NCBI GenBank assembly: GCA_001769655.1 | Contig: MEPC01000024.1 | Span: 77,572 to 141,571, forward strand | Reading direction: 5' to 3' | Length of the DNA: 64,000 bases | Source: Bacteroidetes bacterium RIFCSPLOWO2_12_FULL_37_12 | Lineage (GTDB): Bacteria > Bacteroidota > Bacteroidia > 2-12-FULL-37-12 | In this document: positions 1 through 64,000 of the stretch, piece by piece | How positions within the stretch are numbered: position 1 is the stretch's first letter | How the letters are laid out: each line of letters opens with the position of its first letter | Position numbers and translations under genes: made by a program | The notes under the pieces: generated by a model | Database searches by the model: none | Told to the model about the DNA's origin: nothing | The model's input: the letters and a program-made list of their open reading frames with translations, nothing else

Positions 1-1
1 T

Positions 2-391
2 TATAAGTGGAGTGACACTATATCAGGAACCCAGATTGTTCAGCACAAGGATGTAATGGTTTCCATTCTCGATTATCTGGGTATTAATCCCTCCAACGAA
101 AAATATCCCTTAAATTCCTTTGGGGTTTCAGTATTTGATAATACGCAGGAGAAATTTGCCATAACTTACGGGGAGGGAATGTATCAATGGATTCAGGAGC
201 CATACTCTTTCCTCTTTACTCACGAAAGTCCTTCTGGATTATTTAATATAACAGCAGACCCGTTAATGAAAAATAATTTGCTGAAGAAAGAAAAAGTAAA
301 ATCAGAGGAGATGGCACGGAAAATTAAAGCGTATATTCAATATTATAATAATGGGTTAATCAGAAATTTATGGGATGTTGAGATGGAGTAA
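2..391 (+). CDS. C-terminal fragment of a sulfatase/LTA-synthase-like protein (gene starts upstream of the window)
   Basis: The frame is open from position 2 with no stop, so the ORF enters from upstream. The C-terminal sequence weakly resembles the sulfatase/phosphoglycerol-transferase family tail. Confidence 0.35.
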   Translation, partial: YKWSDTISGTQIVQHKDVMVSILDYLGINPSNEKYPLNSFGVSVFDNTQEKFAITYGEGMYQWIQEPYSFLFTHESPSGLFNITADPLMKNNLLKKEKVKSEEMARKIKAYIQYYNNGLIRNLWDVEME

Positions 392-397
392 ATTTTA

Positions 398-1765
398 TCA
401 TTCCACTTTCAAACTCTTCTTCACCACCAAAGACCCTCTTTGCGACTCAATTACCTCCACCGCATCGTTACGCATCAAATACTGACCCAGGGTTCTTGCA
501 TCGTAAACGTGTCCGTCAATTTCTACTTTCCCGCTGGGATGCAGGTCAGTGAATGCAGTGCCTTTTTTCCCTTTCAGTGCATACGGATTTTCAGCGGGGA
601 AATCAGCAGGTATGGTTTCCAGCGAATCATTTAAAACGAGTTTTCTAAACGCTCCTGTGTTAAAAATCCGTTGTCCTCCCCAGAAGACCAATCCCAAACT
701 TCCTATGATGGAAATTAAAACAGCTCCCAGTGCGCGGGTTAACGCTTTTCCGTCTATTCCCGAAAAATCAAAAACCACGTTGTCAATCATGGCAAGCAAC
801 AAGGAACCAAAAATGATGACTATACCTGCAATTCCAATAACCCCAAATCCTGGGAAAGCAAATAATTCAATAACGACTAAGATGATTCCTGCAATAAAAA
901 GAAGTATTTCCCAATTACGGGCAAGTCCTTCCATGTAATAAGGAATAAAATATAAAAGGGCGGCAATAACGGCGGCGGCAATAGGAAAACCAATCCCGGG
1001 GGTTTGTAATTCATAATAAATACCTCCCAGAATAATCATAATAAGAATGCCACTGATAACAGGATTTAAAAACCAGTTGCTTAATTGTTGCACAGGAGTT
1101 AGTTTATAATAAACGACTTCCGAATATTTCAGGTTATGATAATTGATAAATTCTTCCATAGAATTAATTTGTGCCTCACAGAAATGTTGTTTTAATGCCT
1201 CTTTGGTGGTAAGTGTAATTACTTTTCCTTTCGTGATGGTGGAATCTTTTGCACGATACGGGTCCACCATTGCCTCGGCAATTTCAGGATTTCTTCCGTT
1301 GGCTTCGGCGGTTGAACGCATCATGGAACGCATGTAGGATTGAAACTTATCGGGCGCTAATTCTCCTTGCTGGTTTACCACGGAAGCGGCGCCAATATTT
1401 GCGCCATCGGTCATGTATATGCTATCACAGGCAATGGAAATCAAGGCGCCGGCAGATGCGGCATTATTATTTATCCATACATAAACAGGTATTTCTGATT
1501 TAAGAATTTTCGTTCTGATTTTATCAGCATCTTCCACCATGCCCCCGAACGTGTTCATGTCAATAATGATAAGGTCGGCATTATCTTTTGTTGCCGCTTC
1601 AAAACCCAGATTGATGTAACGGGTCATGCGAGGGTCAATCTCTGCTTTTATTTCCAGCACGTATGCCTTCCAATACAGAATGCTTTTGGAGGCGTTGGCG
1701 GGTAAAAGAATAAAAAGCGAGATAAAAACAAAGAAAGGTTGCTGGAGTTTTTTTATGTAATTCAT
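398..1765 (-). CDS. NfeD-like membrane-bound ClpP-class serine protease
   Basis: N-terminal signal followed by a ClpP/SDH-like protease domain (NNAASAGALISIACD, IIDMNTFGG). Several TM helices precede a C-terminal NfeD OB-fold (EVIESQRGSLVVK). Confidence 0.7.
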   Translation of the reverse strand: MNYIKKLQQPFFVFISLFILLPANASKSILYWKAYVLEIKAEIDPRMTRYINLGFEAATKDNADLIIIDMNTFGGMVEDADKIRTKILKSEIPVYVWINNNAASAGALISIACDSIYMTDGANIGAASVVNQQGELAPDKFQSYMRSMMRSTAEANGRNPEIAEAMVDPYRAKDSTITKGKVITLTTKEALKQHFCEAQINSMEEFINYHNLKYSEVVYYKLTPVQQLSNWFLNPVISGILIMIILGGIYYELQTPGIGFPIAAAVIAALLYFIPYYMEGLARNWEILLFIAGIILVVIELFAFPGFGVIGIAGIVIIFGSLLLAMIDNVVFDFSGIDGKALTRALGAVLISIIGSLGLVFWGGQRIFNTGAFRKLVLNDSLETIPADFPAENPYALKGKKGTAFTDLHPSGKVEIDGHVYDARTLGQYLMRNDAVEVIESQRGSLVVKKSLKVE

Positions 1766-1848
1766 GAGCCAAATATAAGAATAATTCTGATATTTAGCTT
1801 ATTTTACACATACTGAATCTGTTTCGGAAATTAACAAATAAAGAGGTA

Positions 1849-1920
1849 TTGGGGTATAAAAGTATAGAAGAAATATAACGTTATTTGCTCCTTATACCCT
1901 ATACCATTATACCCTATTCC
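1849..1920. repeat. inverted GGGGTATAAAAGTATAG / CTATACCATTATACCC repeat pair
   Basis: Same GGTATAGG family. Potential hairpin in the divergent intergenic region between the NfeD gene and 1978..2784. Confidence 0.6.
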
Positions 1921-1977
1921 TAATTTCTTTTAGTATATTAATAAACATTTTTGTACTTTTGTTTTTCATAAATCCCC

Positions 1978-2784
1978 TTGAACTTCATCGAACTCCCCTT
2001 TGAATACCCTATCTGGCGAATTGTAGCCGATCCCAGTCATAATTTAATTGCCTTTGAAACACGAAATCATGAATTGCGTACTGTAAAATTTTCAGCGGCT
2101 GAATTAACATCCGGAAAAAAATTATGGGGAGAAGTGGAAATGGAGGAACCCTGGGATGCGGGGCTTGAAGATGTTTCTCACGGAATTGTCTTTATTCATG
2201 GATATCTGAAACAGGGAACTCCGGAGCATAAGGGAATCATAGCCCTTGATGGAAAAACAGGAAAGTTTTTATGGGAAAATAAGGAGTGGGTGTTGTACAA
2301 AAAAACGGATCAGAAAATAATATGTTATGATGCATTTCAGGAATCAAGAAATTATTTTGTAGCAGAACCCGGTAGCGGATTAAAAACTTCAGAAATAAGA
2401 GCATGGGAGACAGTTCAATCCGAGATTTCTGTTTACGAACAAAAAAAAAATGAACCTTTTCAATTTCCGGTTTTAATAAATGAAGATATAGAAAACGTGG
2501 ATTGGAACCGTTGGCAGAATTTTATAGTTGAAGTGACTAAGAGAAAAACGGTTGGAATTATTGAAGGAATGAAAACTTCAAAATTCCGCATATTTTCTTT
2601 TTATTCAACTAAAGAAGGAATATTGAATAATTATTTATTGATTTGTGATTTGAACGGCAAATTGTTATTACATGAATTAATGGCTGAAAAAGTACCTGGT
2701 TACGGAATGGATACTTTTTTCAGTATTTCCGGTAAAATTTGTTATGTGCGGGAAAAAAGGTTTTTTAAGGTAATTTCTGATTAA
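1978..2784 (+). CDS. hypothetical protein (Bacteroidetes-specific, possibly DUF4905-like)
   Basis: Clean 268-aa ORF co-directional with the downstream LysM genes. No motif recognised. Confidence 0.4.
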   Translation: MNFIELPFEYPIWRIVADPSHNLIAFETRNHELRTVKFSAAELTSGKKLWGEVEMEEPWDAGLEDVSHGIVFIHGYLKQGTPEHKGIIALDGKTGKFLWENKEWVLYKKTDQKIICYDAFQESRNYFVAEPGSGLKTSEIRAWETVQSEISVYEQKKNEPFQFPVLINEDIENVDWNRWQNFIVEVTKRKTVGIIEGMKTSKFRIFSFYSTKEGILNNYLLICDLNGKLLLHELMAEKVPGYGMDTFFSISGKICYVREKRFFKVISD

Positions 2785-2793
2785 ACAAAAAAA

Positions 2794-3729
2794 ATGTTTA
2801 TATTACTATTGTTCATTTCATTTCAATTAAATGCAACGCCGGTTGATTCCATAGGTCTGAAAAAAGTCAACGAACAGTGGTTCATCCTCCATAAAATGGA
2901 AATCAGTCAGACGTTTTTTGCTGTAAGCAGAAGGTACAAAATACCTGTTGCTGTATTAAAAGAGGCAAACCTGGGAATTGATTTTGACCATATAAAGGCG
3001 GGAGCTATTCTGCTTGTTCCGTACAATGGAGCAGTACCGGAAAAACAAGAAAAGGTAGCCGTTAAAAATTTATCACCCTCAGATGTAAATTCCACAACCA
3101 ATTATCATATCGTTCTACCCAGACAGAACTTATACAGAATTTCTTTGAAATACGGAGTAACCGTAAATCAACTCAAAGAATGGAATGGATTAGCATCCAA
3201 TGAAATAGAAATCGGTCAAAAATTATTTATAACATCGCCGGGAGAAAAGAAACCGGTTTCCTCAGCGCAGGTTCTGAAATCCAATACTCCTGAAATTGTA
3301 CCAAAAGGCATAGAGCCAGAAAAAACTACAGGAACAGAAAAAAAAGAACCGCTTTTTGTACCTGAAAAAAAGTATGTGCTAAAAGAAGAACCACCTGTCA
3401 ATCCAAAAGAAAATGCTGAGCCCGAATATAAACCGGTAGTTTCTGCAACATCATTCTCAAAAGCAATTACCGAGAATGGATTAGCAGTTTTCTATAACGA
3501 TAATTCACAGATTGACAAATACTATGCGTTACACAGAACCGCTCCCTTTGGCACTATAATTATGGTAAGGAATCCGAAAAATGACGCCCTGGTTTATGTG
3601 AAAATTACAGGAAAATTGTCAGCCACCGGTGAAAATGACAACCTTCTGATTAAAATATCACAAAAATCAGCGGAAAAACTTAAATTTGAGGGGGAAAACG
3701 GGGAGGTGGAATTGTCGTATATATTGTAG
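2794..3729 (+). CDS. secreted LysM-repeat protein with C-terminal RlpA-like double-psi beta-barrel domain
   Basis: Signal peptide and two LysM motifs (QTFFAVSRRYKIPVAVLKEAN; YRISLKYGVTVNQLKEWN). The C-terminus (AVFYNDNSQIDKYYALHRTAPFGTIIMVRNPKNDALVYVKI...KLKFEG) matches the RlpA DPBB pattern ASWY..AAHktLPfgs.v.V.N. Confidence 0.65.
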   Translation: MFILLLFISFQLNATPVDSIGLKKVNEQWFILHKMEISQTFFAVSRRYKIPVAVLKEANLGIDFDHIKAGAILLVPYNGAVPEKQEKVAVKNLSPSDVNSTTNYHIVLPRQNLYRISLKYGVTVNQLKEWNGLASNEIEIGQKLFITSPGEKKPVSSAQVLKSNTPEIVPKGIEPEKTTGTEKKEPLFVPEKKYVLKEEPPVNPKENAEPEYKPVVSATSFSKAITENGLAVFYNDNSQIDKYYALHRTAPFGTIIMVRNPKNDALVYVKITGKLSATGENDNLLIKISQKSAEKLKFEGENGEVELSYIL

Positions 3730-3731
3730 GA

Positions 3732-5768
3732 ATGAAAAAATCAAAATCATATTTGCTTTTAACTTTACTGTCGGTATCTCCGGTATTCGTTGGATTATAT
3801 AATCCTTGCTTCGCACTAGTTGCTGTAAATAACTTTAGGGCACTTCTAAAAATTCAACCAAATGTCTCCCTCTGGAGGGAGATAAAGAGGGAGGAAAATA
3901 AAAAGATTGAATTTTTAGAAGTGCCCGTAACCTCTTCAGATACCACTAAAAAAACCCCCAAATTCCACCTCATAAAAGGCAAGGAAACACTTGCCCAGAT
4001 TGCGGCGAAGTACAAAATCCCTCAAAGAGACCTGATGAAATGGAACAAGCTCACCACCGCAAAAGTTTCCCCCAACCAAAAAATTCTGTTATACAACCCC
4101 GATTCTACTGAGCAAACAGCGGATGAGCAGTTAGACAAAAATTTATCTGCACAATCTGCACAGTCAGACAAATCACCCCAAAAAACCGGTAACCCGAATG
4201 ACAGGTCCAATGTCTCATCAGAAGAATTACAGGCATTGCTGAATAAAATGAATTACCAGCCAACGGTAATAACCAAAAAGGGGACAGAAATAAAAGTAAT
4301 CCAGGAACAACCCATCCCCAGCCAGATAAAAGATAGCCGGCAAAGGGAAAAAGCAAAAGCCGATTCAGCTTTTAAGGCAAGAGAAATAGAAGAAAAAATT
4401 GAAAAATTAAAAGAAAGGGCAAGAACCGATTCCTTAGCAAGAATAAAAGCGGATCGTGATAAAAAGAAAAACGAAATGTTGCAACGAAAAAAAGAAAAAA
4501 TGAAAGCGGATTCATTGGCTAAAGCTGAAAAAGAAAAACAGAGAATTGCCATTTTGGAAAAAGCAAGAGCTGATTCGTTAGCCCGTGCCGAAGAGGAAAA
4601 AAGGATTAACGCGATAAAAGAAAAAGCCATTGCCGATTCTTTAGCACGCGTAAAAGCTGAAGAAGACAAGAAAAAAAGGATTCGTGAAAAAAGTAAAGCC
4701 GATTCGCTTGCAAAAGTCAATGCCATTCAGAAAAAGGATTCCCTTGAGCGGGTCAAAATGGAACAAGAAAAAATCCGGAAAGAAGCGGAAGCAAAATTAA
4801 CTGCTGGTAATCAGAATTCAAAGCCAAATAGTAAAACAACCTCTACCGGAAAGACAACAGAAAATCCAGTTTCTAAAGACGGACGTGGTAATATAAATGC
4901 GGAAGATGTTGCCGCATTGTTAAAAAAATTAAATGTAAATACTGCGCAAAAGGTTCAATATACACAACAAATCGGAATTCAAGTCAGCGGAGAGGATGAT
5001 TTGAACAACGACCAGATGGTGCGATTAGCATTTTTTTACGATAAGGATATGATACGCGCCGAAGAAAGGGAATTTCATTCGTATGTGGTGGGTACAAAAG
5101 AAACCCTGAAAATCGAAGAGAAAAAAGATACCGCAGTTTTTATTAAACGGGAAGAAAATCCTCAAGATGTTAAACCTGTACAAAATATGGAACCAAAACC
5201 TGTAGAAAGCAAAAAGCCAAATGATAACAATCCGGATGAAAAGAAAAAACCCGTTTCGGATAAATCTGAAGAAAAAAAACCCGATGAAAAGAAAAATCCT
5301 GTTTCCGATAAATCTGAAGAAAAAAAACCGGTTGTAAATCCTACACCTTCTTTAGAAAAACCAGCAGATACAAAAATTAAGGAAAATCCAAAATCCTCTC
5401 AGAAAGAATCATCAGAAACTGACACCACTTCAACAGAAAAACAAACGGATAAGAAATCCGGAATTGAAAAAACAGTTTATGGAGAAATTGAAGAAAAAGG
5501 AATCGCTTATGCATTACTTGGTAAAGAAATTGAGCAGGATGGATTAAAAATCATTCATGCCAGCGCACCCGTAGGCACTACCATTAAAATAACTAACCCG
5601 TTGGTTGATAAATCAGTTTTTGCAAAAGTTTGCAGTAATGAAATGGCAAAAATTCCTGAAAAAGATGTCATCGTTCAGCTCAATAAAAAAGTGTCTGAAA
5701 AACTGGGGTTAAAAAATAAGTTTGTTTTTGTTACATTAACCTATATGGGGAATAAACCTAAAGAATAG
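3732..5768 (+). CDS. LysM protein with long coiled-coil ADSLAR/K repeat region, K/E/P-rich repeats and C-terminal RlpA-like domain (paralogue of upstream gene)
   Basis: Signal peptide and one LysM motif (ETLAQIAAKYKIPQRDLMKWN). About 10 repeats of KADSLAR/AKxEEEKK occur with roughly 22-aa period. Repeats DEKKKPVSDKSEEKKP follow. The C-terminus (GIAYALLGKEIEQDGLKIIHASAPVGTTIKITNPLVDKSVFAKV) is similar to the C-terminus of 2794..3729. Confidence 0.65.
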   Translation: MKKSKSYLLLTLLSVSPVFVGLYNPCFALVAVNNFRALLKIQPNVSLWREIKREENKKIEFLEVPVTSSDTTKKTPKFHLIKGKETLAQIAAKYKIPQRDLMKWNKLTTAKVSPNQKILLYNPDSTEQTADEQLDKNLSAQSAQSDKSPQKTGNPNDRSNVSSEELQALLNKMNYQPTVITKKGTEIKVIQEQPIPSQIKDSRQREKAKADSAFKAREIEEKIEKLKERARTDSLARIKADRDKKKNEMLQRKKEKMKADSLAKAEKEKQRIAILEKARADSLARAEEEKRINAIKEKAIADSLARVKAEEDKKKRIREKSKADSLAKVNAIQKKDSLERVKMEQEKIRKEAEAKLTAGNQNSKPNSKTTSTGKTTENPVSKDGRGNINAEDVAALLKKLNVNTAQKVQYTQQIGIQVSGEDDLNNDQMVRLAFFYDKDMIRAEEREFHSYVVGTKETLKIEEKKDTAVFIKREENPQDVKPVQNMEPKPVESKKPNDNNPDEKKKPVSDKSEEKKPDEKKNPVSDKSEEKKPVVNPTPSLEKPADTKIKENPKSSQKESSETDTTSTEKQTDKKSGIEKTVYGEIEEKGIAYALLGKEIEQDGLKIIHASAPVGTTIKITNPLVDKSVFAKVCSNEMAKIPEKDVIVQLNKKVSEKLGLKNKFVFVTLTYMGNKPKE

Positions 5769-5780
5769 CAGGAAAAAAAG

Positions 5781-7169
5781 ATGCCAGACATTTTTGACCC
5801 GGTTCTGATTTTCGATAAATTTCTTTTTTCAAAGACGTTCTGGGTTAATGCAGTCCTAATTTTTTGCATCTCACTATGGATAAAAAAAAAATGGTTACGT
5901 TCCCATCCTCTTTCCTCCTATTTTTATCCTTTTCTTGCGCTTAAACTTATTTGTAGTTTGATAATTACCTACCTGCAATTCAAACCAGGAGTAGAAATTT
6001 TTAATATAGGTGACTCAGCGCCTTTTTTCAGCATTGGACAACTCTATTATTTTACATTTTTGGAGTCACCTATTAAATACTTTACACAATTATGGAACGC
6101 TTATCCTACTCACCCTTATATATTGAATTTTGGTGAAAATTTTTATGGTTGGATGCTTGTACAACCAAAAGTTTTATTTTTTACTAAAGTATTAAGTTTA
6201 TTCAGCATACTCACTTTTGGCAATGTAATGGCTACCGCATTATATTTTTCTTTTGTAAGCTTTTTAGGTATCTGGAAATTAGTCAGCGCACTAATCAGGA
6301 GTTTTCCCCGTTCTCAATATCTCTTAATCATCGCACTATTTTTATCACCCGGATTATTGATTTTTTCATCCATTATTTTAAAGGAGGCGTTGGTATGTGC
6401 CGGTTTTTTCTTTATAATAGGCATTGCTATTAATTTTGTATTTAATAACCGTAAACCAAAAAAGATCGAATGGTTTTTTCTGGTAATTGCTTTTTTTGTT
6501 GTTTTCAGATTAAAACCCCTTTACCTTCTTCTGCTGATTCCATCCGTCCAGGCATATATGATTTTTTCAAACGGATTATTTTATAGCACAGAAACTATTG
6601 GAAAGGAATGGCTCAGAAAATTATCTTTATTTTTTGGAATGACCATAGCCACCCTATTAGTTGCATTCCTTTTTATTCATCCCGGAAATTTTTCATTATT
6701 GGAATACATTTATTCAGAATATTCTGTTGGATTAAATGATTCAGTTGGTACCCTGCATGTAGAATATAAAAATCTACTGCCCACCCATTTCAGTTTTATC
6801 AAACACATACCATTCTCATTCGGTGCCGTCCTATTCAAACCATTTATCTGGGAGTGTCACAATGCTACTCACTTTGTGGCGGGCATAGAAAATTTTTTGG
6901 TACTTCTGCTGAGCTGTTTTGCTATGAGTGGAATAATTTTTTATTTCTTTTCTGCAAAAATAAATTTTATTTCCTTATTACATCAAAAAGAAATGCATAT
7001 TTGTGTTTTGTTATTATTATTTATCACCACCGGGGCTGTTTTATTGGGATTCACAACTCCAAATTTCGGTACGTTGTACAGATACCGAATAATTTTTTAT
7101 CCTTTTTTTGTTTTTATCCTATTGAGAATAATCCATAAATTTATTACTCATTTTCATGCAACCGATTGA
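5781..7169 (+). CDS. polytopic integral membrane protein, unknown function
   Basis: 462 aa, very hydrophobic with more than 10 predicted TM segments. Overlaps the next membrane gene by 14 nt, so the two are probably co-translated. Confidence 0.5.
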   Translation: MPDIFDPVLIFDKFLFSKTFWVNAVLIFCISLWIKKKWLRSHPLSSYFYPFLALKLICSLIITYLQFKPGVEIFNIGDSAPFFSIGQLYYFTFLESPIKYFTQLWNAYPTHPYILNFGENFYGWMLVQPKVLFFTKVLSLFSILTFGNVMATALYFSFVSFLGIWKLVSALIRSFPRSQYLLIIALFLSPGLLIFSSIILKEALVCAGFFFIIGIAINFVFNNRKPKKIEWFFLVIAFFVVFRLKPLYLLLLIPSVQAYMIFSNGLFYSTETIGKEWLRKLSLFFGMTIATLLVAFLFIHPGNFSLLEYIYSEYSVGLNDSVGTLHVEYKNLLPTHFSFIKHIPFSFGAVLFKPFIWECHNATHFVAGIENFLVLLLSCFAMSGIIFYFFSAKINFISLLHQKEMHICVLLLLFITTGAVLLGFTTPNFGTLYRYRIIFYPFFVFILLRIIHKFITHFHATD

Positions 7170-9786
7170 TTCAACCTTTAAAGAACATCTGAGAAAAGGG
7201 TTTTTCCTGTATCTGTTTTATGGACTGATGCTATGTTTGACTATAAATCTTCGGGTAGATTTTTCCCTTCACGATCTTAACTACGGAACAGGTGAACCAG
7301 CATTGAGAAATTTTGACCCTGCATTGCGAGCCAGAATGTTTTATATTTCAGCGTTACTGCTGATATCACTGATTTTATTTTTTGCCTGGATTCAACGTAA
7401 AATTTTCTTTTGGTTGACTGACCATTGGCTCTCTATACTGAATTATACTTCACTGGGAGCACTTTTTGTTTTATATAGTCATATTCAACAGCCATGCTTG
7501 TTTTCAGATCTAAAAAAAATCTATGACCTCCAAGGACTTTTTTCTAACTTTTCATCTATCACCTTTTTTTTTATCATTCACTTGTTGGTTTTTATTTACA
7601 TATTTTTTTCCAACTATTTAAGCCGTTTCTCTTTTTTTTCTAATATAAAGCCAACAATCACCTCCTTTCCCCCTTTCTCCCCTTCTCCCCTTCTCCCCTT
7701 CTCTTTTTCACGTATTTCTCATAGAATAATCCTATACGTGTTCGTTCCTGCTTTTTTTTGTATTCTGCTCTACCAACCCTTATGCCTCGACCTTAATAAT
7801 CTTTTTGAACTGGGAAATCCTGTCTTGTCCATACAGCAGTTTTTTGAATTTGAAAAAATCCCTTTACTTCAATCATTCAATTCTCATTTACTTTCTGAAA
7901 TTGTACCTGGGTTTATTTATTCTTGGTTTCATGGATATACAGGAGATTTATCTTTTCTGCACTATGATTATTTGATTATTGCTGTCAGCCAGATTCTTGG
8001 TTTTTATACAATTTATCTGATAACCGGAAATTTCTGGATTCCGGTATTAGTATTCATTTTTCTTCCGGTCGGTGGTTTTCTGTTTCCACCCATGTTTTCG
8101 CTGGCACCCTTGCCTATTCTTTTATTTGTATTGGCAATACGTAAAAATAATTCATTCACTTTCTTTTTATGGACCTTATCGGTCTTTTTCAATCTTATCT
8201 GGAGAATTGACATTGGAATTTCATCATTGCTTGCTTCCGCCGGAGTGACACTATTCTATTATCATAAAAATTATAAAAGTGTTTTCAGAAATATTTTAAT
8301 ATCGTTGGAAATAATTCTTGCATCTATTCTTCTGCTTTTAATAGGTATTTCAATTATAAAAGGCATAAATCTACTGGAACCACTTCAGTCCATCTATGAG
8401 CATTTTTCGGGTGCCACTATTTATGGAACCAAAGCGCTGAGTATCGAATACGATGCGTTGTTCTTCACACACTATATTATTTTTCCAATCTTGGTGCTTG
8501 TTATTTTGTGCTGGTTACTCCTTTATCGGAAAAATTTTCTTCATTCTGAGGATAATCAACGAACTTTAATTACCATTATATTATTTTATTTTTGTGTCTA
8601 TTATCTTACAAATTTTCACAGGGGACTTATCAGACATTCCTTTGCCGAGCAAGACGACCTGCATGTTTCTACTTTTATTTTCTTAATCCTACCCACTAGT
8701 ATTTATTTGTTTCTACCTCCTGTTATCAATAAAACAAAACTGAATTTGTTGTTTCTGTTGTCAGTCGTTTTATTGTGTTTTCAGTTTAAGCATCCTGTAG
8801 AAAAAAATAATAATATCCAAATACCTTTTGATACATTTATAAAAAGAATTACGGGACAAACATTCGCTTACAGTAGAATTATAAATAAAAATGGCAACTA
8901 TGTTATTCCTGCAAATTTTCTTGATAAAAAATTTAGTGACCTGAAATTATTTAGTGATAAATTTTTAAAAGAGAACGAAACCTTTCTGGATTTTTCAAAC
9001 TCTCCTATGCTTTATTTTTATTGTCATAAAAGAAATCCATCCTATTTTAATCAGGTACCCAATCAACTTTCGACAAAAAAATTGCAGAAGAAATTTTTAA
9101 ACTCAATTAAAAACGAAAACGTTCCCTATCTGATTTTTTCAAGGAATTTTGAGTCGGGATATGATGCACAGGATGAAGTGCCCAATACAGTCCGCGCAAA
9201 TCACATTGCCGCATACCTATTTCAAAATTATATTCCTTCGTTTATTATAAATGATTACAGGGTTTGGATTGGAAAAAATTATATCTCGCGTATAGATAGC
9301 ATATTCATTCCAACATCTTCTCTTATTCCCGACACTTTTTCCCTTAAGCCGGAATCATATAACCTCAGGTATATTCCTTACACACTTGGAAAACTCGACC
9401 TTGATTTTATTGATAAAAAGTTCAAACCGATTATCACCCTGAAGGTGACACTTCCAAATAATTTGAATGAGAATGAATATAGCTGGTCTGTTTCAAAGTA
9501 TGATTCATTAACCATGACTGAATTCCTGTGGTTAAGTTTACAGAACCAGGGTGAGGAAGACATTGAGGCAGTGCTTAGTTATGAAACTAACACTGATTCA
9601 TCGGGTCTTTTAAAATCCTTTGGGCAGTTCAGATTTATTGTTTCCAGCAATAATGATAATCATCACTATATCATTCCATTAAATTCTCAATACGCATGGA
9701 TAAAAAATAAAATAGATGTTCTTAGATTGAATACTACAAAGAGAAATGTCAAGGTGATGAGAGCTGTACTATGCAAATGGAAATAA
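7156..9786 (+). CDS. large polytopic membrane protein with about 370-aa C-terminal soluble domain (possible YfhO-like glycosyl-transfer membrane protein)
   Basis: 876 aa. The N-terminal roughly 500 aa are multi-TM and the C-terminal half is hydrophilic. The architecture resembles YfhO-family proteins, but no motif was verified. An octamer repeat lies inside at 7669-7705. Confidence 0.4.
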   Translation: MQPIDSTFKEHLRKGFFLYLFYGLMLCLTINLRVDFSLHDLNYGTGEPALRNFDPALRARMFYISALLLISLILFFAWIQRKIFFWLTDHWLSILNYTSLGALFVLYSHIQQPCLFSDLKKIYDLQGLFSNFSSITFFFIIHLLVFIYIFFSNYLSRFSFFSNIKPTITSFPPFSPSPLLPFSFSRISHRIILYVFVPAFFCILLYQPLCLDLNNLFELGNPVLSIQQFFEFEKIPLLQSFNSHLLSEIVPGFIYSWFHGYTGDLSFLHYDYLIIAVSQILGFYTIYLITGNFWIPVLVFIFLPVGGFLFPPMFSLAPLPILLFVLAIRKNNSFTFFLWTLSVFFNLIWRIDIGISSLLASAGVTLFYYHKNYKSVFRNILISLEIILASILLLLIGISIIKGINLLEPLQSIYEHFSGATIYGTKALSIEYDALFFTHYIIFPILVLVILCWLLLYRKNFLHSEDNQRTLITIILFYFCVYYLTNFHRGLIRHSFAEQDDLHVSTFIFLILPTSIYLFLPPVINKTKLNLLFLLSVVLLCFQFKHPVEKNNNIQIPFDTFIKRITGQTFAYSRIINKNGNYVIPANFLDKKFSDLKLFSDKFLKENETFLDFSNSPMLYFYCHKRNPSYFNQVPNQLSTKKLQKKFLNSIKNENVPYLIFSRNFESGYDAQDEVPNTVRANHIAAYLFQNYIPSFIINDYRVWIGKNYISRIDSIFIPTSSLIPDTFSLKPESYNLRYIPYTLGKLDLDFIDKKFKPIITLKVTLPNNLNENEYSWSVSKYDSLTMTEFLWLSLQNQGEEDIEAVLSYETNTDSSGLLKSFGQFRFIVSSNNDNHHYIIPLNSQYAWIKNKIDVLRLNTTKRNVKVMRAVLCKWK

Positions 9787-9787
9787 T

Positions 9788-10363
9788 TTATTTCTTCCAC
9801 ACAAAAGGCGACTCAAACTCTCTGAACAATGGTAATTTCAAATCCTTTTCTGAAACCACCGGTCCCTGCACTTTCCAGTCAATGTTAATATCCGGATCGT
9901 TGTAGATAATTCCCCCTTCTGATTCCTTATGGTAATAATTTGTGCATTTGTAATAGAAGACGGTATTGTCTTCAAGTACTGAAAACCCGTGAGCAAAACC
10001 ATTCGGAATAAAAAACATAAGCCGGTTCTTGTCGGATATCTCTATGGCAAATGATTTTCCAAAAGTGGGTGAACCTTTCCGGATGTCAACAGCCACGTCA
10101 ATTACTTTCCCGATAATTACGGTTACTAACTTACCTTGAGCATACGGATCATGTTGATAATGCAACCCTCTTACTGTATTCTTTGAGGAAACTGATTGAT
10201 TGTCTTGTACAAAGTCCTCTTTCAATCCCTGTTCATAAAGAAGGTCTTTACGATAGGATTCAAAAAATTCACCACGAGGGTCTTTGAAAACTTTCGGGTA
10301 AATGACAAGCAATCCGTCGAGAGGGGTTTTTTCGATTTTCATTTGCTTATTTTTTTGATACAA
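9788..10363 (-). CDS. rfbC: dTDP-4-dehydrorhamnose 3,5-epimerase
   Basis: RmlC cupin signature throughout (GLHYQHDPYAQGKLVTVIIGKVIDVAVDIRKGSPTFGK, FIPNGFAHGF). The likely true start is the internal MKIEK at 10342. Confidence 0.9.
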   Translation of the reverse strand: MYQKNKQMKIEKTPLDGLLVIYPKVFKDPRGEFFESYRKDLLYEQGLKEDFVQDNQSVSSKNTVRGLHYQHDPYAQGKLVTVIIGKVIDVAVDIRKGSPTFGKSFAIEISDKNRLMFFIPNGFAHGFSVLEDNTVFYYKCTNYYHKESEGGIIYNDPDINIDWKVQGPVVSEKDLKLPLFREFESPFVWKK

Positions 10364-10369
10364 ATTTCG

Positions 10370-10377
10370 TAATTTTG
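10370..10377 (+). promoter_or_regulatory. Bacteroidetes-type -7 box TAATTTTG upstream of gamma-CA gene
   Basis: TAnnTTTG motif lies 20 nt upstream of the ATG. The 14-nt block atttcgtaattttg is identical to the block upstream of the gene at 13972. Confidence 0.45.
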
Positions 10378-10397
10378 CACCAATTATTCAACCTTGC

Positions 10398-10913
10398 ATG
10401 TCTTCCATTAATTTTTCTACTCATAAAATTGATTTTCTGGGGAAAAATGTATTTATAGCCGCAACTGCCAGCGTTTTCGGCAAGGTCAGTATCGGTGACC
10501 GCTCTTCTGTATGGTTTGGAGCTGTAATCCGTGGTGACACCGATGCAATTTCAATCGGAGAAGAAACCAATATACAAGACCTTTGTATTCTGCATGTTGA
10601 TAAAGGGGTACCCTTAAAAGTTGGCAACCGTGTTACTGTGGGTCATGCCGCAATTTTACACGGCGCTACCATTGGAAACGATTGTCTGATAGGGATTAGA
10701 GCGACTGTACTAAACAGAGCGGTCATTGGAAATAATTGTTTGATAGGGGCACATTCGTTGGTAACGGAAGGCATGATTATACCGGATAATTCCCTCGTGC
10801 TGGGATCGCCCGCAAAAATTATAAAATCACTTACTACCGAACAACTGGAACGTATTAAAAAAAATGCACAGAATTATGTAGCTTTGTCGGCAGTTTATCT
10901 TTCTGCCCCTTAA
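10398..10913 (+). CDS. gamma-class carbonic anhydrase / hexapeptide-repeat (LbH) family protein
   Basis: Left-handed beta-helix hexapeptide repeats (VGHAAILHGATIGNDCLIG; AVIGNNCLIGAHSLV), typical of the YrdA/PaaY gamma-CA family. Confidence 0.85.
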   Translation: MSSINFSTHKIDFLGKNVFIAATASVFGKVSIGDRSSVWFGAVIRGDTDAISIGEETNIQDLCILHVDKGVPLKVGNRVTVGHAAILHGATIGNDCLIGIRATVLNRAVIGNNCLIGAHSLVTEGMIIPDNSLVLGSPAKIIKSLTTEQLERIKKNAQNYVALSAVYLSAP

Positions 10914-10953
10914 ATTTTTCTATTTTCTATTTTTTATCTTCTATCTTCTACCC

Positions 10954-13068
10954 ATGAATCTATCTCTCTTCCCGTTTTTCCGGTTTACGTTCTTATTAAT
11001 TACCGGTTTTCTATTAGCCCCTGTATTTGAACTAAAAATAAATTTTATTTTTTGGCTGTGGGGAATTCTATCAGCATCGTATTTATTTCTAAGTATTTTT
11101 TGGAAAAAAATAAAAATTCCCCGTCTCTTTACCATAAAAAAAATACTATTGGTTTTCATTATAATATCCGGAGGTATTATCCTGAAAATAGAAACAAACC
11201 CATTAAGAGATGAAAATCATATCAGTAAACAAATTCCAGAAAAAAAATGGAAAAAAGAGGATTTCAGGTACATAGCTGTGGTAAGCACGTTCCCCAATGA
11301 GAAAAATAAAAACTTTAAAACTGAACTTGAGGTGGAATTCATTTATAAAGAAAAAAAATGGAAGCCCGCTACCGGAAAAATTTTTACCACCTTTAAAAAG
11401 GACTCTCTGAATAAAATTATCCCGGAATACGGAGACCGTTTGGTCGTTGATGGATTTCCTGAAAAAATTATTTCAACAGGAAATCCAGGTCAATTTGATC
11501 CCTTTGCTTATTTCTCAACTCATGGAATTTTTCACAAACAAAAAATAAAAACATGGAAGGTCATTGAGCATAATTACAAAACAAACCCGCTTTATGCTCT
11601 TTCACAGAAATGCAGACTGTTATTGAGTAAGCAGTTGACACAATATATAGAGGATATTCGTTCCCGTTCGGTTGCCATTTCTGTTTTGCTCGGAGATAAA
11701 ACACAATTGGATAATGCGCTTATGCAAGCATATTCACATACCGGAGCCATGCATGTGCTCGCTGTTTCCGGATTGCATGTAGCCATTTTATTTATCATCC
11801 TTCAACATCTGACTTCATTTTTATTGCGATTAAAAAACGGAAATCATTTACAAACCGGTGTCATTTTTTTATTGCTGTTGTTTTATGCTTTTCTTACAGG
11901 TCTTTCTCCCTCCGTTTTGCGTTCTGTATTCATGTTTTCACTTATTCTGGTATCAAAAACATTTCAGCGGCAATCGAATATTCTGAATACCTTATTTTCT
12001 TCCGCATTTTTTCTTCTCTTGTATAATCCAATGTTTATGTATGACGTAGGATTTCAGCTTTCTTATACTGCTGTCATATCAATTGTCATTTTTCAAAAGC
12101 CCATTCACGGATTAGTTCATACTAAAAATAAAATAATTGAATTTGTATGGAATATCACCAGCGTGTCGCTTGCCGCACAGGTTTTTACTTTACCCATTAC
12201 GCTCGGTTGTTTCGGACAATATCCGGTGTATTCCCTGTTATCAAATCTGCTGGTAATTCCATTATCTACTTTTATACTTTATGGAGGAACCGCATTATTT
12301 ACTGTCTCCTTTATTCCATGGCTGGCTAAAACAGTTGGTTTTATTTTAAATATCCTGCTACTGATAATGAACAATGGCATTCTTTGGATAGAAAAATTAC
12401 CGTTTGCTTCGCTACAGGTTCCAATGTTTGACTATGTCAAAGTAGGATGTCTGTATGCCATTATATTTTCATTAATGTTGTTTGGAAGAACGAGAATTTT
12501 GATTTTCTTTGCCGTTTTTGTCTTTTTTTCGGGGTTTATCATTTTCAATGTTAAAAAAGAAGATGTGCATTTAAAAAATCGTAGGGAATTAATTGTATAT
12601 AACGTCAGGTCCAAATTTCTTATGGAAATCAACAAAGGGTATGGGAGTGAAATTTATGCTGATGCACCTGAAAGTGACAGTATTTTGCAGAATGTTTATC
12701 TAAAGCCATCATTTAATAACCGGGGAGTAAAAACACACCGTTGGCATAATTTAACCTACAGCGATACCTCAGCCATTCAATTTTTTGCCTTGGGTGGAAA
12801 AAAAATTGCCCTTGTAAAAAATGACACTTGCTTACCAAATCCAGATACGTTGCCTGTAAAAATTGATTTTTTGATAATTAAGAACAAGTTGATTTCTAAA
12901 CCAATTCTTAAAAAACTGTTACTTCTTTTCAAACCGGAATATTTAGTGACTGTAGGACTTAAAAATTCATACTTGACAAAATGGCTACAGATGCAATGTG
13001 ACAGACAAAAAACAAAGCGTTATGATTTAAACCAATCGGGAACTTTTCGTTTTGTGGTGGAAGAATGA
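10954..13068 (+). CDS. comEC: DNA internalization competence protein ComEC/Rec2
   Basis: N-terminal DUF4131-like TM region and ComEC competence domain (LLGDKTQLDNALMQAYSHTGAMHVLAVSGLHVAILF). No convincing C-terminal metallo-beta-lactamase domain. Confidence 0.85.
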   Translation: MNLSLFPFFRFTFLLITGFLLAPVFELKINFIFWLWGILSASYLFLSIFWKKIKIPRLFTIKKILLVFIIISGGIILKIETNPLRDENHISKQIPEKKWKKEDFRYIAVVSTFPNEKNKNFKTELEVEFIYKEKKWKPATGKIFTTFKKDSLNKIIPEYGDRLVVDGFPEKIISTGNPGQFDPFAYFSTHGIFHKQKIKTWKVIEHNYKTNPLYALSQKCRLLLSKQLTQYIEDIRSRSVAISVLLGDKTQLDNALMQAYSHTGAMHVLAVSGLHVAILFIILQHLTSFLLRLKNGNHLQTGVIFLLLLFYAFLTGLSPSVLRSVFMFSLILVSKTFQRQSNILNTLFSSAFFLLLYNPMFMYDVGFQLSYTAVISIVIFQKPIHGLVHTKNKIIEFVWNITSVSLAAQVFTLPITLGCFGQYPVYSLLSNLLVIPLSTFILYGGTALFTVSFIPWLAKTVGFILNILLLIMNNGILWIEKLPFASLQVPMFDYVKVGCLYAIIFSLMLFGRTRILIFFAVFVFFSGFIIFNVKKEDVHLKNRRELIVYNVRSKFLMEINKGYGSEIYADAPESDSILQNVYLKPSFNNRGVKTHRWHNLTYSDTSAIQFFALGGKKIALVKNDTCLPNPDTLPVKIDFLIIKNKLISKPILKKLLLLFKPEYLVTVGLKNSYLTKWLQMQCDRQKTKRYDLNQSGTFRFVVEE

Positions 13069-13855
13069 TTATTTTTATGTTCCTTTGTCGGTGACTCGAC
13101 TTATTATTTTATTTAAATCAATGCCACATTTCCGTTTTCCGTTTTTTTATAAAAAACTTTTCGGTTTAAAAATAATACGTTGGATTGTCCGGATTTTTGT
13201 CTGGTTTATTTGCCTATCCTTTTTCTGGGTTCTTCTCTATAAATGGATGAATCCTCCCTTTACATACCTGATGTTTGAACGGAAAATGTCAGCCATTTTT
13301 TCAGGCAAGAAAAGCAGTGAGATACATTACGAATGGGTGTCACTTAAAAATGTATCCAAAAATTTACCCCTTGCCGTAATTGCCTCTGAAGACCAGAATT
13401 TTTCATCCCATTGGGGCTTTGACATGGATGCCATTAAAAAAGCCGTTAAGCATAATAAAAGACATAAACGAAAAAGAGGCGCCAGCACCATTTCCCAGCA
13501 GGTAGCCAAAAATGCTTTTTTATGGAGTGGCAGAAGTTATTTACGTAAGGGCTTGGAAGTTTATTTTACTGTTCTGATAGAATTGCTATGGAGTAAAAAG
13601 AGAATTGTGGAAGTATACATCAATATTGCTGAGATGGGCGACAGAGTGTTTGGTGCAAAATGCACTGCCGAACATTATTTTAAGACCTCACCCGTGAAAC
13701 TGAATATGTATCAATGTGCCTTAATAGCATCCGTTTTACCAAATCCAAGAAAATACAAAATCAATAACCCGGGAAATTTTATATTGAAAAGACAACGATG
13801 GATTTTAAGGCAGATGCGGCAGATGGGAGGAGTGGGTTATTTAAAGGAATTGTAG
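13052..13855 (+). CDS. mtgA: monofunctional biosynthetic peptidoglycan transglycosylase (GT51)
   Basis: GT51 motifs IASEDQNFSSHWGFD and RGASTISQQVAKN, with N-terminal TM. The start is probably an internal M (e.g. 13121), because the ORF overlaps comEC by 17 nt. Confidence 0.85.
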   Translation: MWWKNDYFYVPLSVTRLIILFKSMPHFRFPFFYKKLFGLKIIRWIVRIFVWFICLSFFWVLLYKWMNPPFTYLMFERKMSAIFSGKKSSEIHYEWVSLKNVSKNLPLAVIASEDQNFSSHWGFDMDAIKKAVKHNKRHKRKRGASTISQQVAKNAFLWSGRSYLRKGLEVYFTVLIELLWSKKRIVEVYINIAEMGDRVFGAKCTAEHYFKTSPVKLNMYQCALIASVLPNPRKYKINNPGNFILKRQRWILRQMRQMGGVGYLKEL

Positions 13856-13878
13856 AGACACGGTGCACCGTGTCTCTG
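13855..13878. repeat. 24-bp perfect palindrome AGAGACACGGTGCACCGTGTCTCT immediately after mtgA stop (copy 1 of 2)
   Basis: The sequence is its own reverse complement. An identical element occurs at 56850-56873. The mtgA TAG stop is embedded in the extended palindrome. Confidence 0.8.
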
Positions 13879-13886
13879 CATAACGT

Positions 13887-13926
13887 TATACCTTTATACC
13901 CTATACCTTTATACCCTTATACCTTT
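13887..13926. repeat. CCTATACC/CCTTTATACC octamer-type tandem array
   Basis: Member of a dispersed GGTATAGG-family intergenic repeat, seen at 9 or more sites in the window. Confidence 0.7.
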
Positions 13927-13944
13927 TTAGTTGAAAATATTTCG

Positions 13945-13952
13945 TAATTTTG
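13945..13952 (+). promoter_or_regulatory. -7 box TAATTTTG upstream of bacilliredoxin gene
   Basis: TAnnTTTG lies 20 nt upstream of the ATG at 13972. The flanking block is identical to the one at 10364-10377. Confidence 0.45.
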
Positions 13953-13971
13953 TAGAAAAAATTGAAGCACT

Positions 13972-14394
13972 ATGGCAAATTATCCTGAATTTATGGTAGC
14001 ACCAATCCGGCAGGATTTGGTGAATGTTGGCTTTGAACAACTTCTCACGCCCGACGAGGTTGACAAAACCATTCGTAACACAAAAGGCACTGTATTAATG
14101 TGCGTTAATTCCGTTTGCGGTTGTGCCGCAGGCAAGGCAAGACCCGCATTAAAACTGGCAATACAACATGCAAAAAAACCAACTAAATTAGTAACGGTTT
14201 TTGCAGGTATGGAGCAAGATGCAACCGCCAAAGCCAGAGAATTTATGACGCCTTATCCTCCCTCCTCTCCCAGTATTGCATTATTCAAAGAAGGGAAATT
14301 AGTTCATTTAATTGAACGACATCAGATAGAATCAGCGGAAGTGCAGATGATTGTGGATAATCTGGTGGGAGCGTTTGACGAGCATTGTGGGTGA
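13972..14394 (+). CDS. bacilliredoxin (BrxA/BrxB/YphP, DUF1094) thiol-disulfide oxidoreductase
   Basis: Diagnostic CGC redox motif in MCVNSVCGCAAGKARPAL. Overall similarity to the YphP/YqiW family. 140 aa. Confidence 0.75.
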   Translation: MANYPEFMVAPIRQDLVNVGFEQLLTPDEVDKTIRNTKGTVLMCVNSVCGCAAGKARPALKLAIQHAKKPTKLVTVFAGMEQDATAKAREFMTPYPPSSPSIALFKEGKLVHLIERHQIESAEVQMIVDNLVGAFDEHCG

Positions 14395-14400
14395 GGAATC

Positions 14401-16254
14401 CTAATTCCCCCCTTTCTCCACCCACTCACCTACCCACTGCTCCGAAATAGTCAGTGGCACTGCGCCGGAAGACAAAAACCGATCGTGAAATTTGCGAATG
14501 TCAAATTTCGTCCCCAATTTATGCTTTGCATATTCGCGTAATTCCAGAATTTTTAACATCCCTATCATATACGCACATGCCTGTCCCGGATTCACAATAT
14601 AACGTTCTATGGCTTTAGTGCAGATCCCTTCGGTAGAGGGAGTATTCTCCAATAAATAATCAATGGCTTTTTTGCGGGTCCATTTTTTACGATGGATACC
14701 TGTATCAACCACTAACCGGCACGCCCTCCAGAGTTTCATGGATAACCTGCCAAAATCAGAATAAGGGTCTTTATAAAATCCGTATTCTTTCGGAAAATGT
14801 TCGCAATACAAACCCCATCCTTCAATGTATGCGGAGTAAGAGGAATGTTTGCGGAATTCGGGAAGACCTACCATCTCTTGTGCCAGCGACAGTTGCGTAT
14901 GATGACCCGGTATCCCCTCGTGATAGGAAAGCGCTTCATTTTCATAAGAAGGTAAATCATTCATCCGGTATGTGTTTATTCTGAAAATACCCGGACGGCT
15001 TCCGTTAGTGGCGCCTTCTTCGTAATATGCCTCAGATACCGATGCTTCTTTAAATGCTTCCACCGGTTTTACTTCCAGATCCGCTTTTGGTTTTAAAATA
15101 AAAAATTCATCCAAACGCATTTTCATATTATTAATTATAGATGTGAAATCGTTAATGATGGATTCTTTTCCCTGTTCATTCTGATCATAATAAAACTGTT
15201 TATCGGTTCGTAAAAAATTGAAAAAGGAGGTTAAATCACCTTCCCATCCTACCCGTTTCATGATTTCTTTCATCTCTGAATGAATTGTTGCAACTTCTTT
15301 TAATCCCAATTCGTGAATTTCATCGGCTGTCATTTTTACAGTTGTATGGTCCTCAAGAATCGCATTATAAAAATTATTTCCATCGGGAAATTTCCAAACG
15401 CCATCATCAGTAGTACTCTTTTTTTCCAATTCTTTAAGACAACCCAATAATTTACGATATGCCGGTTTTACTGAATGTTCAATGGCTCTGACAACCTCTT
15501 TTAACAAATTGGTTTTCATTTCCGGTGAAATTTTTATGGAATCAATTTTTGAAATGAAATCCTGATAGAAAATATGCTCGCCGGTTTTTCCAGTTAAAAG
15601 ATTTTCACAATCGGAATAAAGGTAAGAAAAAACAAATTTTGGTGGAATGATTCCCTCCTTTGCACGGACTTCAATATTTTCTATCAACCTATTGAATTTA
15701 TCAGTGGCACCTTTTAAACGCTGAATATAAGCCAGTGCATCAGTGACACTGTCAATAGCGTGAACTGATAACATCAATGTAGGAAAATTACTATGAAAAC
15801 CATCATACTGGCTTATCGGATAATTATAATGCCGGTATTTGTACATGTGTATAGAATGTTGCCTGCTTTCACGAAAAAGTTGGTAACTTAATAAATCAGT
15901 TGGGTTTAAAAGCGTAGTGTCAAACAGGGCAAGCGTATCCAGTTCTAATTTACTATTTTTCATTTCTTTTTCCAGAAAATCATCCGAAATATCATCCAAT
16001 TGATCGTTTTTCATTTTCAAACCAAGAAAGGAAGCAAACTCAGGATAACGCTCTACATAGTTATCCCAACAACGCTGAAAAAAGGAATTGAGTTTTTGTG
16101 ATTCGGCTTGTGCAGGATTTTCAGATTGCAGTCCTTCTTTCACAGATGATTTATTTTCCGGATTTTTATTTTCGCAGGAAATAAATAAACTGGAAAGGAT
16201 GAGGATAGTTATGAGATTTTTTATATACATAAAATAATATTGAATAATGAACAA
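14401..16254 (-). CDS. DUF885-family secreted putative metallopeptidase
   Basis: Signal peptide plus lipobox-like motif (LFISCEN). The DUF885 hallmark is YHEGIPGHHTQLSLAQE. 617 aa. Confidence 0.7.
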   Translation of the reverse strand: MFIIQYYFMYIKNLITILILSSLFISCENKNPENKSSVKEGLQSENPAQAESQKLNSFFQRCWDNYVERYPEFASFLGLKMKNDQLDDISDDFLEKEMKNSKLELDTLALFDTTLLNPTDLLSYQLFRESRQHSIHMYKYRHYNYPISQYDGFHSNFPTLMLSVHAIDSVTDALAYIQRLKGATDKFNRLIENIEVRAKEGIIPPKFVFSYLYSDCENLLTGKTGEHIFYQDFISKIDSIKISPEMKTNLLKEVVRAIEHSVKPAYRKLLGCLKELEKKSTTDDGVWKFPDGNNFYNAILEDHTTVKMTADEIHELGLKEVATIHSEMKEIMKRVGWEGDLTSFFNFLRTDKQFYYDQNEQGKESIINDFTSIINNMKMRLDEFFILKPKADLEVKPVEAFKEASVSEAYYEEGATNGSRPGIFRINTYRMNDLPSYENEALSYHEGIPGHHTQLSLAQEMVGLPEFRKHSSYSAYIEGWGLYCEHFPKEYGFYKDPYSDFGRLSMKLWRACRLVVDTGIHRKKWTRKKAIDYLLENTPSTEGICTKAIERYIVNPGQACAYMIGMLKILELREYAKHKLGTKFDIRKFHDRFLSSGAVPLTISEQWVGEWVEKGGN

Positions 16255-16346
16255 GGAATAATGAATTTCGAAGTAACCATAACTTCAACATTCATTATTC
16301 CTTGTTCGATATTCATTATTTCTTTTTGGTTCCGTCTTCCGGCTTT

Positions 16347-17393
16347 CTAAAACTTCAAGCAATTTCCATTTCTTGTTACCTCAAGCGAAACATTTCTGCC
16401 AAAAATTAACGGATGATTTACTTCTTCATGTCCGGCAGGAAATCCGAATGTCACCGGATAATTATATTCAGAGACGGTTTCTAAAATTATTTGATATGCA
16501 TTCTTTCCGAACGGAACAGGATTGTCGTGCATTTGTGACATGTAACCAACAATCAGCGCAGCTAAAGAATCTAATTTCCCGCTTCTTTTTAAATGAATCA
16601 TCATCCGGTCTATGTGGTAATAATATTCGTCAAGGTCTTCTATAAAAAGAATTTTGCCGGCTGTTTTAAAATCAGTAGAAGTACCCAGGAGATTATGTAA
16701 AATGCTCAGATTTCCACCAATCAATTCTCCCTTACATTCTCCTGTTTTATCTAAAGCGTGTGCGGGAAAATTATAGTGAATGTTTTCTCCCATCAAGACA
16801 TTCATTATATATTCAGTTGATTCTGATGATAATCCTTTATAAAAGTATATAGCCATGGGACCGTGAATACATTCTACCTGATGATTTAATGATTGAATTA
16901 AATGCACCGTTACATCGCTGAACCCCAACAACCATTTTGGTGATTTTTTATAACCGGAAAAATCTATTTTATCGGCAATTCTCAAACTGCCATATCCACC
17001 TCTTGCAAAAAGGATAGCCCTGCAATTTGTGTCATCAAGCGCTTCTTGAAAATCTGAAAGACGTTGTTCATCATTTCCTGCATATTGGTGACAGGTTTCA
17101 TAAAGAAATTTTCCGCAAACAACGTTGAAGCCCCATTGAGTCAGTTTTTCAATGGCTGGTTCCATTTCGTCGGGCGTAACTCTTCTTGCGGTGGAGATGA
17201 TTTTAACTAAATCACCTTTTTTTAAAAAGGGCGGTGTGAGCAAGGGTGTATTGATAAGCAAACTTACATGAATTTTTTTGATTCTATAACATACTGCCAC
17301 TTTTTTGTTTTTCCCAAACCTGTTTAAGACCGGTATAATAGTATTGGAATTGTTCAGGAAAATCTCTCCAACTATCAGCAGGCTTTGGCTCAT
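16347..17393 (-). CDS. ldcA: LD-carboxypeptidase (peptidase S66, muropeptide recycling)
   Basis: S66 motifs GDLVKIISTARRV and AILFARGGYGSLRI. The N-terminus from the ORF track is probably over-extended. Confidence 0.75.
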   Translation of the reverse strand: MSQSLLIVGEIFLNNSNTIIPVLNRFGKNKKVAVCYRIKKIHVSLLINTPLLTPPFLKKGDLVKIISTARRVTPDEMEPAIEKLTQWGFNVVCGKFLYETCHQYAGNDEQRLSDFQEALDDTNCRAILFARGGYGSLRIADKIDFSGYKKSPKWLLGFSDVTVHLIQSLNHQVECIHGPMAIYFYKGLSSESTEYIMNVLMGENIHYNFPAHALDKTGECKGELIGGNLSILHNLLGTSTDFKTAGKILFIEDLDEYYYHIDRMMIHLKRSGKLDSLAALIVGYMSQMHDNPVPFGKNAYQIILETVSEYNYPVTFGFPAGHEEVNHPLIFGRNVSLEVTRNGNCLKF

Positions 17394-17541
17394 TACCTTA
17401 AATCATTAAGAATAATGGAATCGGGATAAGAGGATGGAGGGGGGAAAGTAGTATATTTGCGGAGTGCTTCTCTGTAGAAAGATCATGGTTACGAACATCG
17501 CGTCTGAAATGGTGCTTTCAGAAACTTTTATTGATTGATTC

Positions 17542-18654
17542 ATGAGCAACCTAAAAAAGAACTATTCCGAATTTGCACAAATTGCTTCATTGATTGATGA
17601 AGGAAGAAACAGGGCATTTCATAAAGTGAATGAAGAGTTGGTGTTGCTTTATTTTAAAGTCGGAAATATTATTTCAACGAAAGTTTCGGAGGGAGCATGG
17701 GGTGAAGGAACGGTTGACGAATTGGCGGGATACATTGAAACTTCATATCCGGGGTTAACGGGTTTCAACCGCAGGGGCTTGTATCGCATGAAGCAATTTT
17801 ATGAAACCTATACGGTAAACGAATTTGTGTCACCGATGGCGACACATTTACAAACTTATTTGAAAACCACCCCTGATAACTCAAAAGTGTCAACACTGCC
17901 GACACAATTGACGGATAACAACTATTTACATCATGAATTTGTGACAACAGTGTTGACACAAATTAACTGGACAAACCACCGTTTAATTCTTTCAAAAACA
18001 AAATCACCTGAAGAAAAATTTTATTATCTGCTAACTTCCATAAAAGAAAAGTATAGCACTCGTGAATTAGAAAGGGCATTAAATACAGCTCAATTTGAGA
18101 GGGTAATGCTTTCAAACCCAATTGTGTCCGCAGTGCGGACACAATTACCTCAAAACCTTTTCAAAGATCCCTATATTTTTGAATTCCTTGATTTACCGGA
18201 AGGACATTCCGAAAAAGATTTGGAAAAAGCGCTAATCAAAAACCTGCAAAAATTTATTCTGGAAGTTGGCAAAGGATTTACATACATGGGCAATCAATAC
18301 CGCCTGCAGGTTGGTAACAAAGATTATTTCACTGATTTGCTTTTTTATCACAGGGATTTACAATGCCTTGTTTTATTTGATTTGAAGATTCAGGAGTTTG
18401 AACCTGAGTTTTTGGGTAAGTTGAATTTCTACATGGAAGCGCTTGACCGTGATGTAAAACGCAAACACGAAAACCCAAGTGTGGGTGTTCTGCTTTGCAA
18501 AGGAAAAGACACGGAAGTAGTGGAATATGCAATGGCAAGAAATACATCGCCTGCCTTGATTGCTGATTACGAAACCAAATTGATTCCTAAAAAGGTGTTG
18601 GCGGACAAACTTCACCAACTGGGGGAGGAATTATCAAAAGAAGATATTGATTGA
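17542..18654 (+). CDS. YhcG-like PDDEXK nuclease (DUF1016 family)
   Basis: N-terminal DUF1016 helical domain and C-terminal PD-(D/E)xK core (FTDLLFYHRDLQCLVLFDLKIQEF, VGVLLCKGKDTEVVEYAM). Confidence 0.7.
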   Translation: MSNLKKNYSEFAQIASLIDEGRNRAFHKVNEELVLLYFKVGNIISTKVSEGAWGEGTVDELAGYIETSYPGLTGFNRRGLYRMKQFYETYTVNEFVSPMATHLQTYLKTTPDNSKVSTLPTQLTDNNYLHHEFVTTVLTQINWTNHRLILSKTKSPEEKFYYLLTSIKEKYSTRELERALNTAQFERVMLSNPIVSAVRTQLPQNLFKDPYIFEFLDLPEGHSEKDLEKALIKNLQKFILEVGKGFTYMGNQYRLQVGNKDYFTDLLFYHRDLQCLVLFDLKIQEFEPEFLGKLNFYMEALDRDVKRKHENPSVGVLLCKGKDTEVVEYAMARNTSPALIADYETKLIPKKVLADKLHQLGEELSKEDID

Positions 18655-18684
18655 TGGACAAAAAACAATTACAACATACAATCC

Positions 18685-21678
18685 TTGAAAATACCTATCC
18701 TCATACTCTTTTTCTTTCTTTTCTTGTGTCTTGGAATTTGCCTGCCTGCAGAAGTTTCTGCGCAGACAGGCAATTTGAGACTTGGATCTTCTAAAATTGA
18801 TTCCCTCAAAACCCTCTTATCCAACACCAAAGAAGACACCTCCAAAATTAAATTATTAAGAGAAATAGGCATAGCGTTACACAACTCTAAAGAATCCCTC
18901 CCTTACTACCAACAAGCCCTTAAACTCAGCCAAAAAATAAAACATCCAAAATTAGAAACAGAGTGTAACATTGATATTGGAATAGTTCAGTATAATCTCT
19001 CCAACTACCCGCAGGCATTGGATAATTACCTTAAATCATTAAGAATATATGAATCCCTTGGAATGGAAAAAAGCAAAGAGTATGCAATCATCTTGAATAA
19101 TATCGGGATTGTTTATGAATTGATAAGCGAATATGACCGCGCATTGGAATTTTATCAGAGAAGTTTAAGAATAAAGGAATCCCTTGGAATGGGAAACAGT
19201 AAAGATTATGCAATGAGTTTGGGGAATATCGGGATTGTTTATATGAATCAAGGCGCATATGACCGGGCATTGGAATTTTATCAGAGAGGACTAAGAATAT
19301 TTGAATCCCTTGGAATGAAAAACAGCAAAGAGTATGCAGCCAGTTTGAATAATATCGGGATTGTCTATTATAATCAAAATAAAAAAGACAGTGTGCTTTA
19401 TTATTTTATCCGGTCAATGAAAATAGAAGAAAAAATTTGTGATAAAGCAGGGGTTGCAACAAGTATGAACAACATTGGTGGATTATTTAGTGAGTTAGGA
19501 AAATATGATAATGCTCTTGATTATTTATTAAAAGGATTGGACGTTTCAAAAGAGATAGACGATAAATATGGAGTAATGCTCACCACTGAAAACCTTGCCA
19601 AAACTTACGCTAAATTAGACAACCACAAAGCCGCCTACCAATACCATCAGAAATTTTCCACTTACAAGGATTCTATATTTAATGAAGAAAAAAGCAAGGA
19701 AATCGGGGCGCTGGAAACCCGCTACGAGTTAGATAAGCAAAAAGAAATCAGCGAGCGAGAAGCAAAACAAGCACGAGTGCTTGCAGAGGAGGAAGAATTC
19801 AGGAGCAGGATGATAACTTTTTCGTGGAGTTTTCTTGGCATCATTGCTTTTATTTTTATCGTTATATTTTTGGTAAGAAAGAAGTTTCCGGTACTATGGG
19901 CGGCACGGCTGTTGTTCTTTGCGTTCATGATGCTGTTAGAACTAACCCTGCTCATCCTTGAGCCGCAAATACTAAAATTAGCACAAGAGAAAATCCTTGC
20001 GCTATTTGCCCTCAACTGCGTTGTAGCAGGTGTTTTTTTTCCCGCACATAAGTGGCTTGAGAAGCGTGTGAGCAGATACCTCGCGAAGTTTGGGGGTAGT
20101 GGCAGTAGCAGTGGCAGTAGGCAGTCGCCAACGAGCAATGAGCAGTCGGCAACATCAAATTCCGAACATCCAACATCAAACATCCAACATCAAACATCAA
20201 ATAATTTGGGCATATTTATCATCTACTTCCTACTTTCTTGTACCGCATTACCCTTCTTATCCGCCTTCGTTAGTGTCACACAAACCAACACCGACACTCC
20301 GCAAGATTCCTCCAACAATGTAACAATTCAACAATTTAAAAATTCTAAAATTGACTCCCTCAAATCCCTCCTATCCAACACCAAAGATGACTCAATAAAA
20401 ATTGAATTATTAAGAACAATAGGACATATATTAAACCAATCTAAAGAATCCCTCCCTTACTTTCAACAAGCTCTTGAACTCAGCCAAAAGATAAAACATT
20501 CAAAATCAGAAGCAAATTGTTACAATGATATTGGGTATGTTCAGCAAAATCTCTCCAACTACCCGAAGGCACTGGATAATTTCCTTAAATCTTTAAGAAT
20601 AAGAGATTCCCTTGGAATGGAAAACACCAAAGGTTATGCAATCAATTTGAATAATATCGGGGTTGTTTATCAATATCTAAGCGAATATGACCGTGCTTTA
20701 GAATTTTATCAGAGAAGTTTATCAATATATTATTTCCTTGGAATGGAAAATAGTAAAGTGTATGCAAACAGTTTGAATAATATCGGGAATGTTTACGGTG
20801 AGAAAGGGGAATATGACCTCGCATTGGAATTTTATCAGAGAGGACTAAGAATATTAGAATCCCTTGGAATGAAAAACAGCAAAGATTATGCAAGCAGTTT
20901 GAGTAATATCGGGGCCGTGCATTATTATCAAAACAATAAAGATAGTGCACTTTATTATGGTATCCGGTCACTTAAAATTAAAGAAGTAATGGGTGATAAA
21001 GCAGGGGTTGCATCAAGTATGTTTAACATTGGTGAATTATTCAGTGTGTTGGGGAACTATGATAAAGCCCTTGAATATTTATTAAAAGGATTAGTTGTTT
21101 CAAAAGAGAGCGGATTTAAACACATGGTAATGCTCACCTCTGAAAATCTTGCCAAAACCTACGCTCAATTAGACAACCACAAAGCCGCCTACCAATACCA
21201 TCAGGAATTTTCTACTTACAAGGATTCCATATTCAATGAAGAAAAAAGCAAGGAAATAGGGGGTTTGGAAGAAAAGTACGAGTGGGAAAAGCAGGAACGG
21301 CAACGAAAATACCAGGAAGAGGACCTGGCAAAAATAGCAATAGAAGAAAAACAAAGAAACGATATGCTCACCGTGTCCGGGGCGTTTATTGTGCTTGTGA
21401 TTTTAATAGTTGGATTACTGCTCTATGCGGTTAAACTTCCCTTATCCATCCATTTTATAGAGGGCTTGGTATTCGTAGTGTTCATGATGTTTTTTGAACT
21501 CACATTGGTGTTTTTAAATCCATACATTGATATGTTGGCAGATGGCAATGCAATCATAAACCTTTTAGCCAACTCCGCCATAGCCGCGTGTCTTGCGCCT
21601 CTGCACGAAATATTGGAAGGGAGGATGAAGAGGAAGATTTTGAGGGATAAAAGGAGGAGGGGAATGGGGAGGGGATGA
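18685..21678 (+). CDS. TPR-repeat membrane protein consisting of two tandem paralogous modules (signal-TPRs-coiled coil-2 TM), possibly two genes read as one ORF
   Basis: Residues 1-490 and 510-997 are collinear paralogues (IDSLKTLLSNTKED versus IDSLKSLLSNTKDD). The repeated TPR unit is ALEFYQRSLRI.ESLGM.NSK.YA. A low-complexity S/G/T/N linker joins them (GGSGSSSGSRQSPTSNEQSATSN). The second module begins with a signal-like segment after a possible TTG start near 20206. Confidence 0.6.
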   Translation: MKIPILILFFFLFLCLGICLPAEVSAQTGNLRLGSSKIDSLKTLLSNTKEDTSKIKLLREIGIALHNSKESLPYYQQALKLSQKIKHPKLETECNIDIGIVQYNLSNYPQALDNYLKSLRIYESLGMEKSKEYAIILNNIGIVYELISEYDRALEFYQRSLRIKESLGMGNSKDYAMSLGNIGIVYMNQGAYDRALEFYQRGLRIFESLGMKNSKEYAASLNNIGIVYYNQNKKDSVLYYFIRSMKIEEKICDKAGVATSMNNIGGLFSELGKYDNALDYLLKGLDVSKEIDDKYGVMLTTENLAKTYAKLDNHKAAYQYHQKFSTYKDSIFNEEKSKEIGALETRYELDKQKEISEREAKQARVLAEEEEFRSRMITFSWSFLGIIAFIFIVIFLVRKKFPVLWAARLLFFAFMMLLELTLLILEPQILKLAQEKILALFALNCVVAGVFFPAHKWLEKRVSRYLAKFGGSGSSSGSRQSPTSNEQSATSNSEHPTSNIQHQTSNNLGIFIIYFLLSCTALPFLSAFVSVTQTNTDTPQDSSNNVTIQQFKNSKIDSLKSLLSNTKDDSIKIELLRTIGHILNQSKESLPYFQQALELSQKIKHSKSEANCYNDIGYVQQNLSNYPKALDNFLKSLRIRDSLGMENTKGYAINLNNIGVVYQYLSEYDRALEFYQRSLSIYYFLGMENSKVYANSLNNIGNVYGEKGEYDLALEFYQRGLRILESLGMKNSKDYASSLSNIGAVHYYQNNKDSALYYGIRSLKIKEVMGDKAGVASSMFNIGELFSVLGNYDKALEYLLKGLVVSKESGFKHMVMLTSENLAKTYAQLDNHKAAYQYHQEFSTYKDSIFNEEKSKEIGGLEEKYEWEKQERQRKYQEEDLAKIAIEEKQRNDMLTVSGAFIVLVILIVGLLLYAVKLPLSIHFIEGLVFVVFMMFFELTLVFLNPYIDMLADGNAIINLLANSAIAACLAPLHEILEGRMKRKILRDKRRRGMGRG

Positions 21679-21692
21679 ATGACAACGTCGCT

Positions 21693-21733
21693 CTCACCCC
21701 TCTCCATTTTTTTGGAGAGGGGCTGGGGTGAGG
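21693..21733. terminator. hairpin CCCCTCTCC-ATTTTTTT-GGAGAGGGG 15 nt after TPR gene stop
   Basis: 9-bp GC-rich stem with a T-rich loop and an extended outer stem (ctcacc/ggtgag). An inverted copy lies at 22463-22504 on the other side of sod. Confidence 0.5.
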
Positions 21734-21780
21734 TCTTTATGTTGACCCCTATACACCTATACCTATTTCATTAAATTTAT

Positions 21781-21788
21781 GTAAATTT
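21781..21788 (+). promoter_or_regulatory. -7 box TAAATTTG upstream of sod
   Basis: TAnnTTTG motif lies 48 nt upstream of the ATG at 21837. Confidence 0.35.
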
Positions 21789-21836
21789 GCGCTTCAAACT
21801 AACAATTAATTATTTAACACTTAACCAAACGACAAA

Positions 21837-22457
21837 ATGGCTTTTCAACTTCCTGCTTTAATGTATCCGCACAATGCATTGGAGCCACATATTGATGCTT
21901 TGACCATGGAGATTCATCATGGTAAGCATCATCAGGCGTATATAAATAACCTAAATACCGCAGTTGCCGGCACCTCCATGGATTCAATGTTTGTTGAAGA
22001 ATTGATTTCAAACATTGGATCTTTGCCAAAAGAAAAACAAATGGCGGTACGGAATAACGGAGGAGGACATTATAATCATTCCTTTTTCTGGAAAGTTCTA
22101 AGCCCAAAAGGTGGGGGACAACCGGCTGGTGAATTGTCAAATGCAATTAACTCAACGTATGGTTCCTTTGATGAATTTAAAAGTAAGTTCACCACGGCAG
22201 GAACCGGCAGATTTGGCTCCGGTTGGGTCTGGTTGGTTTCAAGTCAAGGAAAATTAACTATATGTTCCACTCCAAATCAGGATAATCCGCTCATGTATGG
22301 GCTGGTAGAGACCAATGGAATCCCTTTAATAGGATTAGATGTTTGGGAACATGCATATTATCTGAAGTATCAAAACCGTCGTCCGGATTATATCAATGCA
22401 TTCTGGAATTTAGTGGATTGGGGGATGGCTAATGACTATTTTAAAAAATCTAACTGA
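21837..22457 (+). CDS. sod: Fe/Mn-family superoxide dismutase
   Basis: N-terminus [40 protein letters not shown], and C-terminus [19 protein letters not shown]. These are classic Fe/Mn-SOD metal-ligand regions. Confidence 0.95.
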
Positions 22458-22462
22458 TTTTT

Positions 22463-22504
22463 CACCTCACCCCAGCCCCTCTCCAAAAAAGAGAGGGGTG
22501 AAAA
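22463..22504. terminator. inverted copy of the CCCCTCTCC/GGAGAGGGG hairpin 6 nt after sod stop
   Basis: caccccagcccctctccaaaaaagagaggggtg. Its reverse complement is about 90% identical to the element at 21693-21733. Confidence 0.5.
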
Positions 22505-22577
22505 TGTATCTGTCATTTTATCATGTATATATGGGAAATCAAACTTTTCATGTATTTTTGCGTTCCTTTTCCGACAG

Positions 22578-22648
22578 GCCCGTTCGTATAGTGGTTAGTA
22601 CATCACCCTTTCACGGTGTAAACACGGGTTCGACTCCCGTACGGGTCA
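22578..22648 (+). tRNA. tRNA-Glu(TTC): tRNA-Glu (anticodon UUC)
   Basis: Hand-folded structure. Acceptor GGCCCGT/ACGGGTC with one G-U pair. D-arm GTA-TAGTGGTTAG-TAC. Anticodon loop CUUUCAC, matching E. coli tRNA-Glu CCCUUUCACGG. T-arm ACGGG-TTCGACT-CCCGT. Discriminator A. CCA not encoded. Confidence 0.8.
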
Positions 22649-22660
22649 CTGGGGTACAGA

Positions 22661-22706
22661 GGTAAAGAGGTATAGGGGGTATAGGGGTATAGGGGTATAA
22701 GGAATA
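22661..22706. repeat. GGTATAGG octamer tandem array (about 5 units)
   Basis: aggtatagggggtataggggtataggggtataagg. Same family as the arrays at 27001, 41987, 63340 and elsewhere. Confidence 0.75.
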
Positions 22707-22708
22707 CC

Positions 22709-23953
22709 TTAACTTTTTTCTTCCCACACTTGGCATAAATTGATAATAACATCTACTGCTTTTTCCATATCCTGCACAGATACCCATTCCTGAAGTGAAT
22801 GAAAAGCATGTTCACCCGCAAATAAATTCGGGCAAGGCAGACCCATAAAAGATAAACGGCTACCATCGGTTCCTCCCCGTATGCTCCGGCACTTTGGCTT
22901 CATTCCTGCTCTCTTTATTGCCTCCAACGCATATAAAACCACTTTTTGGTTCTTCGCTAATATTTCTTTCATATTTCTGTACTGTTCGTTAATTTCCAAT
23001 GTGAATTTAGCGGTAGGATATTTTTTTAGAATTTTAGCCGAAAGTTCTTTCAAAAACTTTTCATGTTTTTTTAATCCGTTCACAGTAAAATCACGGATAA
23101 TAAATTTTGCAACAGCTTTTTCAATGTTACCGGTGATTTCCATAGGATGTATAAAACCTTCTCTATCTTCAGTGGTTTCCGGAGATAATTTATCTTTTGG
23201 CAATGCGGAAATAATTTGGGATAAAATTTTTATGGCGCTAACTAACTTGCCTTTTCCAAATCCCGGGTGAGTACTTACCCCGTGCACTGTTAAAACAGCC
23301 GCATCTGCCGAAAAGGTCTCGTCTTCGAGCGTGCCGCGGCTTTCACCATCAATGGTATATCCATAGACAGCTCCGAGTTTTTTCATATCCACTTTATCCA
23401 CTCCTCTGCCAATTTCTTCATCGGGAGTGAATAAGATTTTAATAGTTCCGTGCTTGATTTCAGGATGCTGAACTAGGATAAATACAGCATCCATGATTTC
23501 CGCCAATCCTGCTTTGTTGTCGGCTCCAAGCAAAGTAGTGCCATCAGAAGTTATAATATCATTTCCAAGCTGATTTTTCAAATCATCGTGCTCTTTTTTT
23601 CTGATAATCAGGGAAGTATTTCCGGGAAGCTTCAGGTTATTTCCTTTATACTTTTTATGAATAACCGGTTTCACATTCTTTCCTGAGCAATCGGGAGAAG
23701 TATCAATATGCGAGCAGAAACAGATAACGGGAACATTTTTTGGGGAATTGGATGGTAGTTCGGCATATACATAACCCCATTCATCGAGTTGTGCATTTTT
23801 TATTCCTATTTCATGGAGTTCCTTCACCAGCAATTCCCCGAGGTCCTTTTGTTTTAAGGTTGAAGGAATGGTTGTAGAATTAGGATCAGATTGAGTGTCA
23901 ATTTTGACATAGCGCAGAAAACGATCGGTTACAGTGTAATTTAGAGGATTCAT
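22709..23953 (-). CDS. pepT: peptidase T (tripeptide aminopeptidase, M20B)
   Basis: MNPLNYTVTDRFLRYVKIDTQSD, CFCSHIDTSPD and GADNKAGLAEI match PepT. The ORF-track start at 24013 is a TTG codon. The ATG at 23953 is preferred. Confidence 0.85.
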   Translation of the reverse strand: MNPLNYTVTDRFLRYVKIDTQSDPNSTTIPSTLKQKDLGELLVKELHEIGIKNAQLDEWGYVYAELPSNSPKNVPVICFCSHIDTSPDCSGKNVKPVIHKKYKGNNLKLPGNTSLIIRKKEHDDLKNQLGNDIITSDGTTLLGADNKAGLAEIMDAVFILVQHPEIKHGTIKILFTPDEEIGRGVDKVDMKKLGAVYGYTIDGESRGTLEDETFSADAAVLTVHGVSTHPGFGKGKLVSAIKILSQIISALPKDKLSPETTEDREGFIHPMEITGNIEKAVAKFIIRDFTVNGLKKHEKFLKELSAKILKKYPTAKFTLEINEQYRNMKEILAKNQKVVLYALEAIKRAGMKPKCRSIRGGTDGSRLSFMGLPCPNLFAGEHAFHSLQEWVSVQDMEKAVDVIINLCQVWEEKS

Positions 23954-24009
23954 GTATGTTAATGTTTTTGTAGGGACACGCCATGGCGTGTCCCCCTGGT
24001 ATAGCCCTC

Positions 24010-24876
24010 TCAAAACGTATCGCCATCAAACACCCCTTGCCGGAATCGTTGATAGGCGAAATTATAATTTACACCCAGTGTTACCCCCAATAAATAATGT
24101 TTGTAAGACATATCTGTAAATGTTTCGTTGTCCACAAGGCCTGCGGGTATGTTTTTATAAATTGAGTTTAAGCCGGCAGAGAAAGAGAGCATGAAAAAAT
24201 AGGAGAATTGCTTTTTATAGGCGAACTCAACACCGCCGCTCGTTACTAAAGCAAAATCATAGTCGTTGGTAAAGTCCCTCCAATTTATGGTAGAATCTTT
24301 TCCTTCTTCGGTATAATTCCTGTGTTCTGAACTTGATAAGATTTTTCCGGTGCTTATTCCTATAGATGCCATAAAACGAAAATCTTTGTAAGGATAATGC
24401 ATAAAAAGATAGGATGGAAATCCAAAATAATGAAAACTTCTTTTTGAATTGTAGTATCGGTAGTGAAAAGCTCCCAATGAATCCGGATTCGTTTGTATAA
24501 TCTCTGTAATATCCGAACCTTTTACCGAATACATTAACCCACCTGCAATGGAAAACATTTTTGAAAACTGAAAAACAACAAGCAAATCCGGATTAAAAAC
24601 AGGAGTCATGTTTTTATAATCCTCACTATACCGGTTTTCAGTTAGATAGGAAAGTCCGAATGGGTAATGGCTGAAAAAAGCCCCCTGAGTATTTAACCTC
24701 AAACTGGCTGACAACACAATCTGAGGACCGTATTGAGTAGTTGGAAACAAAGAAACTTCACGTAGCTTGTTTTTGGAAGGAGACAAAGGGTTTGTACCAG
24801 AAATTGATTTCTTAGGATTCAATAATCCAAAAATCAAAAATATAAAGGCGATTTTCTTAAAATACCTGTTAACCAT
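24010..24876 (-). CDS. outer-membrane beta-barrel protein (porin-like, OMP_b-brl family)
   Basis: Signal peptide, alternating hydrophobic beta-strand pattern rich in Y/F/G, and a C-terminal aromatic residue (..DGDTF). Confidence 0.5.
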   Translation of the reverse strand: MVNRYFKKIAFIFLIFGLLNPKKSISGTNPLSPSKNKLREVSLFPTTQYGPQIVLSASLRLNTQGAFFSHYPFGLSYLTENRYSEDYKNMTPVFNPDLLVVFQFSKMFSIAGGLMYSVKGSDITEIIQTNPDSLGAFHYRYYNSKRSFHYFGFPSYLFMHYPYKDFRFMASIGISTGKILSSSEHRNYTEEGKDSTINWRDFTNDYDFALVTSGGVEFAYKKQFSYFFMLSFSAGLNSIYKNIPAGLVDNETFTDMSYKHYLLGVTLGVNYNFAYQRFRQGVFDGDTF

Positions 24877-25005
24877 AGTATCTGATTATTTTTTTGTGGC
24901 AAATGTACATGATATTTTTAATATGTGCTCAGCATGTAAAATAAAAATAGTCAAAAAAAATGTTTAAATTTCACCGATTTATAGAAACGCCAACTTTTTT
25001 TAACC

Positions 25006-25911
25006 ATGATTGACATCACTCCCAAACGCGAAACGCTCCGCACGGCAAAAGCCCATGCGGTCATTCGTATGAAACAAGAAACCGTTTCCATGATTCTGAA
25101 TAATAAGATTCCGAAGGGAAACGTGCTGGAAACCGCCCGAACAGCCGGATACCTTGGTGTAAAACGTACCTCCGACATTTTACCTTTGTGCCACCCCATG
25201 CCGGTGGAATGGGTAAATTTCACCTTTTATCCAAAAGAAACGGATATAGAAATAACGGCTGAAGTTAAAACCATTTACAAGACCGGTTGCGAAATGGAAG
25301 CCCTCACGGGTGCCAGTGTCACCGCCCTTTGCATTTATGATATGGTGAAACCGGTTGATAAAAATGTTGAAATATTGTCCATCCGGTTAATGGAAAAAAA
25401 AGGTGGAAAATCCCAATATGGAAAAATTCCCGCGTTACAATTATCAGCCGCAGTGGTTGTCATTTCCGATTCTGTATCGGCAGGAAAATCAATGGACCAG
25501 TCCGGTGAAATCATCAGGTTAAATCTGTTTAAACATAAAATTGAAACGAAACTATTCAGTGTTGTTTCTGACGATAAACTTAAAATTCAGAGTGAAATAA
25601 AAAAACTTTGCAAATCAAAAATTAATCTGATTCTTACAACCGGTGGCACCGGTCTATCATTAAGGGATAATACAACGGATGTTATACGCCCCCTGCTCGA
25701 TAAAGAAATTTCAGGTATCATGGAATCAGCCAGAATTTATGGAGACAAACGCACACCCTATACTATGCTTTCACGAGGAGTTGCCGGCATGATTGGAGAA
25801 ACGTTGATTATCACCTTACCGGGTTCCCCCAGAGCTGTACAGGAATATTTAGATGCATTATTCCCGTATGTGTTGCATGTTTTTGATATTCACAAGGGGG
25901 GAAGACATTGA
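25006..25911 (+). CDS. moaC: bifunctional molybdenum cofactor biosynthesis protein MoaC (cPMP synthase accessory) fused to MogA/MoaB-like molybdopterin adenylyltransferase domain
   Basis: The N-terminal half matches MoaC (MEALTGASVTALCIYDMVK). The C-terminal half matches MogA/MoaB (VVVISDSVSAGK, ILTTGGTGLSLRDNTTD, ITLPGSPRAV). Confidence 0.8.
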   Translation: MIDITPKRETLRTAKAHAVIRMKQETVSMILNNKIPKGNVLETARTAGYLGVKRTSDILPLCHPMPVEWVNFTFYPKETDIEITAEVKTIYKTGCEMEALTGASVTALCIYDMVKPVDKNVEILSIRLMEKKGGKSQYGKIPALQLSAAVVVISDSVSAGKSMDQSGEIIRLNLFKHKIETKLFSVVSDDKLKIQSEIKKLCKSKINLILTTGGTGLSLRDNTTDVIRPLLDKEISGIMESARIYGDKRTPYTMLSRGVAGMIGETLIITLPGSPRAVQEYLDALFPYVLHVFDIHKGGRH

Positions 25912-25956
25912 TATACTGTAAACGGAACAAATTTCAGCAAATCTCTATATTGACAT

Positions 25957-26043
25957 ATTGTTCCATTGTTTCATTGTTTCATTGTTAATTGACTCCATAA
26001 TTTCAGCACAACAATGAAACAATGTAGCAATGGAACAATGAAC
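25957..26043. repeat. imperfect 29-bp inverted repeat built from caatg(a/g)aa units with 23-nt loop
   Basis: ttgttccattgtttcattgtttcattgtt ... aacaatgaaacaatgtagcaatggaacaa, with 26 of 29 complementary positions. Lies between moaC/mog and the usp gene. Confidence 0.7.
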
Positions 26044-26124
26044 AGAGTTACACGAAAATTTATACCGATTGCAGTATAGAATAAGACAGTCAGAATTTTC
26101 ACGTACCTTCGTAATTTAATTGTC

Positions 26125-26994
26125 ATGATAAAAAATAAACCTTCTTATCCGTTTGAAACCATCGGGGTAGCTATTGCTTTTTCACCGAGGTTGGAATCCA
26201 TTATTGTAGAAACACACCGGCTGGCTAAACTTTTTGGCGCTAAGGTGCTTTTCATACATATCGGGAAAAACACTAAAGAAAAAGAAAAAAGATTAGTCAC
26301 CCTTCTTACCAAACATAATTATTATGAATTGAATTATCAAACCATCTGGGCAGAAGGCGATACAGTGGATACGGTTCTTTCTACCTGTAAGCAGAATATA
26401 GTTGATCTGCTCATTTTTGGTGCTCTTGAAAAAGAAAACCTCATGCGTTATTATCTTGGCTCAATTTCCAGAGAGATTTGCCGTAAAGCAAAATGTTCAG
26501 TATTGGTTCTGGTTAAACCATCCATGACACCGAAACCTTTCCGTTCCTTATTAGTGAACGGGATTGAACATCCGAAAACTGTACATACTTTAAACACGGC
26601 GTTGTATTTTGCAAAGTATGAAAAATCAGAGAAAGTCGCCATCCTGAAAGAAATATATCTGCCGGCTCTTTCCATGGCTATAGCCGATGAAAATACAGAA
26701 CCGGAAGTGGAAAAAATAAAACAAGAGTTAGTGGAAGAAGAACTAAAAAAATTAAAAACTTTTGTGAGTGACACCGATCCGTCAAAATTAGTAACCGACA
26801 TTCATTGTCTTGTCGGAAAACCCGGTTATACGATAAGCCAATATTCCAAAGAACATAAAACCGATATGCTGATTATGAATTCGCCTGACAAAAACCTGAA
26901 TATCCTTGATAGAATTTTCACCCACGATATTGAATATGTTCTCGCAAAACTTCCCTGCAACCTGTTGATTGTACACTCAAGGGTAAATGGGTGA
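26125..26994 (+). CDS. tandem-domain universal stress protein (UspA family)
   Basis: Two USP-like alpha/beta domains (IGVAIAFSP..VLFIHIG; LLVNGIEHP..LLIVHS). Confidence 0.65.
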   Translation: MIKNKPSYPFETIGVAIAFSPRLESIIVETHRLAKLFGAKVLFIHIGKNTKEKEKRLVTLLTKHNYYELNYQTIWAEGDTVDTVLSTCKQNIVDLLIFGALEKENLMRYYLGSISREICRKAKCSVLVLVKPSMTPKPFRSLLVNGIEHPKTVHTLNTALYFAKYEKSEKVAILKEIYLPALSMAIADENTEPEVEKIKQELVEEELKKLKTFVSDTDPSKLVTDIHCLVGKPGYTISQYSKEHKTDMLIMNSPDKNLNILDRIFTHDIEYVLAKLPCNLLIVHSRVNG

Positions 26995-27000
26995 GGGCGG

Positions 27001-27098
27001 TAGAGATATAGGGGTATAGGGGTATAGAGGTATAGGGGTATAGAGGTATAGAGGTATAGGGGTATAGGGGTATAGGGGTATAGGGGTATAGGGGTATA
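27001..27098. repeat. largest GGTATAG(G/A)G octamer tandem array (about 12 units)
   Basis: ggggtataggggtatagaggtata... Perfect or near-perfect octamers. Spurious antisense ORFs translate it as PIPLYPYT repeats. Confidence 0.85.
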
Positions 27099-27127
27099 AG
27101 CTGAGAACTCAAACAGCATCATCATAC

Positions 27128-28354
27128 ATGTTACAAAAAAATGAAATCGTCCTGCTACTGTTTAGCATCAGCATCATGCTTACCTTATCAAGAATTGTTG
27201 CTGAAGTGGGGAAAAAATATCATTTACCGATTGTCATAGGAGAAATTCTGGTGGGTGTCATTCTCGGTCCCACGGTGTTGGGTATGATAAAACCCGATTG
27301 GTTTGAATTAATATTTCCACCTGCCGGTTCCGTAAGGATAGCGTTGGATGGCATTACTACCTTATCCGTCATCATGTTATTATTTGTGGCAGGACTTGAA
27401 GTTCAATTACCTGTTGTATTAGAACAGGGAAAATTAGCTTTTTATACCAGCGTCAGCAGTATGATAGTTCCTTTTGCAACTGGTTTTGGAGTGGCTTGGT
27501 ATTTCCCTGAAATCTTTAATCTTGAAGATAATTCTTATCATTTGTTGTTTTCTTTATTTCTGGGAACTGCGTTGGCTATTTCTGCTTTACCGGTTATTGC
27601 CAGAACGTTGATGGACCTGAATATTTATAAAACAAAAGTTGGAATGATAATCATGGCTTCCGCTATGTTTAACGACTTAGCCGGTTGGTTGATGTTTTCA
27701 ATTATACTTTCAAAAATCGAAAATCAGGATGGAAGAATAAAATTATGGATGAGTATTGTATTTACGCTACTCTTTGGGATTTTAATGTTGACCTTGATAA
27801 GGAAAGTGATTAATCGTGTCTTACCATGGATACAAACAAATTTTTCATGGCCAGGGGGAGTGTTGGCTATTTCTTTCGGGTTATGTTTTATGAGCGCCGC
27901 CTTTACGGAATATATCGGATTACATGCTATTCTTGGCGCTTTTTTATTTGGAATAGCGCTGGGAGATTCAGTTCACATGCACGAACGTACCCGGGAAATC
28001 ATTCATCAATTCGTTACCAATATTTTTGCGCCCCTGTTTTTTGTTTCCATAGGATTACGGGTTAATTTTATTTCTAATTTCGATTTGACGATTGTTTTGG
28101 TTATTCTCGTATTAGCTTATGCTGGTAAACTAATAGGAGCGAGCTTCGGTGCCTGGTTTGGAGGAATGAAAAGCAGGGAGGCATTCGCTGTCGGCGCGGG
28201 CTTGAATGCCAGAGGCGCCATGGAAATAATTCTTGGTACGCTTGCCTTAAGTGCCGGTGTCATTACCACTCCTATTTTTGTGGCATTAGTAGTGATGGCA
28301 CTCGTTACCAGTTTATCGAGCGGAATAATGATGAAAGCGTTTCTGCGACCTTGA
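27128..28354 (+). CDS. monovalent cation:proton antiporter (CPA1/CPA2, Kef/NapA-like)
   Basis: 12-13 TM protein with the N-terminal motif LPIVIGEILVGVILGP, typical of Na+/H+ and K+/H+ antiporters. Confidence 0.8.
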   Translation: MLQKNEIVLLLFSISIMLTLSRIVAEVGKKYHLPIVIGEILVGVILGPTVLGMIKPDWFELIFPPAGSVRIALDGITTLSVIMLLFVAGLEVQLPVVLEQGKLAFYTSVSSMIVPFATGFGVAWYFPEIFNLEDNSYHLLFSLFLGTALAISALPVIARTLMDLNIYKTKVGMIIMASAMFNDLAGWLMFSIILSKIENQDGRIKLWMSIVFTLLFGILMLTLIRKVINRVLPWIQTNFSWPGGVLAISFGLCFMSAAFTEYIGLHAILGAFLFGIALGDSVHMHERTREIIHQFVTNIFAPLFFVSIGLRVNFISNFDLTIVLVILVLAYAGKLIGASFGAWFGGMKSREAFAVGAGLNARGAMEIILGTLALSAGVITTPIFVALVVMALVTSLSSGIMMKAFLRP

Positions 28355-28363
28355 TTCTAACCC

Positions 28364-31300
28364 TCACCTCAACACCGTCACCGTTCCCGAAGAAAGCAAC
28401 TCTTTTTGTTGAATTGTTCTTCCACTAATTATCCATGTATAAACACCCAATGGCACTGGTGTTCCGTTGAAATTTCCATCCCATCCCAAATCAAAATGAT
28501 TGCTCTCAAACATCTCTTTTCCCCAACGGTCAAAAACCTTGAATGAATAATTAACTATTAATCCATTTCCTTCCGGTTTGAATACATCGTTTAATCCATC
28601 CTGATCAGGTGTGAACGCATTTGGTATGTATAGAGTGGAATAGGGTTTTACATGTACCCATTCCGAAACAGTATCCGAACATCCACCGGATCCAGTGACA
28701 CGAAGTGTAATTAAAAAATTTCCGGTATCTGCATATAAATGCAATGGGTTTGTCTCTTCCGAATAACTGCCGTCTCCTAAATCCCAGCCAGAGGTGGAGT
28801 AACTAAACCCTGTATTAATTAACTCCACCTGCGGATCACGGCTGGTTGGTTCACCCTGGAGAATAAAACTTGCTTCCGGCATGGGATTCACATTAAGTCC
28901 TTTTTCAACCACGAAAAGGTTTGTGCACCCGGAAGCATTTATAACGTTAAGTGTCACTGTATAATACCCTTGTTCTTTATAACTATGTACCGGTGATTTT
29001 TCCACACTGGTGTCACCATCTCCAAACGACCAGAAATATTTTGTATCGCTATCAACTAATTGGCTCATATTTTCAAAATTAATTTCTTCACTCCCGCAAA
29101 TTTCCTGTTTGATGGTTGAAAAATCAGCCACCGGAGTCGGATGAATCAGAATGGTTGTTTCCCTTTCTGCTACACATTTGTGCATGGTTTCTGTGTAAAG
29201 TTTTATTTTGTACTCTCCTGCATTTTCAAAAATCTGGGTAATACTTTGTCCTGATTTTGCGTTTCCCTGCTGGAAACTCCATAACCATTTAACAATCTCA
29301 TCATTATCTTTTCCTGCATCTCCCTTAATTTTCACTTCCACATCTTCACAAAAATTTTCAGTTAAAATGACAGGATCAGGGGTTGAATAAATCGTCACAT
29401 TTTTCAGCACCGTATCCACACATCCGTTTTCTGATTCAATGATCAATGAAACAGGATATATTCCATTACTCATGTAACTATGTTCCGGATTTATTATTTC
29501 CGATGAGCTACCATCCCCAAAATCCCAATATCTTTTTACTAACAGGTTTTTATAGTCGGGATTTACGTTCTCAAAAAATTGTAACTTCTTTCCTTCGCAA
29601 ACATTTTCAACGCTGATTTCAACCATCTTTACCGGTTCAATATGAATAGTGTTTGTTTTAGTGTCACTGCACCCATTCGGTGTTTCAACAGTTAACGAAA
29701 TAGTATAACTTCCATATTCCTGATAACGATGAAAAATGGAAATCTCCTCTGAAGTGGCACCATCTCCGAAATCCCAGTGATATTCCCACGCTGAGTCAGG
29801 ATTTGTAATATTGTATGAAAATTGCACTTCCTTTTTACAAACTTGCTGATTTGTAAAATCTGCGTTTGGGACTTCAAAAATTTTTAGGGTATCTGAATAA
29901 AAATCACTGCATCCTATGATTGTGTCATTTGCAATCAATGTCACGAGATAGTTTCCAATACCTGTATAATAGGAAGTTGGATTTAGTGTTTTTGCTGAGT
30001 TTCCATCCCCAAAACTCCAGAAATAACTGTTGGCATTGGTGGTCTGATTTACAAAATCAACACGGGCAGGTCCGCAAGATGTATGAAGGGATGACTCAAA
30101 CGCTACCACCGGTCCCTGAACATGAATGAATCCAGGTTTTGTCAACGTATCCGTACATCCGGAGCTATCGGAAATTAATAGCTGTATATCATAATATCCT
30201 GATTTGGTATAAATATGAGATGGATTTTTTACACCGGATAAACTGCCATCTCCGAAGTTCCATTCCCATTTTTCACTTCCGTTGCTATGGTCAGTAAAGT
30301 TAAACAGAGCCGGAGGACAATTATAATTTTCCTGAGAAGAAAAATTTGCCTCCGGTTGTGTAACAATTACAGGATTGTTTAAATAAAACGTGTCGGCGCA
30401 TCCATTGAAAGACCATGCAATTAAACTTACAAAAAAAGTATCTTTTGCTGAAAAAATATGTACGGGTGATTTTTCTTCAGAGAAAAAACCATCTCCGAAA
30501 TTCCACAGGTATTTTTCACAATTTGCGGAAGTGTTCTGAAAAGAAACCGGAAAAGGCAAACAACCTTTATCACCATCCGCCAGAAAAGAGGATACCGGTT
30601 TACCTATTTGCACTGCATCCACCAAGTGACTTGTGTCTGAACATCCTTGCCCATAAGCGATTAGTGTCACACTCATTTTCCCTTCTTTTACATATATATG
30701 CGAAGGTGAATTTTCTGAGGATTGAAACCCATCTCCAAAATTCCAAAGATAATTTTCTGCTCCGGTTGAATTATTCTGAAAAACTACGCGGAGAGAATCA
30801 CAACCGCTTGATTTGGTTTGTATGCTGAAAGCGGAAGTGGGTCCGAAAACATGAATAGTATCTTTAAAATATATTGTCCTTTTACAGTTATTGGAATCCG
30901 TTAATTCAACCGAAACAAAATTGTTTCCGGTATTTTCAAATAAATGGGATGGATTGGAAATAGTGTCACTCTTTCCATCACCGAAATTCCATTTATATTC
31001 TGAGAACACTCCATTAGGAATATTGAATGTAACCACCAACGGTTTACATCCTGATTTTTGAGTAGCTGAAATGTTGTAATTCTCGCCGGTGTGGATTACC
31101 TGCGTTTTATTGCTCAAACATCCATTCTGATCAGTGACAGTTAATTTAGTCTGATAATCAGCAGAAGAAGGGAAATTATGCACAGGATTTTCTTCGTTTG
31201 AATTTGTTCCATCCCCGAAATCCCAGAAATATTGCAGGGACCCGTTTGAAAGGGAAGTGTCTGCATGAATCATGAAAGCCACTTTGTTTATCTCACAGAG

Positions 31301-33670
31301 AGTTGGGTAAGAGAAATTATAATCTGCCACCGGTCCTGTGATTTTAACAAATTCAACGTAAACGATAGTGTCTGATGAACCCGATGGATTTTTAGCAATC
31401 AAGCTGACCGTATAATTACCGGGATACAAATAAGTATGTTGTGGATTTTTTTCTGAGGAAGATGCCCCATCTCCGAAATTCCAGTTCCAGGAAATAGCTC
31501 CCTCACTTTCATTTATAAAATGCACTTCCCTTGGGGCGCATCCCAATACTACACTGCCTTCATCGGTCGAAAATTCAGCAGTTAAATTTCCAAAAACACC
31601 TCCTAATCCCATCTCTGCTTCACCTAATTTTTTACTGATAACCATTTCACATCCTTTCGAGTTTGTAATTTTAAGAGTTACAATAAATACACCCGGTTGT
31701 GAATAATAGTGAACCGGATTTTTTTCGTTAGAAAAAGTACTATCCCCAAAGTTCCATTCGTAAAGCAAATTTTCTGAAGATGCTACTGTGAACATAACCC
31801 TTTTTGGGTAGGATCCTTCAGCGATCTCAACTTTAAAATCCCCATTAAAAGATTCAAAATACAGCGCATTCACTTTTTCTAATGAATGTTTACATCCGTC
31901 AGAAGATGTTACTTCCAATGAAATAGTATAATATCCGGATTTAGTGTAGGTATGAGAAGGGTTTTTTACATTGGAATACGTACTATCACCAAAATCCCAA
32001 AACCAGGAGACAACATTTTCACTGAGAGAAACAAATTCTGCCGAATAGGGAGGACATTCTGATTTGATATTTACAGTAAAATCAGATTTGATTCCGCTTA
32101 CAAGATACGTGCTGAATTCCGGAATTGTAATGGAACATCCTCCATTCAACGTCATAGTGAGTGACACTGTATAATTACCAGCTATAGGATAAGTGTGAGA
32201 TGGATTAGCGGACTGTGAGGTAGTGCCATCTCCAAAATTCCATAACCAACCGGATACATCCGCTTTAGTATATGATAAATTAATTTGCATGGGAACACAT
32301 CCAGAAGTGACAGGGGGAATCTGATAATCAACATTTCCCGATAACACAACTACCGGATTATTTTGTGTAAACACATCAGCACACCCATTTTCATTTTCTA
32401 CTAATAAGGAAACGGAATAACTTCCGGCATTTGGATAAGTATGTACAGGACTTGTTTCAGAAGAAAAAGATCCGTCACCAAAATCCCAATGATATTTTGT
32501 GCCACCCATACTGGTGTTTGTAAATTGAACTTGTACAGGAAGGCAGGTCTGTATCATGTTTGATTCAAATCCGGCGATGGGTGATGAAGTGACTTTGATA
32601 TAATCGTTTACTATTTCAGTAAACCGGCATCCGTTGCTGTCAGTGACAGTCAGTGACACAGTATAATCACCTGCATTATTGAATGTATGGTTAATTTTAT
32701 AACCCGATATAGTATCCGTGCCACCAAAACTCCAAACCTGATTATTTGTATTGTTGGTATTCGAGCTAAAATTAACACCCAAAGGTTCACAACCGGTTAT
32801 GACATCGGCATAAATTTCCAGTGATAGAGGAGTTGCAATCTCAATTGGTTTTGGAATTTGATTGATTGTACTGCAATTAAATGCATTTGTAACTGTGAGC
32901 GTAGTGAGATAAGTGCCTGATGCCGTAAAATATTTTTCTGGTTTTAGCTCCGTGGATGTAGTGCCGTCTCCAAAATTCCACAGGTAGCTGTTTTCATTTT
33001 CAACTAAAGGACTGAAATTGAATGGCTGTGAAATGTCACATGCACTTAACGGTGAAACTGAAAACCCCGCATCCGGTATAGGATGTATTTCCACTGCTGA
33101 GGATATTTTCTTAAATGAATTGCATCCAAGATTATCAAATACCACAAGGGTAATATCAAATATTCCTGATTTTGAATAGTTATATACCGGTTCTTTCGCA
33201 TTTAACGTATTTCCGTCTCCCATATCCCACAAATAATTTACAGCATTGAGAGAATGATTATGTAAAATGATCTGATTATCATTACTGCAATGCCCATTTA
33301 TTTCAAGAGTAAAATCAGCTATTGGTTTTTCATTTACAATTACCATAGCAAGTTTAATTACAGAATCCTTTATTCCATCCTGACCGATATAGGTAAGAGA
33401 TACACTATATATTCCCGGTTGAAAATAAATATGTACCGGAGAAGGTATATCAGAAGTGGCACCATCTCCGAAGTACCATTTTAATTGAGTAGCGTTGTTT
33501 AGGATATTTGAGAAAGTGACTTTTAGCGGAGCACATCCTTGTGTCACATCGGCTAAGATGAGTGTCTCTGTTTGTGGTTCCTGGCTTTTTGCGGAATTAC
33601 TGAAAACAGTGATTGTTGCAATTAAAACTATAATAGTTTTAAAACGGTTAATGTTAGTAATGGGTCTCAT
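28364..33670 (-). CDS. giant PKD-repeat surface protein with gliding-motility/T9SS type-B C-terminal domain
   Basis: About 19 PKD-type repeats (W.FGDG..S....P.H.Y...G.Y.V.L). The C-terminal about 90 aa (YIPNAFTPDQDGLNDVFKP...VFDRWGKEMFES...GWDGNFNG..VPLGVYTWII) match the T9SS type-B / CHU_C sorting domain. Confidence 0.85.
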   Translation of the reverse strand: MRPITNINRFKTIIVLIATITVFSNSAKSQEPQTETLILADVTQGCAPLKVTFSNILNNATQLKWYFGDGATSDIPSPVHIYFQPGIYSVSLTYIGQDGIKDSVIKLAMVIVNEKPIADFTLEINGHCSNDNQIILHNHSLNAVNYLWDMGDGNTLNAKEPVYNYSKSGIFDITLVVFDNLGCNSFKKISSAVEIHPIPDAGFSVSPLSACDISQPFNFSPLVENENSYLWNFGDGTTSTELKPEKYFTASGTYLTTLTVTNAFNCSTINQIPKPIEIATPLSLEIYADVITGCEPLGVNFSSNTNNTNNQVWSFGGTDTISGYKINHTFNNAGDYTVSLTVTDSNGCRFTEIVNDYIKVTSSPIAGFESNMIQTCLPVQVQFTNTSMGGTKYHWDFGDGSFSSETSPVHTYPNAGSYSVSLLVENENGCADVFTQNNPVVVLSGNVDYQIPPVTSGCVPMQINLSYTKADVSGWLWNFGDGTTSQSANPSHTYPIAGNYTVSLTMTLNGGCSITIPEFSTYLVSGIKSDFTVNIKSECPPYSAEFVSLSENVVSWFWDFGDSTYSNVKNPSHTYTKSGYYTISLEVTSSDGCKHSLEKVNALYFESFNGDFKVEIAEGSYPKRVMFTVASSENLLYEWNFGDSTFSNEKNPVHYYSQPGVFIVTLKITNSKGCEMVISKKLGEAEMGLGGVFGNLTAEFSTDEGSVVLGCAPREVHFINESEGAISWNWNFGDGASSSEKNPQHTYLYPGNYTVSLIAKNPSGSSDTIVYVEFVKITGPVADYNFSYPTLCEINKVAFMIHADTSLSNGSLQYFWDFGDGTNSNEENPVHNFPSSADYQTKLTVTDQNGCLSNKTQVIHTGENYNISATQKSGCKPLVVTFNIPNGVFSEYKWNFGDGKSDTISNPSHLFENTGNNFVSVELTDSNNCKRTIYFKDTIHVFGPTSAFSIQTKSSGCDSLRVVFQNNSTGAENYLWNFGDGFQSSENSPSHIYVKEGKMSVTLIAYGQGCSDTSHLVDAVQIGKPVSSFLADGDKGCLPFPVSFQNTSANCEKYLWNFGDGFFSEEKSPVHIFSAKDTFFVSLIAWSFNGCADTFYLNNPVIVTQPEANFSSQENYNCPPALFNFTDHSNGSEKWEWNFGDGSLSGVKNPSHIYTKSGYYDIQLLISDSSGCTDTLTKPGFIHVQGPVVAFESSLHTSCGPARVDFVNQTTNANSYFWSFGDGNSAKTLNPTSYYTGIGNYLVTLIANDTIIGCSDFYSDTLKIFEVPNADFTNQQVCKKEVQFSYNITNPDSAWEYHWDFGDGATSEEISIFHRYQEYGSYTISLTVETPNGCSDTKTNTIHIEPVKMVEISVENVCEGKKLQFFENVNPDYKNLLVKRYWDFGDGSSSEIINPEHSYMSNGIYPVSLIIESENGCVDTVLKNVTIYSTPDPVILTENFCEDVEVKIKGDAGKDNDEIVKWLWSFQQGNAKSGQSITQIFENAGEYKIKLYTETMHKCVAERETTILIHPTPVADFSTIKQEICGSEEINFENMSQLVDSDTKYFWSFGDGDTSVEKSPVHSYKEQGYYTVTLNVINASGCTNLFVVEKGLNVNPMPEASFILQGEPTSRDPQVELINTGFSYSTSGWDLGDGSYSEETNPLHLYADTGNFLITLRVTGSGGCSDTVSEWVHVKPYSTLYIPNAFTPDQDGLNDVFKPEGNGLIVNYSFKVFDRWGKEMFESNHFDLGWDGNFNGTPVPLGVYTWIISGRTIQQKELLSSGTVTVLR

Positions 33671-33924
33671 GGCAATAAGGGTTTAATGGTGAATCCGAGA
33701 CCCTTTAGTGAAAACACCTTGCCAATGAATCCGTTTTTACAAAAACGTTTTGTAAAATAATAAATCTAATAGTTTGAATTTCAGGTAGTTGTAAACGTTT
33801 TTTATCCGTCTTTGCGAAATAAAAAAATCAAAAGTAAATGTAAAAAATTTCAATAGTTGGGTAATTATTTACCCGGAATGGGTACAACTTTTATGGGTTA
33901 ATTTATTTTTATTAAAAAATTTCA

Positions 33925-33932
33925 TACCTTTG
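33925..33932 (+). promoter_or_regulatory. -7 box TACCTTTG upstream of repeat-containing PD-(D/E)xK gene
   Basis: TAnnTTTG lies 26 nt upstream of the ATG at 33958. Confidence 0.4.
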
Positions 33933-33957
33933 TAAAAATTTTTAATCACTACCTAAC

Positions 33958-34746
33958 ATGAACACAAGCACACATACATCAGAAAAACCAAACTTTGAAA
34001 AAGTTTGGCTAATGTTTCAGGAAACGGATAGAAAGTTTCAGGAAACCGAACGACTTTTAAAAGAAGGTTCTCAGGAAACCGAACGACTTTTAAAAGAAGG
34101 TTCTCGGGAAACCGAACGACTTTTAAAAGAAGGTTCTCGGGAAACCGAACGACTTTTAAAAGAAGGTTCTCAGGAAACCGAACGACTTTTAAAAGAAGGT
34201 TCTCAGGAAACCGAACGGCTTTTAAAAGAAAGTTCTCAGGAAACGGATAGAATTTTAACTGAAAAGTTTCAGGAAACGGATAAACAATTCAAAGCAACCG
34301 ACAAAAAGATAAGGGAGGTGGAAGGATTGTTCACCGGCAAATGGGGACGGCTGATGGAAGCGCTGGTAGAGGGTGATTTGCTGAAATTATTACAGCGAAA
34401 AAACATTAAGGTGGACAAGACATTTACCAGAATTAAATTTACTTACCAGAACAGAAATGGCGAAATTGACATCATTGCCATGAATGGGAACGAAATAGTG
34501 CTTGTAGAAGTGAAAACGACCTTAACTTCTGAAGATGTAAAAGATTTTATTGAAAAAACGTTGGCGATTTACAAAAAGGTTTTTCCAGAATACAAAAACC
34601 GTAAAGTGTATGGCGCTGTTGCCTACCTGAACGCCGAAAGTCATGCAGAATTAAATGCAGAAAGAATGGGATTGTATGTCATCAAAGCCGTAGGAAGTAG
34701 TTCATCCATCATAAATCAGAAACGATTTATACCTAAGGTGTTTTAA
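33958..34746 (+). CDS. protein with six perfect 12-aa (Q/R)ETERLLKEGS repeats followed by a PD-(D/E)xK-like (DUF3782-like) C-terminal domain
   Basis: A 36-bp unit is repeated 6 times at about 34036-34250, with degenerate QETDRKF / QETDKQF flanks. The C-terminus carries a restriction-endonuclease-like core (EIDIIAMNG...VLVEVK). Confidence 0.6.
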   Translation: MNTSTHTSEKPNFEKVWLMFQETDRKFQETERLLKEGSQETERLLKEGSRETERLLKEGSRETERLLKEGSQETERLLKEGSQETERLLKESSQETDRILTEKFQETDKQFKATDKKIREVEGLFTGKWGRLMEALVEGDLLKLLQRKNIKVDKTFTRIKFTYQNRNGEIDIIAMNGNEIVLVEVKTTLTSEDVKDFIEKTLAIYKKVFPEYKNRKVYGAVAYLNAESHAELNAERMGLYVIKAVGSSSSIINQKRFIPKVF

Positions 34747-34780
34747 AGCATCTTTAAAATCTACCATTTTGTTCCTCTAA

Positions 34781-37700
34781 TCATTTCCTCACTCTCACCA
34801 CACGCTTCCCATAATTCCCCGCATCACCTTTTACCAATAAATAGTAAATTCCACTACTACTAAGGTTTGTTAAGTCAATGTCAAAGGATTGTTTGTGTGC
34901 ATTTGAGTTTAATGGAATACGATGGACCTGCCTGCCTGTGTTATCAAACATCAATAACGTATGCGGTTTAATATTTTCAGTATTCAAAATCAAAACCTTT
35001 AATTCGTCACCATTAGCAGGATTCGGATACACCGTAATATTTTTTTCGTAATTATTCTCATTGATTCCAACCAGACACTGTAACCGCAATGAATCCGAAT
35101 AAACCGTCATTGCCCCGTTGGCATCGGTGACAGTAACGGAATATGCATAAACTCCGATGGTGTCAAACATATAAATCGGAGCAGGTGGAGATAATTGTAC
35201 TCCTTTATCAATTGCCCATTGATAGGTAAAAGGTTCAACACCTCCGGTGGCACTTGGATAAAATTGAATTCCTTCTCCGGCACAGGCAGTATCGGTAGTG
35301 ACACTTGCTGAAAAATAGGGCTGAACCTCTGAAACCTTGCCTAACGCATATTGTCCCTCTCGGGTGTCACCGTTTGGAATTTTTATACGCAAATATTCTT
35401 TCCCATCATTATTAACCCTTGTGGCAGGTAAATTCTCCCAGTCAACGGCTGAGTTCGGGCGGTAAAGAATACGCTGATTTCCATAATTCTCAAATCCATC
35501 TGCCGTTGAATCATCAAAATCAACAATCAAAGCATTCCGGTGCTCACCATAAAATTCCCAAAACACTTCCAGCAATTCAGTGACATCTTGTGGCACATCT
35601 CCTCCGGGATTCATATCATAACGGATGGAATGAAGCGTATCGGTCTTTCCAGGATCCAATAATGAATATACAATTACCCCACCTTCTTTATAGTCCTTGA
35701 AAAAAGTATCGGGACTTGCAGTTGAATTTACAAATACAGTGTCCAAAGAAACTTTGGCATCGGATTTTGACATTGCAAGCGACCAGTTACTGAAGTGGTC
35801 AGTAGTGAAGCATATCTGATTTCCGTTACGTGTTGGTTTCACTTTAATTAATTCCCATCCACCGCCGGCATTGCGTTGAAAAACCAAACTGAGATGTTCA
35901 AGCCGCCTTGTGTGAAGTTTGGTAGAATCAAAAGTAAAACACACTTCTGCATCCATGCTATCTAAGGTAGAGCCAATTTCCCAATACTCATTATTGAAAA
36001 CGGTGGCAATGCTGTCATCCCCGACAATGTCAGGTACATTTTCAAAATACTGAACTACCGTAGCGCTCGTGGAATCGGAAGAGGTTTGTGAAACAAACGA
36101 GTTAAAGTTTAGTGTCACTCCGGTACTATCAAAAGGAATGGGTACACGAAGACCGGAGATGAGTTTCCCTTGTGCTTTGAAAGGTCTTCGGATTGGAACA
36201 ATTTCTATATCGGTTGCATATTCATGAAATCCTCCTCTGCTCACCGTATCAAAGTTTGAAAATATTCCTACAAAGAAACTATTGCCGAGACCGGAAAATT
36301 CATCGGAGAGATCCCCCGGTTGTTTTACAAAACGGCCAATCATCCTACCCGCATGGGCTTCTCCGCAGGTAAAACTTCCCATGATGCTGATATCGTCCAT
36401 CACTAAAACAGGGACGAATGTGCCATCTAATTTTTTTCTTTCAATCACTCCTTTGCCGCCGGTATAAATTCTTCTATGACCCGGAGGATTTGAAAAATCA
36501 AGAAAACTCAACGTAACAGGACTTAATCTTAACCGGAATCTATTGGAGGGTATTGTATCAAATACTTTAGTATTCTGAGCCAAACAGGAACCGATTGCGT
36601 CTAAGGAATCGCTTGGACGTTTGAAAATGAGTCGTTTGAAAATGCTGTCGGTACAAAGTTGTTGATTAGGTCTTTGAAGAGGATTTACTCCATAAAAATT
36701 TTGCCTGAAGGTAAGGGAAGGAAGTTGGGCATTCAATACTTTTACGGTAACAAAAGCTAAATTTCCACAACCATTCTCAGCAACCAACACCGAATAAGAA
36801 GTTGAAATTTCAGGAGTTACTGTTATGCTTTTAGTTGAATCGCCGGTATTCCATAAAAATTTATTACCTCCGCTCGCGGTGAGTGTTATTGCAGTACCGG
36901 CAGAAATAGCGGTATCTTTTCCTGCGCTGGACACAGGTGCTTTACGTACATATAAATCCTTGACCAGCGAATCGGCGCAGACCTCATTCATTGCACGCAA
37001 TACTATTTGATATTTACCCGGTACAGTTATTTCTCTTCCTACAAAGTCAGCACTGTCTATAGGAACCCCATTTATTGCCCATTTAAAAGACGCCGCCAAA
37101 GGACTAATTCTCTGAAAGAAAACTTTTTTACCGGAACAAATGATGGAATCGCTGGTTTTAAATAAAGCTAAAGGACAGCGAGTTGGGAGAGTATACTTGG
37201 CTTCTTTAATTGAAGAGTCAGCTCTTAATGATATTTCCATAACAATAAAATTACCATACAAAGAATGTCTCTGAATCCACTGCAAACTATGTTCAACAAA
37301 AGTAGTATCCTGTAAGTACATGTAAGATTGAAGGGTATCATTCCACATAAACAATGAGTCCGTTTTTATTTTTTCTTCCCTCAGCCGGAGAACGTCCTTA
37401 AAAGTCGCAACCGGGGTGCGGATAGTGCCGAATCCATCCGCGGTTATTGTTTTTGAGGTGTATGATTTTTGTAAGAGGTTGCCCATAAACGTATGAAAAA
37501 CGCTATTACCGGATCTTGAAGAATTATGGGTGAAATTATTTAAAGGCATTAACACTTCGGATGGAATAACCCGTGCGGCTCTTGTAAATCCCGGTTTTTC
37601 AAAGATTGCGCCTACGAAATATATTCCGGTGCTATCCATTTTATAATATGCCCACATACTGTCTCTCATGAATTTTAAAGCAAAACCCGCGTTCGGAAAT

Positions 37701-37960
37701 GAATCGGAATAAGGGGAAAGTTTCGATGGGATAATTTTTAAATAAGCGGTATCTGCCGGAATAAATTTACCGGAATAATCCCAGAATTGGTTGGCGCCGG
37801 AACCAAACACATTGATGTTAGTAGCGGTAGTGTCTCTCACTTCATAAAAATCAGTTCCCCATTCTGGGATAATTTTAGAAGTTAAGGCAATCTGTGCTTC
37901 AGACAAACTATATGTGGTTGCGAGCAAAGAAATCAAGAGTAGTTTTTTCATGATTTTCAT
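34781..37960 (-). CDS. large secreted protein with T9SS type-A C-terminal sorting domain
   Basis: Signal peptide. The C-terminal about 80 aa (ITVYPNPANGDELKVLI...GIYYLLVKGD..KRVVRV) match the Por-secretion CTD. 1059 aa. No catalytic motif recognised. Confidence 0.75.
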   Translation of the reverse strand: MKIMKKLLLISLLATTYSLSEAQIALTSKIIPEWGTDFYEVRDTTATNINVFGSGANQFWDYSGKFIPADTAYLKIIPSKLSPYSDSFPNAGFALKFMRDSMWAYYKMDSTGIYFVGAIFEKPGFTRAARVIPSEVLMPLNNFTHNSSRSGNSVFHTFMGNLLQKSYTSKTITADGFGTIRTPVATFKDVLRLREEKIKTDSLFMWNDTLQSYMYLQDTTFVEHSLQWIQRHSLYGNFIVMEISLRADSSIKEAKYTLPTRCPLALFKTSDSIICSGKKVFFQRISPLAASFKWAINGVPIDSADFVGREITVPGKYQIVLRAMNEVCADSLVKDLYVRKAPVSSAGKDTAISAGTAITLTASGGNKFLWNTGDSTKSITVTPEISTSYSVLVAENGCGNLAFVTVKVLNAQLPSLTFRQNFYGVNPLQRPNQQLCTDSIFKRLIFKRPSDSLDAIGSCLAQNTKVFDTIPSNRFRLRLSPVTLSFLDFSNPPGHRRIYTGGKGVIERKKLDGTFVPVLVMDDISIMGSFTCGEAHAGRMIGRFVKQPGDLSDEFSGLGNSFFVGIFSNFDTVSRGGFHEYATDIEIVPIRRPFKAQGKLISGLRVPIPFDSTGVTLNFNSFVSQTSSDSTSATVVQYFENVPDIVGDDSIATVFNNEYWEIGSTLDSMDAEVCFTFDSTKLHTRRLEHLSLVFQRNAGGGWELIKVKPTRNGNQICFTTDHFSNWSLAMSKSDAKVSLDTVFVNSTASPDTFFKDYKEGGVIVYSLLDPGKTDTLHSIRYDMNPGGDVPQDVTELLEVFWEFYGEHRNALIVDFDDSTADGFENYGNQRILYRPNSAVDWENLPATRVNNDGKEYLRIKIPNGDTREGQYALGKVSEVQPYFSASVTTDTACAGEGIQFYPSATGGVEPFTYQWAIDKGVQLSPPAPIYMFDTIGVYAYSVTVTDANGAMTVYSDSLRLQCLVGINENNYEKNITVYPNPANGDELKVLILNTENIKPHTLLMFDNTGRQVHRIPLNSNAHKQSFDIDLTNLSSSGIYYLLVKGDAGNYGKRVVRVRK

Positions 37961-38245
37961 GGTTATAAAGGTTAATATTTAATAAAGAAAGGCAAAGCTA
38001 TGTAAAAAAAACGAGATTAAAAAATTATTAATGAAATAATTTGAACTTCGTTTTGTGCCGTAGGCACGATTTAATTTTGTAATGATTGACTTTAGTCCGT
38101 CATTCAAATCTGTTCGTTTTATAACCAGATGTGCCCCTTCCTTCGTCAGGGTAAACTCCGGCACGATTTAATTTAGATTCTCAAATAGGTATCGCTCGTT
38201 ATATGGCACTTCAAACTTCTTCAATAACTCCAGATGCTCTTCTCT

Positions 38246-38505
38246 GAGCGTTTGTTTTTTTTATGTTTCGTTCCTACGGAACTCAACGGTCTTAAGTCAG
38301 GCGTTTCAACAACGGACTGAAGTCCGTTGTTACAATATGAACCGTTCCTACGGAACTTATTTTATAAGGCGTTTTTTCCTGCACAGGCAACCCTTCAATG
38401 GCTTGGAAGAGTCACCGAGTATCGTGCTGGTCAAATAAAATACAGTAATTATTGTTGATTTTTTTTTAATATCCAGGTGGGTGAAAACTTACTGGGATTT
38501 TTTAT
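38246..38505 (+). repeat. about 260-bp highly structured element, copy A (ends in intrinsic terminator)
   Basis: About 90% identical to 38909-39169. Contains nested perfect hairpins (gttcctacggaac twice; caacggactgaagtccgttg) and a terminal hairpin plus T-run. Confidence 0.8.
38471..38503 (+). terminator. Rho-independent terminator (atccaggtgggtgaaaacttactgggat + T7)
   Basis: Stem-loop followed by a T-run. A variant of the motif at 39137 and 41249. Confidence 0.6.
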
Positions 38506-38798
38506 AAGGGCAAATGAAAGGGTTTGGTATTGCAACATTTTAAATCCATGGATTTCAATTTAAAAATATAATTTGCCATTTCCCTCCCAAAACCGTCTAA
38601 ATAGCGTGTATTGATTAAAACATTTTTAACATTTTTATCTCCGTAACAAACCAACAATTCTCCAATATCATCCAAAGTACCATAATCAAAAACTCTTGAA
38701 ATAATATACTCGGCGTTTTTTTCATAGTCCAAATCCCTGAAAGCAACATCCCAGAATGCTTTCTTTGATAACTCAGGTTTATATTTATATTTAAGCAT
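38502..38798 (-). CDS. hypothetical small protein (98 aa) located between the two copies of the structured element
   Basis: Only an ORF. No family recognised. Confidence 0.3.
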   Translation of the reverse strand: MLKYKYKPELSKKAFWDVAFRDLDYEKNAEYIISRVFDYGTLDDIGELLVCYGDKNVKNVLINTRYLDGFGREMANYIFKLKSMDLKCCNTKPFHLPL

Positions 38799-38908
38799 AA
38801 TGCATCAAAACTCTTATACAAATGTAGGAATAATTTTCTATTTCAGAGTATAATGAAAAAAATTTCACATATACTAAAGTTTTATCATAACTTTAAACTA
38901 TAGGTCCA

Positions 38909-39169
38909 TGAGCGTTAGTTTTTTTTATGTTTCGTTCCTACGGAACTCAAGGTTCTGAAGTCAGGCGTTTCAACAACGGACTTCAGTCCGTTGTTACAAA
39001 ATGAACCGTTCCTACGGAACTGATTTTATAAGGCGTTTTTTCCTGCACAGGCAAACCTTCAATGGCTTGGTAGAGTCACCGAGTACCATACTGGTCAAAT
39101 AAAATACAGTAATTATTGTTGGTTCTTTTTCTATATCCCGGTGGGTGAAAACTTACCGGGATGTTTTTT
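38909..39169 (+). repeat. about 260-bp highly structured element, copy B (ends in intrinsic terminator)
   Basis: Direct repeat of 38246-38505. The terminal hairpin atcccggtgggtgaaaacttaccgggat + T7 has a perfect 9-bp stem. Confidence 0.8.
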
Positions 39170-39170
39170 T
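39137..39170 (+). terminator. Rho-independent terminator (atcccggtgggtgaaaacttaccgggat + T7)
   Basis: GC-rich 9-bp stem, 9-nt loop and T7 run. Confidence 0.75.
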
Positions 39171-39176
39171 CCCTGT

Positions 39177-39404
39177 TTATGCTACTTTTAATCGGACCAC
39201 TTCCAACTCAGCCCCGTTATTAACCGCTGCGGTTCCTAGTTTAAAAACTTTTTCGGTAATGTTTTCATCCAGATAATATGCGCCGCAAACAGGACAAACC
39301 ATAGCAGGTACTCCCTTGATTACTACTGTACTGTCATTTCTATTAAAAGATACGGTTACCTTTCCTTTGGTTGGGACACCGTGTTTACAATCAATACATT
39401 TCAT
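39177..39404 (-). CDS. YgiT-type zinc-ribbon protein (MqsA-N-like), putative antitoxin partner
   Basis: CIDC...CPVC four-Cys zinc ribbon (MKCIDCKHG...VKGVPAMVCPVCGAYYLDENITEKV). Overlaps the upstream DUF4258 gene by 4 nt. Confidence 0.65.
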   Translation of the reverse strand: MKCIDCKHGVPTKGKVTVSFNRNDSTVVIKGVPAMVCPVCGAYYLDENITEKVFKLGTAAVNNGAELEVVRLKVA

Positions 39405-39697
39405 ATTAGTGTTTTTTTCCTTGTTTTAAAATCAGATTTAAAGGTTGTTTTATCCGGAATATAAACCGTAATTATTATTTTTTTCTTTTCACCGATATCA
39501 TTTGCAACTACAACATGAATGGGTCTATGATTTACCATTTTAAACATTAAACAACTTGGGTAAGGATAATCATCTTTATAATCCTCTATTATTTCTCCAT
39601 GCTCTATCGTTTCAATTATTTCGTTTCTGTTAATGTTTCGTTCCAACATTCTAATAATTGCGTGGTCCTTAAAAACAATAATGCATTTCTCCTTCAT
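39401..39697 (-). CDS. DUF4258-like small protein, putative toxin partner of YgiT zinc-ribbon protein
   Basis: 98 aa in the usual DUF4258 to zinc-ribbon two-gene arrangement with ATGA overlap. No direct functional evidence. Confidence 0.5.
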   Translation of the reverse strand: MKEKCIIVFKDHAIIRMLERNINRNEIIETIEHGEIIEDYKDDYPYPSCLMFKMVNHRPIHVVVANDIGEKKKIIITVYIPDKTTFKSDFKTRKKTLI

Positions 39698-39780
39698 TAG
39701 AGGTTGGCGTATCTTTTATTACAAAGGTACAAATAATTTTCCTGAATTCCGCTCAGATGGAATCTGCAAAGAAGAATACG

Positions 39781-39815
39781 GCTATACCTTTACACCCCTA
39801 TACCTCTTTACCTTT
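39781..39815. repeat. CCTATACC-type octamer repeat cluster
   Basis: gctatacctttacacccctatacctctttacc. Confidence 0.6.
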
Positions 39816-40012
39816 CATATTCCACAACATGATTCAACATGAGTTACAGTGACACAATAAATGCGGTTTGTAAGATTTAATTGTGACCAATATCATTTAC
39901 TAATGTTTTTCCTATCATAAACCACCACTCTTATGCCTTTTACCTTTGTAACATGATTTAGATTAGTTTCTAACATCTCAACAATAATTAGAACCAATTA
40001 ACCAAAAAGAAC

Positions 40013-41227
40013 ATGAAAACCAACAAACTATTCAGAAATCTACCTATGATTGTAATTCTTTTCTTTATTACCATGTCAATGATTATTTCCTACACCTTTA
40101 CCGGTTGCAACAAGGAAGTTGACACAGTAACTGTCACCAATGATGTGCACGACACTTTAAAAGGGAAGTCAATTTCGGGAGCTTGCACTTATCCCGATTA
40201 TGCAGGGGCTAAAGTAAAAGCCAAAGGTGCTGTTATCTCGCTTTATACAGGTACATTAAAAACCGGAAATCCCGTAGCAACCGCTATTGCCGATACCAAT
40301 GGGAATTACATACTCCCTTACTTGCTTCCAGGCAGTTATTATATATATGCTATATATAATACGGAAAATAAAAATGCAAAAGAGATAAATGGAATTGATT
40401 TTTCAACGAACCCTGGTTATGCAGTTACGTTGGCTTCAACCAATTTGGTTCAAGCTATTGACCTTGTAACTTATGGAACTACCGGCACAACCAAAATATC
40501 TCTGGATACATCGGTTAATAAATATCGTTTAGTCACATTAGATAAAGCGCATAGCAGAATTAGTTTTGAAACACCTTATGGTCCAGCAAGTCAAGGTGCA
40601 AATTTCCCAGGTATTTTTGGCGCACTTAAAGGGCAACCATCACAGACCGCATTTAATTTAACCAAATTTGCATTTGATGAAGCCACTCCTGCTAACACTA
40701 AAATAGAGGGCTATGTTTTATTGAGTGAACGCTCAACCGGAGAAGACGGAAGAGATGCATTGGGACAATGCGGTTCTAAAGCATTACTTATTGATACTAT
40801 TGGAATGAAGGATAGTTTGGGTGTATATCGCGCACGTCCTGAAACCGATACTTGCAAATTTATCAGCCAATCTGTAATAAAATACGGAAACGGTTATTTA
40901 TGCAAAGCCATTTTAAGAGGGTTTTTGATGCACAAAGGACCTGGTAACGGCGATCCCATTTGCCCAACCTGCCCGGCTGATACCGCATTAAAATTTACAG
41001 GTCCTTATGATGTTGTAAGAGATTTACCTGTTGAAATGTACTTTGAGTTTGCCGGTAAGCAGAAATATGATAATGTGGATCCCAAGAAAATATATTATGG
41101 TTTCCCATTTGAAGGCGTCTTCACTTTTGATAAAACAAAAATCAATATCAAACACGCATCCATTGGTAACATGGTTAAAGTAAATTGCCATGTAAATATC
41201 AAAGGAATAGTTGGTAAAGAATATTAA
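40013..41227 (+). CDS. lipoprotein with N-terminal carboxypeptidase-regulatory-like beta-sandwich and YceI-like domain
   Basis: Lipobox FTGC. GAVISLYTGTLKTGNPVATAIADTNGNYILPYLLPGSYYIY resembles CarboxypepD_reg. VTLDKAHSRISFETPYG...FGALKG fits the YceI-like pattern. Confidence 0.45.
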   Translation: MKTNKLFRNLPMIVILFFITMSMIISYTFTGCNKEVDTVTVTNDVHDTLKGKSISGACTYPDYAGAKVKAKGAVISLYTGTLKTGNPVATAIADTNGNYILPYLLPGSYYIYAIYNTENKNAKEINGIDFSTNPGYAVTLASTNLVQAIDLVTYGTTGTTKISLDTSVNKYRLVTLDKAHSRISFETPYGPASQGANFPGIFGALKGQPSQTAFNLTKFAFDEATPANTKIEGYVLLSERSTGEDGRDALGQCGSKALLIDTIGMKDSLGVYRARPETDTCKFISQSVIKYGNGYLCKAILRGFLMHKGPGNGDPICPTCPADTALKFTGPYDVVRDLPVEMYFEFAGKQKYDNVDPKKIYYGFPFEGVFTFDKTKINIKHASIGNMVKVNCHVNIKGIVGKEY

Positions 41228-41248
41228 GAAAAAATTGGTTTATTTTGG

Positions 41249-41288
41249 CATCCCGGTAGGTGAAAACTTGCCGGGATGTTTTTTTTGT
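41249..41288 (+). terminator. Rho-independent terminator (catcccggtaggtgaaaacttgccgggatg + T8), third copy of the same hairpin
   Basis: Same stem and GGTGAAAAC loop as the terminators at 38471 and 39137. Lies 22 nt after the stop of 40013..41227. Confidence 0.75.
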
Positions 41289-41300
41289 TATTCAATAAAT

Positions 41301-41978
41301 ATGCCCATACGATTGCTCATAACATTAATTTTACTAGCGGGTTGCAAAAATTTCAAAGAACAAAAAGCAGAAACCGGCGAAGGAATCATAACTTATAAAA
41401 TTTCATATTCCGAAGACAATCCATATAAAGATAAGCGCTTCCTACCAGGCGAAACAAATCTTGTTTTTAAAGAAACAATGGCAAGTTTCATTACCTCCGG
41501 AATGGGTATTATTCAACTAGTTAATTTGCTGGATAATGAGCATAAAAAATATACCTCTCTCTTAATAAACAGTTTTGGGGATAACTTTGCTTTTACCGAG
41601 ACCTCTGAAGATATTAATGAACAGGAAAACAATCCTAAATACAGTTTTGAATTGACGGATGATAAAAAAACAATCGCAGGACTTGAATGTAACAAAGCGA
41701 TAGTCAGTGATTTGACAAACATTAAAAGTTTTGACATATATTATTACAGTAAAATAAAAGTAGTTCTCGGAAACTGCCCATACAAAGATTTTAATTACTT
41801 ATTGATGGAATACAACGATACCCGGTATGGTTTACCCATGCACTTAATAGCGGTTAAAGCCGATTTAAGTCCGATAGACACAACCCTTTTTCAGGTAGAA
41901 GACCCGGGGGTGTATAATTGGGTTGACAAAAAAACATTTATTAACATCATAAAAAATTTAAAATCACCGATATACTAA
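41301..41978 (+). CDS. lipoprotein, possibly GLPGLI-family
   Basis: Start taken at MPIRLL because the upstream ORF extension lies over the terminator. Lipobox LLAGC. YGLPMHLI is near the GLPGLI motif. 225 aa. Confidence 0.4.
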   Translation: MPIRLLITLILLAGCKNFKEQKAETGEGIITYKISYSEDNPYKDKRFLPGETNLVFKETMASFITSGMGIIQLVNLLDNEHKKYTSLLINSFGDNFAFTETSEDINEQENNPKYSFELTDDKKTIAGLECNKAIVSDLTNIKSFDIYYYSKIKVVLGNCPYKDFNYLLMEYNDTRYGLPMHLIAVKADLSPIDTTLFQVEDPGVYNWVDKKTFINIIKNLKSPIY

Positions 41979-41986
41979 AAGAAAAT

Positions 41987-42069
41987 GGGTATAAGGTATA
42001 AGGGTATAGGGTATAAGGGCGTAATTATTGTATTTCCCTTATACCCTTATACCTTTATACCCCTATACC
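41987..42069. repeat. inverted pair of GGTATAAGG / CCTTATACC arrays forming a long hairpin
   Basis: gggtataaggtataagggtatagggtataaggg - 14-nt loop - cccttatacccttatacctttatacccctatacc. Confidence 0.8.
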
Positions 42070-42100
42070 ATTTTTACTAATTTCCATAAACTCATTCAGC

Positions 42101-42922
42101 ATGTGTATAATGTATAGAATCTGGTTCTTTCTCCTTGTCATTTTCCTACCAGGATGTTCTACTCCAAACAGTAGTGAAGAGGGCAAAGAGCGTGAAATGG
42201 CTTTTAAGAATCATATTAAAAAAATTACAGAATTCAAAACTATTTTGAATTTGGGAGGGATTTGGTTAAAAGAACAGGTACATCGTGAGAAGTTTTTTGA
42301 TAAGAATGGTTTTAAGTTCAAAGAAATAACCCATTACGATGATGGGAGCATTGAAAACATTATTTCATTACAGTATGATAAAAATGGGAATTTAATATTC
42401 CGGAAAGCGGTTAACCCTGACAGCAGTGTATCTTACAGTGATAAAAGGGTGTTTGACGAGCATAACAACAAGATAGAATATTATTTTTACAATCCGGATA
42501 GTACTCTCCTCTACAGGAAACCTGCTGTGTATGACAAGGAAGGGAAAATGATTGAAAGCAGAATGTACCACGATGGAGAATGGAAAGCAACCTACAAGTA
42601 TAAATATCAAGACGCCAGAATGACTGAGAATAATATATATGATTCAACAGGTAATTTCAAGCATAAATGGCTATATGTATATGACAATAGAAATAATCTT
42701 ATTGAAGAGGTACAGTATAATTCACAGAATTATATTTCTTATCAAAACAAGTATGAATATACTAAGGACAATTTTTTGATCAAAGAAACCAACTATGTCG
42801 GAGAGGAGGTTCAACGCTCGTTTTCATACAAATACAATGGTAAAAATCTTATGGAAATTAAAAACGAATATGTTTATGGGAGGTTAAATTCAAAATTCAG
42901 ATATGAATATGATTATTATTAA
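42101..42922 (+). CDS. lipoprotein with short Y/D/N-rich repeats
   Basis: Lipobox LPGC. Repeated ..YD..GN.I.. units. No catalytic motif. Confidence 0.4.
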   Translation: MCIMYRIWFFLLVIFLPGCSTPNSSEEGKEREMAFKNHIKKITEFKTILNLGGIWLKEQVHREKFFDKNGFKFKEITHYDDGSIENIISLQYDKNGNLIFRKAVNPDSSVSYSDKRVFDEHNNKIEYYFYNPDSTLLYRKPAVYDKEGKMIESRMYHDGEWKATYKYKYQDARMTENNIYDSTGNFKHKWLYVYDNRNNLIEEVQYNSQNYISYQNKYEYTKDNFLIKETNYVGEEVQRSFSYKYNGKNLMEIKNEYVYGRLNSKFRYEYDYY

Positions 42923-42923
42923 A

Positions 42924-42991
42924 GGCACCTCTAAAAACTGATATAATTCCTCTCCCTGCCCTCTCCAAGAGAGGGACAATAGGTAGTTTTT
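42924..42991. terminator. 17-bp perfect inverted repeat (gcacctctaaaaact / agtttttagaggtgc) enclosing a CCCTCTCC/GAGAGGG sub-hairpin, 2 nt after stop
   Basis: The inner motif belongs to the same CCCTCTCC/GGAGAGGG family as the sod-flanking hairpins. Confidence 0.5.
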
Positions 42992-43167
42992 AGAGGTGCC
43001 CTTAAAGTATTCAATGCGCTACCACAACATTGCCTTATGTGACGTGTATCATTTTGAAAAGTGATATAAATCGTTAATTTTAGTTACACTTTATTCTTTT
43101 TTTGTCTTTAGATTAACTTCTTTTAATGTAATTTTTATAAGAAGTCCATAATCTAAACAAAAAAAGT

Positions 43168-44007
43168 ATGAACAAAAAACTCCTTTTCACACTGTCTGCC
43201 TGTGTCATAATCATTATTTTTTCAACTGTCAGAGAAATTCATTCCAATGGTACCGGAGCGCCTGAGGGGTATTCGGGTGCGCCAGGTGGAAACGGCAACT
43301 GTACAGGATGCCATGAAGAAGGGTCGGGAAGCGATCAACCCGGATGGATTACGTCCAATATTCCGGTAACCGGTTATTTACCGGATAGTACTTATACTCT
43401 TACAGCTACGGCTACAAAAGTTGGCGAGCCAAAATTTGGTTTTGAAATAAGACCATATAGTACAGATGCCGCTAAAGAGGGGACATTAATCCTTACTGAT
43501 CCCAATGCAACTCAACTCATTGGCTCTGGAAAATACATAACTCATACGGCCACAGGAACTACAGGTAGTGGAAATAAATCATGGAATTTTAAATGGAAAG
43601 CCCCAGCCGCTGGTATCAATAAAGTAACTTTCTATGGAGCATTTGTATGCGCCAATAACAATGGAAGTCCAACCGAAGACGAGGTTTATGTTTCAACCTT
43701 AGCGGTGAAGGATACAACAAAAGTAGGCATAGAAGAATTTATAAGTAAAAACTCAAAAATCAACATATATCCAAACCCAGGCAATGGTAATTGCTTTATA
43801 GATATTGATGCACTTCATCACACTTCTTATAATGTCAGTATTGTGAATGGCACCGGGCAAATAATTCATAATGAAGTAGTGAATGTCACCCCAGGACAAA
43901 AAACTATAAAAAATATTCAGTTGGAGAATAACTCATACGGAACGTACATAATTAAATTTAGTTCAAACAAAGAAGAAATAAATAAACCACTGATAGTCAT
44001 TAAATAA
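43168..44007 (+). CDS. secreted CxxCH-motif (putative mono-heme) protein with T9SS type-A C-terminal sorting domain
   Basis: Signal peptide. A single CTGCH motif sits in a G/A/P-rich N-terminal segment (NGTGAPEGYSGAPGGNGNCTGCHEEG). The C-terminus KINIYPNPGNGNCFIDI...GTYIIKF matches the T9SS CTD. Confidence 0.6.
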   Translation: MNKKLLFTLSACVIIIIFSTVREIHSNGTGAPEGYSGAPGGNGNCTGCHEEGSGSDQPGWITSNIPVTGYLPDSTYTLTATATKVGEPKFGFEIRPYSTDAAKEGTLILTDPNATQLIGSGKYITHTATGTTGSGNKSWNFKWKAPAAGINKVTFYGAFVCANNNGSPTEDEVYVSTLAVKDTTKVGIEEFISKNSKINIYPNPGNGNCFIDIDALHHTSYNVSIVNGTGQIIHNEVVNVTPGQKTIKNIQLENNSYGTYIIKFSSNKEEINKPLIVIK

Positions 44008-44408
44008 TGAAACCACTTCATAATAAATTTTCAGTATTTCTTATTCTGTCACTGTTCTTCTTTTGGACGGGCTGTGAATACGAGTATGTAAAACCGGTAA
44101 AAGTTGTTACTACAACTCCAATAAGTTTTTCAAATGAAATCGTCCCTATTTTTACTGCAAACTGCATCGGTTGCCATAAAACGGGAGGTACGCCCCCCGA
44201 TTTTTCTGCAACAAATGCTTATCAAAGCATACAAACGAAAGCATTGACCGACACCCTTAATCCTGAATCAAGTTTACTATATCAAAGAATTACAAAGACA
44301 GGTACTATAGGTAGTGCGAAAGGGATTATGCCTCCCTCAGGAAAAATGCCGGATAGCAATATTTCGTTAATCCTTACTTGGATAAAACAAGGCGCTAAAA
44401 ATAATTAA
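44007..44408 (+). CDS. lipoprotein with PSCyt1-like (planctomycete-type cytochrome c) CxxCH domain
   Basis: Lipobox WTGC. IVPIFTANCIGCHKTGG...PESSLLYQRI...MPPSGKMP...LILTWIKQGA follows the PSCyt1 pattern. The start codon overlaps the stop of the upstream gene. Confidence 0.6.
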   Translation: MKPLHNKFSVFLILSLFFFWTGCEYEYVKPVKVVTTTPISFSNEIVPIFTANCIGCHKTGGTPPDFSATNAYQSIQTKALTDTLNPESSLLYQRITKTGTIGSAKGIMPPSGKMPDSNISLILTWIKQGAKNN

Positions 44409-44412
44409 CAAT

Positions 44413-45267
44413 ATGAAAATTTTCTTTTCCATTCTGACTTTCTTCCTTTTCACTGGAATTTTGATGGGGCAGGATGCACCCAAAAAAGATGAAGCGGTTG
44501 TCCCCGAAAAAAATACGTTTGAGGATTTGACTGTTATTAATAATGTGTCTATGGAAACCCTGAATAAAAAGGCACTTTCATTTTCCATACAGCATCGTTT
44601 TGGTAACGTAAATGAGGGGTTTAAAAAAGACCAGAATTTTGACTTGCTCGGTATTTTCGCCCCTGCGAATGTCCGGCTCGGTTTGGACTTTGGAATTACC
44701 GATCGTTTTATGCTTGGAATCGGTGGAACTAAAAATAATTACTTATATGACCTGGAATGGAAATACAGAATAATAAGGCAAGGCACAAAAGGAGGTTCTC
44801 CACTTTCAGTTACCTATTATGGTCTTGGTGCAAGAAATTCAAAATTGGACGATAAATTTAAAACATTTTCAAGCCGCTTATCCTTTTTTCATCAGTTGAT
44901 AATGGCACGGAAAATAACAAAAAAATTATCACTGCAAATTGCCGCATCCGTTTCACATTTTAATCTGGTGGATTCCTTAATGAATAATGATAATTACAGT
45001 TATCATTTTGCAGGCAGATATCAGTTCAGTCCGCAATCATCCATATTACTGGAATACAATGCCCCTATAACCAAAGCAAAATTATTTGAAACAAAACCTG
45101 ACTTGGCTTTTGGTTGGGAGATTGCCACACGCGGACATTCGTTTCAGATTTTTTTATGTACAGCTAACTCCATCGTTAAACAATACGATAATACATACAA
45201 CGTGAATGATTTTTCTAAAGGAGAAATGATGATTGGTTTCAATATTTCAAGAAGGTGGAAGTTTTAA
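44413..45267 (+). CDS. outer-membrane beta-barrel protein (possibly DUF5777-like, cytochrome-associated)
   Basis: Signal peptide, amphipathic beta-strand pattern and C-terminal RRWKF. Starts 5 nt after the upstream stop. Confidence 0.45.
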   Translation: MKIFFSILTFFLFTGILMGQDAPKKDEAVVPEKNTFEDLTVINNVSMETLNKKALSFSIQHRFGNVNEGFKKDQNFDLLGIFAPANVRLGLDFGITDRFMLGIGGTKNNYLYDLEWKYRIIRQGTKGGSPLSVTYYGLGARNSKLDDKFKTFSSRLSFFHQLIMARKITKKLSLQIAASVSHFNLVDSLMNNDNYSYHFAGRYQFSPQSSILLEYNAPITKAKLFETKPDLAFGWEIATRGHSFQIFLCTANSIVKQYDNTYNVNDFSKGEMMIGFNISRRWKF

Positions 45268-45383
45268 ACAGTTGACTTTAACGTGTAAGTCATTTTTAAA
45301 CACAAAGACACAAAGTTACACAAAGAGGTTGCTTTGTGCCTTCGTGATTAAATTTTTTATCACTTAACAAAAACAAAAAAACC

Positions 45384-45860
45384 ATGAACAACTTAAAATC
45401 CATCATTCCGCTATCGGTAATTATATTGGCTTGCACGGCAATGACCTACAATCCAACAGCGGTTACCGAATCAAAACTAAAAGGGACAAAAATCCAACCA
45501 AAACATGAAACTGTTTTGGCTCCTGTAGAAGATACTACAAAATGGGTAGCTCCTGAAACAGCGCAACAGTTAAAAAATCCCACGGAATCCAATGAGGCAA
45601 CAAAGGCAGAGGGTGCCATTGTATATAAGAAAAATTGCCGTTCGTGTCACGGAAAAGATGGGGATGGACAGGGCGCTGAAGCCGCAGATTTAAAAACAAA
45701 ACCCACTGATTTCAGAGATACGAATTTTTCGAAACAAAGCGATGGTTCTATGCTTTGGAAAATACAAAAAGGACGTGGTGACATGACGGCATTTGAAAAA
45801 GATCTTACGGAAGATGAAATATGGAAGACAATAAATTACATCCGTTCTTTCTCTAAATAA
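45384..45860 (+). CDS. class I mono-heme cytochrome c
   Basis: Signal and lipobox (ILACT). Single CRSCH heme motif. Distal Met region MLWKIQKGRGDMTAF. 158 aa. Confidence 0.8.
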   Translation: MNNLKSIIPLSVIILACTAMTYNPTAVTESKLKGTKIQPKHETVLAPVEDTTKWVAPETAQQLKNPTESNEATKAEGAIVYKKNCRSCHGKDGDGQGAEAADLKTKPTDFRDTNFSKQSDGSMLWKIQKGRGDMTAFEKDLTEDEIWKTINYIRSFSK

Positions 45861-45873
45861 ATAGAAATACAAA

Positions 45874-47484
45874 ATGCGGTTCATATACACCAGCCATTTT
45901 TTTTGGGTTGTCATTTTTTTCATACCTATAGAATTTTCTTTTGCCCAAAATAATCCCGCTGATTTATTTGATGAGAATTGCGCTGATTGTCATTCCATTG
46001 GTGAAGGAGATATGAAAGGACCGGATTTAATGGGAGTAGAACAAAGGCGCTCTGAGGAGTGGTTGATTAAATTCACTAAATTTTCAAAGGGCATGATTGA
46101 AGAAGGTGAAATAGAGGCGGTAAAAGTTTGGGAAAAATATAAGAAAGCAAAGATGCCTAAAATTGATCTTTCAGATGAAGAAATAAAATCAATTTTTGCT
46201 TATATTAAAAGTAAAAATAAAAATGTTGCTCCGGTAAAACAAACTTCCGCAACAACTCCCAAAAAGCAAGAGGGCATAGCCCCTAAAGAACCCGGCACTC
46301 TGAATAAAAAAGTTATGGAAGAAAAAGGAGTGGCAATGGAAACAACTACAGTCAGTAATGAAGTGGCAACGGAAAACACTGCCAGAATAGATGAATTAGA
46401 AAAAAAGATTGACCAATTGTTGCACGTTCAACGCCGTTCGGCATTGATGGAAATAACAGAAGAAGATATTGCAAAGGGCAGGGACCTCTTTACCGGAATC
46501 ATTCCGTTTGAAAACGGCGCTCCAAATTGCATTTCATGCCACAACGTTGATGTCATTGACACCTTAAACTGGAACCCATCGGCTTTAGATATTGCCAATC
46601 TTTATTTGGATGATAAAAATATTGACTTTGAAAATTTGCTTTTACATCCCAAAACAGAACGACTTAAAAAATTATTAAACGAACATCCGTTGACTGAGCG
46701 CGAAGCATTTACCATTAAGGCATATCTTCAAACTATTAAAAAAGACGGGCTACATAAATCAAAATCAGCATCTCCTAATTCAATGTCATTAGGGATTGTT
46801 GTGGGTGTGTTGTTGTTGTCACTCATTGATTTACTATTTACAAAATGGATTAAAATAAAATTTATTCCAATTGTAATTATAATTGGTTCTATAGGTTATA
46901 TCTCTATTACCCCCTTTACCTTAAGCAAGAACATTGGACTCTCTAAAAATTATGAGCCCGACCAACCTATAAAATTTTCGCATAAAATACATTCAGGCGA
47001 AAACGGCATTGCTTGCCTGTACTGTCATAGCACTGCGGAGTATAGCAAAATCTCAGGTATCCCTCCTACGGAGGTTTGTGTAAATTGTCATTATAAAATT
47101 AAGAGCGGCGCCAATTCATGGACGTTTGAAATCAATAAAATAAACAGAGCATTGGAAACCAAACAGCCCATTAAATGGGTCAAGATTCATAATTTACCTG
47201 ACCATGTTTTCTTTAGTCATGCCCAACATGTTGGAGCCGGAAAAATTCAATGCCAGCAATGTCATGGGAAAATTGAAGAGATGGATAGGGTGAAGCAAGT
47301 GTCACCGCTTACGATGGGATGGTGTCTTGACTGTCACAGAACCAAAAATGTTAATATAAATGACAATAAATTTTATGATAGTTATAAAGGAATTCACGAT
47401 GATATTAAATCGGGTAAAATTAGTTCAGATTCTATTACGGTTGATTATCTGAATAAAAGTGATTGTTATACGTGTCATTATTAA
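45874..47484 (+). CDS. actA: alternative complex III subunit ActA, multiheme cytochrome c with extended N-terminal di-heme domain
   Basis: Seven CxxCH motifs (CADCH, CISCH, CLYCH, CVNCH, CQQCH, CLDCH, CYTCH). Internal TM helix (LGIVVGVLLLSLIDLLF). The C-terminal region carries the five canonical ActA hemes. Confidence 0.8.
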   Translation: MRFIYTSHFFWVVIFFIPIEFSFAQNNPADLFDENCADCHSIGEGDMKGPDLMGVEQRRSEEWLIKFTKFSKGMIEEGEIEAVKVWEKYKKAKMPKIDLSDEEIKSIFAYIKSKNKNVAPVKQTSATTPKKQEGIAPKEPGTLNKKVMEEKGVAMETTTVSNEVATENTARIDELEKKIDQLLHVQRRSALMEITEEDIAKGRDLFTGIIPFENGAPNCISCHNVDVIDTLNWNPSALDIANLYLDDKNIDFENLLLHPKTERLKKLLNEHPLTEREAFTIKAYLQTIKKDGLHKSKSASPNSMSLGIVVGVLLLSLIDLLFTKWIKIKFIPIVIIIGSIGYISITPFTLSKNIGLSKNYEPDQPIKFSHKIHSGENGIACLYCHSTAEYSKISGIPPTEVCVNCHYKIKSGANSWTFEINKINRALETKQPIKWVKIHNLPDHVFFSHAQHVGAGKIQCQQCHGKIEEMDRVKQVSPLTMGWCLDCHRTKNVNINDNKFYDSYKGIHDDIKSGKISSDSITVDYLNKSDCYTCHY

Positions 47485-47533
47485 TAGTTATATGGTTATA
47501 TGGTTATATGGTTAAATGGTTAATTAATAATTA

Positions 47534-50530
47534 TTGGATATTAAAATAATGAAGAAGTATTGGCAAAGTTTAGAACAAATGCAACCAGATGTCAAAACAA
47601 ATGGTAGTGGAGAAGTTCCGGGATTTCCTGATCATCATGAGGAACTGCGTAGTGAAAATCTTCAAAATAGTGCACCTTCCAGAAGAGATTTTTTGAAGTG
47701 GTGTGGTTTTTCCATTACCTCATTTGCTGTGATTTCCGGTTGCGAAAAACCAATAAATGAGGCAATTCCTTTTTTAATCAAGCCGGTTGACATCACTCCC
47801 GGTTTAGCAAACCATTATGCCTCTTCTTATTTTGATGGTAGTGAATATTGCAGTGTATTAGTTAAAACGAGAGATGGAAGACCAATCAAAATTGAAGGGA
47901 ATGAACTTTCCGGACTGACAAAAGGTGGGACCAGTGCAAAAGTTCAGGCATCCGTTTTAAGTTTATATGATTCTGAACGATTAACTCATCCCATTAGCCA
48001 CAACCATACGGCAACCTGGGATGAAGTGGATAATGAAGTAAAAGCAAATCTTAGCGCCATTGCCAAACGTGGAGGAAAAATTGTTATACTTTCTTCAAGT
48101 ATTATAAGTCCTTCCACACAAAGTGTTATTAAAGATTTTATAGGGAAATACCCAACGGCAGAATTGATTAAGTATGATGCGATTTCTTTTTCGGCTACAT
48201 TGGATGCAAATAAAAAATCTTTCGGATTACAAGTGATCCCCGGTTATAGTTTTGATAAAGCGGAAATGATTGTAAGTTTTGGAGCAGATTTTCTGGGAAC
48301 ATGGCTTTCACCTGTTGAGTTCACAAAACAGTATGTCGTAAATAGAAAATTGGATAATGGCAGACAATCCATGTCAAAACACATTCAGTTTGAAACCGGT
48401 ATGTCGCTCACCGGAAGTAATGCTGACGAAAGAATTCCAATTAAACCATCCGAAGAAAAAATAATTCTTGGCAATTTGTATAATGAATTGGCAAAATTAG
48501 CCGGTGCAGATGCCATTAAAGTTCATACATCATCTCATAATGTCACAAAGTTGGCGGAAGAATTATGGTCTCATAGAAAAAAATCACTCGTTATTTCGGG
48601 AACCAATGATACGGTGACACAAACAATTATTAACGCAATCAATGTACTCCTTGAAAGTTATGGTAATACGATGGATTTGAATACTCCCATAAATCTCAGA
48701 CAAGCAATTGATCAGGAGATGATTTCATTAGTTGAGAATATGAATAATGGTAAAGTGGAAGCGCTACTTTTATACAACGTAAATCCGGTCTATGACTATC
48801 CGGATGCCACTAAATTTATAAACGGATTGTCAAAAGTTTTATTTACATTATCATTTTCAGATCGTTTGGATGAAAGTTCTTCGCTTGTAAAATATGTTTG
48901 CCCCGACAATCATTATTTGGAAAGTTGGAATGATGCTGAACCGAAAAATGGCTTTTTCAGTTTGACTCAACCCACCCTGCATACCTTATTTGCAACCCGT
49001 TCTGCTCAGGATAGTATTTTGAAATGGGCTGAAATTGATATAAGCCATTATAACTATATTAAAGAATACTGGAAAAAAAATATTTTTCCGTTGCAAACAT
49101 CAATCACTGACTTTGAACATTTCTGGGTAAAGAGTTTACAGGAAGGTGTTTTTGAATCTCATTCCGCACCGGTTTCACAACCTGCTTATATAAGTCAAGG
49201 GTTCAAAGATGCATCTTTAGAGTTGGAAAAACCGGTAGAGTCGGCTGAAGGAATTGAATTGGAGGTATATGAAAACATCGGTATAGGAAATGGAAAGCAT
49301 GCCAATAATCCATGGTTGCAGGAATTACCTGATCCAATTTCTAAGGTGAGTTGGGATAATTATGTAGCTGTGTCGCCAAAATTTGCAAGCGAACAGGGTT
49401 TGGAGAATGGCACAGTTGTAAAAATTGGGAATAAAAATAAACAATTGGAATTGCCGGTTTTTGTGCAACCCGGTCAGGCACAAGGAACCATATCCATTGC
49501 ATTGGGTTATGGAAGAACAGCCGGCGGAAAAGTGGCGGCAGGTCTTGGCGCTAACGCATATTCGTTGTTGGAAGTAAAGCAAGGGAATATTCAATACAAA
49601 ATAAAAGGAATAAAAATTGACAAAACAGATAAGCATCACTCATTAGCGCTAAGTCAAACTCATAACCTGATGGAAGGACGTGCTATTGTTAAAGAAACAA
49701 CATTAGCAAGCTATATTGAAAATCCTTCCTCTGGGAATGAAGATCGGAAAAAAATAATGGAGGAGTCAGTTACTTTATATGATAAATTGGAACACAAAGG
49801 ATTACGGTGGGGAATGTCTATTGATTTGAATGCATGTACGGGTTGTGGTAATTGTGTCATCGCTTGTCAGGCAGAGAATAATGTTCCTGTGGTTGGAAAA
49901 GAAGAAGTGGAACGCAGACGCATCATGCACTGGTTAAGTATTAACAGATATTTTTCCGATAGTCCGGATAATCCTCAAACAGTACATCAACCGATGTTAT
50001 GCCAACATTGCGAAAATGCTCCCTGTGAAAATGTTTGTCCTGTTTCAGCAACCATGCATAGTTCGGAAGGACTCAATCAAATGGCATATAACCGCTGTGT
50101 GGGTACACGCTATTGCATGAATAATTGTCCTTATAAAGTTCGCCGGTTTAATTGGTTTGAATATGTTGACAACGATAATTTTGATTATCATTTGAATAAT
50201 AAACTCGGAAAAATGGTGCTCAATCCTGATGTAACGGTACGCTCACGTGGGGTGGTTGAGAAATGTTCTTTTTGTATTCAACGGATTCAGGAAGGAAAAT
50301 TAAAAGCGAAGTTGGAAAACCGCGAATTAAAGGACTACGAAATACAAACGGCTTGCATGAGTTCTTGCCCGGCAAATGCCATTGTTTTTGGAAATTTAAA
50401 CGATAAAGATAGTGCTGTGTCACAGCTAATCAAAGATGATCGGAATTATAATGTGCTGGAAGAATTACACATATTGCCCTCTATTGGTTATCTAACGAAG
50501 GTCAGGAATACGGAGGGGAAGGAGGTATAA
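47534..50530 (+). CDS. actB: ACIII subunit ActB, Tat-exported molybdopterin-oxidoreductase-like / 4Fe-4S iron-sulfur protein
   Basis: Twin-arginine signal SRRDFLKW. Large MopB-like domain lacking obvious Mo-ligands. C-terminal ferredoxin-like Cys clusters (CTGCGNCVIACQ, CQHCENAPCENVCP, CVGTRYCMNNCPYKV). Confidence 0.9.
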   Translation: MDIKIMKKYWQSLEQMQPDVKTNGSGEVPGFPDHHEELRSENLQNSAPSRRDFLKWCGFSITSFAVISGCEKPINEAIPFLIKPVDITPGLANHYASSYFDGSEYCSVLVKTRDGRPIKIEGNELSGLTKGGTSAKVQASVLSLYDSERLTHPISHNHTATWDEVDNEVKANLSAIAKRGGKIVILSSSIISPSTQSVIKDFIGKYPTAELIKYDAISFSATLDANKKSFGLQVIPGYSFDKAEMIVSFGADFLGTWLSPVEFTKQYVVNRKLDNGRQSMSKHIQFETGMSLTGSNADERIPIKPSEEKIILGNLYNELAKLAGADAIKVHTSSHNVTKLAEELWSHRKKSLVISGTNDTVTQTIINAINVLLESYGNTMDLNTPINLRQAIDQEMISLVENMNNGKVEALLLYNVNPVYDYPDATKFINGLSKVLFTLSFSDRLDESSSLVKYVCPDNHYLESWNDAEPKNGFFSLTQPTLHTLFATRSAQDSILKWAEIDISHYNYIKEYWKKNIFPLQTSITDFEHFWVKSLQEGVFESHSAPVSQPAYISQGFKDASLELEKPVESAEGIELEVYENIGIGNGKHANNPWLQELPDPISKVSWDNYVAVSPKFASEQGLENGTVVKIGNKNKQLELPVFVQPGQAQGTISIALGYGRTAGGKVAAGLGANAYSLLEVKQGNIQYKIKGIKIDKTDKHHSLALSQTHNLMEGRAIVKETTLASYIENPSSGNEDRKKIMEESVTLYDKLEHKGLRWGMSIDLNACTGCGNCVIACQAENNVPVVGKEEVERRRIMHWLSINRYFSDSPDNPQTVHQPMLCQHCENAPCENVCPVSATMHSSEGLNQMAYNRCVGTRYCMNNCPYKVRRFNWFEYVDNDNFDYHLNNKLGKMVLNPDVTVRSRGVVEKCSFCIQRIQEGKLKAKLENRELKDYEIQTACMSSCPANAIVFGNLNDKDSAVSQLIKDDRNYNVLEELHILPSIGYLTKVRNTEGKEV

Positions 50531-50718
50531 AGAAAAAAACATAAAACACAAAACAAGAAATGAAAAATGTATAAGTATGAATGCATTTATGTAAACAGTC
50601 ACAAAAATATAGATAGGGAACCACTTAGTCATTTATTGTTATGTGTTTTATGTTATATGTTAATCATTTTTATTAAACCTGAGTACCGTTGTTGTGATAA
50701 AAATTAATAGATACAATT

Positions 50719-52086
50719 ATGTATGAGTCACCCATCAGAGACCCTTTAGTAACAGGAGGGAAGGACTATCACCAGATATCAGAAGATATATGTGCTCCAT
50801 TAGAGGCGCGTAAATTTTCCAAGATGTGGTATTTTATTTTATGGCTTAGCATTTCAGCCATGTGTTTTGGAGGTTGGGCGCTTTATATTACCATCACACA
50901 AGGTATTGGTGCATGGGGAGTAAACAATACAGTTTGCTGGGGCTGGGGAATTATCAATTTTGTTTGGTGGATAGGAATAGGACATGCGGGTACTGCCTTT
51001 TCAATTTTTCTACTCGTGCTACGGCAAAGATGGAGGACATCCATTAACCGTTCTGCAGAAGCAATGACTGTGTTTGCAATTCTGTGTGCATCATTGTATC
51101 CCATTGCGCACATGGGAAGAATTTGGGTGTGCTATTTTGTTTTCCCTTACCCGAATGCAAGAGGTCCCCTGTGGGTAAATTTTAATTCTCCGTTGTTATG
51201 GGATGTTTTTGCAATAGGAACGTATGTGCTTGCATCCTCTACATTCTGGTACTTGGGAATGCTTCCGGATTTTGCTACCATCCGGGATCGTGCCACTACA
51301 AAGATTCGGAAATCAATTTACGGATTTCTTAGTTTCGGTTGGGATGGTTCCGCAAGAACCTGGTTACGTTTTGAATCGCTTTCCTCAATTTTAGCCGGAC
51401 TTGCCGCCGCGTTGGTGGTTTCGGTGCATTCTATCATCTCAATGGATTTTGCTACTTCCGTAATCTACGGATGGCATACTACCATCTTTCCACCCTATTT
51501 TGTAGTAGGCGCTATTTTTTCAGGATTTGCAATGGTGCTAACGTTGATGATTATTGTACGAAGAGCGTTTAATTTTCAAGATTATGTGACTAATTCTCAT
51601 CTGAACGCAATCACAAAAATTTTGGTATTTATCAGTTTGATTATGGGTACAGGATATACCACGGAGATTTTTCTATCCTGGTATTCAGGGAATGAATATG
51701 AATTTTTCGTATTTTTTCATAACCGGATTTCAGGTGACTACGCACTCCCTTATTGGACAATGATCGTATGTAATGCCATCATTCCGCAATTATTCTGGTT
51801 TAAGAAAATCAGAAAGAATCTAACGATTGTATTTATTATTTCATTAATAATAAATATCGGGATGTGGTTCGAAAGATTTGTTATCGTAGTCACCTCACTT
51901 TCTAAAGATTATCTTCCCGCAAATTGGTGGGAATATAAACCCACCGTTGTGGAAATGGGTATTTTTATCGGAACACTTGGATTTTTTGTCTTTGGTCTCT
52001 TATTATTTTTGAGATACTTGCCGGTGATTGCCATCAGTGAAGTGAAGGGGGTTTTAAAACCTGGTAAAAAACCGGAGGGACATTAA
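50719..52086 (+). CDS. actC: ACIII subunit ActC, NrfD/PsrC-like quinol-binding membrane subunit
   Basis: About 10-TM NrfD-family protein (WGVNNTVCWGWGIINFVWWIGIGHAGTAFS). Confidence 0.85.
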   Translation: MYESPIRDPLVTGGKDYHQISEDICAPLEARKFSKMWYFILWLSISAMCFGGWALYITITQGIGAWGVNNTVCWGWGIINFVWWIGIGHAGTAFSIFLLVLRQRWRTSINRSAEAMTVFAILCASLYPIAHMGRIWVCYFVFPYPNARGPLWVNFNSPLLWDVFAIGTYVLASSTFWYLGMLPDFATIRDRATTKIRKSIYGFLSFGWDGSARTWLRFESLSSILAGLAAALVVSVHSIISMDFATSVIYGWHTTIFPPYFVVGAIFSGFAMVLTLMIIVRRAFNFQDYVTNSHLNAITKILVFISLIMGTGYTTEIFLSWYSGNEYEFFVFFHNRISGDYALPYWTMIVCNAIIPQLFWFKKIRKNLTIVFIISLIINIGMWFERFVIVVTSLSKDYLPANWWEYKPTVVEMGIFIGTLGFFVFGLLLFLRYLPVIAISEVKGVLKPGKKPEGH

Positions 52087-52090
52087 AAAA

Positions 52091-52118
52091 AGGTATGGGG
52101 GTATAGGGGTATAGATGT
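52091..52118. repeat. short GGTATGGGGGTATAGGGGTATAGATGTATA array between actC and actD
   Basis: Octamer family member lying inside the ACIII operon. Confidence 0.6.
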
Positions 52119-52136
52119 ATATAACTGGAAAAAAAC

Positions 52137-52661
52137 ATGAACAAAAAATATATCATAGGGATTTTTAAAGAAGAAGAAAATTTAATTTCTGCGCTAAAAA
52201 AGATCCGCGCCGGAAACATCACCATAAAGGATGTTTACATGCCCTATCCTGTACATGGTGTTTTTGAAGCGGCGGGTATTAAAAATACAAGATTACCGAT
52301 TGCGGCAATTTGTTTTGGTATTCTGGGTTTGACCCTTTCCTTTATTTTTGTTTACTGGAGTTCCGCGATTAGTTATCCTTTGATTTACGGAGGAAAACCG
52401 CATTTTTCAATTTTATCATTCGTCATCATTGGTTTTTTATTGACTATTAACATTGGTTCATTCCTAAGTGTCATCACATTTTTTTTGCGGGTTAAATTAT
52501 TCCCAGGTAAAAAAAACAAGGTGATTGATTACCGTGTCACCGACAATCGATTTGCAATTGTTACAGAAATAAAAGAGGATGTTTCTTCCGATGAAATTCG
52601 CATTACGAAGTTATTAATGGAAGAAAACGGAGCGGAAGAAATAAATGAACGTAGTATTTAA
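52137..52661 (+). CDS. actD: ACIII subunit ActD (DUF3341 membrane protein)
   Basis: 174 aa with N-terminal soluble part plus 2 TM. Position between the actC and actE genes. Confidence 0.75.
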   Translation: MNKKYIIGIFKEEENLISALKKIRAGNITIKDVYMPYPVHGVFEAAGIKNTRLPIAAICFGILGLTLSFIFVYWSSAISYPLIYGGKPHFSILSFVIIGFLLTINIGSFLSVITFFLRVKLFPGKKNKVIDYRVTDNRFAIVTEIKEDVSSDEIRITKLLMEENGAEEINERSI

Positions 52662-52762
52662 ATAGTTTTAAATGTAATCGTAGGGAAAGACCTATGTGTC
52701 TTTTCTAAACCACGTTTTAAGTTTTAACAACTCTGTACACCATATTTATAGTCATAGTAATT

Positions 52763-53380
52763 ATGAAAATCAATTTTCCCATAGTTTATTTTGCATTTTT
52801 TTTGCTGATTGGTTACTCCTTCACGGGTTGTGAACCTGACAGAAAAAAGCCCGGTTACGATTACTTTCCTGATATGGTTTATTCAAAAGCGTACGAAACG
52901 TATCAGGCGAATCCTAATTATTCCGATGGTAAAACAGTTCAAAATCCGGTAGAAGGAACTATATCCCGTGAAATGATCCCATATCAATATCCCAAAACAG
53001 AAGAGGGTATGAAAAAAGCGGGCATTGAACTTACTATTCCTAAAAATTTAGTAGAGGTTAATCCGGAACGAGGAAAAAGAGAATATGAAATTTTTTGTGG
53101 AATCTGTCATGGTAGTGATGGAAAGGGAGAGGGAATTTTATACAAAAGTGGAAAATACCCGACCGAACCGGCATCTCTTGTTTCCCAGGATATGATTGAA
53201 AAACCTGATGGAGAGGTCTTTCATGTAATCACTGTTGGTTCCGCTATCATGCAAGCACATGCCTCACAAATCAAAGAAGAAGATAGATGGAAAATTATTT
53301 TATATATCAAAAATGTGCTTCAAAAAGATAATAAAAAGCGGTTAGATAGTTTGGCGAGTGTCAAGAAAGTTACAAAATAA
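52763..53380 (+). CDS. actE: ACIII subunit ActE, mono-heme cytochrome c lipoprotein
   Basis: Lipobox FTGC. Single CGICH motif. Met-containing C-terminal region. Confidence 0.8.
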   Translation: MKINFPIVYFAFFLLIGYSFTGCEPDRKKPGYDYFPDMVYSKAYETYQANPNYSDGKTVQNPVEGTISREMIPYQYPKTEEGMKKAGIELTIPKNLVEVNPERGKREYEIFCGICHGSDGKGEGILYKSGKYPTEPASLVSQDMIEKPDGEVFHVITVGSAIMQAHASQIKEEDRWKIILYIKNVLQKDNKKRLDSLASVKKVTK

Positions 53381-53391
53381 AAAAGTCAGCA

Positions 53392-54552
53392 ATGGAAGAA
53401 CAATATACAATATCTGAGAAACTCAAGAAGATCACCTACGTTCTTATGGGCATTGGAGCGCTTACTTTTAGTGTGGGTCTCTTTTTAAATCCAGCGCAAT
53501 CATGGGCTAATTTTCTTCTGAACAATTACTATTTTTTGTCACTTTCAATAGGAGCTATATTTTTTATTGCCATTCAATACATTACACAATCCGGTTGGTC
53601 AGCTATGTTTAAAAGAATACCCGAGGCAATGGGTGGGTATTTTCCCGTAGCGGCGGTGGCTATGCTTATTTTAATGCTCGGCTCTCACTCTATTTATCAT
53701 TGGACTCATAGCGAACAACTCGCTGATGACACGGCAGTGGCACATAAATTAAATTACTTTACTATTCCTTTTTTTATTATCCGGATCATACTCTTTTTTG
53801 CCGCCTGGATTTATTTATTTTCATTACTCAGAAAAGAATCTATCAAAGAGGATTTAAACGGTGGTTTGGAGTCATTTCATAAAAGTGAATTTTATTCCAA
53901 AGTATTTATTTTTGTTCTTGCCCTCACTTTTTCATTAGGAACAATAGATTGGATTATGTCTATAGATATTCACTGGTATAGTACTATTTTTGCCGTTACT
54001 AATCTGGTGAGCGCTTTTTATCATGCATCCGCTTTCATTACGTTGGTTGTCATTTTACTAAACGAAAAAGGATTTTTTAAATTTCTTAATAAAGATCATT
54101 TACACGATTTTTCAAAATACATTTACATCCTAGGTATTATTTGGGTTTATTTCTGGTTTTCACAATATTTGCTGATGTGGTATGCAAATATTCCTGAGGA
54201 AACAATATATTATGTGAAGAGAGTGCAAGGTAATTGGAAAATTTTATTCTATTTGAATATACTATTAAATTGGGCAATTCCCTTTATTGTACTCCTTCCC
54301 AATAAAGCATGTAAAAACAAAACTGTACTGAAAACAATCTGCTTGATTCTGATTATAGGACAATGGGTTGACTTATATTTGCAAATTATGCCTGGATCTG
54401 TCGGGGAATTTCATTTGGGTATTATTGAATTAGGTATGTTCCTTGGTTTTCTTGGTTTATTCATTTTCATCTTTGCAAAAACCTTGCGTAAAGCATCTCT
54501 CATTCCTAAGAATCATCCCTACCTTGAGGAAAGTATGTATCATCATATCTAA
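53392..54552 (+). CDS. actF: ACIII subunit ActF, second NrfD-like membrane subunit
   Basis: About 10 TM, paralogous topology to ActC. Last gene of the co-directional cluster. Confidence 0.8.
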   Translation: MEEQYTISEKLKKITYVLMGIGALTFSVGLFLNPAQSWANFLLNNYYFLSLSIGAIFFIAIQYITQSGWSAMFKRIPEAMGGYFPVAAVAMLILMLGSHSIYHWTHSEQLADDTAVAHKLNYFTIPFFIIRIILFFAAWIYLFSLLRKESIKEDLNGGLESFHKSEFYSKVFIFVLALTFSLGTIDWIMSIDIHWYSTIFAVTNLVSAFYHASAFITLVVILLNEKGFFKFLNKDHLHDFSKYIYILGIIWVYFWFSQYLLMWYANIPEETIYYVKRVQGNWKILFYLNILLNWAIPFIVLLPNKACKNKTVLKTICLILIIGQWVDLYLQIMPGSVGEFHLGIIELGMFLGFLGLFIFIFAKTLRKASLIPKNHPYLEESMYHHI

Positions 54553-54598
54553 CGTTGATTTTGCTTCCGAATCTGCAATATCCACAAGGGTATTGCTC

Positions 54599-56857
54599 TT
54601 AAAACTTATACCTCAACTGCAAAATTATTTCCGAACGGTTATTACCCGCACTTAATTCATTCCCGCTTCCTACGATCTTTCTGTCACGATAGCTGAATAA
54701 TGCATATCGTCCCCAGAAATCAAGATTTTTTATTATCCGCGTCCGTAATAAAAAGTAGGTTCTCAACCCGGTGCCGGAAACGGTAGGCGTGCTGAATGCA
54801 TACAATACATTTTTTTCATACGAATAAATCCGGTTGTTGAAATCGGGAATGTCAAATAAGGCACAACGGGTCCCGAATGTAAACCGGTTTATTTCAAAAT
54901 TAAAATCCTGAACAAGCATGTAGCCATAAGTAGTGACACTAAACAAACGGGAGTAATCATTCAACTCGATACGTGATGCCATGGAAATCTGATTTTCGGG
55001 CGAACCCGGAAGTTTATAATTATAATGCAGACGGTAGCTGTTTTTAATAGCAGGCGAAAGATAATCTAAGTAAGCCAATTCATCGCTTGTGTTGTTGAGC
55101 TTGTTTTCATATTTAAATTGAAAATACACATTATTATGTTTACTGGGTGTGTAAGTAATCTTGGTAAGAAATTCCTTTCCTCCCGAAGGACCGTCTATCT
55201 GGTATTTCAACCATGGGAAATCGAAAATATCAAAGTAGCAACTCCAGACCCATCTTTTATTGGGAGTAATTTTTATACCCCAGTAGGTTCCTTTTTCATT
55301 GATAGGGCGGGAACTTTCAGCAAAAGGATTACCGAAGATTGAATGAAAATCTTTGGAATAGTTACGGTAAACATAAGCAAATTCAACTTGCTTTGACAAG
55401 CTGGCAATAAGACCATAAATCTGACCGGTGCCACCGCTGTCAGAGCGTGCCGCTTCACCGAAAAAATTAAAATTTCTCCAGATGATAGTAAAATCAGCGC
55501 CAAATACCTCATTGGTATTTCCGGTGAATTCGAAATAATTGTAAGGATAAGGTGACTTTTTGAAATTAACCGGTTTTAATGAATCAGAATCCATATAATT
55601 AGTACGTGTCCAAGTAGCACCCGCTTGCCACAATCCGGAGGGTGCATTGTAACTGGCATGCGAGCCCATGGTTTGTGTAATAACAGTGTTTCTGCTTAAT
55701 AGCTCATTTTTTGTTCGATGAAAACCTTGTTCTTCAAACCGGCTAATAAATGCTTCTTCCTGATTCAACGAATCTTTAACTGTTTTAATATCCGCATCAA
55801 CATTTAACCAGGAGTAATATGCAGATATATCAAAGAATTTTAATAAGGAATAAGTGACAGCGCCACCTCTCAGAAATCCCCCTTCGATGACAGAGGAATA
55901 GGGTCTGATACCTGAACCGGGCTTACGCGCAGTCGTAATGGTTTCGGCTCCTTTTCCCATGGTAAATCCGGTATTCATCACCAAACCCTGACCAAATTGA
56001 AGTTGATAGTCACCGAGAGCAATGGTTTTAAACTTTCCTTTATTATACAGTTGAAAATGCCCTGAATAATAATCCATGCCGTATCTGCTTGAATCGGGAT
56101 TCCATGCAAACGCTTCACCGGCATCTTTTTCGGCTACCAGTCCCAAACTAAAATCTTTCGTGTGAGAAATACTAACGCGACTGTATAATTTGAATTGATC
56201 TCCCTGATAAGGGTCTTTTGACACAAAAGTATCTTGACCGGAAATCACAGTTTCATAGCCAACTTGTGGCTCAATTAACTGTTGGTATCTAACCATCACC
56301 CAACTGTTATCTTCGTGTGCGATTCTCTGAAAAAGATTTTGGCCGCCTACATTTATTCCAACATCGGTGGCATTTACAAAAGGAAGTAACCGGTAAATAG
56401 TATTCAAATCAAATTCCGGAATGGACTGTAATTCATACACACTTAATAAGTTGCCGAATTTCCCACGGTATTGAAAAAAAGAATTTAATTGCGATTCATT
56501 GAGAATGAAAAGAGATGCTAATTCATCCCGGTCTGTTTTATTCAGGTCAATGGGATTCTGAAGAAAATCCTGAAGACGGTCAAAGAGTTGGCTGTAATCA
56601 ATGGTTTGGTCAGATTCCTGTGTGAGGTCTTCTATGAAGTCGTTCAGGTCAATTTCGGGACGGGGTGGGGTTTGGGCTTTGAGAGGGTGGGATATGATAA
56701 ACGATGAAATAAAAATTGCAAAATAAAAAAGTATGTAACGCTTATAAGAAACGTTATAGGATATTAAATTTGGAAGAATGAAAAAATTCATTTTTAAGTT
56801 GAAATTGAATTTGTTTATAGAATCAGAAGTGGGATATGTTGATTTGTGTAGAGACAC
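54599..56857 (-). CDS. large outer-membrane beta-barrel protein with N-terminal ComEA-like helix-hairpin-helix domain
   Basis: Tandem HhH motifs (IDLNKTDRDELASLFILNESQLNSF; ELQSIPEFDLNTIYRLLPFV), then about 600 aa of Y/G/F-rich beta-strand pattern ending ..LRYKF. The true start is probably MNFFILPN at 56791, because a palindrome occupies the ORF-track N-terminus. Confidence 0.6.
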   Translation of the reverse strand: MSLHKSTYPTSDSINKFNFNLKMNFFILPNLISYNVSYKRYILFYFAIFISSFIISHPLKAQTPPRPEIDLNDFIEDLTQESDQTIDYSQLFDRLQDFLQNPIDLNKTDRDELASLFILNESQLNSFFQYRGKFGNLLSVYELQSIPEFDLNTIYRLLPFVNATDVGINVGGQNLFQRIAHEDNSWVMVRYQQLIEPQVGYETVISGQDTFVSKDPYQGDQFKLYSRVSISHTKDFSLGLVAEKDAGEAFAWNPDSSRYGMDYYSGHFQLYNKGKFKTIALGDYQLQFGQGLVMNTGFTMGKGAETITTARKPGSGIRPYSSVIEGGFLRGGAVTYSLLKFFDISAYYSWLNVDADIKTVKDSLNQEEAFISRFEEQGFHRTKNELLSRNTVITQTMGSHASYNAPSGLWQAGATWTRTNYMDSDSLKPVNFKKSPYPYNYFEFTGNTNEVFGADFTIIWRNFNFFGEAARSDSGGTGQIYGLIASLSKQVEFAYVYRNYSKDFHSIFGNPFAESSRPINEKGTYWGIKITPNKRWVWSCYFDIFDFPWLKYQIDGPSGGKEFLTKITYTPSKHNNVYFQFKYENKLNNTSDELAYLDYLSPAIKNSYRLHYNYKLPGSPENQISMASRIELNDYSRLFSVTTYGYMLVQDFNFEINRFTFGTRCALFDIPDFNNRIYSYEKNVLYAFSTPTVSGTGLRTYFLLRTRIIKNLDFWGRYALFSYRDRKIVGSGNELSAGNNRSEIILQLRYKF

Positions 56858-56873
56858 GGTGCACCGTGTCTCT
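56850..56873. repeat. 24-bp perfect palindrome AGAGACACGGTGCACCGTGTCTCT (copy 2), extended here to a 28-bp perfect palindrome GTAGAGACACGGTGCACCGTGTCTCTAC
   Basis: Identical to 13855-13878. Overlaps the TAG stop of the gene at 56872..57759, on the minus strand. Confidence 0.8.
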
Positions 56874-57759
56874 ACTCGTGCTCTCCACCAGTTTTTTTAT
56901 CCTGAAACAATGTACCGAACCGTAAGCTTACAGAAGCATGGTGTGAAATACCCAGTTTGTCATGAACATTCAGGGCATAGTCCAACTGGAACATTTTCAA
57001 AATAATGCCGATACCGTAATATCCCATTTCTGGCTGTGTGGATATTCCTGTACGAAGTGCCAATGCTGAAATAATTTTGTATTCGATACCTGCTTTGTAA
57101 TTAGAGGGATGGTCTAAATCCTTTTCAGCTTCTACCGAAATAATTAATTTATCAATAGGGGTATAAGCCACACCGGAACGGATGATAGTGGGAATATATT
57201 CATTAAGATTTAAGGTTTCATAATAAGCGAGTTTAGTTTGTGAGAAATTATAAACCTGTGCACCCACGATAATTTTTTTGATAAACACGGTAGAAATTCC
57301 GAATTCAAATACAGTGGAATTTTTCGTTTGCATTCCTTCCCCTTGTTCTGAGAGATTAACGTTGGTTTGTAGAAAATCGGCAACAAATCCGAAACGGATA
57401 CCTGCAACATTTCTGGCATATCCTATTCCGATTTTCTGGTCGTTATATCTTTTATCGCCGAATCGTTGATAAGAAAGTGAAAAATTTCCAAGTAAAGGGT
57501 GCGGGAAAATAAAAGCGGATGCCTGGGTAGTAAGTTCAGGTAATCCAAAACGATTTTCATAAAAATAAGCGCCGCTGATTTGAGTTAAATCCGCCGTAGT
57601 TCCTATGTTATTGAATGCCGCCCACTCATCACTAAGTGTCACTGAGGTATTCCCCATACCCCAGGAACGTGCGCCGATGGGGAAATTTTCGTTTGCGGCA
57701 AAAAACTTTGTTGAAAAATAAAATAATAAAGCGAGGGTCAGAAAGGGTTTTTTAAACAT
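56872..57759 (-). CDS. outer-membrane beta-barrel protein, possibly T9SS PorQ/PorP-SprF-like
   Basis: Signal peptide. N-terminal ARSWGMGNTSVTLSDEWAAFNNIG resembles the PorQ/FadL-like N-terminal motif. About 295 aa, a size typical of the family. The assignment is tentative. Confidence 0.35.
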   Translation of the reverse strand: MFKKPFLTLALLFYFSTKFFAANENFPIGARSWGMGNTSVTLSDEWAAFNNIGTTADLTQISGAYFYENRFGLPELTTQASAFIFPHPLLGNFSLSYQRFGDKRYNDQKIGIGYARNVAGIRFGFVADFLQTNVNLSEQGEGMQTKNSTVFEFGISTVFIKKIIVGAQVYNFSQTKLAYYETLNLNEYIPTIIRSGVAYTPIDKLIISVEAEKDLDHPSNYKAGIEYKIISALALRTGISTQPEMGYYGIGIILKMFQLDYALNVHDKLGISHHASVSLRFGTLFQDKKTGGEHE

Positions 57760-57838
57760 GTTGAAAAGGGTAAGTAAGTATTTGAAACAGTATAAAATTT
57801 ACTGAATTGATGCCGGTATTTTTAAAATTTATTATCCT

Positions 57839-58123
57839 CTAATAATAATGTCCTTTCATTGAATGCACACGAATATTTCCATTATCTAAAGGTTCATACA
57901 CTAAGCGGTCAATGGCATTAATTCTACGGGACCAGCAACCTGAAAAATCGTACTTTAAACCTTCTGGTTTTCCAATACCGGTAAACGGAGTTTCTAAAAT
58001 ATTTTCCAATAATTTACGAATACGTTTCAGCACAGCTACATTGCCAGTTTTTTTCCAGTATATAAGGTCATCTTTTGCTTTATCAGAATATATTAATCTG
58101 TTTTCATTCAGCTTTTCTTCCAT
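57839..58123 (-). CDS. yoeB: type II toxin YoeB/Txe family mRNA interferase
   Basis: Collinear with YoeB along its length: LIYSDKAKDDLIYWKKTGNVAVLKRIRKLLENILETPFTGIGKPEGLKYDFSGCWSRRINAIDRLVYEP...HY. Confidence 0.85.
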   Translation of the reverse strand: MEEKLNENRLIYSDKAKDDLIYWKKTGNVAVLKRIRKLLENILETPFTGIGKPEGLKYDFSGCWSRRINAIDRLVYEPLDNGNIRVHSMKGHYY

Positions 58124-58320
58124 ATTTCATCAAGGGGTATAGTGGAAAATTTGCCGTCTTTAAATTGTTGCTGACTTTCTTTTAATTTCTTTACAAATTC
58201 AGATTTATATGGCTTTTCCGTAGAAATCGTGAATTTAATTTTAAAAGCTTTTATTACGGCTTTTATTGCTTCTATTTGCGAAATATCGCGTGGATAGGCA
58301 GTAAAATTAAATGCTTGCAT
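58108..58320 (-). CDS. putative antitoxin partner of YoeB (not YefM/Phd-like in sequence)
   Basis: 70-aa ORF overlapping the toxin start by 16 nt. Assignment is based on operon position only. Confidence 0.5.
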   Translation of the reverse strand: MQAFNFTAYPRDISQIEAIKAVIKAFKIKFTISTEKPYKSEFVKKLKESQQQFKDGKFSTIPLDEIWKKS

Positions 58321-58448
58321 GATTTTAAAATTATAAATTTACTGGTTGAGTTCTTTGAAGTGCCCTTAAAAAAGTGATATAAAGCAACACAAATTTACAT
58401 AAATTTTTCAATTACACATGTACATTATAAAAAATCACCACCAATACC

Positions 58449-58456
58449 GTACCTTT
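58449..58456 (+). promoter_or_regulatory. -7 box TACCTTTG only 6 nt upstream of hslV ATG (short-leader or leaderless transcript)
   Basis: TAnnTTTG motif at 58449-58456. Supports the ATG at 58463 as the real start rather than the ORF-track start. Confidence 0.4.
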
Positions 58457-58462
58457 GCAACA

Positions 58463-58999
58463 ATGCAAACACATTCCACTACTGTATTAGCTGTTATGCA
58501 CAACGGCGAAACTGCCATGGGAGCCGATGGTCAGGCAACCCTTGGAAATACCATAGTAAAAAGTACGGTGAATAAACTGCGGGTTTTGCACGATGGTAAA
58601 ATACTCGCTGGGTTTGCCGGGTCCACTGCAGACGCATTTACATTAATTGAACGTTTTGAGGAAAAATTAAAAGCATATTCAGGCAACATGAAGCGTTCAG
58701 CCATTGAACTTGCAAAAGATTGGAGGATGGACCGCTATCTGCGCCGGTTAGAGGCGATGCTTATTGTGGCGGATAAGGAGGAGATTCTGACTGTTTCCGG
58801 GAACGGGGATGTGTTGGCGCCTGATAATGGGATTACTTCCATTGGTTCCGGAAGCATGTATGCATTGTCTGCGGCAACAGCGCTAAAAAAACATGCTCCA
58901 CAACTTTCGGCTGAACAAATAGTTGAGGAGTCCATGCGCATCGCGGCAGATATTTGTATTTATACAAATCATAATCTTACTGTAAAATCGTTAAAATAA
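58463..58999 (+). CDS. hslV: ATP-dependent protease subunit HslV (ClpQ)
   Basis: TTVLAV..G...[47 protein letters not shown] and [11 protein letters not shown] are near-collinear with E. coli HslV. The start MQTHS-TT leaves 4 residues before the catalytic Thr. Confidence 0.85.
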
Positions 59000-59059
59000 T
59001 AATTACCACCTTTTCAATTATATCTTCGCGCTTTTAGCCAAAATATTATTTTCCATACC

Positions 59060-60154
59060 ATGCTTTCATGGAGAAACAAATTAATTTTATTCATTAATTA
59101 TTGTGTCAGTTTTTGCCTGATAGTTGGATTATCAGCGCCTTACATTCCTCCTTCTCAATTTGTTTATTTAAGCTACCTGGCTCTCGGGATTCATTTTTTT
59201 CTTTTTACTTCTATCGTGTTAATGATTTACTGGATTTTCAATTGGTTAAAAAAAGGAATATTGATAAATATCATAACCTTACTGATTTGTTTTTCTCCTT
59301 TTTCCAATACCTTTTCATTAAGAAAAAACCTTCCAAAGCATCCCCATACAGCCATCAAAGTGCTCACATATAATGTTATGAATCTTGATTTATACCGTTG
59401 GTCAAGGGGAGAGATTGTGCGTGAGAAAATAATAAAACTCATTGACAGTTTATCGGCGGATATTATTTGCCTTCAGGAATTTTATCAGGGAGAAGAATCG
59501 GCTAATGACAATATTAAAATTATTTCCTCGTCAACAGAAAATAAATTTCATTATTTTCATCCCTTTGTCAGCAGACCTAAACGAGGAGGTTTTTTCGGGA
59601 ATGTCATTTTTTCACGTTTTCCCATACTAAAAACCGGAGCAATCCCATTTCCTGGAAAAACTTCCAATGGAGGAATTTATGCCGACATTTTGTTACCGAA
59701 ACACGATACGGTGCGGGTTTATTGCTTGCATCTTGAATCGTTTCACATTCCCCAGCAGGATTTCACAAATTTAGAGCATCCTGGTAATAATGAAAAGGAA
59801 AGTGTGAAATCAGCTAAAAAAATACGCCGGAAATTATCAACTGCTTTTATAAAAAGAGAAGCACAGGCAAAGGTTGTCAAGCAATCATTAAATAAATGTC
59901 ACTATCCGGTGATTGTAGCCGGTGATTTTAATGACACTCCTTATTCTTATGCCTATCATAAAATTCGCGGAAACCTCGAAGATGCTTTCACCACTTCAGG
60001 TAAATGGTGGAGTACAACTGTCTATAAGCCCATGCCTTTATGGAGAATTGATTATCTGCTTTATTCAAAATCCATTCATGTTTTCGGATACGAAACCATT
60101 CAGAAAAAATTATCTGACCACAAGCCAGTTTTTGCGTGGTTTGAGATGCGGTAG
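59060..60154 (+). CDS. membrane-anchored endonuclease/exonuclease/phosphatase (EEP) family protein
   Basis: 2 N-terminal TM, then an EEP fold (KVLTYNVMNL, ADIICLQEF, GDFNDTPYS, SDHKPV). Confidence 0.7.
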   Translation: MLSWRNKLILFINYCVSFCLIVGLSAPYIPPSQFVYLSYLALGIHFFLFTSIVLMIYWIFNWLKKGILINIITLLICFSPFSNTFSLRKNLPKHPHTAIKVLTYNVMNLDLYRWSRGEIVREKIIKLIDSLSADIICLQEFYQGEESANDNIKIISSSTENKFHYFHPFVSRPKRGGFFGNVIFSRFPILKTGAIPFPGKTSNGGIYADILLPKHDTVRVYCLHLESFHIPQQDFTNLEHPGNNEKESVKSAKKIRRKLSTAFIKREAQAKVVKQSLNKCHYPVIVAGDFNDTPYSYAYHKIRGNLEDAFTTSGKWWSTTVYKPMPLWRIDYLLYSKSIHVFGYETIQKKLSDHKPVFAWFEMR

Positions 60155-60196
60155 AGGCTGACATTAAACTTTTACTTTTAACTTTTTACTTTTTAC

Positions 60197-60551
60197 ATAT
60201 ATATTATCACTGTTGTCCAACTAAAAAAAGCGATGAATTAGATTAGCCCTGAAAGGGCTTAACCTCATAACACAGGGCACCGCCCTGTGTAGATTAAACT
60301 CGCACTCAGACTAACCCTGAAAGGGTTACACTTCTAATCTCAAACTTAATAAAGTACTAATGATAAAAGTTACGCCCTTTCAGGGCTCAGGGAACATTAC
60401 ACAAGGCGTTGCCCTGTGTTAGTATGTTTTGCCCTTTCAGGGCTTAACGAAAGCACTCTGATTATCAGTGGGGGACTTTTGTAAAATCATTATCTATCAG
60501 AGTGAGAATAGTTGTTTTTATATGTTTAGTCGGACAATAGTGATATATTAT
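60197..60551. mobile_element. MITE-like element: about 27-bp terminal inverted repeats flanking a palindrome-dense about 300-bp core
   Basis: Left TIR atatattatcactgttgtccaactaaa (60197-60225). Right TIR tttagtcggacaatagtgatatattat (60525-60551). 24 of 27 positions are complementary. The core has 4 copies of GCCCTGAAAGGGC-type hairpins and 2 copies of ACACAGGGC(A/G)(C/T)(C/T)GCCCTGTGT. No ORF. Confidence 0.5.
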
Positions 60552-60626
60552 TAAAGAGAAAAATGATGAATGTAAAATGATAAATGTAAAAGGTAAAATT
60601 TAATCTGCAACATTCGAGAAGTTACG

Positions 60627-61922
60627 TTACAACACCCAATACCCCGCTTTGCGAAATTTTCCGGAAAAAATTCCTTTAATATCCATGACAAATCCTTTTT
60701 TCTTAAGGATAGACAGAAAGTAATTTTCGGTTAATGAACGGTATTCATTATGAGATACAGCCACAATTACGGCATCATACTTACCTGAGATACGCCGTGT
60801 TAATGAAATTCCGTATTCTTCTTTAAATTCAGATGCGTTTGCATGAGGGTCGGTGACACTAACGATTAGTTTGTAATCATTTAAGGTTTTAATGATATCA
60901 ACCACTTTGGAATTACGTATGTCTTCAACATTTTCCTTGAAGGTAGCGCCCATGACAAGCACGCGGGATTTTTTTAAGGGTTTATTGTTTTCGATTAATT
61001 TAAGCACCGTTTGTTTCGCAATATAAAATCCCATGGAATCGTTGACATATCTTCCTGCAAGAATTACTTTTGAATGATACCCAACTTCAGATGCCTTATG
61101 AGTAAGGTAATACGGGTCAACTCCAATGCAATGTCCACCCACCAGCCCTGGATAAAATTTTAAAAAATTCCATTTAGTACCTGCGGCTTGCAGGACATCG
61201 TTGGTATTAATATTCAGCCGCTTAAAAATAAGCGAGAGTTCATTCATAAGAGCAATGTTAAGGTCACGCTGAGTATTTTCAATTACTTTTGCGGCTTCGG
61301 CAACTTTTATGGAAGGCGCTCTATGAACTCCAGCTGTTACAATTAGTTCATAAACGGATGCCACTTCATTTAGTGTAGTAGCGTTATTCGCCGAAACTAT
61401 TTTAATAACTCGTGAAAGTGTATGCTCTTTATCACCTGGGTTAATTCTTTCTGGAGAATATCCCACCTTGAAATCTTTTGTAAATTTTAATCCGGATTCC
61501 CTTTCAAGAACAGGAATACATTCTTCTTCCGTACAACCCGGATAGACCGTTGATTCATAAACTACTATGTCTCCCTTTTTAAGATTTTTTCCTACTATTT
61601 CAGAAGCGCCTTTCAATGCCCTCAAATCAGGATAATTGTGTTCATCAACAGGGGTGGGGACGGCAATAATAAAAAAAGATGCTTTTTTTAAAACGAAAGG
61701 GTCAGAAGAAAAATAAATATCACAATCCTCAAATTCTTTTTTATCAAGTTCTCCACTCGGGTCAACACTTTTCTGTAAATGTTTTATGCGTTTTTCATTT
61801 ATATCGAAACCTATTACCTTGATTTTTTTTGCAAAGGCAAGCGCAACAGGTAATCCTACATAGCCCAATCCGATTACGGCAAGGGAAGTGTTTTTTGAGA
61901 GTAATTGCTGGTATGTGGACAT
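60627..61922 (-). CDS. nucleotide-sugar (UDP-glucose/UDP-N-acetyl-hexosamine) dehydrogenase
   Basis: Rossmann N-terminus LAVIGLGYVGLPVALAFA and catalytic Cys region GGHCIGVDPYYL. Start taken at MSTYQQ because the longer ORF would overlap the flippase gene. Confidence 0.85.
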   Translation of the reverse strand: MSTYQQLLSKNTSLAVIGLGYVGLPVALAFAKKIKVIGFDINEKRIKHLQKSVDPSGELDKKEFEDCDIYFSSDPFVLKKASFFIIAVPTPVDEHNYPDLRALKGASEIVGKNLKKGDIVVYESTVYPGCTEEECIPVLERESGLKFTKDFKVGYSPERINPGDKEHTLSRVIKIVSANNATTLNEVASVYELIVTAGVHRAPSIKVAEAAKVIENTQRDLNIALMNELSLIFKRLNINTNDVLQAAGTKWNFLKFYPGLVGGHCIGVDPYYLTHKASEVGYHSKVILAGRYVNDSMGFYIAKQTVLKLIENNKPLKKSRVLVMGATFKENVEDIRNSKVVDIIKTLNDYKLIVSVTDPHANASEFKEEYGISLTRRISGKYDAVIVAVSHNEYRSLTENYFLSILKKKGFVMDIKGIFSGKFRKAGYWVL

Positions 61923-61956
61923 ATTTTGAAAAGGGACTCCAAATATATAAAATTTT

Positions 61957-63276
61957 TCAACTATTACCAGAACCAAGGAAGATATAATATCCGAATTTTT
62001 TACGCACAACCCATGTAGAAAGAACATTGGCGACTATTACACTAATCATGGTAGAGACGGCAGAGCCATTTATTCCATAATGTGGTACCAATAAAAAACT
62101 CAACACTATATTCAACAAAGCAGATACGATGTGAATATTTCTTACCGCATTATGATGGGATGTCATCATCAGAAGATTACCTACAGAGCCGGAATAAGCA
62201 TTGATGAATTGCCCGGTAGCTACGCAAACAAGTGGAAAATAAGCAGGAACAAATTCTTCGCCGAATAAAGATAATACATTTTTACCCCAACTAAGAATAA
62301 TGATATAAACAGGAAGTGAAATCCAAGCGGTGAAACGGGCTGTTTTTTGAACGGTTGTCCTAAGTTCTTCCATCTTTCCTGCATGATATAATTCAGAAAA
62401 AACAGGCGCGGCGATGGTATTCATTGCCGCCAACATAAAACTGGTATATCCTGCCACACGAAAAGAAATATTAAACAATCCCACCTCCTTTTCATTTCTA
62501 AAAAAACCAAGTATCAGCGAGTCCGAATACAGTAGGATGATTTGAGCAAGCGCAATAATATAAAAAGGAAGAGCATTCTTAAAGAGCAATAAGGAACTCT
62601 GATGGAAAATTTTTTCATTGGAGTTGGATTTTTCAAAAAACTTTTTGAGGAAAAACAAGCCCGCAATTCCTGAAATAAACAATGCGATGATATAACTGTA
62701 TAAAGGATTATTTTTTTCAAAAAACCAATAGGTCAGAATTGCCAATGATATCCATTGAATAGAAACAGGCAATATATTTTCCAATAGTGATGATTGATTT
62801 ATTTTTTTAAGTCCTCGCAGGGAATCCTTAAAATAATCAGTGCACGCAGAAATTAAAATCAGTATGGCGGCTAACCGGATAAATCCTAAACGCGAAATGT
62901 CCCCTTTAAAGAACGTATTATTAATTATATCGGATGTAAAAAAAATTAAAATTCCAAGCGCTAAACCTACCCATAAAATAATAAGAAAGCACTTTCTGAA
63001 AATAGTGGCGGCAGAAGCAAAAGAATAGTTAGTCAGATGTTCCGGTATCCATTTGACTAATGAAATATTAAATCCACATTTAACTAGTAAAGCTCCGACT
63101 TCTACTAACGCTATTAATAAAACAAGGGAACCAATACCCCCAGCTCCATAGTACTGCGCCATATAAATATTCAAGCCAAAAGCCATCAATACTCCTATAA
63201 TCCGGATACCAAGATTAGAAAAGGCATTTTTAAGAATCAGTCGGAAAAAAGATACCGGCTCTGCAAACTCATTCAT
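61957..63276 (-). CDS. polysaccharide biosynthesis / oligosaccharide flippase (Wzx, MOP superfamily)
   Basis: 12-TM protein with a Wzx-like N-terminus (NAFSNLGIRIIGVLMAFGLNIYMAQYYGAGGIG). Confidence 0.7.
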   Translation of the reverse strand: MNEFAEPVSFFRLILKNAFSNLGIRIIGVLMAFGLNIYMAQYYGAGGIGSLVLLIALVEVGALLVKCGFNISLVKWIPEHLTNYSFASAATIFRKCFLIILWVGLALGILIFFTSDIINNTFFKGDISRLGFIRLAAILILISACTDYFKDSLRGLKKINQSSLLENILPVSIQWISLAILTYWFFEKNNPLYSYIIALFISGIAGLFFLKKFFEKSNSNEKIFHQSSLLLFKNALPFYIIALAQIILLYSDSLILGFFRNEKEVGLFNISFRVAGYTSFMLAAMNTIAAPVFSELYHAGKMEELRTTVQKTARFTAWISLPVYIIILSWGKNVLSLFGEEFVPAYFPLVCVATGQFINAYSGSVGNLLMMTSHHNAVRNIHIVSALLNIVLSFLLVPHYGINGSAVSTMISVIVANVLSTWVVRKKFGYYIFLGSGNS

Positions 63277-63339
63277 TATTTAACCATTTAACGTAGTAAC
63301 AAAGTATTCATATGCTGAATCCATTTGGAGTAGGAAACA

Positions 63340-63419
63340 GGTATAAAGGTATAGGGGGTATAAGGTATAGAGGTATAGAGGTTTAGCCCCTATACCATAT
63401 ACCTTTATACCCTATACCC
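63340..63419. repeat. inverted GGTATAGG / CCTATACC array pair (hairpin-forming)
   Basis: ggtataaaggtatagggggtataaggtatagaggtatagagg ... cccctataccatatacctttataccctataccc. Confidence 0.8.
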
Positions 63420-64000
63420 ATTTTCCTTAATGCCTAACTGCTTTTCATAACTTAATTTAAAGCCGGCAATTCCTCCCAGGTTTCTTTTAAAATGGATTAA
63501 ACCGTAATTAGGAACTCCTTTTTCGGTAGCAATTCCAAGATCCATTATCTCATACTTATTTTCCCGGCAAAAATTATAAATGCCTTCCATTAAAAGAACC
63601 ATGGGACTGAACGAAGAAAACTGAACTTCATATCCTAAATAAAATATATAAAAAATGGATGCGTTTATTCTTACACCAACGGATGCGCTGAGTAGTTTGT
63701 TTTCGTTGTTGAAAACGCCAAATAAAAAATAATTTTCCGGAAACTGTTTAAAAGAATCGGAGAGTTTGAAAAATGACATACTTAACTCATCCTTATGTTT
63801 CCTGACTGATACTGAAAGAAAATTATAAACTTCTTCTAGGTACTTTACAGGGTCTAAGACATCAAAATAAAATTTATTTTTTTTACATTTATTTAATATC
63901 CATTTCTCTGAAGAATCAATTTTATCAATGAAGGGTTTTTCGTTGATTTCCAGATGAAAATTCAAATCGGTGGTTTTAACAGTAAATCCGGATTGTAAAA
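63405..64000 (-). CDS. FemAB-like / GNAT-fold acyltransferase (5' end beyond window)
   Basis: The frame stays open past 64000. Weak resemblance to the Acetyltransf_6 / FemAB family. TTG is used as start by the ORF track. Confidence 0.35.
   Translation of the reverse strand, partial: LQSGFTVKTTDLNFHLEINEKPFIDKIDSSEKWILNKCKKNKFYFDVLDPVKYLEEVYNFLSVSVRKHKDELSMSFFKLSDSFKQFPENYFLFGVFNNENKLLSASVGVRINASIFYIFYLGYEVQFSSFSPMVLLMEGIYNFCRENKYEIMDLGIATEKGVPNYGLIHFKRNLGGIAGFKLSYEKQLGIKENGYRV

Follow-up and report, generated by a model that had tools for sequence, protein, structure and literature searches.

What kind of protein is encoded by a small gene that sits between two T9SS cargo genes, carries a run of closely similar tandem repeats in its 5' half, and ends in a nuclease-like domain, and does the number of its repeats vary? 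The gene lies in a 64,000-nucleotide stretch (here, the window) of contig MEPC01000024.1 from Bacteroidetes bacterium RIFCSPLOWO2_12_FULL_37_12 and is a complete open reading frame of 262 aa at the positions given in a first-pass annotation (Table 1). It probably encodes a cytoplasmic, stand-alone predicted PD-(D/E)xK endonuclease of the DUF8196 family, carried on a helical and presumably coiled-coil stalk that varies in its number of repeat units. An identical protein is encoded by five independent metagenome contigs, and no paralogue of the gene was found in the 64-kb window. The putative promoter box TACCTTTG was called from TAnnTTTG, which we take to be the Bacteroidetes promoter consensus; the orthologue L088 keeps the box and the leader (TTACCTTTG), with 93% nucleotide identity across window positions 33916-34046. 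A sigma-70 promoter scan gave no signal over shuffled background, and a search for noncoding RNAs near the gene returned none at gathering score.

Table 1. Features of the predicted nuclease gene and its upstream region, in window coordinates
Feature	Position	Strand	Basis
Putative Bacteroidota-type -7 promoter box; ATG 26 nt further downstream	33925..33932	+	Sequence reading
Complete ORF, 262 aa, predicted coiled-coil-stalk PD-(D/E)xK nuclease	33958..34746	+	ORF translation
Conserved N-terminal head motif FEKVWLMF (aa 13-20), start of the long helix	33994..34017	+	Recurrence in relatives; AF2 helix from aa 13
Heptad unit QETDRKF, 21 nt, preceding the array	34018..34038	+	Sequence; heptad spacing is the commonest in the family
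Five 33-nt units (Q/R)ETERLLKEGS, order Q,Q,R,R,Q, differing solely at codon 1 (CAG/CGG); starts 34039, 34072, 34105, 34138, 34171	34039..34203	+	Repeat searches
Sixth unit QETERLLKESS, differing from the Q unit by two substitutions	34204..34236	+	Sequence
Two degenerate hendecads, QETDRILTEKF and QETDKQFKATD; starts 34237, 34270	34237..34302	+	Sequence; relatives
Conserved hinge LFTGKWG (aa 124-130), between the stalk helix and the first nuclease-domain helix	34327..34347	+	Alignment; AF2
PD-(D/E)xK nuclease domain (aa 126-262)	34333..34743	+	AF2, Foldseek, Pfam and PADLOC matches
E134, motif I glutamate, helix alpha-1	34357..34359	+	Invariant in 121 sequences
D171, motif II aspartate (in EIDII)	34468..34470	+	At least 90% conserved in 121 sequences
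E184-V-K186, motif III ExK	34507..34515	+	E184 and K186 invariant in 121 sequences

The tandem array in the 5' half of the ORF is real, although its anatomy differs from that proposed earlier. TRF reports an array at 34030-34277 (7.5 copies, 93% matches, score 389), and a repeat search finds eight in-register copies at a spacing of 33 nt. The unit is thus 33 nt, or 11 codons (QETERLLKEGS), and not the 36 bp of the first-pass annotation; instead of six perfect repeats there are five near-perfect units and one with two further substitutions, CGA>CGG (silent) and GGT>AGT (Gly to Ser). The Q/R difference, described as wobble-like, is a CAG/CGG change at the second codon position and is non-synonymous. 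The degenerate QETDRKF and QETDKQF units are present on either side of the array, as is the quoted motif EIDIIAMNGNEIVLVEVK in the protein. The two degenerate hendecads, which are common to relatives, are older unit types, and the head motif recurs in relatives as F-E/D-x-V/I-W-x-M/L-F.

The C-terminal 137 residues can confidently be predicted to adopt a restriction-endonuclease-like fold with an intact, family-wide E...D...ExK catalytic or metal-binding site, and several lines of evidence agree with the domain call made earlier. Mean pLDDT in the AF2 model is 84.8 for the whole protein and 86-97 in the nuclease domain, which has the topology H-EEE-H-E-H-E. All of the top Foldseek matches in the PDB are PD-(D/E)xK nucleases (probability 1.00 for ranks 1-22), including Cdn1 (3.4e-4), EndoMS/NucS, Can2, Card1, AF1548, Bax1, and Hjc; sequence searches of solved structures gave nothing beyond Can2 8bao at E=0.5. 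Weak HMM matches extend to six PD-(D/E)xK Pfam families (UPF0102, NERD, PDDEXK_10, DUF234, Hjc, and NucS_C), and the nuclease domain matches the PADLOC CARF_PDDEXK profile at 4e-9. The predicted catalytic residues are conserved among 121 homologues, in which E169, beside D171, is also invariant.

This architecture is already known, as that of the DUF3782/DUF1626-type coiled-coil endonucleases (Pfam DUF8196), and the classification is unchanged by the window. A precomputed match of the window protein to DUF8196 (PF26618) is flagged as 'weak', and the same family is listed for most homologues. The DUF3782-type architecture suggested by the first-pass annotation is present in layout, with a helix at aa 13-124 followed by the nuclease domain and a 7/11 periodicity (AF2 and motif spacing), and it agrees with both the description in PMC4786415 and the UniRef name of a 44%-identical homologue. 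It is not recovered by the PF12644 (DUF3782) HMM itself (cutoff 24.4 bits), to which the N-terminal 130 aa have no match at E<=10 and the full protein none at E<=1; M. hungatei homologues that carry the UniRef name DUF3782 score 12.5 bits. Against PF07788 (PDDEXK_10, DUF1626, COG5493) the full protein scores 19.1 bits and the domain alone 20.9 (profile positions 4-73 of 74), both below the 21.2-bit threshold, and by sequence the group looks like a sister family of PDDEXK_10 that scores just short of it.

There is no full-length match to YraN/UPF0102 (Pfam 23.9-25.0 bits versus 23.6, covering only profile positions 15-45 of 80; NCBIfam YraN equivalog, best 26.7 bits versus a cutoff of 109), the protein scores 15.8-17.4 bits against Hjc (PF01870; cutoff 21.1), and NucS/EndoMS profiles give 14.4 bits (NucS_C, versus 24; NF002876, versus 252). 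Some homologues do pass the Hjc PF01870 cutoff (P0005, 27.3 bits), which is a superfamily-level similarity. A CARF sensor domain is absent, the N-terminal half being a single helix in the AF2 model, and the PADLOC CARF alignments reach no further than the linker and nuclease regions of those models (e.g., positions 223-332 of 410). Weak matches to Scy and DivIVA were also seen (and a precomputed PF28068 match); the Scy match (26 bits versus a cutoff of 1040) is apparently one of periodicity and composition only.

The N-terminal half is modeled by AF2, as a monomer, as a single amphipathic helix of ~110 residues (aa 13-124) built of heptads and hendecads, with a break at aa 125. Among 197 relatives, ET[DE] motifs are spaced by 7 residues in 383 of 668 intervals and by 11 in 184, and the others are sums of 7 and 11; in the window stalk, hydrophobicity recurs most strongly every 3.64 residues, near 11/3. 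At the hinge, G130 is invariant and L124, F125, T126, and W129 are nearly so in the 121-sequence alignment. We propose that the stalk helices would form a parallel coiled coil, bringing two or three nuclease domains together; pairing of this kind is needed for dimeric PD-(D/E)xK nucleases to cut both strands. A canonical tight coiled coil is not guaranteed, as the stalk is 23% hydrophobic and 47% charged and has a G-S inside each main unit. In coiled coils 7 residues span two whole turns and 11 residues span three, and the gain or loss of units would therefore keep both frame and register and alter stalk length alone.

The repeat number does differ among metagenome contigs. The 262-aa form is present on five contigs and a 229-aa form on four, the latter having exactly three units fewer through a clean 99-nt indel in the 34039..34203 tract of the nucleotide alignment. 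Contigs with 3 units include ones from ERZ4903125, ERZ4903070, and ERZ27254846, and contigs with 6 units include ones from ERZ4903185, ERZ27254842, ERZ27254836, and JGI 3300025311. Each allele keeps the reading frame and encodes a full-length protein, and the flanks of the two are identical across 10.6 kb except for one SNP, which is also found on 6-unit contigs. The recent expansion and copy-number variation anticipated in the first-pass annotation are thus borne out by the 3- and 6-unit contigs with identical flanks, together with a relative whose nuclease domain is ~96-97% identical and which lacks QETERLLKEGS. Whole 33-nt units would be added or lost through slipped-strand mispairing or unequal recombination, and the simplest origin of the 3-unit allele, with the order Q,Q,S, would be a single 99-nt deletion in the 6-unit one (Q,Q,R,R,Q,S). 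At ~16.5 Å per hendecad the two stalks would differ in length by ~5 nm. Scanning JGI metagenome contigs for exact 42-nt matches gave no further alleles, and a protein-based scan returned only a 74%-identical orthologue and distant relatives. A phase-variable ON/OFF contingency locus acting by frameshift was considered and rejected, as 33 nt is 3 x 11 and the repeat periods of the family are all multiples of 3.

Similar arrays are common in the family. Nucleotide-level arrays with periods of 21, 33, 42, 54, 63, or 75 are present in the genes of 69 of 80 relatives, and unit number is the main difference between tandem paralogues, which occur in arrays of up to 7 copies. The orthologues P0002 and L088 have nuclease domains ~96-97% identical to that of the window protein and lack the QETERLLKEGS unit. 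Lability of stalk length extends to the family as a whole, and sequence comparison indicates that it changes faster than synonymous sites, with the nuclease domain under purifying selection (pN/pS of 0.02-0.12 for the nuclease domains of tandem paralogues, where divergence suffices). The family is large (~4,850 clusters at 50% identity, 2,869 of them at E<=1e-10) and has members in many bacterial phyla and in the archaeon Methanospirillum. Its distribution over phyla is patchy: most genomes have no member, and some have numerous paralogues and tandem arrays. Searches of 50,697 phage genomes, 72,556 plasmids, and 2.9 M IMG/VR contigs turned up no relative.

Could the 3-versus-6 difference be an assembly artefact, in which one real allele was collapsed or expanded by a short-read de Bruijn assembler? 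Short-read assemblies are the source of all contigs with either allele (those from ENA are MEGAHIT k141), repeat collapse in the course of iterative assembly is conceivable for the 3-unit form, and identical flanks are what a single-strain artefact would give. Reasoning from the unit sequences, all k-mers of the 3-unit path occur in the 6-unit sequence too when k is at most ~79. At k=141, however, both paths have unique k-mers; the shorter tract spans just 99 nt, and the units of the longer one follow no period (Q,Q,R,R,Q,S). Each form also recurs exactly in four to five independent assemblies from several samples with no intermediate counts, and similar differences in unit number separate orthologues as well as paralogues in chromosome-scale and contig_N-style MAG assemblies; we consider an artefact quite improbable. 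The stalk itself could be read in another way, as a helix that does not self-associate but is either a rigid single-alpha-helix spacer or an 11/3 amphipathic helix lying on a surface such as a membrane, tethering one nuclease domain a fixed distance away from the N-terminal head. The 11-mer helices of apolipoprotein, LEA, and synuclein proteins lie on surfaces in this manner, and the stalk repeat is likewise an 11-mer; its high charge and low hydrophobicity, the 18 i/i+4 opposite-charge pairs in its 112 residues, the weak compositional matches to ApoLp-III and ApoO, and the stable helix that AF2 gives for a monomer are all in keeping with such a role. Nonetheless, this seems unlikely given the strictly conserved hydrophobic stripe (F/S at a, T at d, I/L-L at g/h) with its sharp 3.64-residue periodicity, the heptads with a conserved F in most relatives, a pattern characteristic of coiled coils rather than SAH domains, and the lack of membrane or secretion signals in the protein. 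Crystals of related stalks show trimeric coiled coils (PMC4786415), although Hartmann et al. report trimers for nonad-type relatives only and not for the heptad/hendecad bacterial forms (PMC4786415).

Both flanking ORFs, taken for giant T9SS adhesin genes in the first-pass annotation, match T9SS sorting domains (1768 aa, TIGR04131, type B, 47.6 bits versus a cutoff of 35; 1059 aa, TIGR04183, type A, 35.9 bits versus 23), and this position could suggest a role for the nuclease outside the cell or in biofilm, or in regulating the adhesins. However, both neighbours are on the opposite strand, and the nuclease gene has its own promoter-like box; its product has neither a signal peptide nor a T9SS C-terminal domain. 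The closest orthologue, L088, has other neighbours, an oxidoreductase subunit on one side and an MBL-fold hydrolase on the other, and its homology to the window breaks off 42 nt upstream of the ORF and 4 nt past its downstream end. Each Pfam family is seen at most twice among 132 immediate neighbours at 80 loci. With no gene conserved beside it, its place between T9SS genes is incidental; a functional link to them is extremely unlikely, effectively refuted by the absence of a conserved neighbourhood. A 38-nt similarity between L088 1404-1441 and window positions 50538-50575, both AT-rich, was judged to be chance. An association with defence islands is not supported either: in a PADLOC 2.0 search of the 132 neighbours each defence family appears at most once, generic AAA matches excepted, and the nuclease protein has domain-level but no full-length matches to defence models.

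As to biological role, a chromosomal enzyme that targets specific DNA structures or takes part in genome conflict fits somewhat better than a core housekeeping enzyme, given the lack of a conserved partner, the patchy multi-phylum spread, the tandem paralogues, and the absence from phages and plasmids. No inhibitor or immunity gene was found among the neighbours, and a constitutively assembled nuclease must then be intrinsically specific or regulated. There is a small chance that it is a structure-specific repair or recombination nuclease of host DNA metabolism, analogous to Hjc, NucS, or YraN, with stalk-length variation as neutral noise. Its nearest neighbours in sequence and structure include Hjc, NucS/EndoMS, YraN/UPF0102, and Bax1, the gene is chromosomal, with none in the phages, plasmids, and viral contigs searched, and no inhibitor or immunity partner was found; against this stand the patchy occurrence and tandem arrays, a genomic position that differs even among close orthologues, and the failure to reach curated repair-family thresholds (14.4 versus 24 for NucS, 26.7 versus 109 for the YraN equivalog). 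A bolder proposal, which we regard as rather improbable, is that stalk length is not subject to neutral slippage but is a selected, rapidly tuned parameter of a chromosomal single-gene conflict or defence nuclease. If so, coiled-coil length would act as a molecular ruler from an N-terminal anchoring head, setting reach or cleavage distance or permitting inhibitor escape, and the 3- and 6-unit populations and tandem arrays (up to 7 copies) would maintain a repertoire of lengths.

For the predicted nuclease on a unit-number-variable stalk, the window provides a clean natural experiment, with alleles three hendecads apart in otherwise identical DNA. Such variants make the relation of stalk length to oligomeric state, activity, and cleavage geometry an approachable question, and the heptad/hendecad stalks of the family form a natural series for coiled-coil research. 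The family is large and has a conserved predicted catalytic site; it is already catalogued, and its architecture was described in 2007 and 2016.

A coiled-coil stalk joined to a nuclease was described in those earlier reports (Knizewski 2007, PMC1913061; Hartmann 2016, PMC4786415), and the DUF3782/DUF1626 'coiled-coil endonucleases' are also cited to Steczkiewicz 2012 (PMC3424549). The window protein shares with them a layout in which a repetitive coiled-coil stalk at the N-terminus leads into a PD-(D/E)xK domain at the C-terminus, a patchy distribution in prokaryotes, and near-perfect repeats, which are present in some of their stalks (14 nonads in Tcar0761). It keeps the canonical ExK lysine where DUF1626 often has T, and its stalk consists of heptads and hendecads, whereas the archaeal forms have nonads and beta-layers. 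Can2, Card1, and Cdn1 have the nuclease domains closest to that of the window protein, both in structure (Foldseek ranks 1 and 3-10) and by HMM (CARF_PDDEXK). These are type III CRISPR ancillary effectors that act as dimers with nuclease domains paired by an N-terminal module; the window protein has one long helix in place of a CARF sensor and shows no recurrent CRISPR association (one Csx1-type gene among 132 neighbours). NucS/EndoMS, Hjc, and YraN (UPF0102) have the same minimal PD-(D/E)xK core and motif order, with weak HMM and Foldseek matches, but the NucS N-terminal domain is missing here and no curated equivalog threshold is reached, the sole above-cutoff score being UPF0102 at 23.9 versus 23.6 over 31 of 80 profile positions. 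In trimeric autotransporter adhesins, streptococcal M proteins, and the hendecad-type coiled coils of Scy/FilP, DNA repeats of coiled-coil period likewise vary stalk length with register kept; those proteins are surface or cytoskeletal, whereas the stalk described here carries an intracellular predicted nuclease.

The 5′ half of the nuclease reading frame contains a strong tandem repeat (34030-34277; 7.5 copies, 93% matches, TRF score of 389), and a second repeat search finds eight in-register copies at 33-nt spacing. Codon-by-codon reading gives a unit of 33 nt, or 11 codons encoding QETERLLKEGS, and not the 36 bp proposed in the first-pass annotation; the CAG/CGG change behind the Q/R difference, described there as wobble-like, is at the second codon position and is non-synonymous. 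Six near-identical units were also proposed, of which five are identical but for CAG/CGG, whereas the sixth carries two further substitutions. The codons of the conserved N-terminal motif PNFEKVW include a perfect palindrome (CCAAACTTTGAAAAAGTTTGG, 33988-34008; 9-bp stem), which may be a mere by-product of codon usage.

Repeat anatomy of the predicted nuclease gene (window positions)
Feature	Position	Strand	Remarks
ORF, 262 aa	33958..34746	+	Complete reading frame
Heptad unit QETDRKF, 21 nt	34018	+	5′ of array
Five units (Q/R)ETERLLKEGS	Starts 34039, 34072, 34105, 34138, 34171	+	Differ only in first codon, CAG vs CGG
Sixth unit QETERLLKESS	34204	+	Two additional substitutions
Degenerate hendecads QETDRILTEKF and QETDKQFKATD	34237 and 34270	+	3′ of array

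The C-terminal domain has weak but mutually consistent Pfam matches to PD-(D/E)xK families (UPF0102, NERD, PDDEXK_10, DUF234, DUF4143, Hjc, and NucS_C), and its best PADLOC matches (4e-9) are to CARF_PDDEXK effectors, in their nuclease domains. An AF2 model built from an alignment of 121 sequences has a mean pLDDT of 84.8 (86-97 over residues 130-262), and the leading Foldseek PDB matches are all PD-(D/E)xK nucleases (Cdn1, EndoMS/NucS, Can2, Card1, AF1548, VC1899, R2 endonuclease, Bax1, and Hjc). All sequences of the same alignment share E134, E169, E184, and K186, at least 90% retain D171, and E134/D171/E184-K186 reads as the canonical arrangement of motif I E, motif II D, and motif III ExK. 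Because modeled fold, HMM matches, and catalytic residues agree, the initial proposal of a nuclease-like domain stands for both fold and active site, and this is a predicted nuclease.

The N-terminal stalk is modeled as a single uninterrupted helix (residues 13-124), broken at a nearly invariant LFTGxWG hinge, beyond which the first nuclease-domain helix follows. Heptads and hendecads are the classical coiled-coil periods, with 7 residues making two turns and 11 making three. Among 197 proteins of its family, successive ET[D/E] motifs are spaced by 7 residues 383 times and by 11 residues 184 times, and almost all other spacings are sums of 7 and 11. The hydrophobic periodicity of the window stalk has one sharp peak at 3.64 residues, near 11/3, and its hendecad register places F or S at a, T at d, and I/L-L at g/h. 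Counted from the start as far as the xWG hinge, stalk length across the family is 17 to 233 residues (median 75), with the window protein near the upper end at 127. The 7/11 periodicity agrees with two earlier descriptions: Knizewski et al. (2007, PMC1913061) noted N-terminal coiled coils on DUF1626/COG5493 nucleases, and Hartmann et al. (2016, PMC4786415) noted that the coiled-coil stalks of bacterial proteins lack the nonads seen in archaeal ones. We infer that the stalk self-associates as a dimer or trimer, with a single alpha-helix or a surface-binding amphipathic helix as a minority alternative because hydrophobic residues make up just 23% of the stalk and charged residues 47%.

The copy-number variation foreseen in the first-pass annotation is observed directly. 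A 229-aa database protein (P0001) lacks exactly three units and is otherwise identical to the window protein; the 262-aa (6-unit) form is present on five contigs from four samples and the 229-aa (3-unit) form on four, which come from three samples and show the same gene neighborhood. Alignment of the alleles over 671 nt shows one clean 99-nt gap and zero other differences. Both lengths occupy the same genetic background, since over 10.6 kb in all the only flank difference between L001, a 3-unit contig, and the window is at 32701, where the 6-unit contigs L004-L006 have the same variant as L001. This site, the only polymorphic one in the flanks, falls inside the 1768-aa adhesin gene; the window and L007 have A there and L001 and L004-L006 have C, a variant common to contigs of both alleles. 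Every allele-bearing contig comes from a short-read assembly (MEGAHIT k141 for those from ENA), in which repeats might collapse, but at k=141 both paths consist of unique k-mers and both forms recur exactly and without intermediates, so we consider assembly collapse unlikely. The unit orders of the alleles (Q,Q,R,R,Q,S and Q,Q,S) are most simply explained by the loss of 99 nt in one deletion between direct repeats. Such near-isogenic alleles appear to be unreported in the literature searched.

Stalk length varies just as readily in the rest of the family. The closest orthologues, P0002 and a 221-aa gene on contig L088, have nuclease domains ∼96 to 97% identical to that of the window protein and the same N-terminal head, but the QETERLLKEGS unit is absent altogether from both, and their stalks alternate QETxRKF with QESERILTEKF units. 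In 69 of 80 relatives, taken from species-representative genomes, the stalk region bears nucleotide-level tandem arrays, with periods of 21, 33, 42, 54, 63, and 75 (and 87 and 96 once each), all combinations of 21 and 33; the window array is the highest scoring. There are also tandem paralogue arrays, with seven copies in 6.6 kb (L051), four at each of L083 and L052, and three at each of L072 and L059. The paralogues differ chiefly in the number of heptads and hendecads, whereas they scarcely diverge in the nuclease domain (pS of 0.01 to 0.24), with pN/pS of 0.02 to 0.12 where divergence suffices for judgement; at L083, pS is 0.012, yet the whole proteins are 340, 296, 317, and 290 aa long. 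Repeat count is thus not invariant, varying among alleles, orthologues, and paralogues, and paralogue arrays of differing stalk length also appear to be unreported in the literature searched. The arrays run head-to-tail (L051, 127-6660, is from a Gammaproteobacteria MAG), and decayed copies adjoin intact ones in a Methanospirillum MAG, broken into 139-aa and 42-aa fragments, and a Bdellovibrionales MAG, with an in-frame stop within the nuclease domain (L060, 4413-5119, and L061, 10293-10751).

The protein thus combines a conserved, intact PD-(D/E)xK site with a long, modeled amphipathic helix of 7/11 periodicity, and unit number changes in frame and in register on very short time scales. We propose that the helix assembles into a parallel coiled coil, drawing nuclease domains together, and that the 33-nt repeats gain or lose units through slippage or unequal recombination. 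Because only whole units would be tolerated, each change would affect stalk length alone, by ∼16.5 Å per hendecad and ∼5 nm between the 3- and 6-unit alleles.

The family is a large one, counting 4,852 clusters (50% identity) at E≤1e-3 and 2,869 at E≤1e-10, and is patchily distributed among Bacteroidota, Leptospiraceae, Thiosymbion and other Gammaproteobacteria, Bdellovibrionales, Spirochaetia, Thermoanaerobaculia, Chlorobiota, Ignavibacteria, and Methanospirillum; searches of phage genomes, plasmids, and IMG/VR contigs gave no relatives. As first noted, both flanking ORFs in the window code for large T9SS cargo proteins, one with a type B sorting domain (47.6 bits, cutoff 35) and the other with type A (35.9 bits, cutoff 23). 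ORF clustering of 80 loci reveals no conserved neighbor, with non-family clusters in at most nine loci, and among 132 immediate neighbors each Pfam family appears at most twice and no defense family recurs. The L088 orthologue is flanked by genes for an oxidoreductase subunit and an MBL-fold hydrolase, unrelated to those of the window, and similarity (L088 1459-2170 to window 33916-34750; 87 to 93% nucleotide identity) starts 42 nt before the ATG, in a stretch with a conserved TAnnTTTG-type box, and stops 4 nt past the stop codon, so that related organisms carry the gene in different surroundings. The T9SS genes are therefore incidental neighbors and not functional partners, and the gene acts, in these comparisons, as a self-contained unit. 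It stands alone, occurs in arrays of paralogues, is patchily distributed, and has orthologues that lack synteny, a pattern that would suit a conflict-type or structure-specific nuclease better than a core repair enzyme.

Elsewhere in the window, direct repeats of ∼260 nt (38245-38503 and 38909-39168; 92% identical) bracket a 98-aa DUF6922 gene (38502-38798, minus strand). Each copy holds hairpins (GTTCCTACGGAAC and CAACAACGGACT...AGTCCGTTGTTAC), and the sole Rfam match, Acido-Lenti-1 (38310-38357), is sub-threshold at 27.6 bits against 37. At 39177-39697 (minus strand), a 75-aa ORF and a 98-aa ORF annotated by Pfam as DUF4258 overlap by 4 nt and look like a toxin-antitoxin pair.

The architecture is the same as that of coiled-coil endonucleases described under DUF3782 and DUF1626/PDDEXK_10/COG5493, and now DUF8196; the DUF3782-type resemblance suggested earlier thus holds, though the PF12644 (DUF3782) HMM does not match the window protein. 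Scores of 19.1 to 20.9 bits miss the PF07788 (DUF1626/PDDEXK_10) threshold of 21.2, those for Hjc, NucS, and the YraN equivalogs are also below threshold, and the precomputed DUF8196 match is flagged "weak." Can2, Card1, and Cdn1 are closest in the nuclease domain, but the window protein has no CARF domain. It is a further member of a known, functionally uncharacterized kind of predicted nuclease.

What the first reader, a model, noticed from the sequence alone, without database searches (positions are those of the whole stretch)
38246..39169. Two copies of an about 260-bp palindrome-rich element, each ending in the same intrinsic terminator, bracketing a small ORF; the terminator motif recurs a third time at 41249
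Copies at 38246-38505 and 38909-39169 are about 90% identical. Both lie on the + strand. Both contain nested perfect hairpins (gttcctacggaac twice; caacggactgaagtccgttg). Both end with atcc(c/a)ggtgggtgaaaacttac(c/t)gggat plus a T-run. The identical stem and loop (GGTGAAAAC) plus T8 terminates the gene at 40013..41227. The elements carry no ORF. They look like either a duplicated structured sRNA gene or terminator-carrying miniature repeats, not a known riboswitch. Their stems differ at 5 or more positions (the hairpin at 38279-38298 is perfect in copy A and has 2 mismatches in copy B), so compensatory-versus-independent change could be scored. They flank a 98-aa ORF on the opposite strand.
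Basis: seen in the sequence. Interest (0 to 1): 0.65.

Follow-up and report, generated by a model that had tools for sequence, protein, structure and literature searches.

The report
Duplicated relic of a transposase flank
The two 260-bp repeats are leftover flanking DNA of a dead IS200-like transposase gene, built from three DNA hairpins of a repeat family common in Bacteroidota and joined to a copy of a neighbouring gene's terminator, so they are most likely genomic debris and not small-RNA genes.

Summary
Copy A (38245-38505) and copy B (38909-39169) are 92% identical, and both end in the hairpin plus T-run that also follows the gene ending at 41227.

The element is a mosaic:
- **Left ~115 nt.** This is a three-hairpin module: GTTCCTACGGAAC, a 10-bp hairpin, TTACAA, 7 nt, then GTTCCTACGGAAC. 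The same module flanks ~153-aa Y1 (HUH) transposase genes of the IS200-like "subclass 1.2". It also occurs dispersed in more than 115 loci, mainly of Bacteroidota and Ignavibacteria, with strong stem covariation.
- **Link to a dead gene.** In copy A the module is still joined, across an internal deletion, to the last 30 codons of such a transposase gene (38260-38171, minus strand). A third, inverted module lies at 38052-38106.
- **Right ~60 nt.** This is a paralogue of the native terminator of the 404-aa gene, which is conserved at the orthologous site in a relative.
- **Middle ~90 nt.** It matches nothing I could search.

A model of the module finds no further copy in the 64-kb window. No promoter was found. 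Copy A's terminator is decaying. In other genomes the module's orientation is independent of flanking genes.

Verdict: a locally duplicated relic of a REP/RAYT-like locus, not an sRNA. The wider point is that this transposase subclass was reported to lack associated repeats.

The parts
38245..38505 (+). Copy A of the 260-bp repeat. It is a mosaic: transposase leader/deletion junction, three-hairpin module, ~90-nt unexplained spacer, and 60-nt terminator module.
   Evidence: 92% identity to copy B.
38909..39169 (+). Copy B of the 260-bp repeat, with the same mosaic. Its left end carries only ~16 nt of the junction sequence.
38270..38282 (+). H1 of copy A: GTTCC-TAC-GGAAC hairpin.
   Evidence: -4.8 kcal/mol. 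The same hairpin sits ~23 nt before the ATG of intact transposase genes.
38308..38331 (+). H2 of copy A: 10-bp hairpin with loop TGAA.
   Evidence: -13.5 kcal/mol. Family-wide covariation in 8 of 8 core pairs.
38330..38335 (+). TTACAA hexamer of copy A. It reads YTACAA in independently chosen loci. It is the candidate cleavage or recognition site.
   Evidence: The cleavage role is inferred by analogy with IS608.
38344..38356 (+). H3 of copy A: GTTCC-TAC-GGAAC hairpin.
   Evidence: At the one free stem pair the family shows T-A 79, G-C 29 and mismatched 3.
38934..38946 (+). H1 of copy B.
38972..38995 (+). H2 of copy B: same stem as in A, with the loop flipped to TTCA.
   Evidence: (I2).
38994..38999 (+). 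TTACAA hexamer of copy B.
39008..39020 (+). H3 of copy B.
38171..38260 (-). Remnant of a Y1 (HUH) transposase gene of IS200-like subclass 1.2. It keeps the last 29-30 codons (KKQTLREEHLELLKKFEVPYNERYLFENLN). The stop codon is at 38170-38168.
   Evidence: tblastn with 10 of 10 transposases from module-bearing loci, E from 7e-9 to 5e-3. No intact copy exists in the window.
38131..38164 (-). GTGCC...GGCAC hairpin with a long loop, just after the remnant's stop codon. In intact loci a GAGCC-TAC-GGCTC hairpin holds this position.
   Evidence: read directly from the sequence.
38052..38106 (-). Third, diverged module downstream of the remnant and inverted relative to A and B. It has a decayed H2, then TTACAA, 8 nt and GTGCC-TAC-GGCAC.
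   Evidence: 55.5 bits; this sequence was in the model's training alignment. The H3 stem carries a compensatory T-A to G-C change.
38358..38445 (+). Spacer of copy A, unexplained. The matching stretch of copy B is 39022-39109.
   Evidence: No match in 115 module loci, plasmids or phages. In the longest shared reading frame all differences between A and B change the amino acid.
38446..38505 (+). Terminator module of copy A: TTGATT, T9, hairpin 38471-38498, then the T-run. The stem is weakened by one A-G mismatch and one extra G-U pair.
   Evidence: -11.6 kcal/mol. The L009 breakpoint falls at 38446.
39110..39170 (+). Terminator module of copy B: hairpin 39135-39162, then G and T7. It is intact.
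   Evidence: -22.1 kcal/mol.
41239..41286 (+). Native terminator of the 404-aa gene: hairpin 41250-41277, then G and T8. It is the probable source of the terminator module in A and B.
   Evidence: 33 of 35 nt identical to B. It is conserved at the orthologous site in L130 (92% over 50 nt), with diverged hairpins at the same site in L128 and L131.
38502..38798 (-). DUF6922 gene (98 aa) between the two copies. Its stop codon overlaps the T-run of copy A.
   Evidence: E 6e-19. A promoter-like site lies at 38826-38847.

Best explanation
The two 260-bp copies are paralogous pieces of a decayed REP/RAYT-like locus. They are not genes.

**Left ~115 nt.** This is the upstream flank of an IS200-like Y1 (HUH) transposase gene of "subclass 1.2". 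It holds two small hairpins (H1 and H3, GTTCC-TAC-GGAAC), a longer hairpin (H2) and the hexamer TTACAA.

**Relation to the dead gene.**
- In copy A the flank is still attached to the last 30 codons of the gene. An internal deletion removed about 120 codons, probably between A-rich microhomologies in the leader and near codon 120.
- A second, inverted module follows the stop codon, as at intact loci.
- Copy B carries the same junction. It therefore arose by duplication after the deletion.

**Right ~60 nt.** This is a copy of the native terminator of the nearby 404-aa gene.

**How it works (inferred).** In genomes with an intact enzyme, the hairpins are single-strand DNA recognition sites for the Y1 transposase and YTACAA is its cleavage or target site. 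This is how the modules spread and form arrays. In this window the enzyme gene is dead, so the modules are inert relics. At most they act as sites for local recombination or template switching, and on the + strand as a transcription stop facing the ends of two convergent genes.

**Shown:** the anatomy, the homologies, the covariation, and the link between module and transposase.
**Inferred:** binding and cleavage by the enzyme, the order of events, and the direction in which the terminator was copied.
For: **1. Transposase remnant.** Window 38260-38171 (minus strand) matches the C-terminal tail of all 10 transposases found next to modules elsewhere. E values run from 7e-9 to 5e-3.

**2. Identity of those proteins.**
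- Pfam Y1_Tnp, E 7e-27; NCBIfam IS200, E 2e-21.
- They carry DHxH, WQ, Y..NQ..HH and a 30-aa tail. These are the defining features of subclass 1.2 in PMC6006769.
- The closest solved structure is IS608 TnpA, E 1.2e-10.

**3. Module found first, transposase second.**
- The pattern TTACAA-N6-9-CGTKCCTACGGMAC hit more than 115 genome loci. My estimate of the chance expectation is about 17. It hit 0 viral contigs.
- 14 of 115 loci carry this transposase, and 12 of them within ~400 bp of the module.

**4. Transposase found first, module second.** Four independently chosen subclass 1.2 genes all have modules at 55-67 bits within ~550 nt. None occur elsewhere in their 3-kb flanks. A 36-kb negative control gave no match.

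**5. Direct homology of the element.**
- The left ~100 nt aligns at 78-81% with transposase flanks in other genomes.
- The stretch AGTTCCGTAGGAACGAAACATA is identical to the leader of an intact gene in L138.

**6. Stems are under selection.**
- H2 has changes on both sides in 8 of 8 pairs, and 97.5% of cells are paired. 0 of 500 shuffles reach the observed score.
- Between A and B there are no differences in the 50 core positions and 20 in the rest (P = 0.011).

**7. A DNA-level signature, not an RNA one.**
- Only 3 G-U cells among 650.
- Orientation is sense 33 against antisense 34 in gaps between co-directional genes.
- 94% of copies are intergenic. 24 lie in convergent gaps and 5 in divergent gaps.
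- The H2 loop is flipped between A and B.

**8. The terminator at 41250 is ancestral at its own site**. A and B share a ~50-60-nt module with it.

**9. No other module occurs in the 64-kb window**.
Against: - The middle ~90 nt of the element remains unexplained.
- A strong + strand terminator (copy B, -22 kcal/mol, T7) with no + strand gene in front of it is odd for pure debris. It leaves room for a transcript.
- The exact deletion junction is ambiguous. The A-rich leader and the KKQT codons look alike, and in copy B an ATGG sits at the distance from H1 expected for the original start codon. On that reading A and B could be two transposase copies that decayed independently.
- I could not scan the rest of the source genome. 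Further copies of the 260-bp unit, or an intact transposase gene, cannot be excluded.
- No experiment shows that subclass 1.2 enzymes bind or cut these hairpins.
- The invariance of TTACAA in the first set of loci was imposed by my search pattern. Only the independently chosen loci speak to it, and they give YTACAA.
Confidence: 0.75

Rival explanations
1. Each copy is a gene for a structured + strand RNA of about 250 nt ending at its own intrinsic terminator. This could be a free-standing sRNA. It could also be, originally, an antisense regulator of the transposase leader, as known for IS200 and IS10 (from my own knowledge).
For: - Copy B has a canonical strong terminator with no ORF upstream.
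- The predicted folds are more stable than shuffles: z = -4.4 for B and -2.4 for A.
- The hairpin cores are conserved between the copies.
- The unit begins where the transposase leader lies and runs antisense to it.
- There is a sub-threshold match to Rfam Acido-Lenti-1, which is classed as an sRNA: 27.6 bits, E 0.0017.
Against: - No Bacteroidetes-type or sigma-70-type promoter is shared by the copies. Promoter-like sites occur at the background rate.
- Copy A's terminator has two non-compensatory stem changes and half the stability of B's.
- The 150 nt that would make up most of the RNA are found in no related locus.
- In other genomes the module has no preferred orientation relative to genes, and its stems avoid G-U pairs.
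- The terminator is a copy of a neighbouring gene's terminator.
- No Rfam family reaches its gathering score.
Confidence: 0.1
2. The 260-bp unit is an active non-autonomous mobile element of the MITE or REPIN type. A Y1 transposase encoded elsewhere in the genome would move it as a whole, and copy B would be a transposed copy.
For: - It carries the hairpins associated with a Y1 transposase family.
- The two copies have sharp, shared boundaries.
- Short contigs break inside the repeat, as expected for repeated DNA (L010).
- The module family is multi-copy in other genomes: at least 13 loci in one Saprospiraceae MAG.
Against: - Only two copies were seen, 664 bp apart, and none elsewhere in 64 kb.
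- The left boundary lies within the remnant of the transposase gene or its leader, not at a module edge.
- The right boundary is the end of a borrowed terminator.
- There are no terminal inverted repeats, no target duplication and no shared flanking tetranucleotide.
- The 8% divergence argues against recent movement.
- All strain variants recovered carry identical copies at the same site.
Confidence: 0.1
3. The elements are cassette boundaries: recombination sites like integron attC, or the product of Campbell-type integration of a circle carrying one element plus the DUF6922 gene. This would explain why direct repeats bracket a small accessory gene next to a toxin-antitoxin pair.
For: - Each minus-strand unit (the DUF4258/MqsA-like pair, and DUF6922) is followed directly by one element.
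- The whole 2-kb islet is absent next to the orthologous gene in a relative.
- One variant contig joins DUF6922 plus the 60-nt terminator module to unrelated DNA.
Against: - The repeat is 260 bp, longer than attC sites.
- Its identifiable parts are a transposase flank and a gene terminator.
- No attC core sites were seen by eye, and no integrase search was done.
- The variant contig is 664 bp long and may be chimeric.
Confidence: 0.04

Closest known systems
REP/BIME repeats with their RAYT (TnpA_REP) transposase, also called REPtrons or REPIN-RAYT systems (PMC2817692, PMC3116915, PMC6006769)
   Same: - Short palindromic units that are intergenic and multi-copy in many genomes.
- They form clusters in alternating orientation.
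- They flank a low-copy Y1 HUH transposase gene. That gene sits at a syntenic position in two Flavobacterium species.
- They are enriched at gene 3' ends.
   Different: - The associated enzyme is class 1 (IS200-like subclass 1.2, Y..Q..HH motif). RAYTs are class 2 (Y...NP).
- The unit is a three-hairpin module with YTACAA. A classical REP is a single hairpin headed by GTAG.
- The published survey lists subclass 1.2 as having no REPs.
- In this window the locus is dead, and only three clustered modules remain.
IS200/IS605 insertion sequences such as IS608 and IS200
   Same: - The enzyme is most similar to IS608 TnpA among solved structures, and NCBIfam files it under IS200.
- Small hairpins lie on both sides of the gene.
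- TTAC, the IS608 target and cleavage tetranucleotide (from my own knowledge), sits 5' of a hairpin.
   Different: - Intact genes of this subclass are single-copy and syntenic, not multi-copy identical elements (PMC6006769).
- The hairpin modules occur far from any transposase gene and in arrays.
- No tnpB gene accompanies them.
Rfam Acido-Lenti-1 RNA motif (RF01687)
   Same: The layout is the same: an 8-bp hairpin, a linker of about 14 nt containing UA..UAUG, then CGU-N-CCU-N-CGG-N-ACU (alignment).
   Different: - The score is 27.6 bits against a gathering score of 37.
- None of 18 module-bearing loci reaches the threshold.
- The Rfam family is described from Acidobacteria and Lentisphaerae as a probable sRNA.
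- Whether it is the same kind of DNA element was not tested.
Intrinsic (Rho-independent) terminators
   Same: Copy B and the site at 41250 have a 12-14-bp G+C-rich stem, a GAAA loop and a run of 7-8 T.
   Different: In A and B no + strand gene precedes the terminator, and copy A's stem is degraded.

Membership tests
REP/BIME-RAYT (REPtron) systems | Short palindromic (hairpin-forming) repeat units | tested here: met
   H1, H2 and H3 are present. Family-wide stem covariation is strong.
REP/BIME-RAYT (REPtron) systems | Units flank a Y1 (HUH) transposase gene | tested here: met
   The window has a gene remnant between inverted modules. Elsewhere 12 of 14 transposase-bearing loci, and 4 of 4 independently chosen genes, have modules within about 550 nt.
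REP/BIME-RAYT (REPtron) systems | Many dispersed copies in the same genome | tested here: inconclusive
   The 64-kb window has only three modules, all at this locus. The rest of the source genome could not be scanned. Other genomes have at least 5-13 loci each.
REP/BIME-RAYT (REPtron) systems | Conserved GTAG (or CGTC) tetranucleotide at the head of the palindrome | tested here: not met
   The conserved unpaired motif is YTACAA, which lies 6-9 nt 5' of H3.
REP/BIME-RAYT (REPtron) systems | Associated enzyme is a class 2 TnpA_REP/RAYT (Y...NP motif) | tested here: not met
   The enzymes carry Y..NQ..HH and score 29-35 bits against a cut-off of 80 for NCBIfam REP_Tyr_transpos. They pass the IS200 model. 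This is subclass 1.2 of PMC6006769.
IS200/IS605 insertion sequence | Encodes an intact Y1 transposase | tested here: not met
   Only the last 30 codons remain.
IS200/IS605 insertion sequence | Subterminal hairpins at both ends, with defined cleavage sites | tested here: inconclusive
   Hairpin modules lie on both sides of the remnant and of intact genes. The ends and cleavage sites are not defined.
IS200/IS605 insertion sequence | Several near-identical full copies per genome | tested here: not met
   The gene sits at a syntenic position in two Flavobacterium species. The literature gives 1.7 copies per genome with low identity between them.
MITE / non-autonomous transposon | Terminal inverted repeats and a target-site duplication, or shared insertion target, at the ends of the 260-bp unit | tested here: not met
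   The sequences on either side of both copies share nothing. The left edge lies inside the transposase remnant.
Small RNA gene | Promoter, terminator and conservation of the transcribed region in relatives | tested here: not met
   A terminator is present. No shared promoter was found. The 150-nt body is not found in relatives. Transcription itself cannot be tested with these tools.
Rfam Acido-Lenti-1 (RF01687) | Score at or above the family's gathering threshold | tested here: not met
   27.6 bits against 37. No match at the gathering threshold in the window or in 18 module loci.
Integron attC site | Imperfect palindrome of 57-141 bp with RYYYAAC/GTTRRRY core sites, next to cassettes and an integrase gene | not tested
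   No attC model or integrase search was run. By eye the core sites are absent. The identifiable parts have other origins.

The most novel reading that the evidence does not exclude
IS200-like Y1 transposases of subclass 1.2 were published as low-copy, lacking IS properties and having no associated REPs. They may in fact own a cognate repeat: the three-hairpin YTACAA module. This would make a second, independently evolved REP/RAYT-type partnership, widespread in Bacteroidota and Ignavibacteria. In it the enzyme is inherited vertically, and its single-strand DNA hairpin substrates multiply and form arrays. The Rfam Acido-Lenti-1 "sRNA" would then be the same kind of DNA element in other phyla.
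Probability: 0.45. Interest if true: 0.55.

Novelty: new member of a known kind. Interest (0 to 1): 0.35.

Why it matters
For this window it matters little. The region is a scar of a dead transposase locus, copied once. It sits in a small variable islet together with a toxin-antitoxin pair and a DUF6922 gene.

The wider lead is more useful:
- A very large Y1 transposase subclass has been an orphan, with no known DNA substrate. A search for it returned at least 7962 proteins at E of 1e-20 or better.
- This analysis gives it a concrete candidate substrate with a defined consensus.
- That makes binding and cleavage assays possible. It also allows comparative studies of how such repeats spread in Bacteroidota.

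The case is also a caution. Covarying hairpins next to a terminator can look like an sRNA and still be DNA-level transposase sites.

Tried and rejected
- **Rfam on the window and on 18 related loci.** Only tRNAs reached the gathering threshold. The best other match was Acido-Lenti-1, below threshold.
- **Pfam, NCBIfam and PHROGs on translations of the remnant and of the element's minus strand.** Nothing matched, because these profiles do not cover the C-terminal tail. The remnant was recognised only with transposases recovered from module-bearing loci.
- **Reading the whole element as a decayed transposase pseudogene.** Rejected: tblastn matches only the last 30 codons.
- **Looking for gene remnants beyond copy B's left edge.** Local alignments to four intact genes and to copy A's remnant scored no better than shuffles.
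- **Metagenome scan for the terminator hairpin.** It gave two matches with no T-run and no other similarity, so they look like chance. That collection seems not to hold the source organism.
- **blastn of 38030-38510 against plasmids and phages.** No match.
- **Module pattern in viral contigs.** No match.
- **Right 150 nt against 115 module loci.** Nothing below E 0.09.
- **Promoter scans.** Both the sigma-70 type and a home-made Bacteroidetes -33/-7 pattern found sites only at the background rate. They did pick out plausible promoters for the 1059-aa and DUF6922 genes.
- **Synteny with the closest relatives, to define insertion boundaries.** The relative lacks the whole islet, and its upstream gene differs. 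Exact boundaries could not be set.
- **Type III toxin-antitoxin RNA repeats, CRISPR repeats, and TnpB/IscB guide RNAs.** These were considered and dropped. The gene context does not fit, and Rfam holds the HEARO/IscB family (from my own knowledge) yet gave no match.
Full report
**1. The observation**

The two copies are real. They span 38245-38505 and 38909-39169 on the + strand. They align without gaps at 92%, with 20 differences in 259 nt. Homology starts sharply at TGAGCGTT and ends just after the T-run.

- Each copy holds GTTCCTACGGAAC twice.
- Each holds a 10-bp hairpin.
- Each ends in the hairpin ATCC(C/A)GGTGGGTGAAAACTTAC(C/T)GGGAT followed by T's.

That last hairpin recurs once more, at 41250-41277, after the 404-aa gene. 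It occurs nowhere else in the window.

- The 10-bp hairpin has loop TGAA in A and TTCA in B. These are reverse complements.
- The stretch 38279-38298 does not fold.
- A and B show no compensatory change. The three module stems are identical. The two substitutions in the terminator stem are not partners, and they halve its stability in A: -11.6 against -22.1 kcal/mol.

**2. What lies next to copy A**

On the minus strand, 38260-38171 reads KKQTLREEHLELLKKFEVPYNERYLFENLN followed by a stop codon. Profile libraries did not recognise this peptide. The identification came from related loci, described below.

Downstream of the stop, still on the minus strand, lie two features:
- a GTGCC...GGCAC hairpin;
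- a diverged copy of the core module, made of a decayed hairpin, TTACAA, 8 nt and GTGCC-TAC-GGCAC, at 38052-38106.

Its stem carries a compensatory T-A to G-C change relative to A and B.

**3. The module is a widespread family**

I scanned one genome per species for TTACAA-N6-9-CGTKCCTACGGMAC. I estimate about 17 hits by chance. The same pattern has no match in 2.9 million viral contigs.

The loci come overwhelmingly from Bacteroidota and Ignavibacteria MAGs and isolates. Some genomes contribute 5 to 13 or more loci each.

Structure in the family:
- In 68 of 111 distinct instances, an 8-bp hairpin directly precedes TTACAA.
- At the one stem pair of H3 that my pattern left free, T-A occurs 79 times, G-C 29 times and a mismatch 3 times.
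- On a 50-sequence alignment, all 8 pairs of H2 show changes on both sides, and 97.5% of cells are paired.
- No shuffle or slid register comes close to that. The caveat is that these rows were chosen for having a hairpin there.
- Only 3 of 650 cells are G-U.

A covariance model built from this alignment gave these results:
- 171 matches in 100 of the loci, often clustered in alternating orientation;
- only the three known modules in the 64-kb window;
- none in 36 kb from the closest relatives and two unrelated contigs.

No Rfam family reaches its threshold on the window or on 18 module loci. The nearest is Acido-Lenti-1, at 27.6 bits against 37, with a similar layout.

**4. The module belongs with a Y1 transposase**

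I clustered the ORFs lying within 1.5 kb of modules. The commonest neighbour is a ~153-aa protein. It matches Pfam Y1_Tnp at E 7e-27 and the NCBIfam IS200 model. It falls below the cut-off of the RAYT model.

Its motifs are DHxH, WQ and Y..NQ..HH, plus a conserved 30-aa tail. These are the features that define "subclass 1.2" in Quentin et al. 2018 (PMC6006769). Its closest solved relative is IS608 TnpA.

The link between module and gene holds in both directions:
- **From module to gene.** 14 of 115 loci carry the gene, 12 of them within ~400 bp of a module. For a gene present once or twice per genome, well under one such case is expected.
- **From gene to module.** I picked four subclass 1.2 genes from a protein search, without reference to the motif. 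All four have modules at 55-67 bits within ~550 nt. None occur elsewhere in their 3-kb flanks.

In these independent loci the hexamer reads YTACAA. H3 varies as GTTCC/GGAAC, GAGCC/GGCTC and GTCCC/GGGAC.

In Flavobacterium sp. NG2 and F. daejeonense the gene sits between the same two neighbours. That suggests vertical inheritance of a single copy.

All ten transposases from the first set match window 38260-38171, with E from 7e-9 to 5e-3. They match nothing else in the window. The peptide next to copy A is therefore the tail of a dead gene of this family.

**5. Anatomy of the 260-bp unit**

- **Left ~115 nt (H1 to H3).** It aligns at 78-81% over ~100 nt with the flanks of intact genes in other genomes. 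Read on the minus strand, AGTTCCGTAGGAACGAAACATA is identical to the sequence that runs into the start codon in L138. This part is the upstream flank and leader of the transposase gene, seen from the opposite strand.
- **The junction.** After the leader, copy A continues in frame into codon ~124 of the gene.
  - The intact leader (GAAACATATAAAAAC) and codons 119-124 (GAAGAACATCATAAAAAGC) share an A-rich stretch of about 14 nt. The loss of ~120 codons is well explained by deletion between these microhomologies (inference).
  - Copy B shares the junction for about 16 nt and then diverges. Beyond that point it shows no similarity to transposase genes or to A's remnant. B was therefore most likely copied from an already deleted locus.
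  - An alternative cannot be excluded. The shared part could be an intact leader ending at the start codon, since B has ATGG at the expected distance from H1.
- **Right ~60 nt.** It shares 33 of 35 positions (copy B) with the terminator of the 404-aa gene.
  - That terminator is ancestral at its own site. The orthologous gene in L130 (71% protein identity) is followed by ATCCCGGTAAGTGAAAACTTGCCGGGAT plus T8.
  - More distant orthologues carry diverged hairpins at the same place.
  - The inner edge of this module coincides with the point where a variant 664-bp contig (L009) departs from the window.
- **Middle ~90 nt.** It matched nothing I could search. It shows no sign of coding constraint.

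**6. DNA element or RNA?**

Four lines favour a DNA-level element:
- In other genomes the module is 94% intergenic.
  - It lies in convergent gaps more often than in divergent ones, 24 against 5.
  - It shows no orientation preference relative to co-directional genes, 33 against 34.
- G-U pairs are nearly absent.
- The loop flip in H2 is the signature of an inversion within a DNA palindrome.
- The partner protein belongs to a family that acts on single-stranded DNA hairpins. This is established for IS608 and for TnpA_REP; I state it from my own knowledge and from PMC6006769.

Against an sRNA in this window:
- There is no shared promoter.
- Copy A's terminator is decaying.
- The 150-nt body is not conserved.
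- The terminator is borrowed.

What keeps the sRNA reading alive, at about 10%, is copy B's excellent terminator with nothing obvious to terminate. It is also true that a + strand RNA from here would be antisense to the transposase leader.

**7. Context**

The 2 kb between the 1059-aa secreted protein gene and the 404-aa gene holds these features:
- the transposase remnant;
- both copies of the repeat;
- a DUF6922 gene;
- a DUF4258/MqsA-like pair.

A relative with conserved downstream synteny lacks all of these. All recovered strains of the source population, a Rifle aquifer Bacteroidota MAG, carry identical copies at this site.

**8. Verdict**

The finding is a true repeat. It is a locally duplicated relic of a REP/RAYT-like locus fused to a copy of a neighbouring terminator. 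It is not a riboswitch and probably not an sRNA.

It is a new member of a known kind. The one point that goes beyond the ordinary is at the family level. The published survey of Y1 enzymes lists subclass 1.2 as having no REPs and no typical terminal structures. I found no later description in the searchable literature. Here the subclass is consistently flanked by a conserved, covarying, multi-copy hairpin module.

**Limits**
- TTACAA was fixed by my first search pattern.
- MAG taxonomy labels for a few outlier loci may be wrong.
- Binding and cleavage by the enzyme are inferred, not shown.

Noticed in passing
window 39776-39817 and 41985-42087: Runs of an 8-bp periodic motif (TATACCYY, and its complement GGTATAAGG in the second region) lie just upstream of the 404-aa gene and of the 273-aa gene at 42101. 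They may be shared regulator binding sites for this gene cluster (D2, I5, I9, I12, I14).
   Followed up: no
window 39177-39697 (minus strand): A two-gene operon encodes a DUF4258 protein (E 1e-22) and a small MqsA/YokU-like zinc-finger protein. It looks like a toxin-antitoxin pair, and it ends 8 nt from copy B.
   Followed up: partly
L009 (664-bp contig), window 38446: A variant contig matches window 38924-38446 at 99.4%. It then continues into unrelated DNA with an aminotransferase-like start. The break falls exactly at the inner edge of the 60-nt terminator module. It could be a rearranged strain or a chimeric assembly.
   Followed up: partly
window 38318-38321 and 38982-38985: The loop of the 10-bp hairpin is TGAA in copy A and TTCA in copy B, its reverse complement. 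Relatives such as L029 have the copy A orientation. One inversion within the palindrome explains this better than two adjacent substitutions.
   Followed up: partly
L132 3001-3462 and L133 3001-3462: The subclass 1.2 transposase gene lies between the same nucleoside-transporter-like (Gate) gene and fumarase gene in Flavobacterium sp. NG2 and F. daejeonense. This looks like a vertically inherited single-copy gene, not a hopping insertion sequence.
   Followed up: partly
L012 1840-2235; L029 1905-2398; L061 3852-4347; L135 2457-2964: Modules form regular arrays, some with alternating orientation. The period is 183 nt in two unrelated genomes, 97 nt in L061 and about 78 nt in L135. These resemble BIME-type clusters.
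   Followed up: no
L030, L106, L060, L063, L071, L077, L118, L067, L104: Module-bearing contigs come from MAGs labelled Acidobacteriaceae, Methylacidiphilales, Comamonadaceae and Bifidobacterium. Some are nearly identical to Bacteroidia copies. This could be mis-binning or transfer between phyla.
   Followed up: no
window 38310-38357: There is a sub-threshold match to Rfam Acido-Lenti-1 with the same hairpin-linker-hairpin layout. The Rfam family may itself be a transposase-associated DNA repeat and not an sRNA.
   Followed up: partly
window 37961-40012 compared with L128 9931-10001: The 2-kb stretch holding the remnant, both copies, DUF6922 and the toxin-antitoxin pair has no counterpart next to the orthologous gene in a relative. 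Downstream gene order is conserved there. The stretch is a small variable islet at a synteny break.
   Followed up: partly
window 38484-38514 (minus strand): Read on the minus strand, the terminator hairpin of copy A contains TAAGTTTT. With a TTTG 19 nt upstream, this resembles a Bacteroidetes -33/-7 promoter pointing towards the module. Copy B lacks the TTTG, and such sites occur at about 0.9 per kb, so it is probably chance.
   Followed up: no

What the first reader, a model, noticed from the sequence alone, without database searches (positions are those of the whole stretch)
43168..45267. Tightly packed trio (T9SS-sorted CxxCH protein, PSCyt1-like CxxCH lipoprotein, beta-barrel OMP) directly upstream of cytochrome c and the ACIII operon
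Three co-directional genes with a 1-nt overlap and a 5-nt gap encode the following. (a) A secreted protein with a single CTGCH heme-attachment motif in a Gly/Ala/Pro-rich N-terminal segment and a bona fide T9SS C-terminal sorting domain. (b) A lipoprotein whose CIGCH domain follows the planctomycete PSCyt1 pattern. (c) An outer-membrane beta-barrel. A c-type heme protein routed to the cell surface by the T9SS is unusual for Bacteroidetes. The placement is immediately 5' of a periplasmic mono-heme cytochrome c and a complete ACIII. This suggests an outer-membrane or cell-surface branch of the respiratory chain, or a heme/metal handling module, that is not described as such.
Basis: partly seen in the sequence, partly recalled or inferred. 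Interest (0 to 1): 0.75.

Follow-up and report, generated by a model that had tools for sequence, protein, structure and literature searches.

The report
Outer-envelope cytochrome genes beside ACIII
Three tightly packed genes sit in front of a respiratory complex (a secreted protein with a conserved haem-attachment motif, a small lipid-anchored cytochrome c and a 12-stranded outer-membrane barrel); the last two form a widespread, unstudied Bacteroidota gene pair that in this lineage is always joined to that complex, which hints at an undescribed outer-envelope branch of respiration.

Summary
In detail: three co-directional ORFs (43168-44007, 44007-44408, 44413-45267) with a TAATG overlap and a 4-nt gap lie upstream of a monohaem cytochrome c and actABCDEF.

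P1 belongs to NCBIfam 'choice-of-anchor V'. It is a Reeler-type beta-sandwich behind an N-terminal CXnCH arm, followed by a type-A T9SS tail. The Cys...Cys-His motif is kept in 143 of 144 family representatives while the spacing varies. At least 120 of the 144 carry a T9SS tail.

P2 is a lipoprotein cytochrome c with invariant lipid Cys and CXnCH, and Met-Pro at 98%. It scores below threshold for PSCyt1.

P3 is DUF5777, modelled as a 12-stranded barrel, too small for an Mtr-type sheath.

The trio is not a fixed unit. P2-DUF5777 is the conserved pair (63 of 79 genomes), usually with a YceI-like protein (66 of 79). P1 joins only sometimes (5 of 79 DUF5777 loci; about 13 of 71 P1 loci).

ACIII linkage is rare family-wide. 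It is consistent in the window's clade (4 of 4 closest relatives), and four more distant relatives sit beside NrfCD-type modules.

The most likely reading is an outer-membrane-anchored extension of the cytochrome c chain with an exchangeable third haem protein. The mechanism is inferred and nothing comparable was found in the literature searched.

The parts
42919..43005 (.). Long hairpin element (21-nt arms, 45-nt spacer) directly after the upstream lipoprotein gene. It probably marks the 5' boundary of the trio's transcription unit.
   Evidence: the repeat finder. A second copy lies at 3838-3926.
43168..44007 (+). P1: secreted putative c-type haem protein. It has a signal peptide, a choice-of-anchor V / Reeler-like N-domain (residues ~28-185), a flexible linker, and a type-A T9SS C-terminal domain (residues 200-277).
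43300..43314 (+). CTGCH haem-attachment motif of P1 (C45, C48, H49).
   Evidence: Invariant in alignments A1 and A4. In 144 family representatives the spacing is CX2CH 95, CX4CH 34, CX3CH 10, CX5CH 4, and one sequence reads CSCH.
43765..43998 (+). T9SS type-A C-terminal sorting domain of P1.
44007..44408 (+). P2: monohaem class-I-like cytochrome c lipoprotein. Lipid Cys C23 is at 44073-44075, CIGCH at 44163-44177, and the distal Met108-Pro109 follows. Its start overlaps the P1 stop (TAATG).
   Evidence: PF00034 22.0 bits against 21.3; PSCyt1 below its cut-off. In the 56-sequence family alignment the lipid Cys, C, C, H and W125 are 100% conserved and M-P is 98%.
44413..45267 (+). P3: DUF5777 outer-membrane beta-barrel, modelled with 12 strands and a confidently placed N-terminal segment. 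It has a signal peptide ending LMG|QDAP.
45384..45860 (+). Monohaem cytochrome c (158 aa). This gene lies between DUF5777 and actA in every clade member examined.
   Evidence: Cytochrome_CBB3 and Cytochrom_C above their cut-offs. Orthologues in L168, L169, L170 and L172 score E 1e-39 to 4e-76 in the same position.
45874..54552 (+). Alternative complex III operon: actA (45874-47484, 7 CxxCH), actB (47534-50530), actC (50719-52086), actD (52137-52661), actE (52763-53380), actF (53392-54552).
   Evidence: QrcA-like, cytochrome c7, Molybdopterin plus 4Fe-4S, NrfD, ActD PF11821 and cytochrome c hits. Haem motif count.

Best explanation
The locus is a composite with three layers.

(1) P2 plus P3 is a conserved two-gene module of Bacteroidota. 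P2 is a His/Met-type monohaem cytochrome c tethered by a lipid anchor. P3 is a small 12-stranded outer-membrane barrel (DUF5777).

(2) In the lineage of this window, the module is fixed immediately upstream of a soluble monohaem cytochrome c and the ACIII operon. In a sister lineage it sits beside NrfC/NrfD/cytochrome c modules.

(3) The slot in front of P2 is filled by different haem proteins in different genomes. Here it holds P1, a member of the large 'choice-of-anchor V' family. P1 has a Reeler-type beta-sandwich with an N-terminal CXnCH arm that most likely carries a covalently bound haem, and it is exported by the T9SS.

Proposed mechanism (inferred, not shown):
- Quinol is oxidised by ACIII.
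- Electrons pass to the 158-aa periplasmic cytochrome c and on to P2 at the outer membrane, or flow the opposite way.
- P3 is too narrow to house a cytochrome. It would act as a gate for a small polar or anionic redox-active solute, or as the docking partner that positions P2.
- P1 is an accessory extracellular haem protein acting on the same chemistry outside the cell.

What is shown: gene order, motifs, family membership, fold predictions and synteny statistics. What is inferred: haem attachment, localisation, electron flow and the substrate.
For: Operon structure: TAATG overlap and a 4-nt gap.

P1:
- NF041895 and the T9SS CTD score above their cut-offs.
- CXnCH is kept in 143 of 144 representatives with variable spacing, and the domain always follows the signal peptide directly.
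- The fold is Reeler-type.

P2: the lipid Cys, CXnCH and Met-Pro are conserved.

P3: 12-strand model, pTM 0.83, with channel-like structural neighbours. The conserved basic and polar residues lie on the polar strand faces.

Pairing: a P2-type gene is on the same strand next to DUF5777 in 63 of 79 genomes.

Respiratory linkage:
- L168, L169, L170 and L172 (50-73% identical barrels) all show P2 - DUF5777 - cytochrome c - ActA....
- L171, L008 and the contexts of P0062 and P0064 link the pair to NrfC/NrfD/cytochrome c in different gene orders. Persistence through rearrangement argues for selection over mere inheritance.

Exchangeable slot: P1 here and in L173, L035, L039, L040 and L064; a dihaem cytochrome c lipoprotein in L168 and L172; an EB_dh-domain haem protein in L171 and the P0064 context.

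P1-P2 adjacency recurs in at least 11 of 71 P1 loci, many of them on short contigs.
Against: - No experiment exists, and no paper on DUF5777 or on T9SS cytochromes was found.
- Most P1 homologues have no P2, DUF5777 or respiratory neighbour.
- In long family members the P1-type domain sits at the tip of PKD/SprB/Ig stalks, far from the membrane. That fits a binding or catalytic head better than a link in an electron chain.
- In the broad DUF5777 family the steady partners are a YceI-like protein (66 of 79) and an OB-fold protein (32 of 79), often near two-component regulators, and ACIII is nearby in only 2-3 of 79. The core function therefore need not be respiratory.
- Monohaem proteins and a 12-strand barrel give no obvious path for electrons across the outer membrane.
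- A 116-nt gap with a hairpin separates P3 from the cytochrome c gene, so co-transcription with ACIII is unproven.
- P2's orientation is undetermined: its post-Cys sequence CEYEYVKP is not a clear lipoprotein export signal.
Confidence: 0.4

Rival explanations
1. Envelope lipid, quinone or stress module. DUF5777 would be an outer-membrane enzyme or hydrophobic-ligand gate, not a solute channel. It would work with the YceI-like isoprenoid/lipid-binding protein, with P2 supplying or removing electrons. The ACIII/NrfD adjacency would reflect a shared quinone theme or shared regulation.
For: - YceI-like is the most constant neighbour of DUF5777 (66 of 79).
- Clusters often sit beside two-component or AraC regulators.
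Against: - The window's clade lacks a clear YceI gene in the cluster. There is only a weak local similarity in the ORF at 40013..41227 (E 1e-07 pairwise, no Pfam hit).
- Strand-face assignment without coordinates cannot tell a membrane-facing patch from packing against an internal plug.
- The idea does not explain why a cytochrome c is so constant a partner.
Confidence: 0.2
2. Two-part analogue of the Cyc2 pathway. P2 plus P3 would act like the fused monohaem cytochrome-porin Cyc2 of iron oxidisers. Fe(II) or another metal would be oxidised at the barrel, with electrons passing through the periplasmic cytochrome c to ACIII or an oxidase.
For: - The gene order (monohaem cytochrome, outer-membrane barrel, periplasmic cytochrome c, ACIII) mirrors the published Cyc2-Cyc1-ACIII scheme (PMC5566968).
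- The source is a low-oxygen aquifer MAG from the Rifle site (names).
Against: - The two proteins are not fused.
- The barrel is modelled with only 12 strands.
- Conserved residues on the polar (presumed lumen) strand faces are mostly basic (R62, R88, K117, K167, R202), which fits anions better than Fe2+.
- The family is common in ordinary aerobic heterotrophs such as Chitinophaga, Dyadobacter, Tenacibaculum and Algoriphagus.
- No sequence similarity to Cyc2 was tested or seen.
Confidence: 0.12
3. P1 is functionally unrelated to P2 and P3. It would be a surface or secreted binding (adhesin-like) protein that merely happens to be inserted here. Its Cys...Cys-His motif might bind a metal or form a disulfide, with no haem involved.
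For: - Most P1 homologues occur without P2 or DUF5777.
- Long members place the domain on adhesin-type stalks.
- The core fold is the Reeler domain. Its eukaryotic members are described as adhesion modules of unknown function (bioRxiv 10.1101/2023.09.01.555970).
- No cytochrome family model hits P1.
Against: - The TAATG overlap with P2 is there.
- The P1-P2 junction is kept in the nearest relative L173, with P1 52% and P2 73% identical.
- P1 is next to P2, YceI or DUF5777 in about 13 of 71 loci and in 5 of 79 DUF5777 loci, far above what is plausible by chance for a rare gene, although no formal null was computed.
- A CH dipeptide kept with a variable upstream Cys (CX2-5CH) is typical of haem-c sites.
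- Other genomes put a different haem protein in the same slot.
Confidence: 0.15
4. Haem or iron acquisition module: a secreted haem-binding protein, a periplasmic haem-handling lipoprotein and an outer-membrane haem channel.
For: Only the presence of haem-related motifs and an outer-membrane protein. One transcriptome paper lists a YceI-like gene among genes that respond to iron limitation in Riemerella (PMC5429918).
Against: - CXnCH with His/Met ligation marks covalent cytochromes, not haemophores.
- No TonB-dependent receptor or haem-uptake genes recur in the 79 + 71 loci.
- A 12-strand barrel is unlike the known haem transporters.
Confidence: 0.05

Closest known systems
Cyc2 - Cyc1 - ACIII/oxidase pathway of neutrophilic iron oxidisers (fused monohaem cytochrome-porin; PMC5566968)
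   Same: A monohaem cytochrome is associated with an outer-membrane beta-barrel, followed by a soluble periplasmic cytochrome c and ACIII. No multihaem wire is involved.
   Different: Here the cytochrome and the barrel are separate genes. The cytochrome is a lipoprotein and the barrel is modelled with 12 strands. No sequence relationship was shown. The family is common in ordinary heterotrophic Bacteroidota and usually comes with a YceI-like protein.
Porin-cytochrome complexes (MtrCAB, MtoAB/PioAB, Geobacter Pcc)
   Same: A gene cluster that combines a periplasmic cytochrome, an outer-membrane barrel and a cell-surface haem protein.
   Different: Those systems use deca- or multihaem cytochromes threaded through barrels of 20-26 strands (own knowledge). 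Here every partner has one haem motif and the barrel has 12 strands, so the sheath mechanism is not possible.
NCBIfam NF041895 'choice-of-anchor V' domain / Reeler domain (PF02014; F-spondin reeler structures 3coo, 2zot)
   Different: The N-terminal Gly/Pro-rich arm with the invariant CXnCH (residues ~28-63) lies outside the region that matches eukaryotic reeler domains. No function or cofactor for the bacterial family was found in the literature searched.
Cytochrome f (large domain)
   Different: There is no sequence similarity and it is absent from the Foldseek top 50. It is an architectural analogy only. The distal ligand in P1 is unknown; H126 is about 90% conserved.
Reeler-DOMON-cytochrome b561 ferric reductases (SDR2/FRRS1, CG8399; bioRxiv 10.1101/2023.09.01.555970)
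   Same: An extracellular reeler or DOMON-type beta-sandwich sits at the outer end of a redox chain. In sister loci the slot of P1 is taken by an EB_dh (DOMON-superfamily) haem protein.
   Different: Those are eukaryotic single polypeptides with b-type haems. The reeler domain there has no known cofactor.
Outer-membrane-anchored redox lipoproteins of Neisseria (lipid-modified azurin, AniA, cytochrome c peroxidase) fed by periplasmic c-type cytochromes (own knowledge, not checked here)
   Same: Small redox proteins tethered to the outer membrane by a lipid anchor, drawing on the respiratory cytochrome c pool.
   Different: The protein families are unrelated. There is no dedicated barrel partner and no T9SS component.

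Membership tests
NCBIfam NF041895 choice-of-anchor V domain (P1) | HMM score above the curated cut-off (42 bits) | tested here: met
   99.4 bits, E 1.9e-28, residues 22-178.
NCBIfam NF041895 choice-of-anchor V domain (P1) | The domain is followed by one of several C-terminal sorting or anchor signals | tested here: met
   A T9SS type-A CTD occupies residues 200-277. At least 120 of 144 relatives also end in a T9SS CTD. Other anchor types were not examined.
T9SS type-A cargo (P1) | Por_Secre_tail / TIGR04183 domain at the extreme C-terminus, above threshold | tested here: met
   PF18962 37.1 bits against 27, and TIGR04183 29.3 against 23. The fold matches solved CTDs.
T9SS type-A cargo (P1) | N-terminal Sec signal peptide, and T9SS machinery in the genome | tested here: inconclusive
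   A signal peptide is evident from the sequence. The window holds two other T9SS-tailed proteins. No T9SS machinery gene lies in the window.
T9SS type-A cargo (P1) | Actual secretion and CTD cleavage | not testable with these tools
   This needs secretome or surface proteomics.
c-type cytochrome (P1) | A conserved Cys-Xn-Cys-His haem attachment site in an exported protein | tested here: met
   Invariant in A1 and A4. CX2-5CH is kept in 143 of 144 representatives.
c-type cytochrome (P1) | Homology to a recognised cytochrome c family | tested here: not met
   No cytochrome model in Pfam or NCBIfam hits P1. Only insignificant PDB hits to reaction-centre cytochrome haem segments were seen (E 0.045-6).
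c-type cytochrome (P1) | An identifiable conserved distal ligand | tested here: inconclusive
   H126 is conserved in at least 90% of sequences but is Gln in some.
c-type cytochrome (P1 and P2) | Covalently bound haem demonstrated | not testable with these tools
   This needs haem staining or mass spectrometry.
Reeler domain PF02014 (P1 core) | Pfam score above the gathering cut-off (21 bits) | tested here: not met
   18.7 bits, E 0.0026. Two homologues (P0028, P0047) do carry precomputed PF02014 hits. Fold-level agreement is strong.
Class I cytochrome c PF00034 (P2) | Score above the cut-off, plus CxxCH and a distal Met | tested here: met
   22.0 bits against 21.3, which is marginal. C, C and H are 100% conserved and Met108-Pro109 98% in 56 relatives.
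PSCyt1 PF07635 (P2) | Score above the gathering cut-off (22 bits) | tested here: not met
   13.8 bits, E 0.091. A relative in L021 reaches 17.6 bits. The shared C-terminal MPP...W motif suggests distant kinship only.
Surface-exposed Bacteroidota lipoprotein (P2) | Lipoprotein export signal C-X-K-(D/E)2-X or SDDDD/SDDFE at positions +2 to +6 (PMC5080379) | tested here: inconclusive
   The window's P2 reads CEYEYVKP. 38 of 39 relatives have at least 1 acidic residue in +1..+6, but few match the positional consensus.
DUF5777 PF19089 (P3) | Score above the cut-off, and a beta-barrel | tested here: met
   251 bits. The model has 12 strands and pTM 0.83.
Mtr/Pcc-type porin-cytochrome complex | Multihaem periplasmic and surface cytochromes, and a barrel of 20 or more strands | tested here: not met
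   There is one haem motif each in P1 and P2, and the barrel has 12 strands.
Cyc2 fused cytochrome-porin | A single polypeptide with an N-terminal monohaem domain and a C-terminal porin | tested here: not met
   P2 and P3 are separate ORFs with a 4-nt gap. Sequence similarity to Cyc2 was not tested.
Alternative complex III (downstream operon) | actA-F gene set: multihaem ActA, molybdopterin-like/FeS ActB, NrfD-like ActC and ActF, ActD, and monohaem ActE | tested here: met
   ActF has no Pfam hit here, but in L169 the ActC-type ORF also matches the window's ActF weakly (E 1e-13).

The most novel reading that the evidence does not exclude
The choice-of-anchor V domain would be a new structural class of c-type cytochrome: a Reeler-fold beta-sandwich with an N-terminal haem arm. 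Bacteroidota would export it through the T9SS, often on long surface stalks. Together with the P2 lipoprotein cytochrome and the DUF5777 barrel (plus YceI in most genomes), it would form a previously unrecognised, non-multihaem route. That route would couple the quinol:cytochrome c oxidoreductases (ACIII or NrfCD-type) to redox chemistry outside the outer membrane, for example turnover of an extracellular anionic oxidant or reductant such as superoxide, or metal redox.
Probability: 0.15. Interest if true: 0.85.

Novelty: new variant of a known kind. Interest (0 to 1): 0.6.

Why it matters
Bacteroidota are not known for extracellular or outer-membrane electron transfer, and the T9SS is studied as an exporter of hydrolases, adhesins and motility proteins.

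Three things come out of this locus:
- A family with thousands of cluster representatives has an invariant haem-c attachment motif and a T9SS tail.
- A cytochrome c lipoprotein / 12-strand barrel pair is present across the phylum.
- That pair is repeatedly wired into ACIII or NrfCD operons.

Together these point to an unexplored piece of envelope redox biology.

The idea is directly testable. Cultured carriers of the P2-YceI-DUF5777 cluster exist (Chitinophaga, Dyadobacter, Tenacibaculum, Algoriphagus). Haem staining of secreted and outer-membrane fractions would settle the first question quickly.

If the haem is real, the P1 domain would add a new fold to the c-type cytochromes and a new cargo class to the T9SS.

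If the pair proves unrelated to respiration, the result still gives a testable context to three 'unknown function' families: DUF5777, choice-of-anchor V and the P2 lipoproteins.

Tried and rejected
- **Mtr-like porin-cytochrome conduit.** Rejected: the barrel has 12 strands and all partners have a single haem motif.
- **P2 as a PSCyt1 member.** Rejected at the family threshold; kept only as a distant resemblance.
- **Trio as one conserved unit linked to ACIII.** P1 homologue neighbourhoods show no ACIII. The first genome scan of DUF5777 also suggested that ACIII adjacency was incidental (2-3 of 79). I revised that after looking at the closest DUF5777 relatives.
- **Surface exposure of P2 via the lipoprotein export signal.** Inconclusive.
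- **YceI in the window.** The ORF at 40013..41227 shows only a weak local match to the YceI-like lipoprotein of L171 and has no Pfam YceI hit.
- **Literature.** Searches for DUF5777, T9SS plus cytochrome/CXXCH/EET, and YceI plus cytochrome in Bacteroidetes found nothing relevant.
Full report
**1. What is there**

The window matches a Bacteroidetes MAG from the Rifle aquifer series; P0001 is 100% identical.

Three + strand ORFs occupy 43168..44007 (P1, 279 aa), 44007..44408 (P2, 133 aa) and 44413..45267 (P3, 284 aa). The P1 stop and the P2 start share one base (TAATG, 44005-44009). P2 and P3 are 4 nt apart.

Upstream, a lipoprotein gene ends at 42922 and is followed by a long hairpin (42919-43005). 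The trio therefore probably starts its own transcript.

Downstream, a 116-nt spacer with a small hairpin precedes a 158-aa monohaem cytochrome c (45384..45860) and then actABCDEF (45874..54552). These were confirmed by QrcA/cytochrome c7, molybdopterin/4Fe-4S, NrfD, ActD (PF11821) and cytochrome c hits.

**2. P1**

P1 matches NCBIfam NF041895 'choice-of-anchor V' (99.4 bits against a cut-off of 42). It also matches a type-A T9SS C-terminal domain (PF18962 and TIGR04183, both above their cut-offs) and, weakly, the Reeler domain (18.7 bits against 21).

An AlphaFold model built on 30 homologues is confident (pLDDT 87).

Fold comparisons:
- The family profile finds F-spondin at E 0.004.

The motif itself:
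- CTGCH (residues 45-49) lies in a Gly/Pro-rich arm N-terminal to the region that matches Reeler.
- C45, C48 and H49 are invariant in 30 homologues and in 145.
- In 144 cluster representatives the spacing varies while Cys...Cys-His stays: CX2CH 95, CX4CH 34, CX3CH 10, CX5CH 4, and one sequence reads CSCH.
- This behaviour is typical of haem-c attachment sites, and a coincidental motif would not show it.
- A possible distal ligand, H126, is conserved in at least 90% of sequences but is not invariant.

The family:
- It is large: 3,905 representatives at E<=0.001 and 1,721 at E<=1e-10.
- The domain always follows the signal peptide directly.
- At least 120 of 144 representatives end in a T9SS tail.
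- Long members insert PKD, SprB-repeat, Ig or fn3 stalks between the N-domain and the tail. The putative haem domain then sits at the distal tip of a surface stalk.

A haem-motif T9SS cargo is thus common in genomes. No paper describing one was found.

**3. P2**

P2 has a lipobox Cys (C23), CIGCH (53-57) and a C-terminal MPP...W motif. It passes PF00034 marginally and fails PSCyt1.

In 56 relatives the lipid Cys, both haem Cys, the His and W125 are invariant, and Met108-Pro109 is 98% conserved. That is the signature of a His/Met class-I-type cytochrome c lipoprotein.

As in P1, the motif spacing varies: CX2CH 34, CX4CH 18, CX5CH 3.

Its post-Cys sequence (CEYEYVKP) is acidic. It does not match the published lipoprotein export signal, C-X-K-(D/E)2-X or SDDDD/SDDFE (PMC5080379). 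Which face of the outer membrane it occupies is open.

**4. P3**

P3 is DUF5777 (251 bits). The model (pTM 0.83) has 12 strands and a confidently placed N-terminal segment.

Its nearest structures are 12-strand barrels: FapF 18.2, KdgM 17.7, the COG4313 channel 17.4, NanC 16.8, autotransporter beta-domains about 16, and LpxR 15.1. Such a barrel cannot enclose a cytochrome.

The conserved polar residues R62, R88, D113, K117, Q161, K167, Q175, R202 and N277 fall on the polar strand faces and are mostly basic. The two invariant His (H61, H242) sit within unusually conserved hydrophobic faces of strands 1, 11 and 12, which meet at the barrel seam. Without coordinates I cannot tell whether that patch faces the lipid or an internal plug.

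**5. Neighbourhoods of the barrel**

A scan of species-representative genomes gave 79 usable DUF5777 loci, all 30-37% identical to P3.

Same-strand neighbours within about 3 kb:

| Neighbour | Loci (of 79) |
|---|---|
| YceI-like protein | 66 |
| P2-type cytochrome | 63 |
| tRNA_anti-like OB-fold protein | 32 |
| Strong P1 homologue | 5 |

The typical order is OB - P2 (one or two copies) - YceI - DUF5777. It often lies next to two-component or AraC regulators. ACIII was nearby in only 2-3 loci, and in L058 it was not operonic.

The closest relatives of the window's barrel tell a different story:
- L168 (55% identical), L169 (51%), L170 (73%) and L172 (50%) all show P2 - DUF5777 - a ~160-aa cytochrome c - ActA....
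- L171 and L008 (35-44% identical), and the gene tables around P0062 and P0064, place the pair beside an NrfC-like FeS protein, NrfD, a small membrane protein and a cytochrome c. The gene orders differ.

Linkage to quinol:cytochrome c oxidoreductase-type complexes is therefore consistent in this part of the family and persists through rearrangement.

**6. Neighbourhoods of P1**

Four look-ups and 71 metagenome loci show P1 homologues mostly alone or after AraC/metallo-beta-lactamase genes.

At least 11 have a P2-type gene adjacent, 6 a DUF5777 and 5 a YceI. In all about 13 loci are linked to the module, many of them on short contigs. None has an ACIII subunit.

The nearest P1 relative (L173, 52% identical) repeats the window's order: upstream lipoprotein (57% identical) - P1 - P2 (73% identical). 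The contig ends there. L170 is a different organism and lacks P1.

In L168 and L172 the slot before P2 holds a dihaem cytochrome c lipoprotein. In L171 and the P0064 context it holds an EB_dh (DOMON-superfamily) protein with CX3CH and CxxCH motifs.

So P2-P3 is the core, and the gene in front of it is an exchangeable haem protein, of which P1 is one version.

**7. Interpretation**

Shown:
- The genes, motifs, family memberships and predicted folds.
- The synteny statistics.

Inferred:
- Both CXnCH sites carry haem.
- P2 is tethered to the outer membrane.
- P1 is exported by the T9SS.
- The module exchanges electrons with the cytochrome c pool served by ACIII.

My preferred reading (confidence 0.4) is an outer-membrane-anchored extension of the periplasmic cytochrome chain. 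In it, the narrow barrel admits a small polar or anionic redox solute or positions P2, and P1 acts outside the cell.

Against this: the wider family's steady partner is YceI and not a respiratory complex, P1-type domains sit on long stalks, and there is no evident electron path across the membrane.

Rivals:
- A lipid/quinone or stress module built around DUF5777 plus YceI (0.2).
- P1 being unrelated to its neighbours (0.15).
- A two-part Cyc2-like metal oxidase (0.12; scheme in PMC5566968).
- Haem or iron uptake (0.05).

**8. Novelty**

The individual families have database models (NF041895, PF19089). I found no functional description of any of them, of their association, or of T9SS-exported cytochromes.

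Relative to the known cytochrome/barrel systems (Cyc2, Mtr/Pcc) this would be a new variant: separate monohaem lipoprotein and 12-strand barrel, an exchangeable third haem protein, and T9SS delivery.

The finding is real and moderately interesting. Its weakest part is the mechanism, and its most testable part is whether P1 and P2 bind haem.

Noticed in passing
window 42919-43005 and 3838-3926: A roughly 87-nt hairpin element (20-21-nt arms, 45-49-nt spacer) occurs twice in the window. The second copy differs at two arm positions, and both arms carry the matching change, so pairing is kept (4 arm matches against 0.06 expected). It may be a REP/MITE-like repeat or a shared terminator. The copy at 3838-3926 lies inside the mechanically called ORF 3732..5768, so that gene may really start further downstream.
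   Followed up: partly
window 45874-47484 (actA): ActA carries 7 CxxCH motifs: 2 in an N-terminal extension (residues 36 and 219, the first in a class-I cytochrome c domain) plus 5 in the C-terminal part that matches QrcA/cytochrome c7. The orthologues in L168 and L172 also have 7. To my knowledge the characterised ActA subunits are pentahaem, so this is a heptahaem variant.
   Followed up: partly
window 40013-41227: This 404-aa lipoprotein lies three genes upstream of the trio. It has a local match (30% over 114 aa, pairwise E 1e-07) to the YceI-domain lipoprotein that precedes the EB_dh-P2-DUF5777 cluster in L171, but no Pfam YceI hit. It could be a divergent YceI-like partner of the module.
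   Followed up: partly
L171 2623-4005; gene table for P0064: An EB_dh (PF09459, DOMON-superfamily) lipoprotein of 418-460 aa sits directly upstream of P2-DUF5777 in the NrfCD-linked clade. The L171 protein has a CX3CH (CAASCH), placed ahead of a C-terminal cytochrome c-like region that carries CTYCH. It occupies the same slot as P1, which suggests an exchangeable beta-sandwich haem partner.
   Followed up: partly
L171 5346-8688; L008; gene tables for P0062 and P0064: There is a compact four-gene module: a TAT-signal NrfC-like FeS protein (~312 aa), NrfD (~460 aa), a ~190-aa single-pass protein, and a monohaem cytochrome c (~140-156 aa, related to the window's 158-aa cytochrome). It looks like a reduced ACIII-type quinol:cytochrome c oxidoreductase without ActA or the molybdopterin-like half of ActB.
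   Followed up: no
P0170-P0208: Long members of the P1 family place the CXnCH/Reeler domain at the N-terminal tip of PKD_6, SprB-repeat, Ig or fn3 stalks ending in a T9SS tail (up to 1,177 aa). That is, a putative haem head on an adhesin-like filament.
   Followed up: partly
window 44413-44463: The public annotation of P3 (P0049, 267 aa) starts 17 codons downstream of the ATG at 44413, which removes the signal peptide (MKIFFSILTFFLFTGILMG|QDAP). The longer ORF is the plausible one for an outer-membrane protein.
   Followed up: no
window 43093-43169: Two overlapping A/T-rich inverted repeats (17 nt at 88% and 13 nt at 92% complementarity) lie immediately upstream of, and run into, the P1 start codon. 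They could be a regulatory or translation-control hairpin, or simply low-complexity sequence.
   Followed up: no
window 28364-33670 (-) and 34781-37960 (-): Two further T9SS cargo genes are present: a 1,768-aa protein with 19 matched PKD_4 stretches and a CHU_C (type-B) tail, and a 1,059-aa protein with a Por_Secre_tail. The organism evidently uses the T9SS.
   Followed up: no
L168 1954-5061 (-): In one ACIII-linked relative, CcmF-like and CcmE genes lie about 2.5 kb upstream of the cytochrome cluster on the opposite strand, next to a T9SS-tailed Ig_7 protein.
   Followed up: no
L001 9153-10834; L095, L099, L064: P1-family genes often occur as tandem paralogue pairs. In several unrelated contigs they follow a metallo-beta-lactamase-fold gene and an AraC-type regulator, and precede CHU_C and large T9SS proteins. 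This second recurrent context is unrelated to cytochromes.
   Followed up: no
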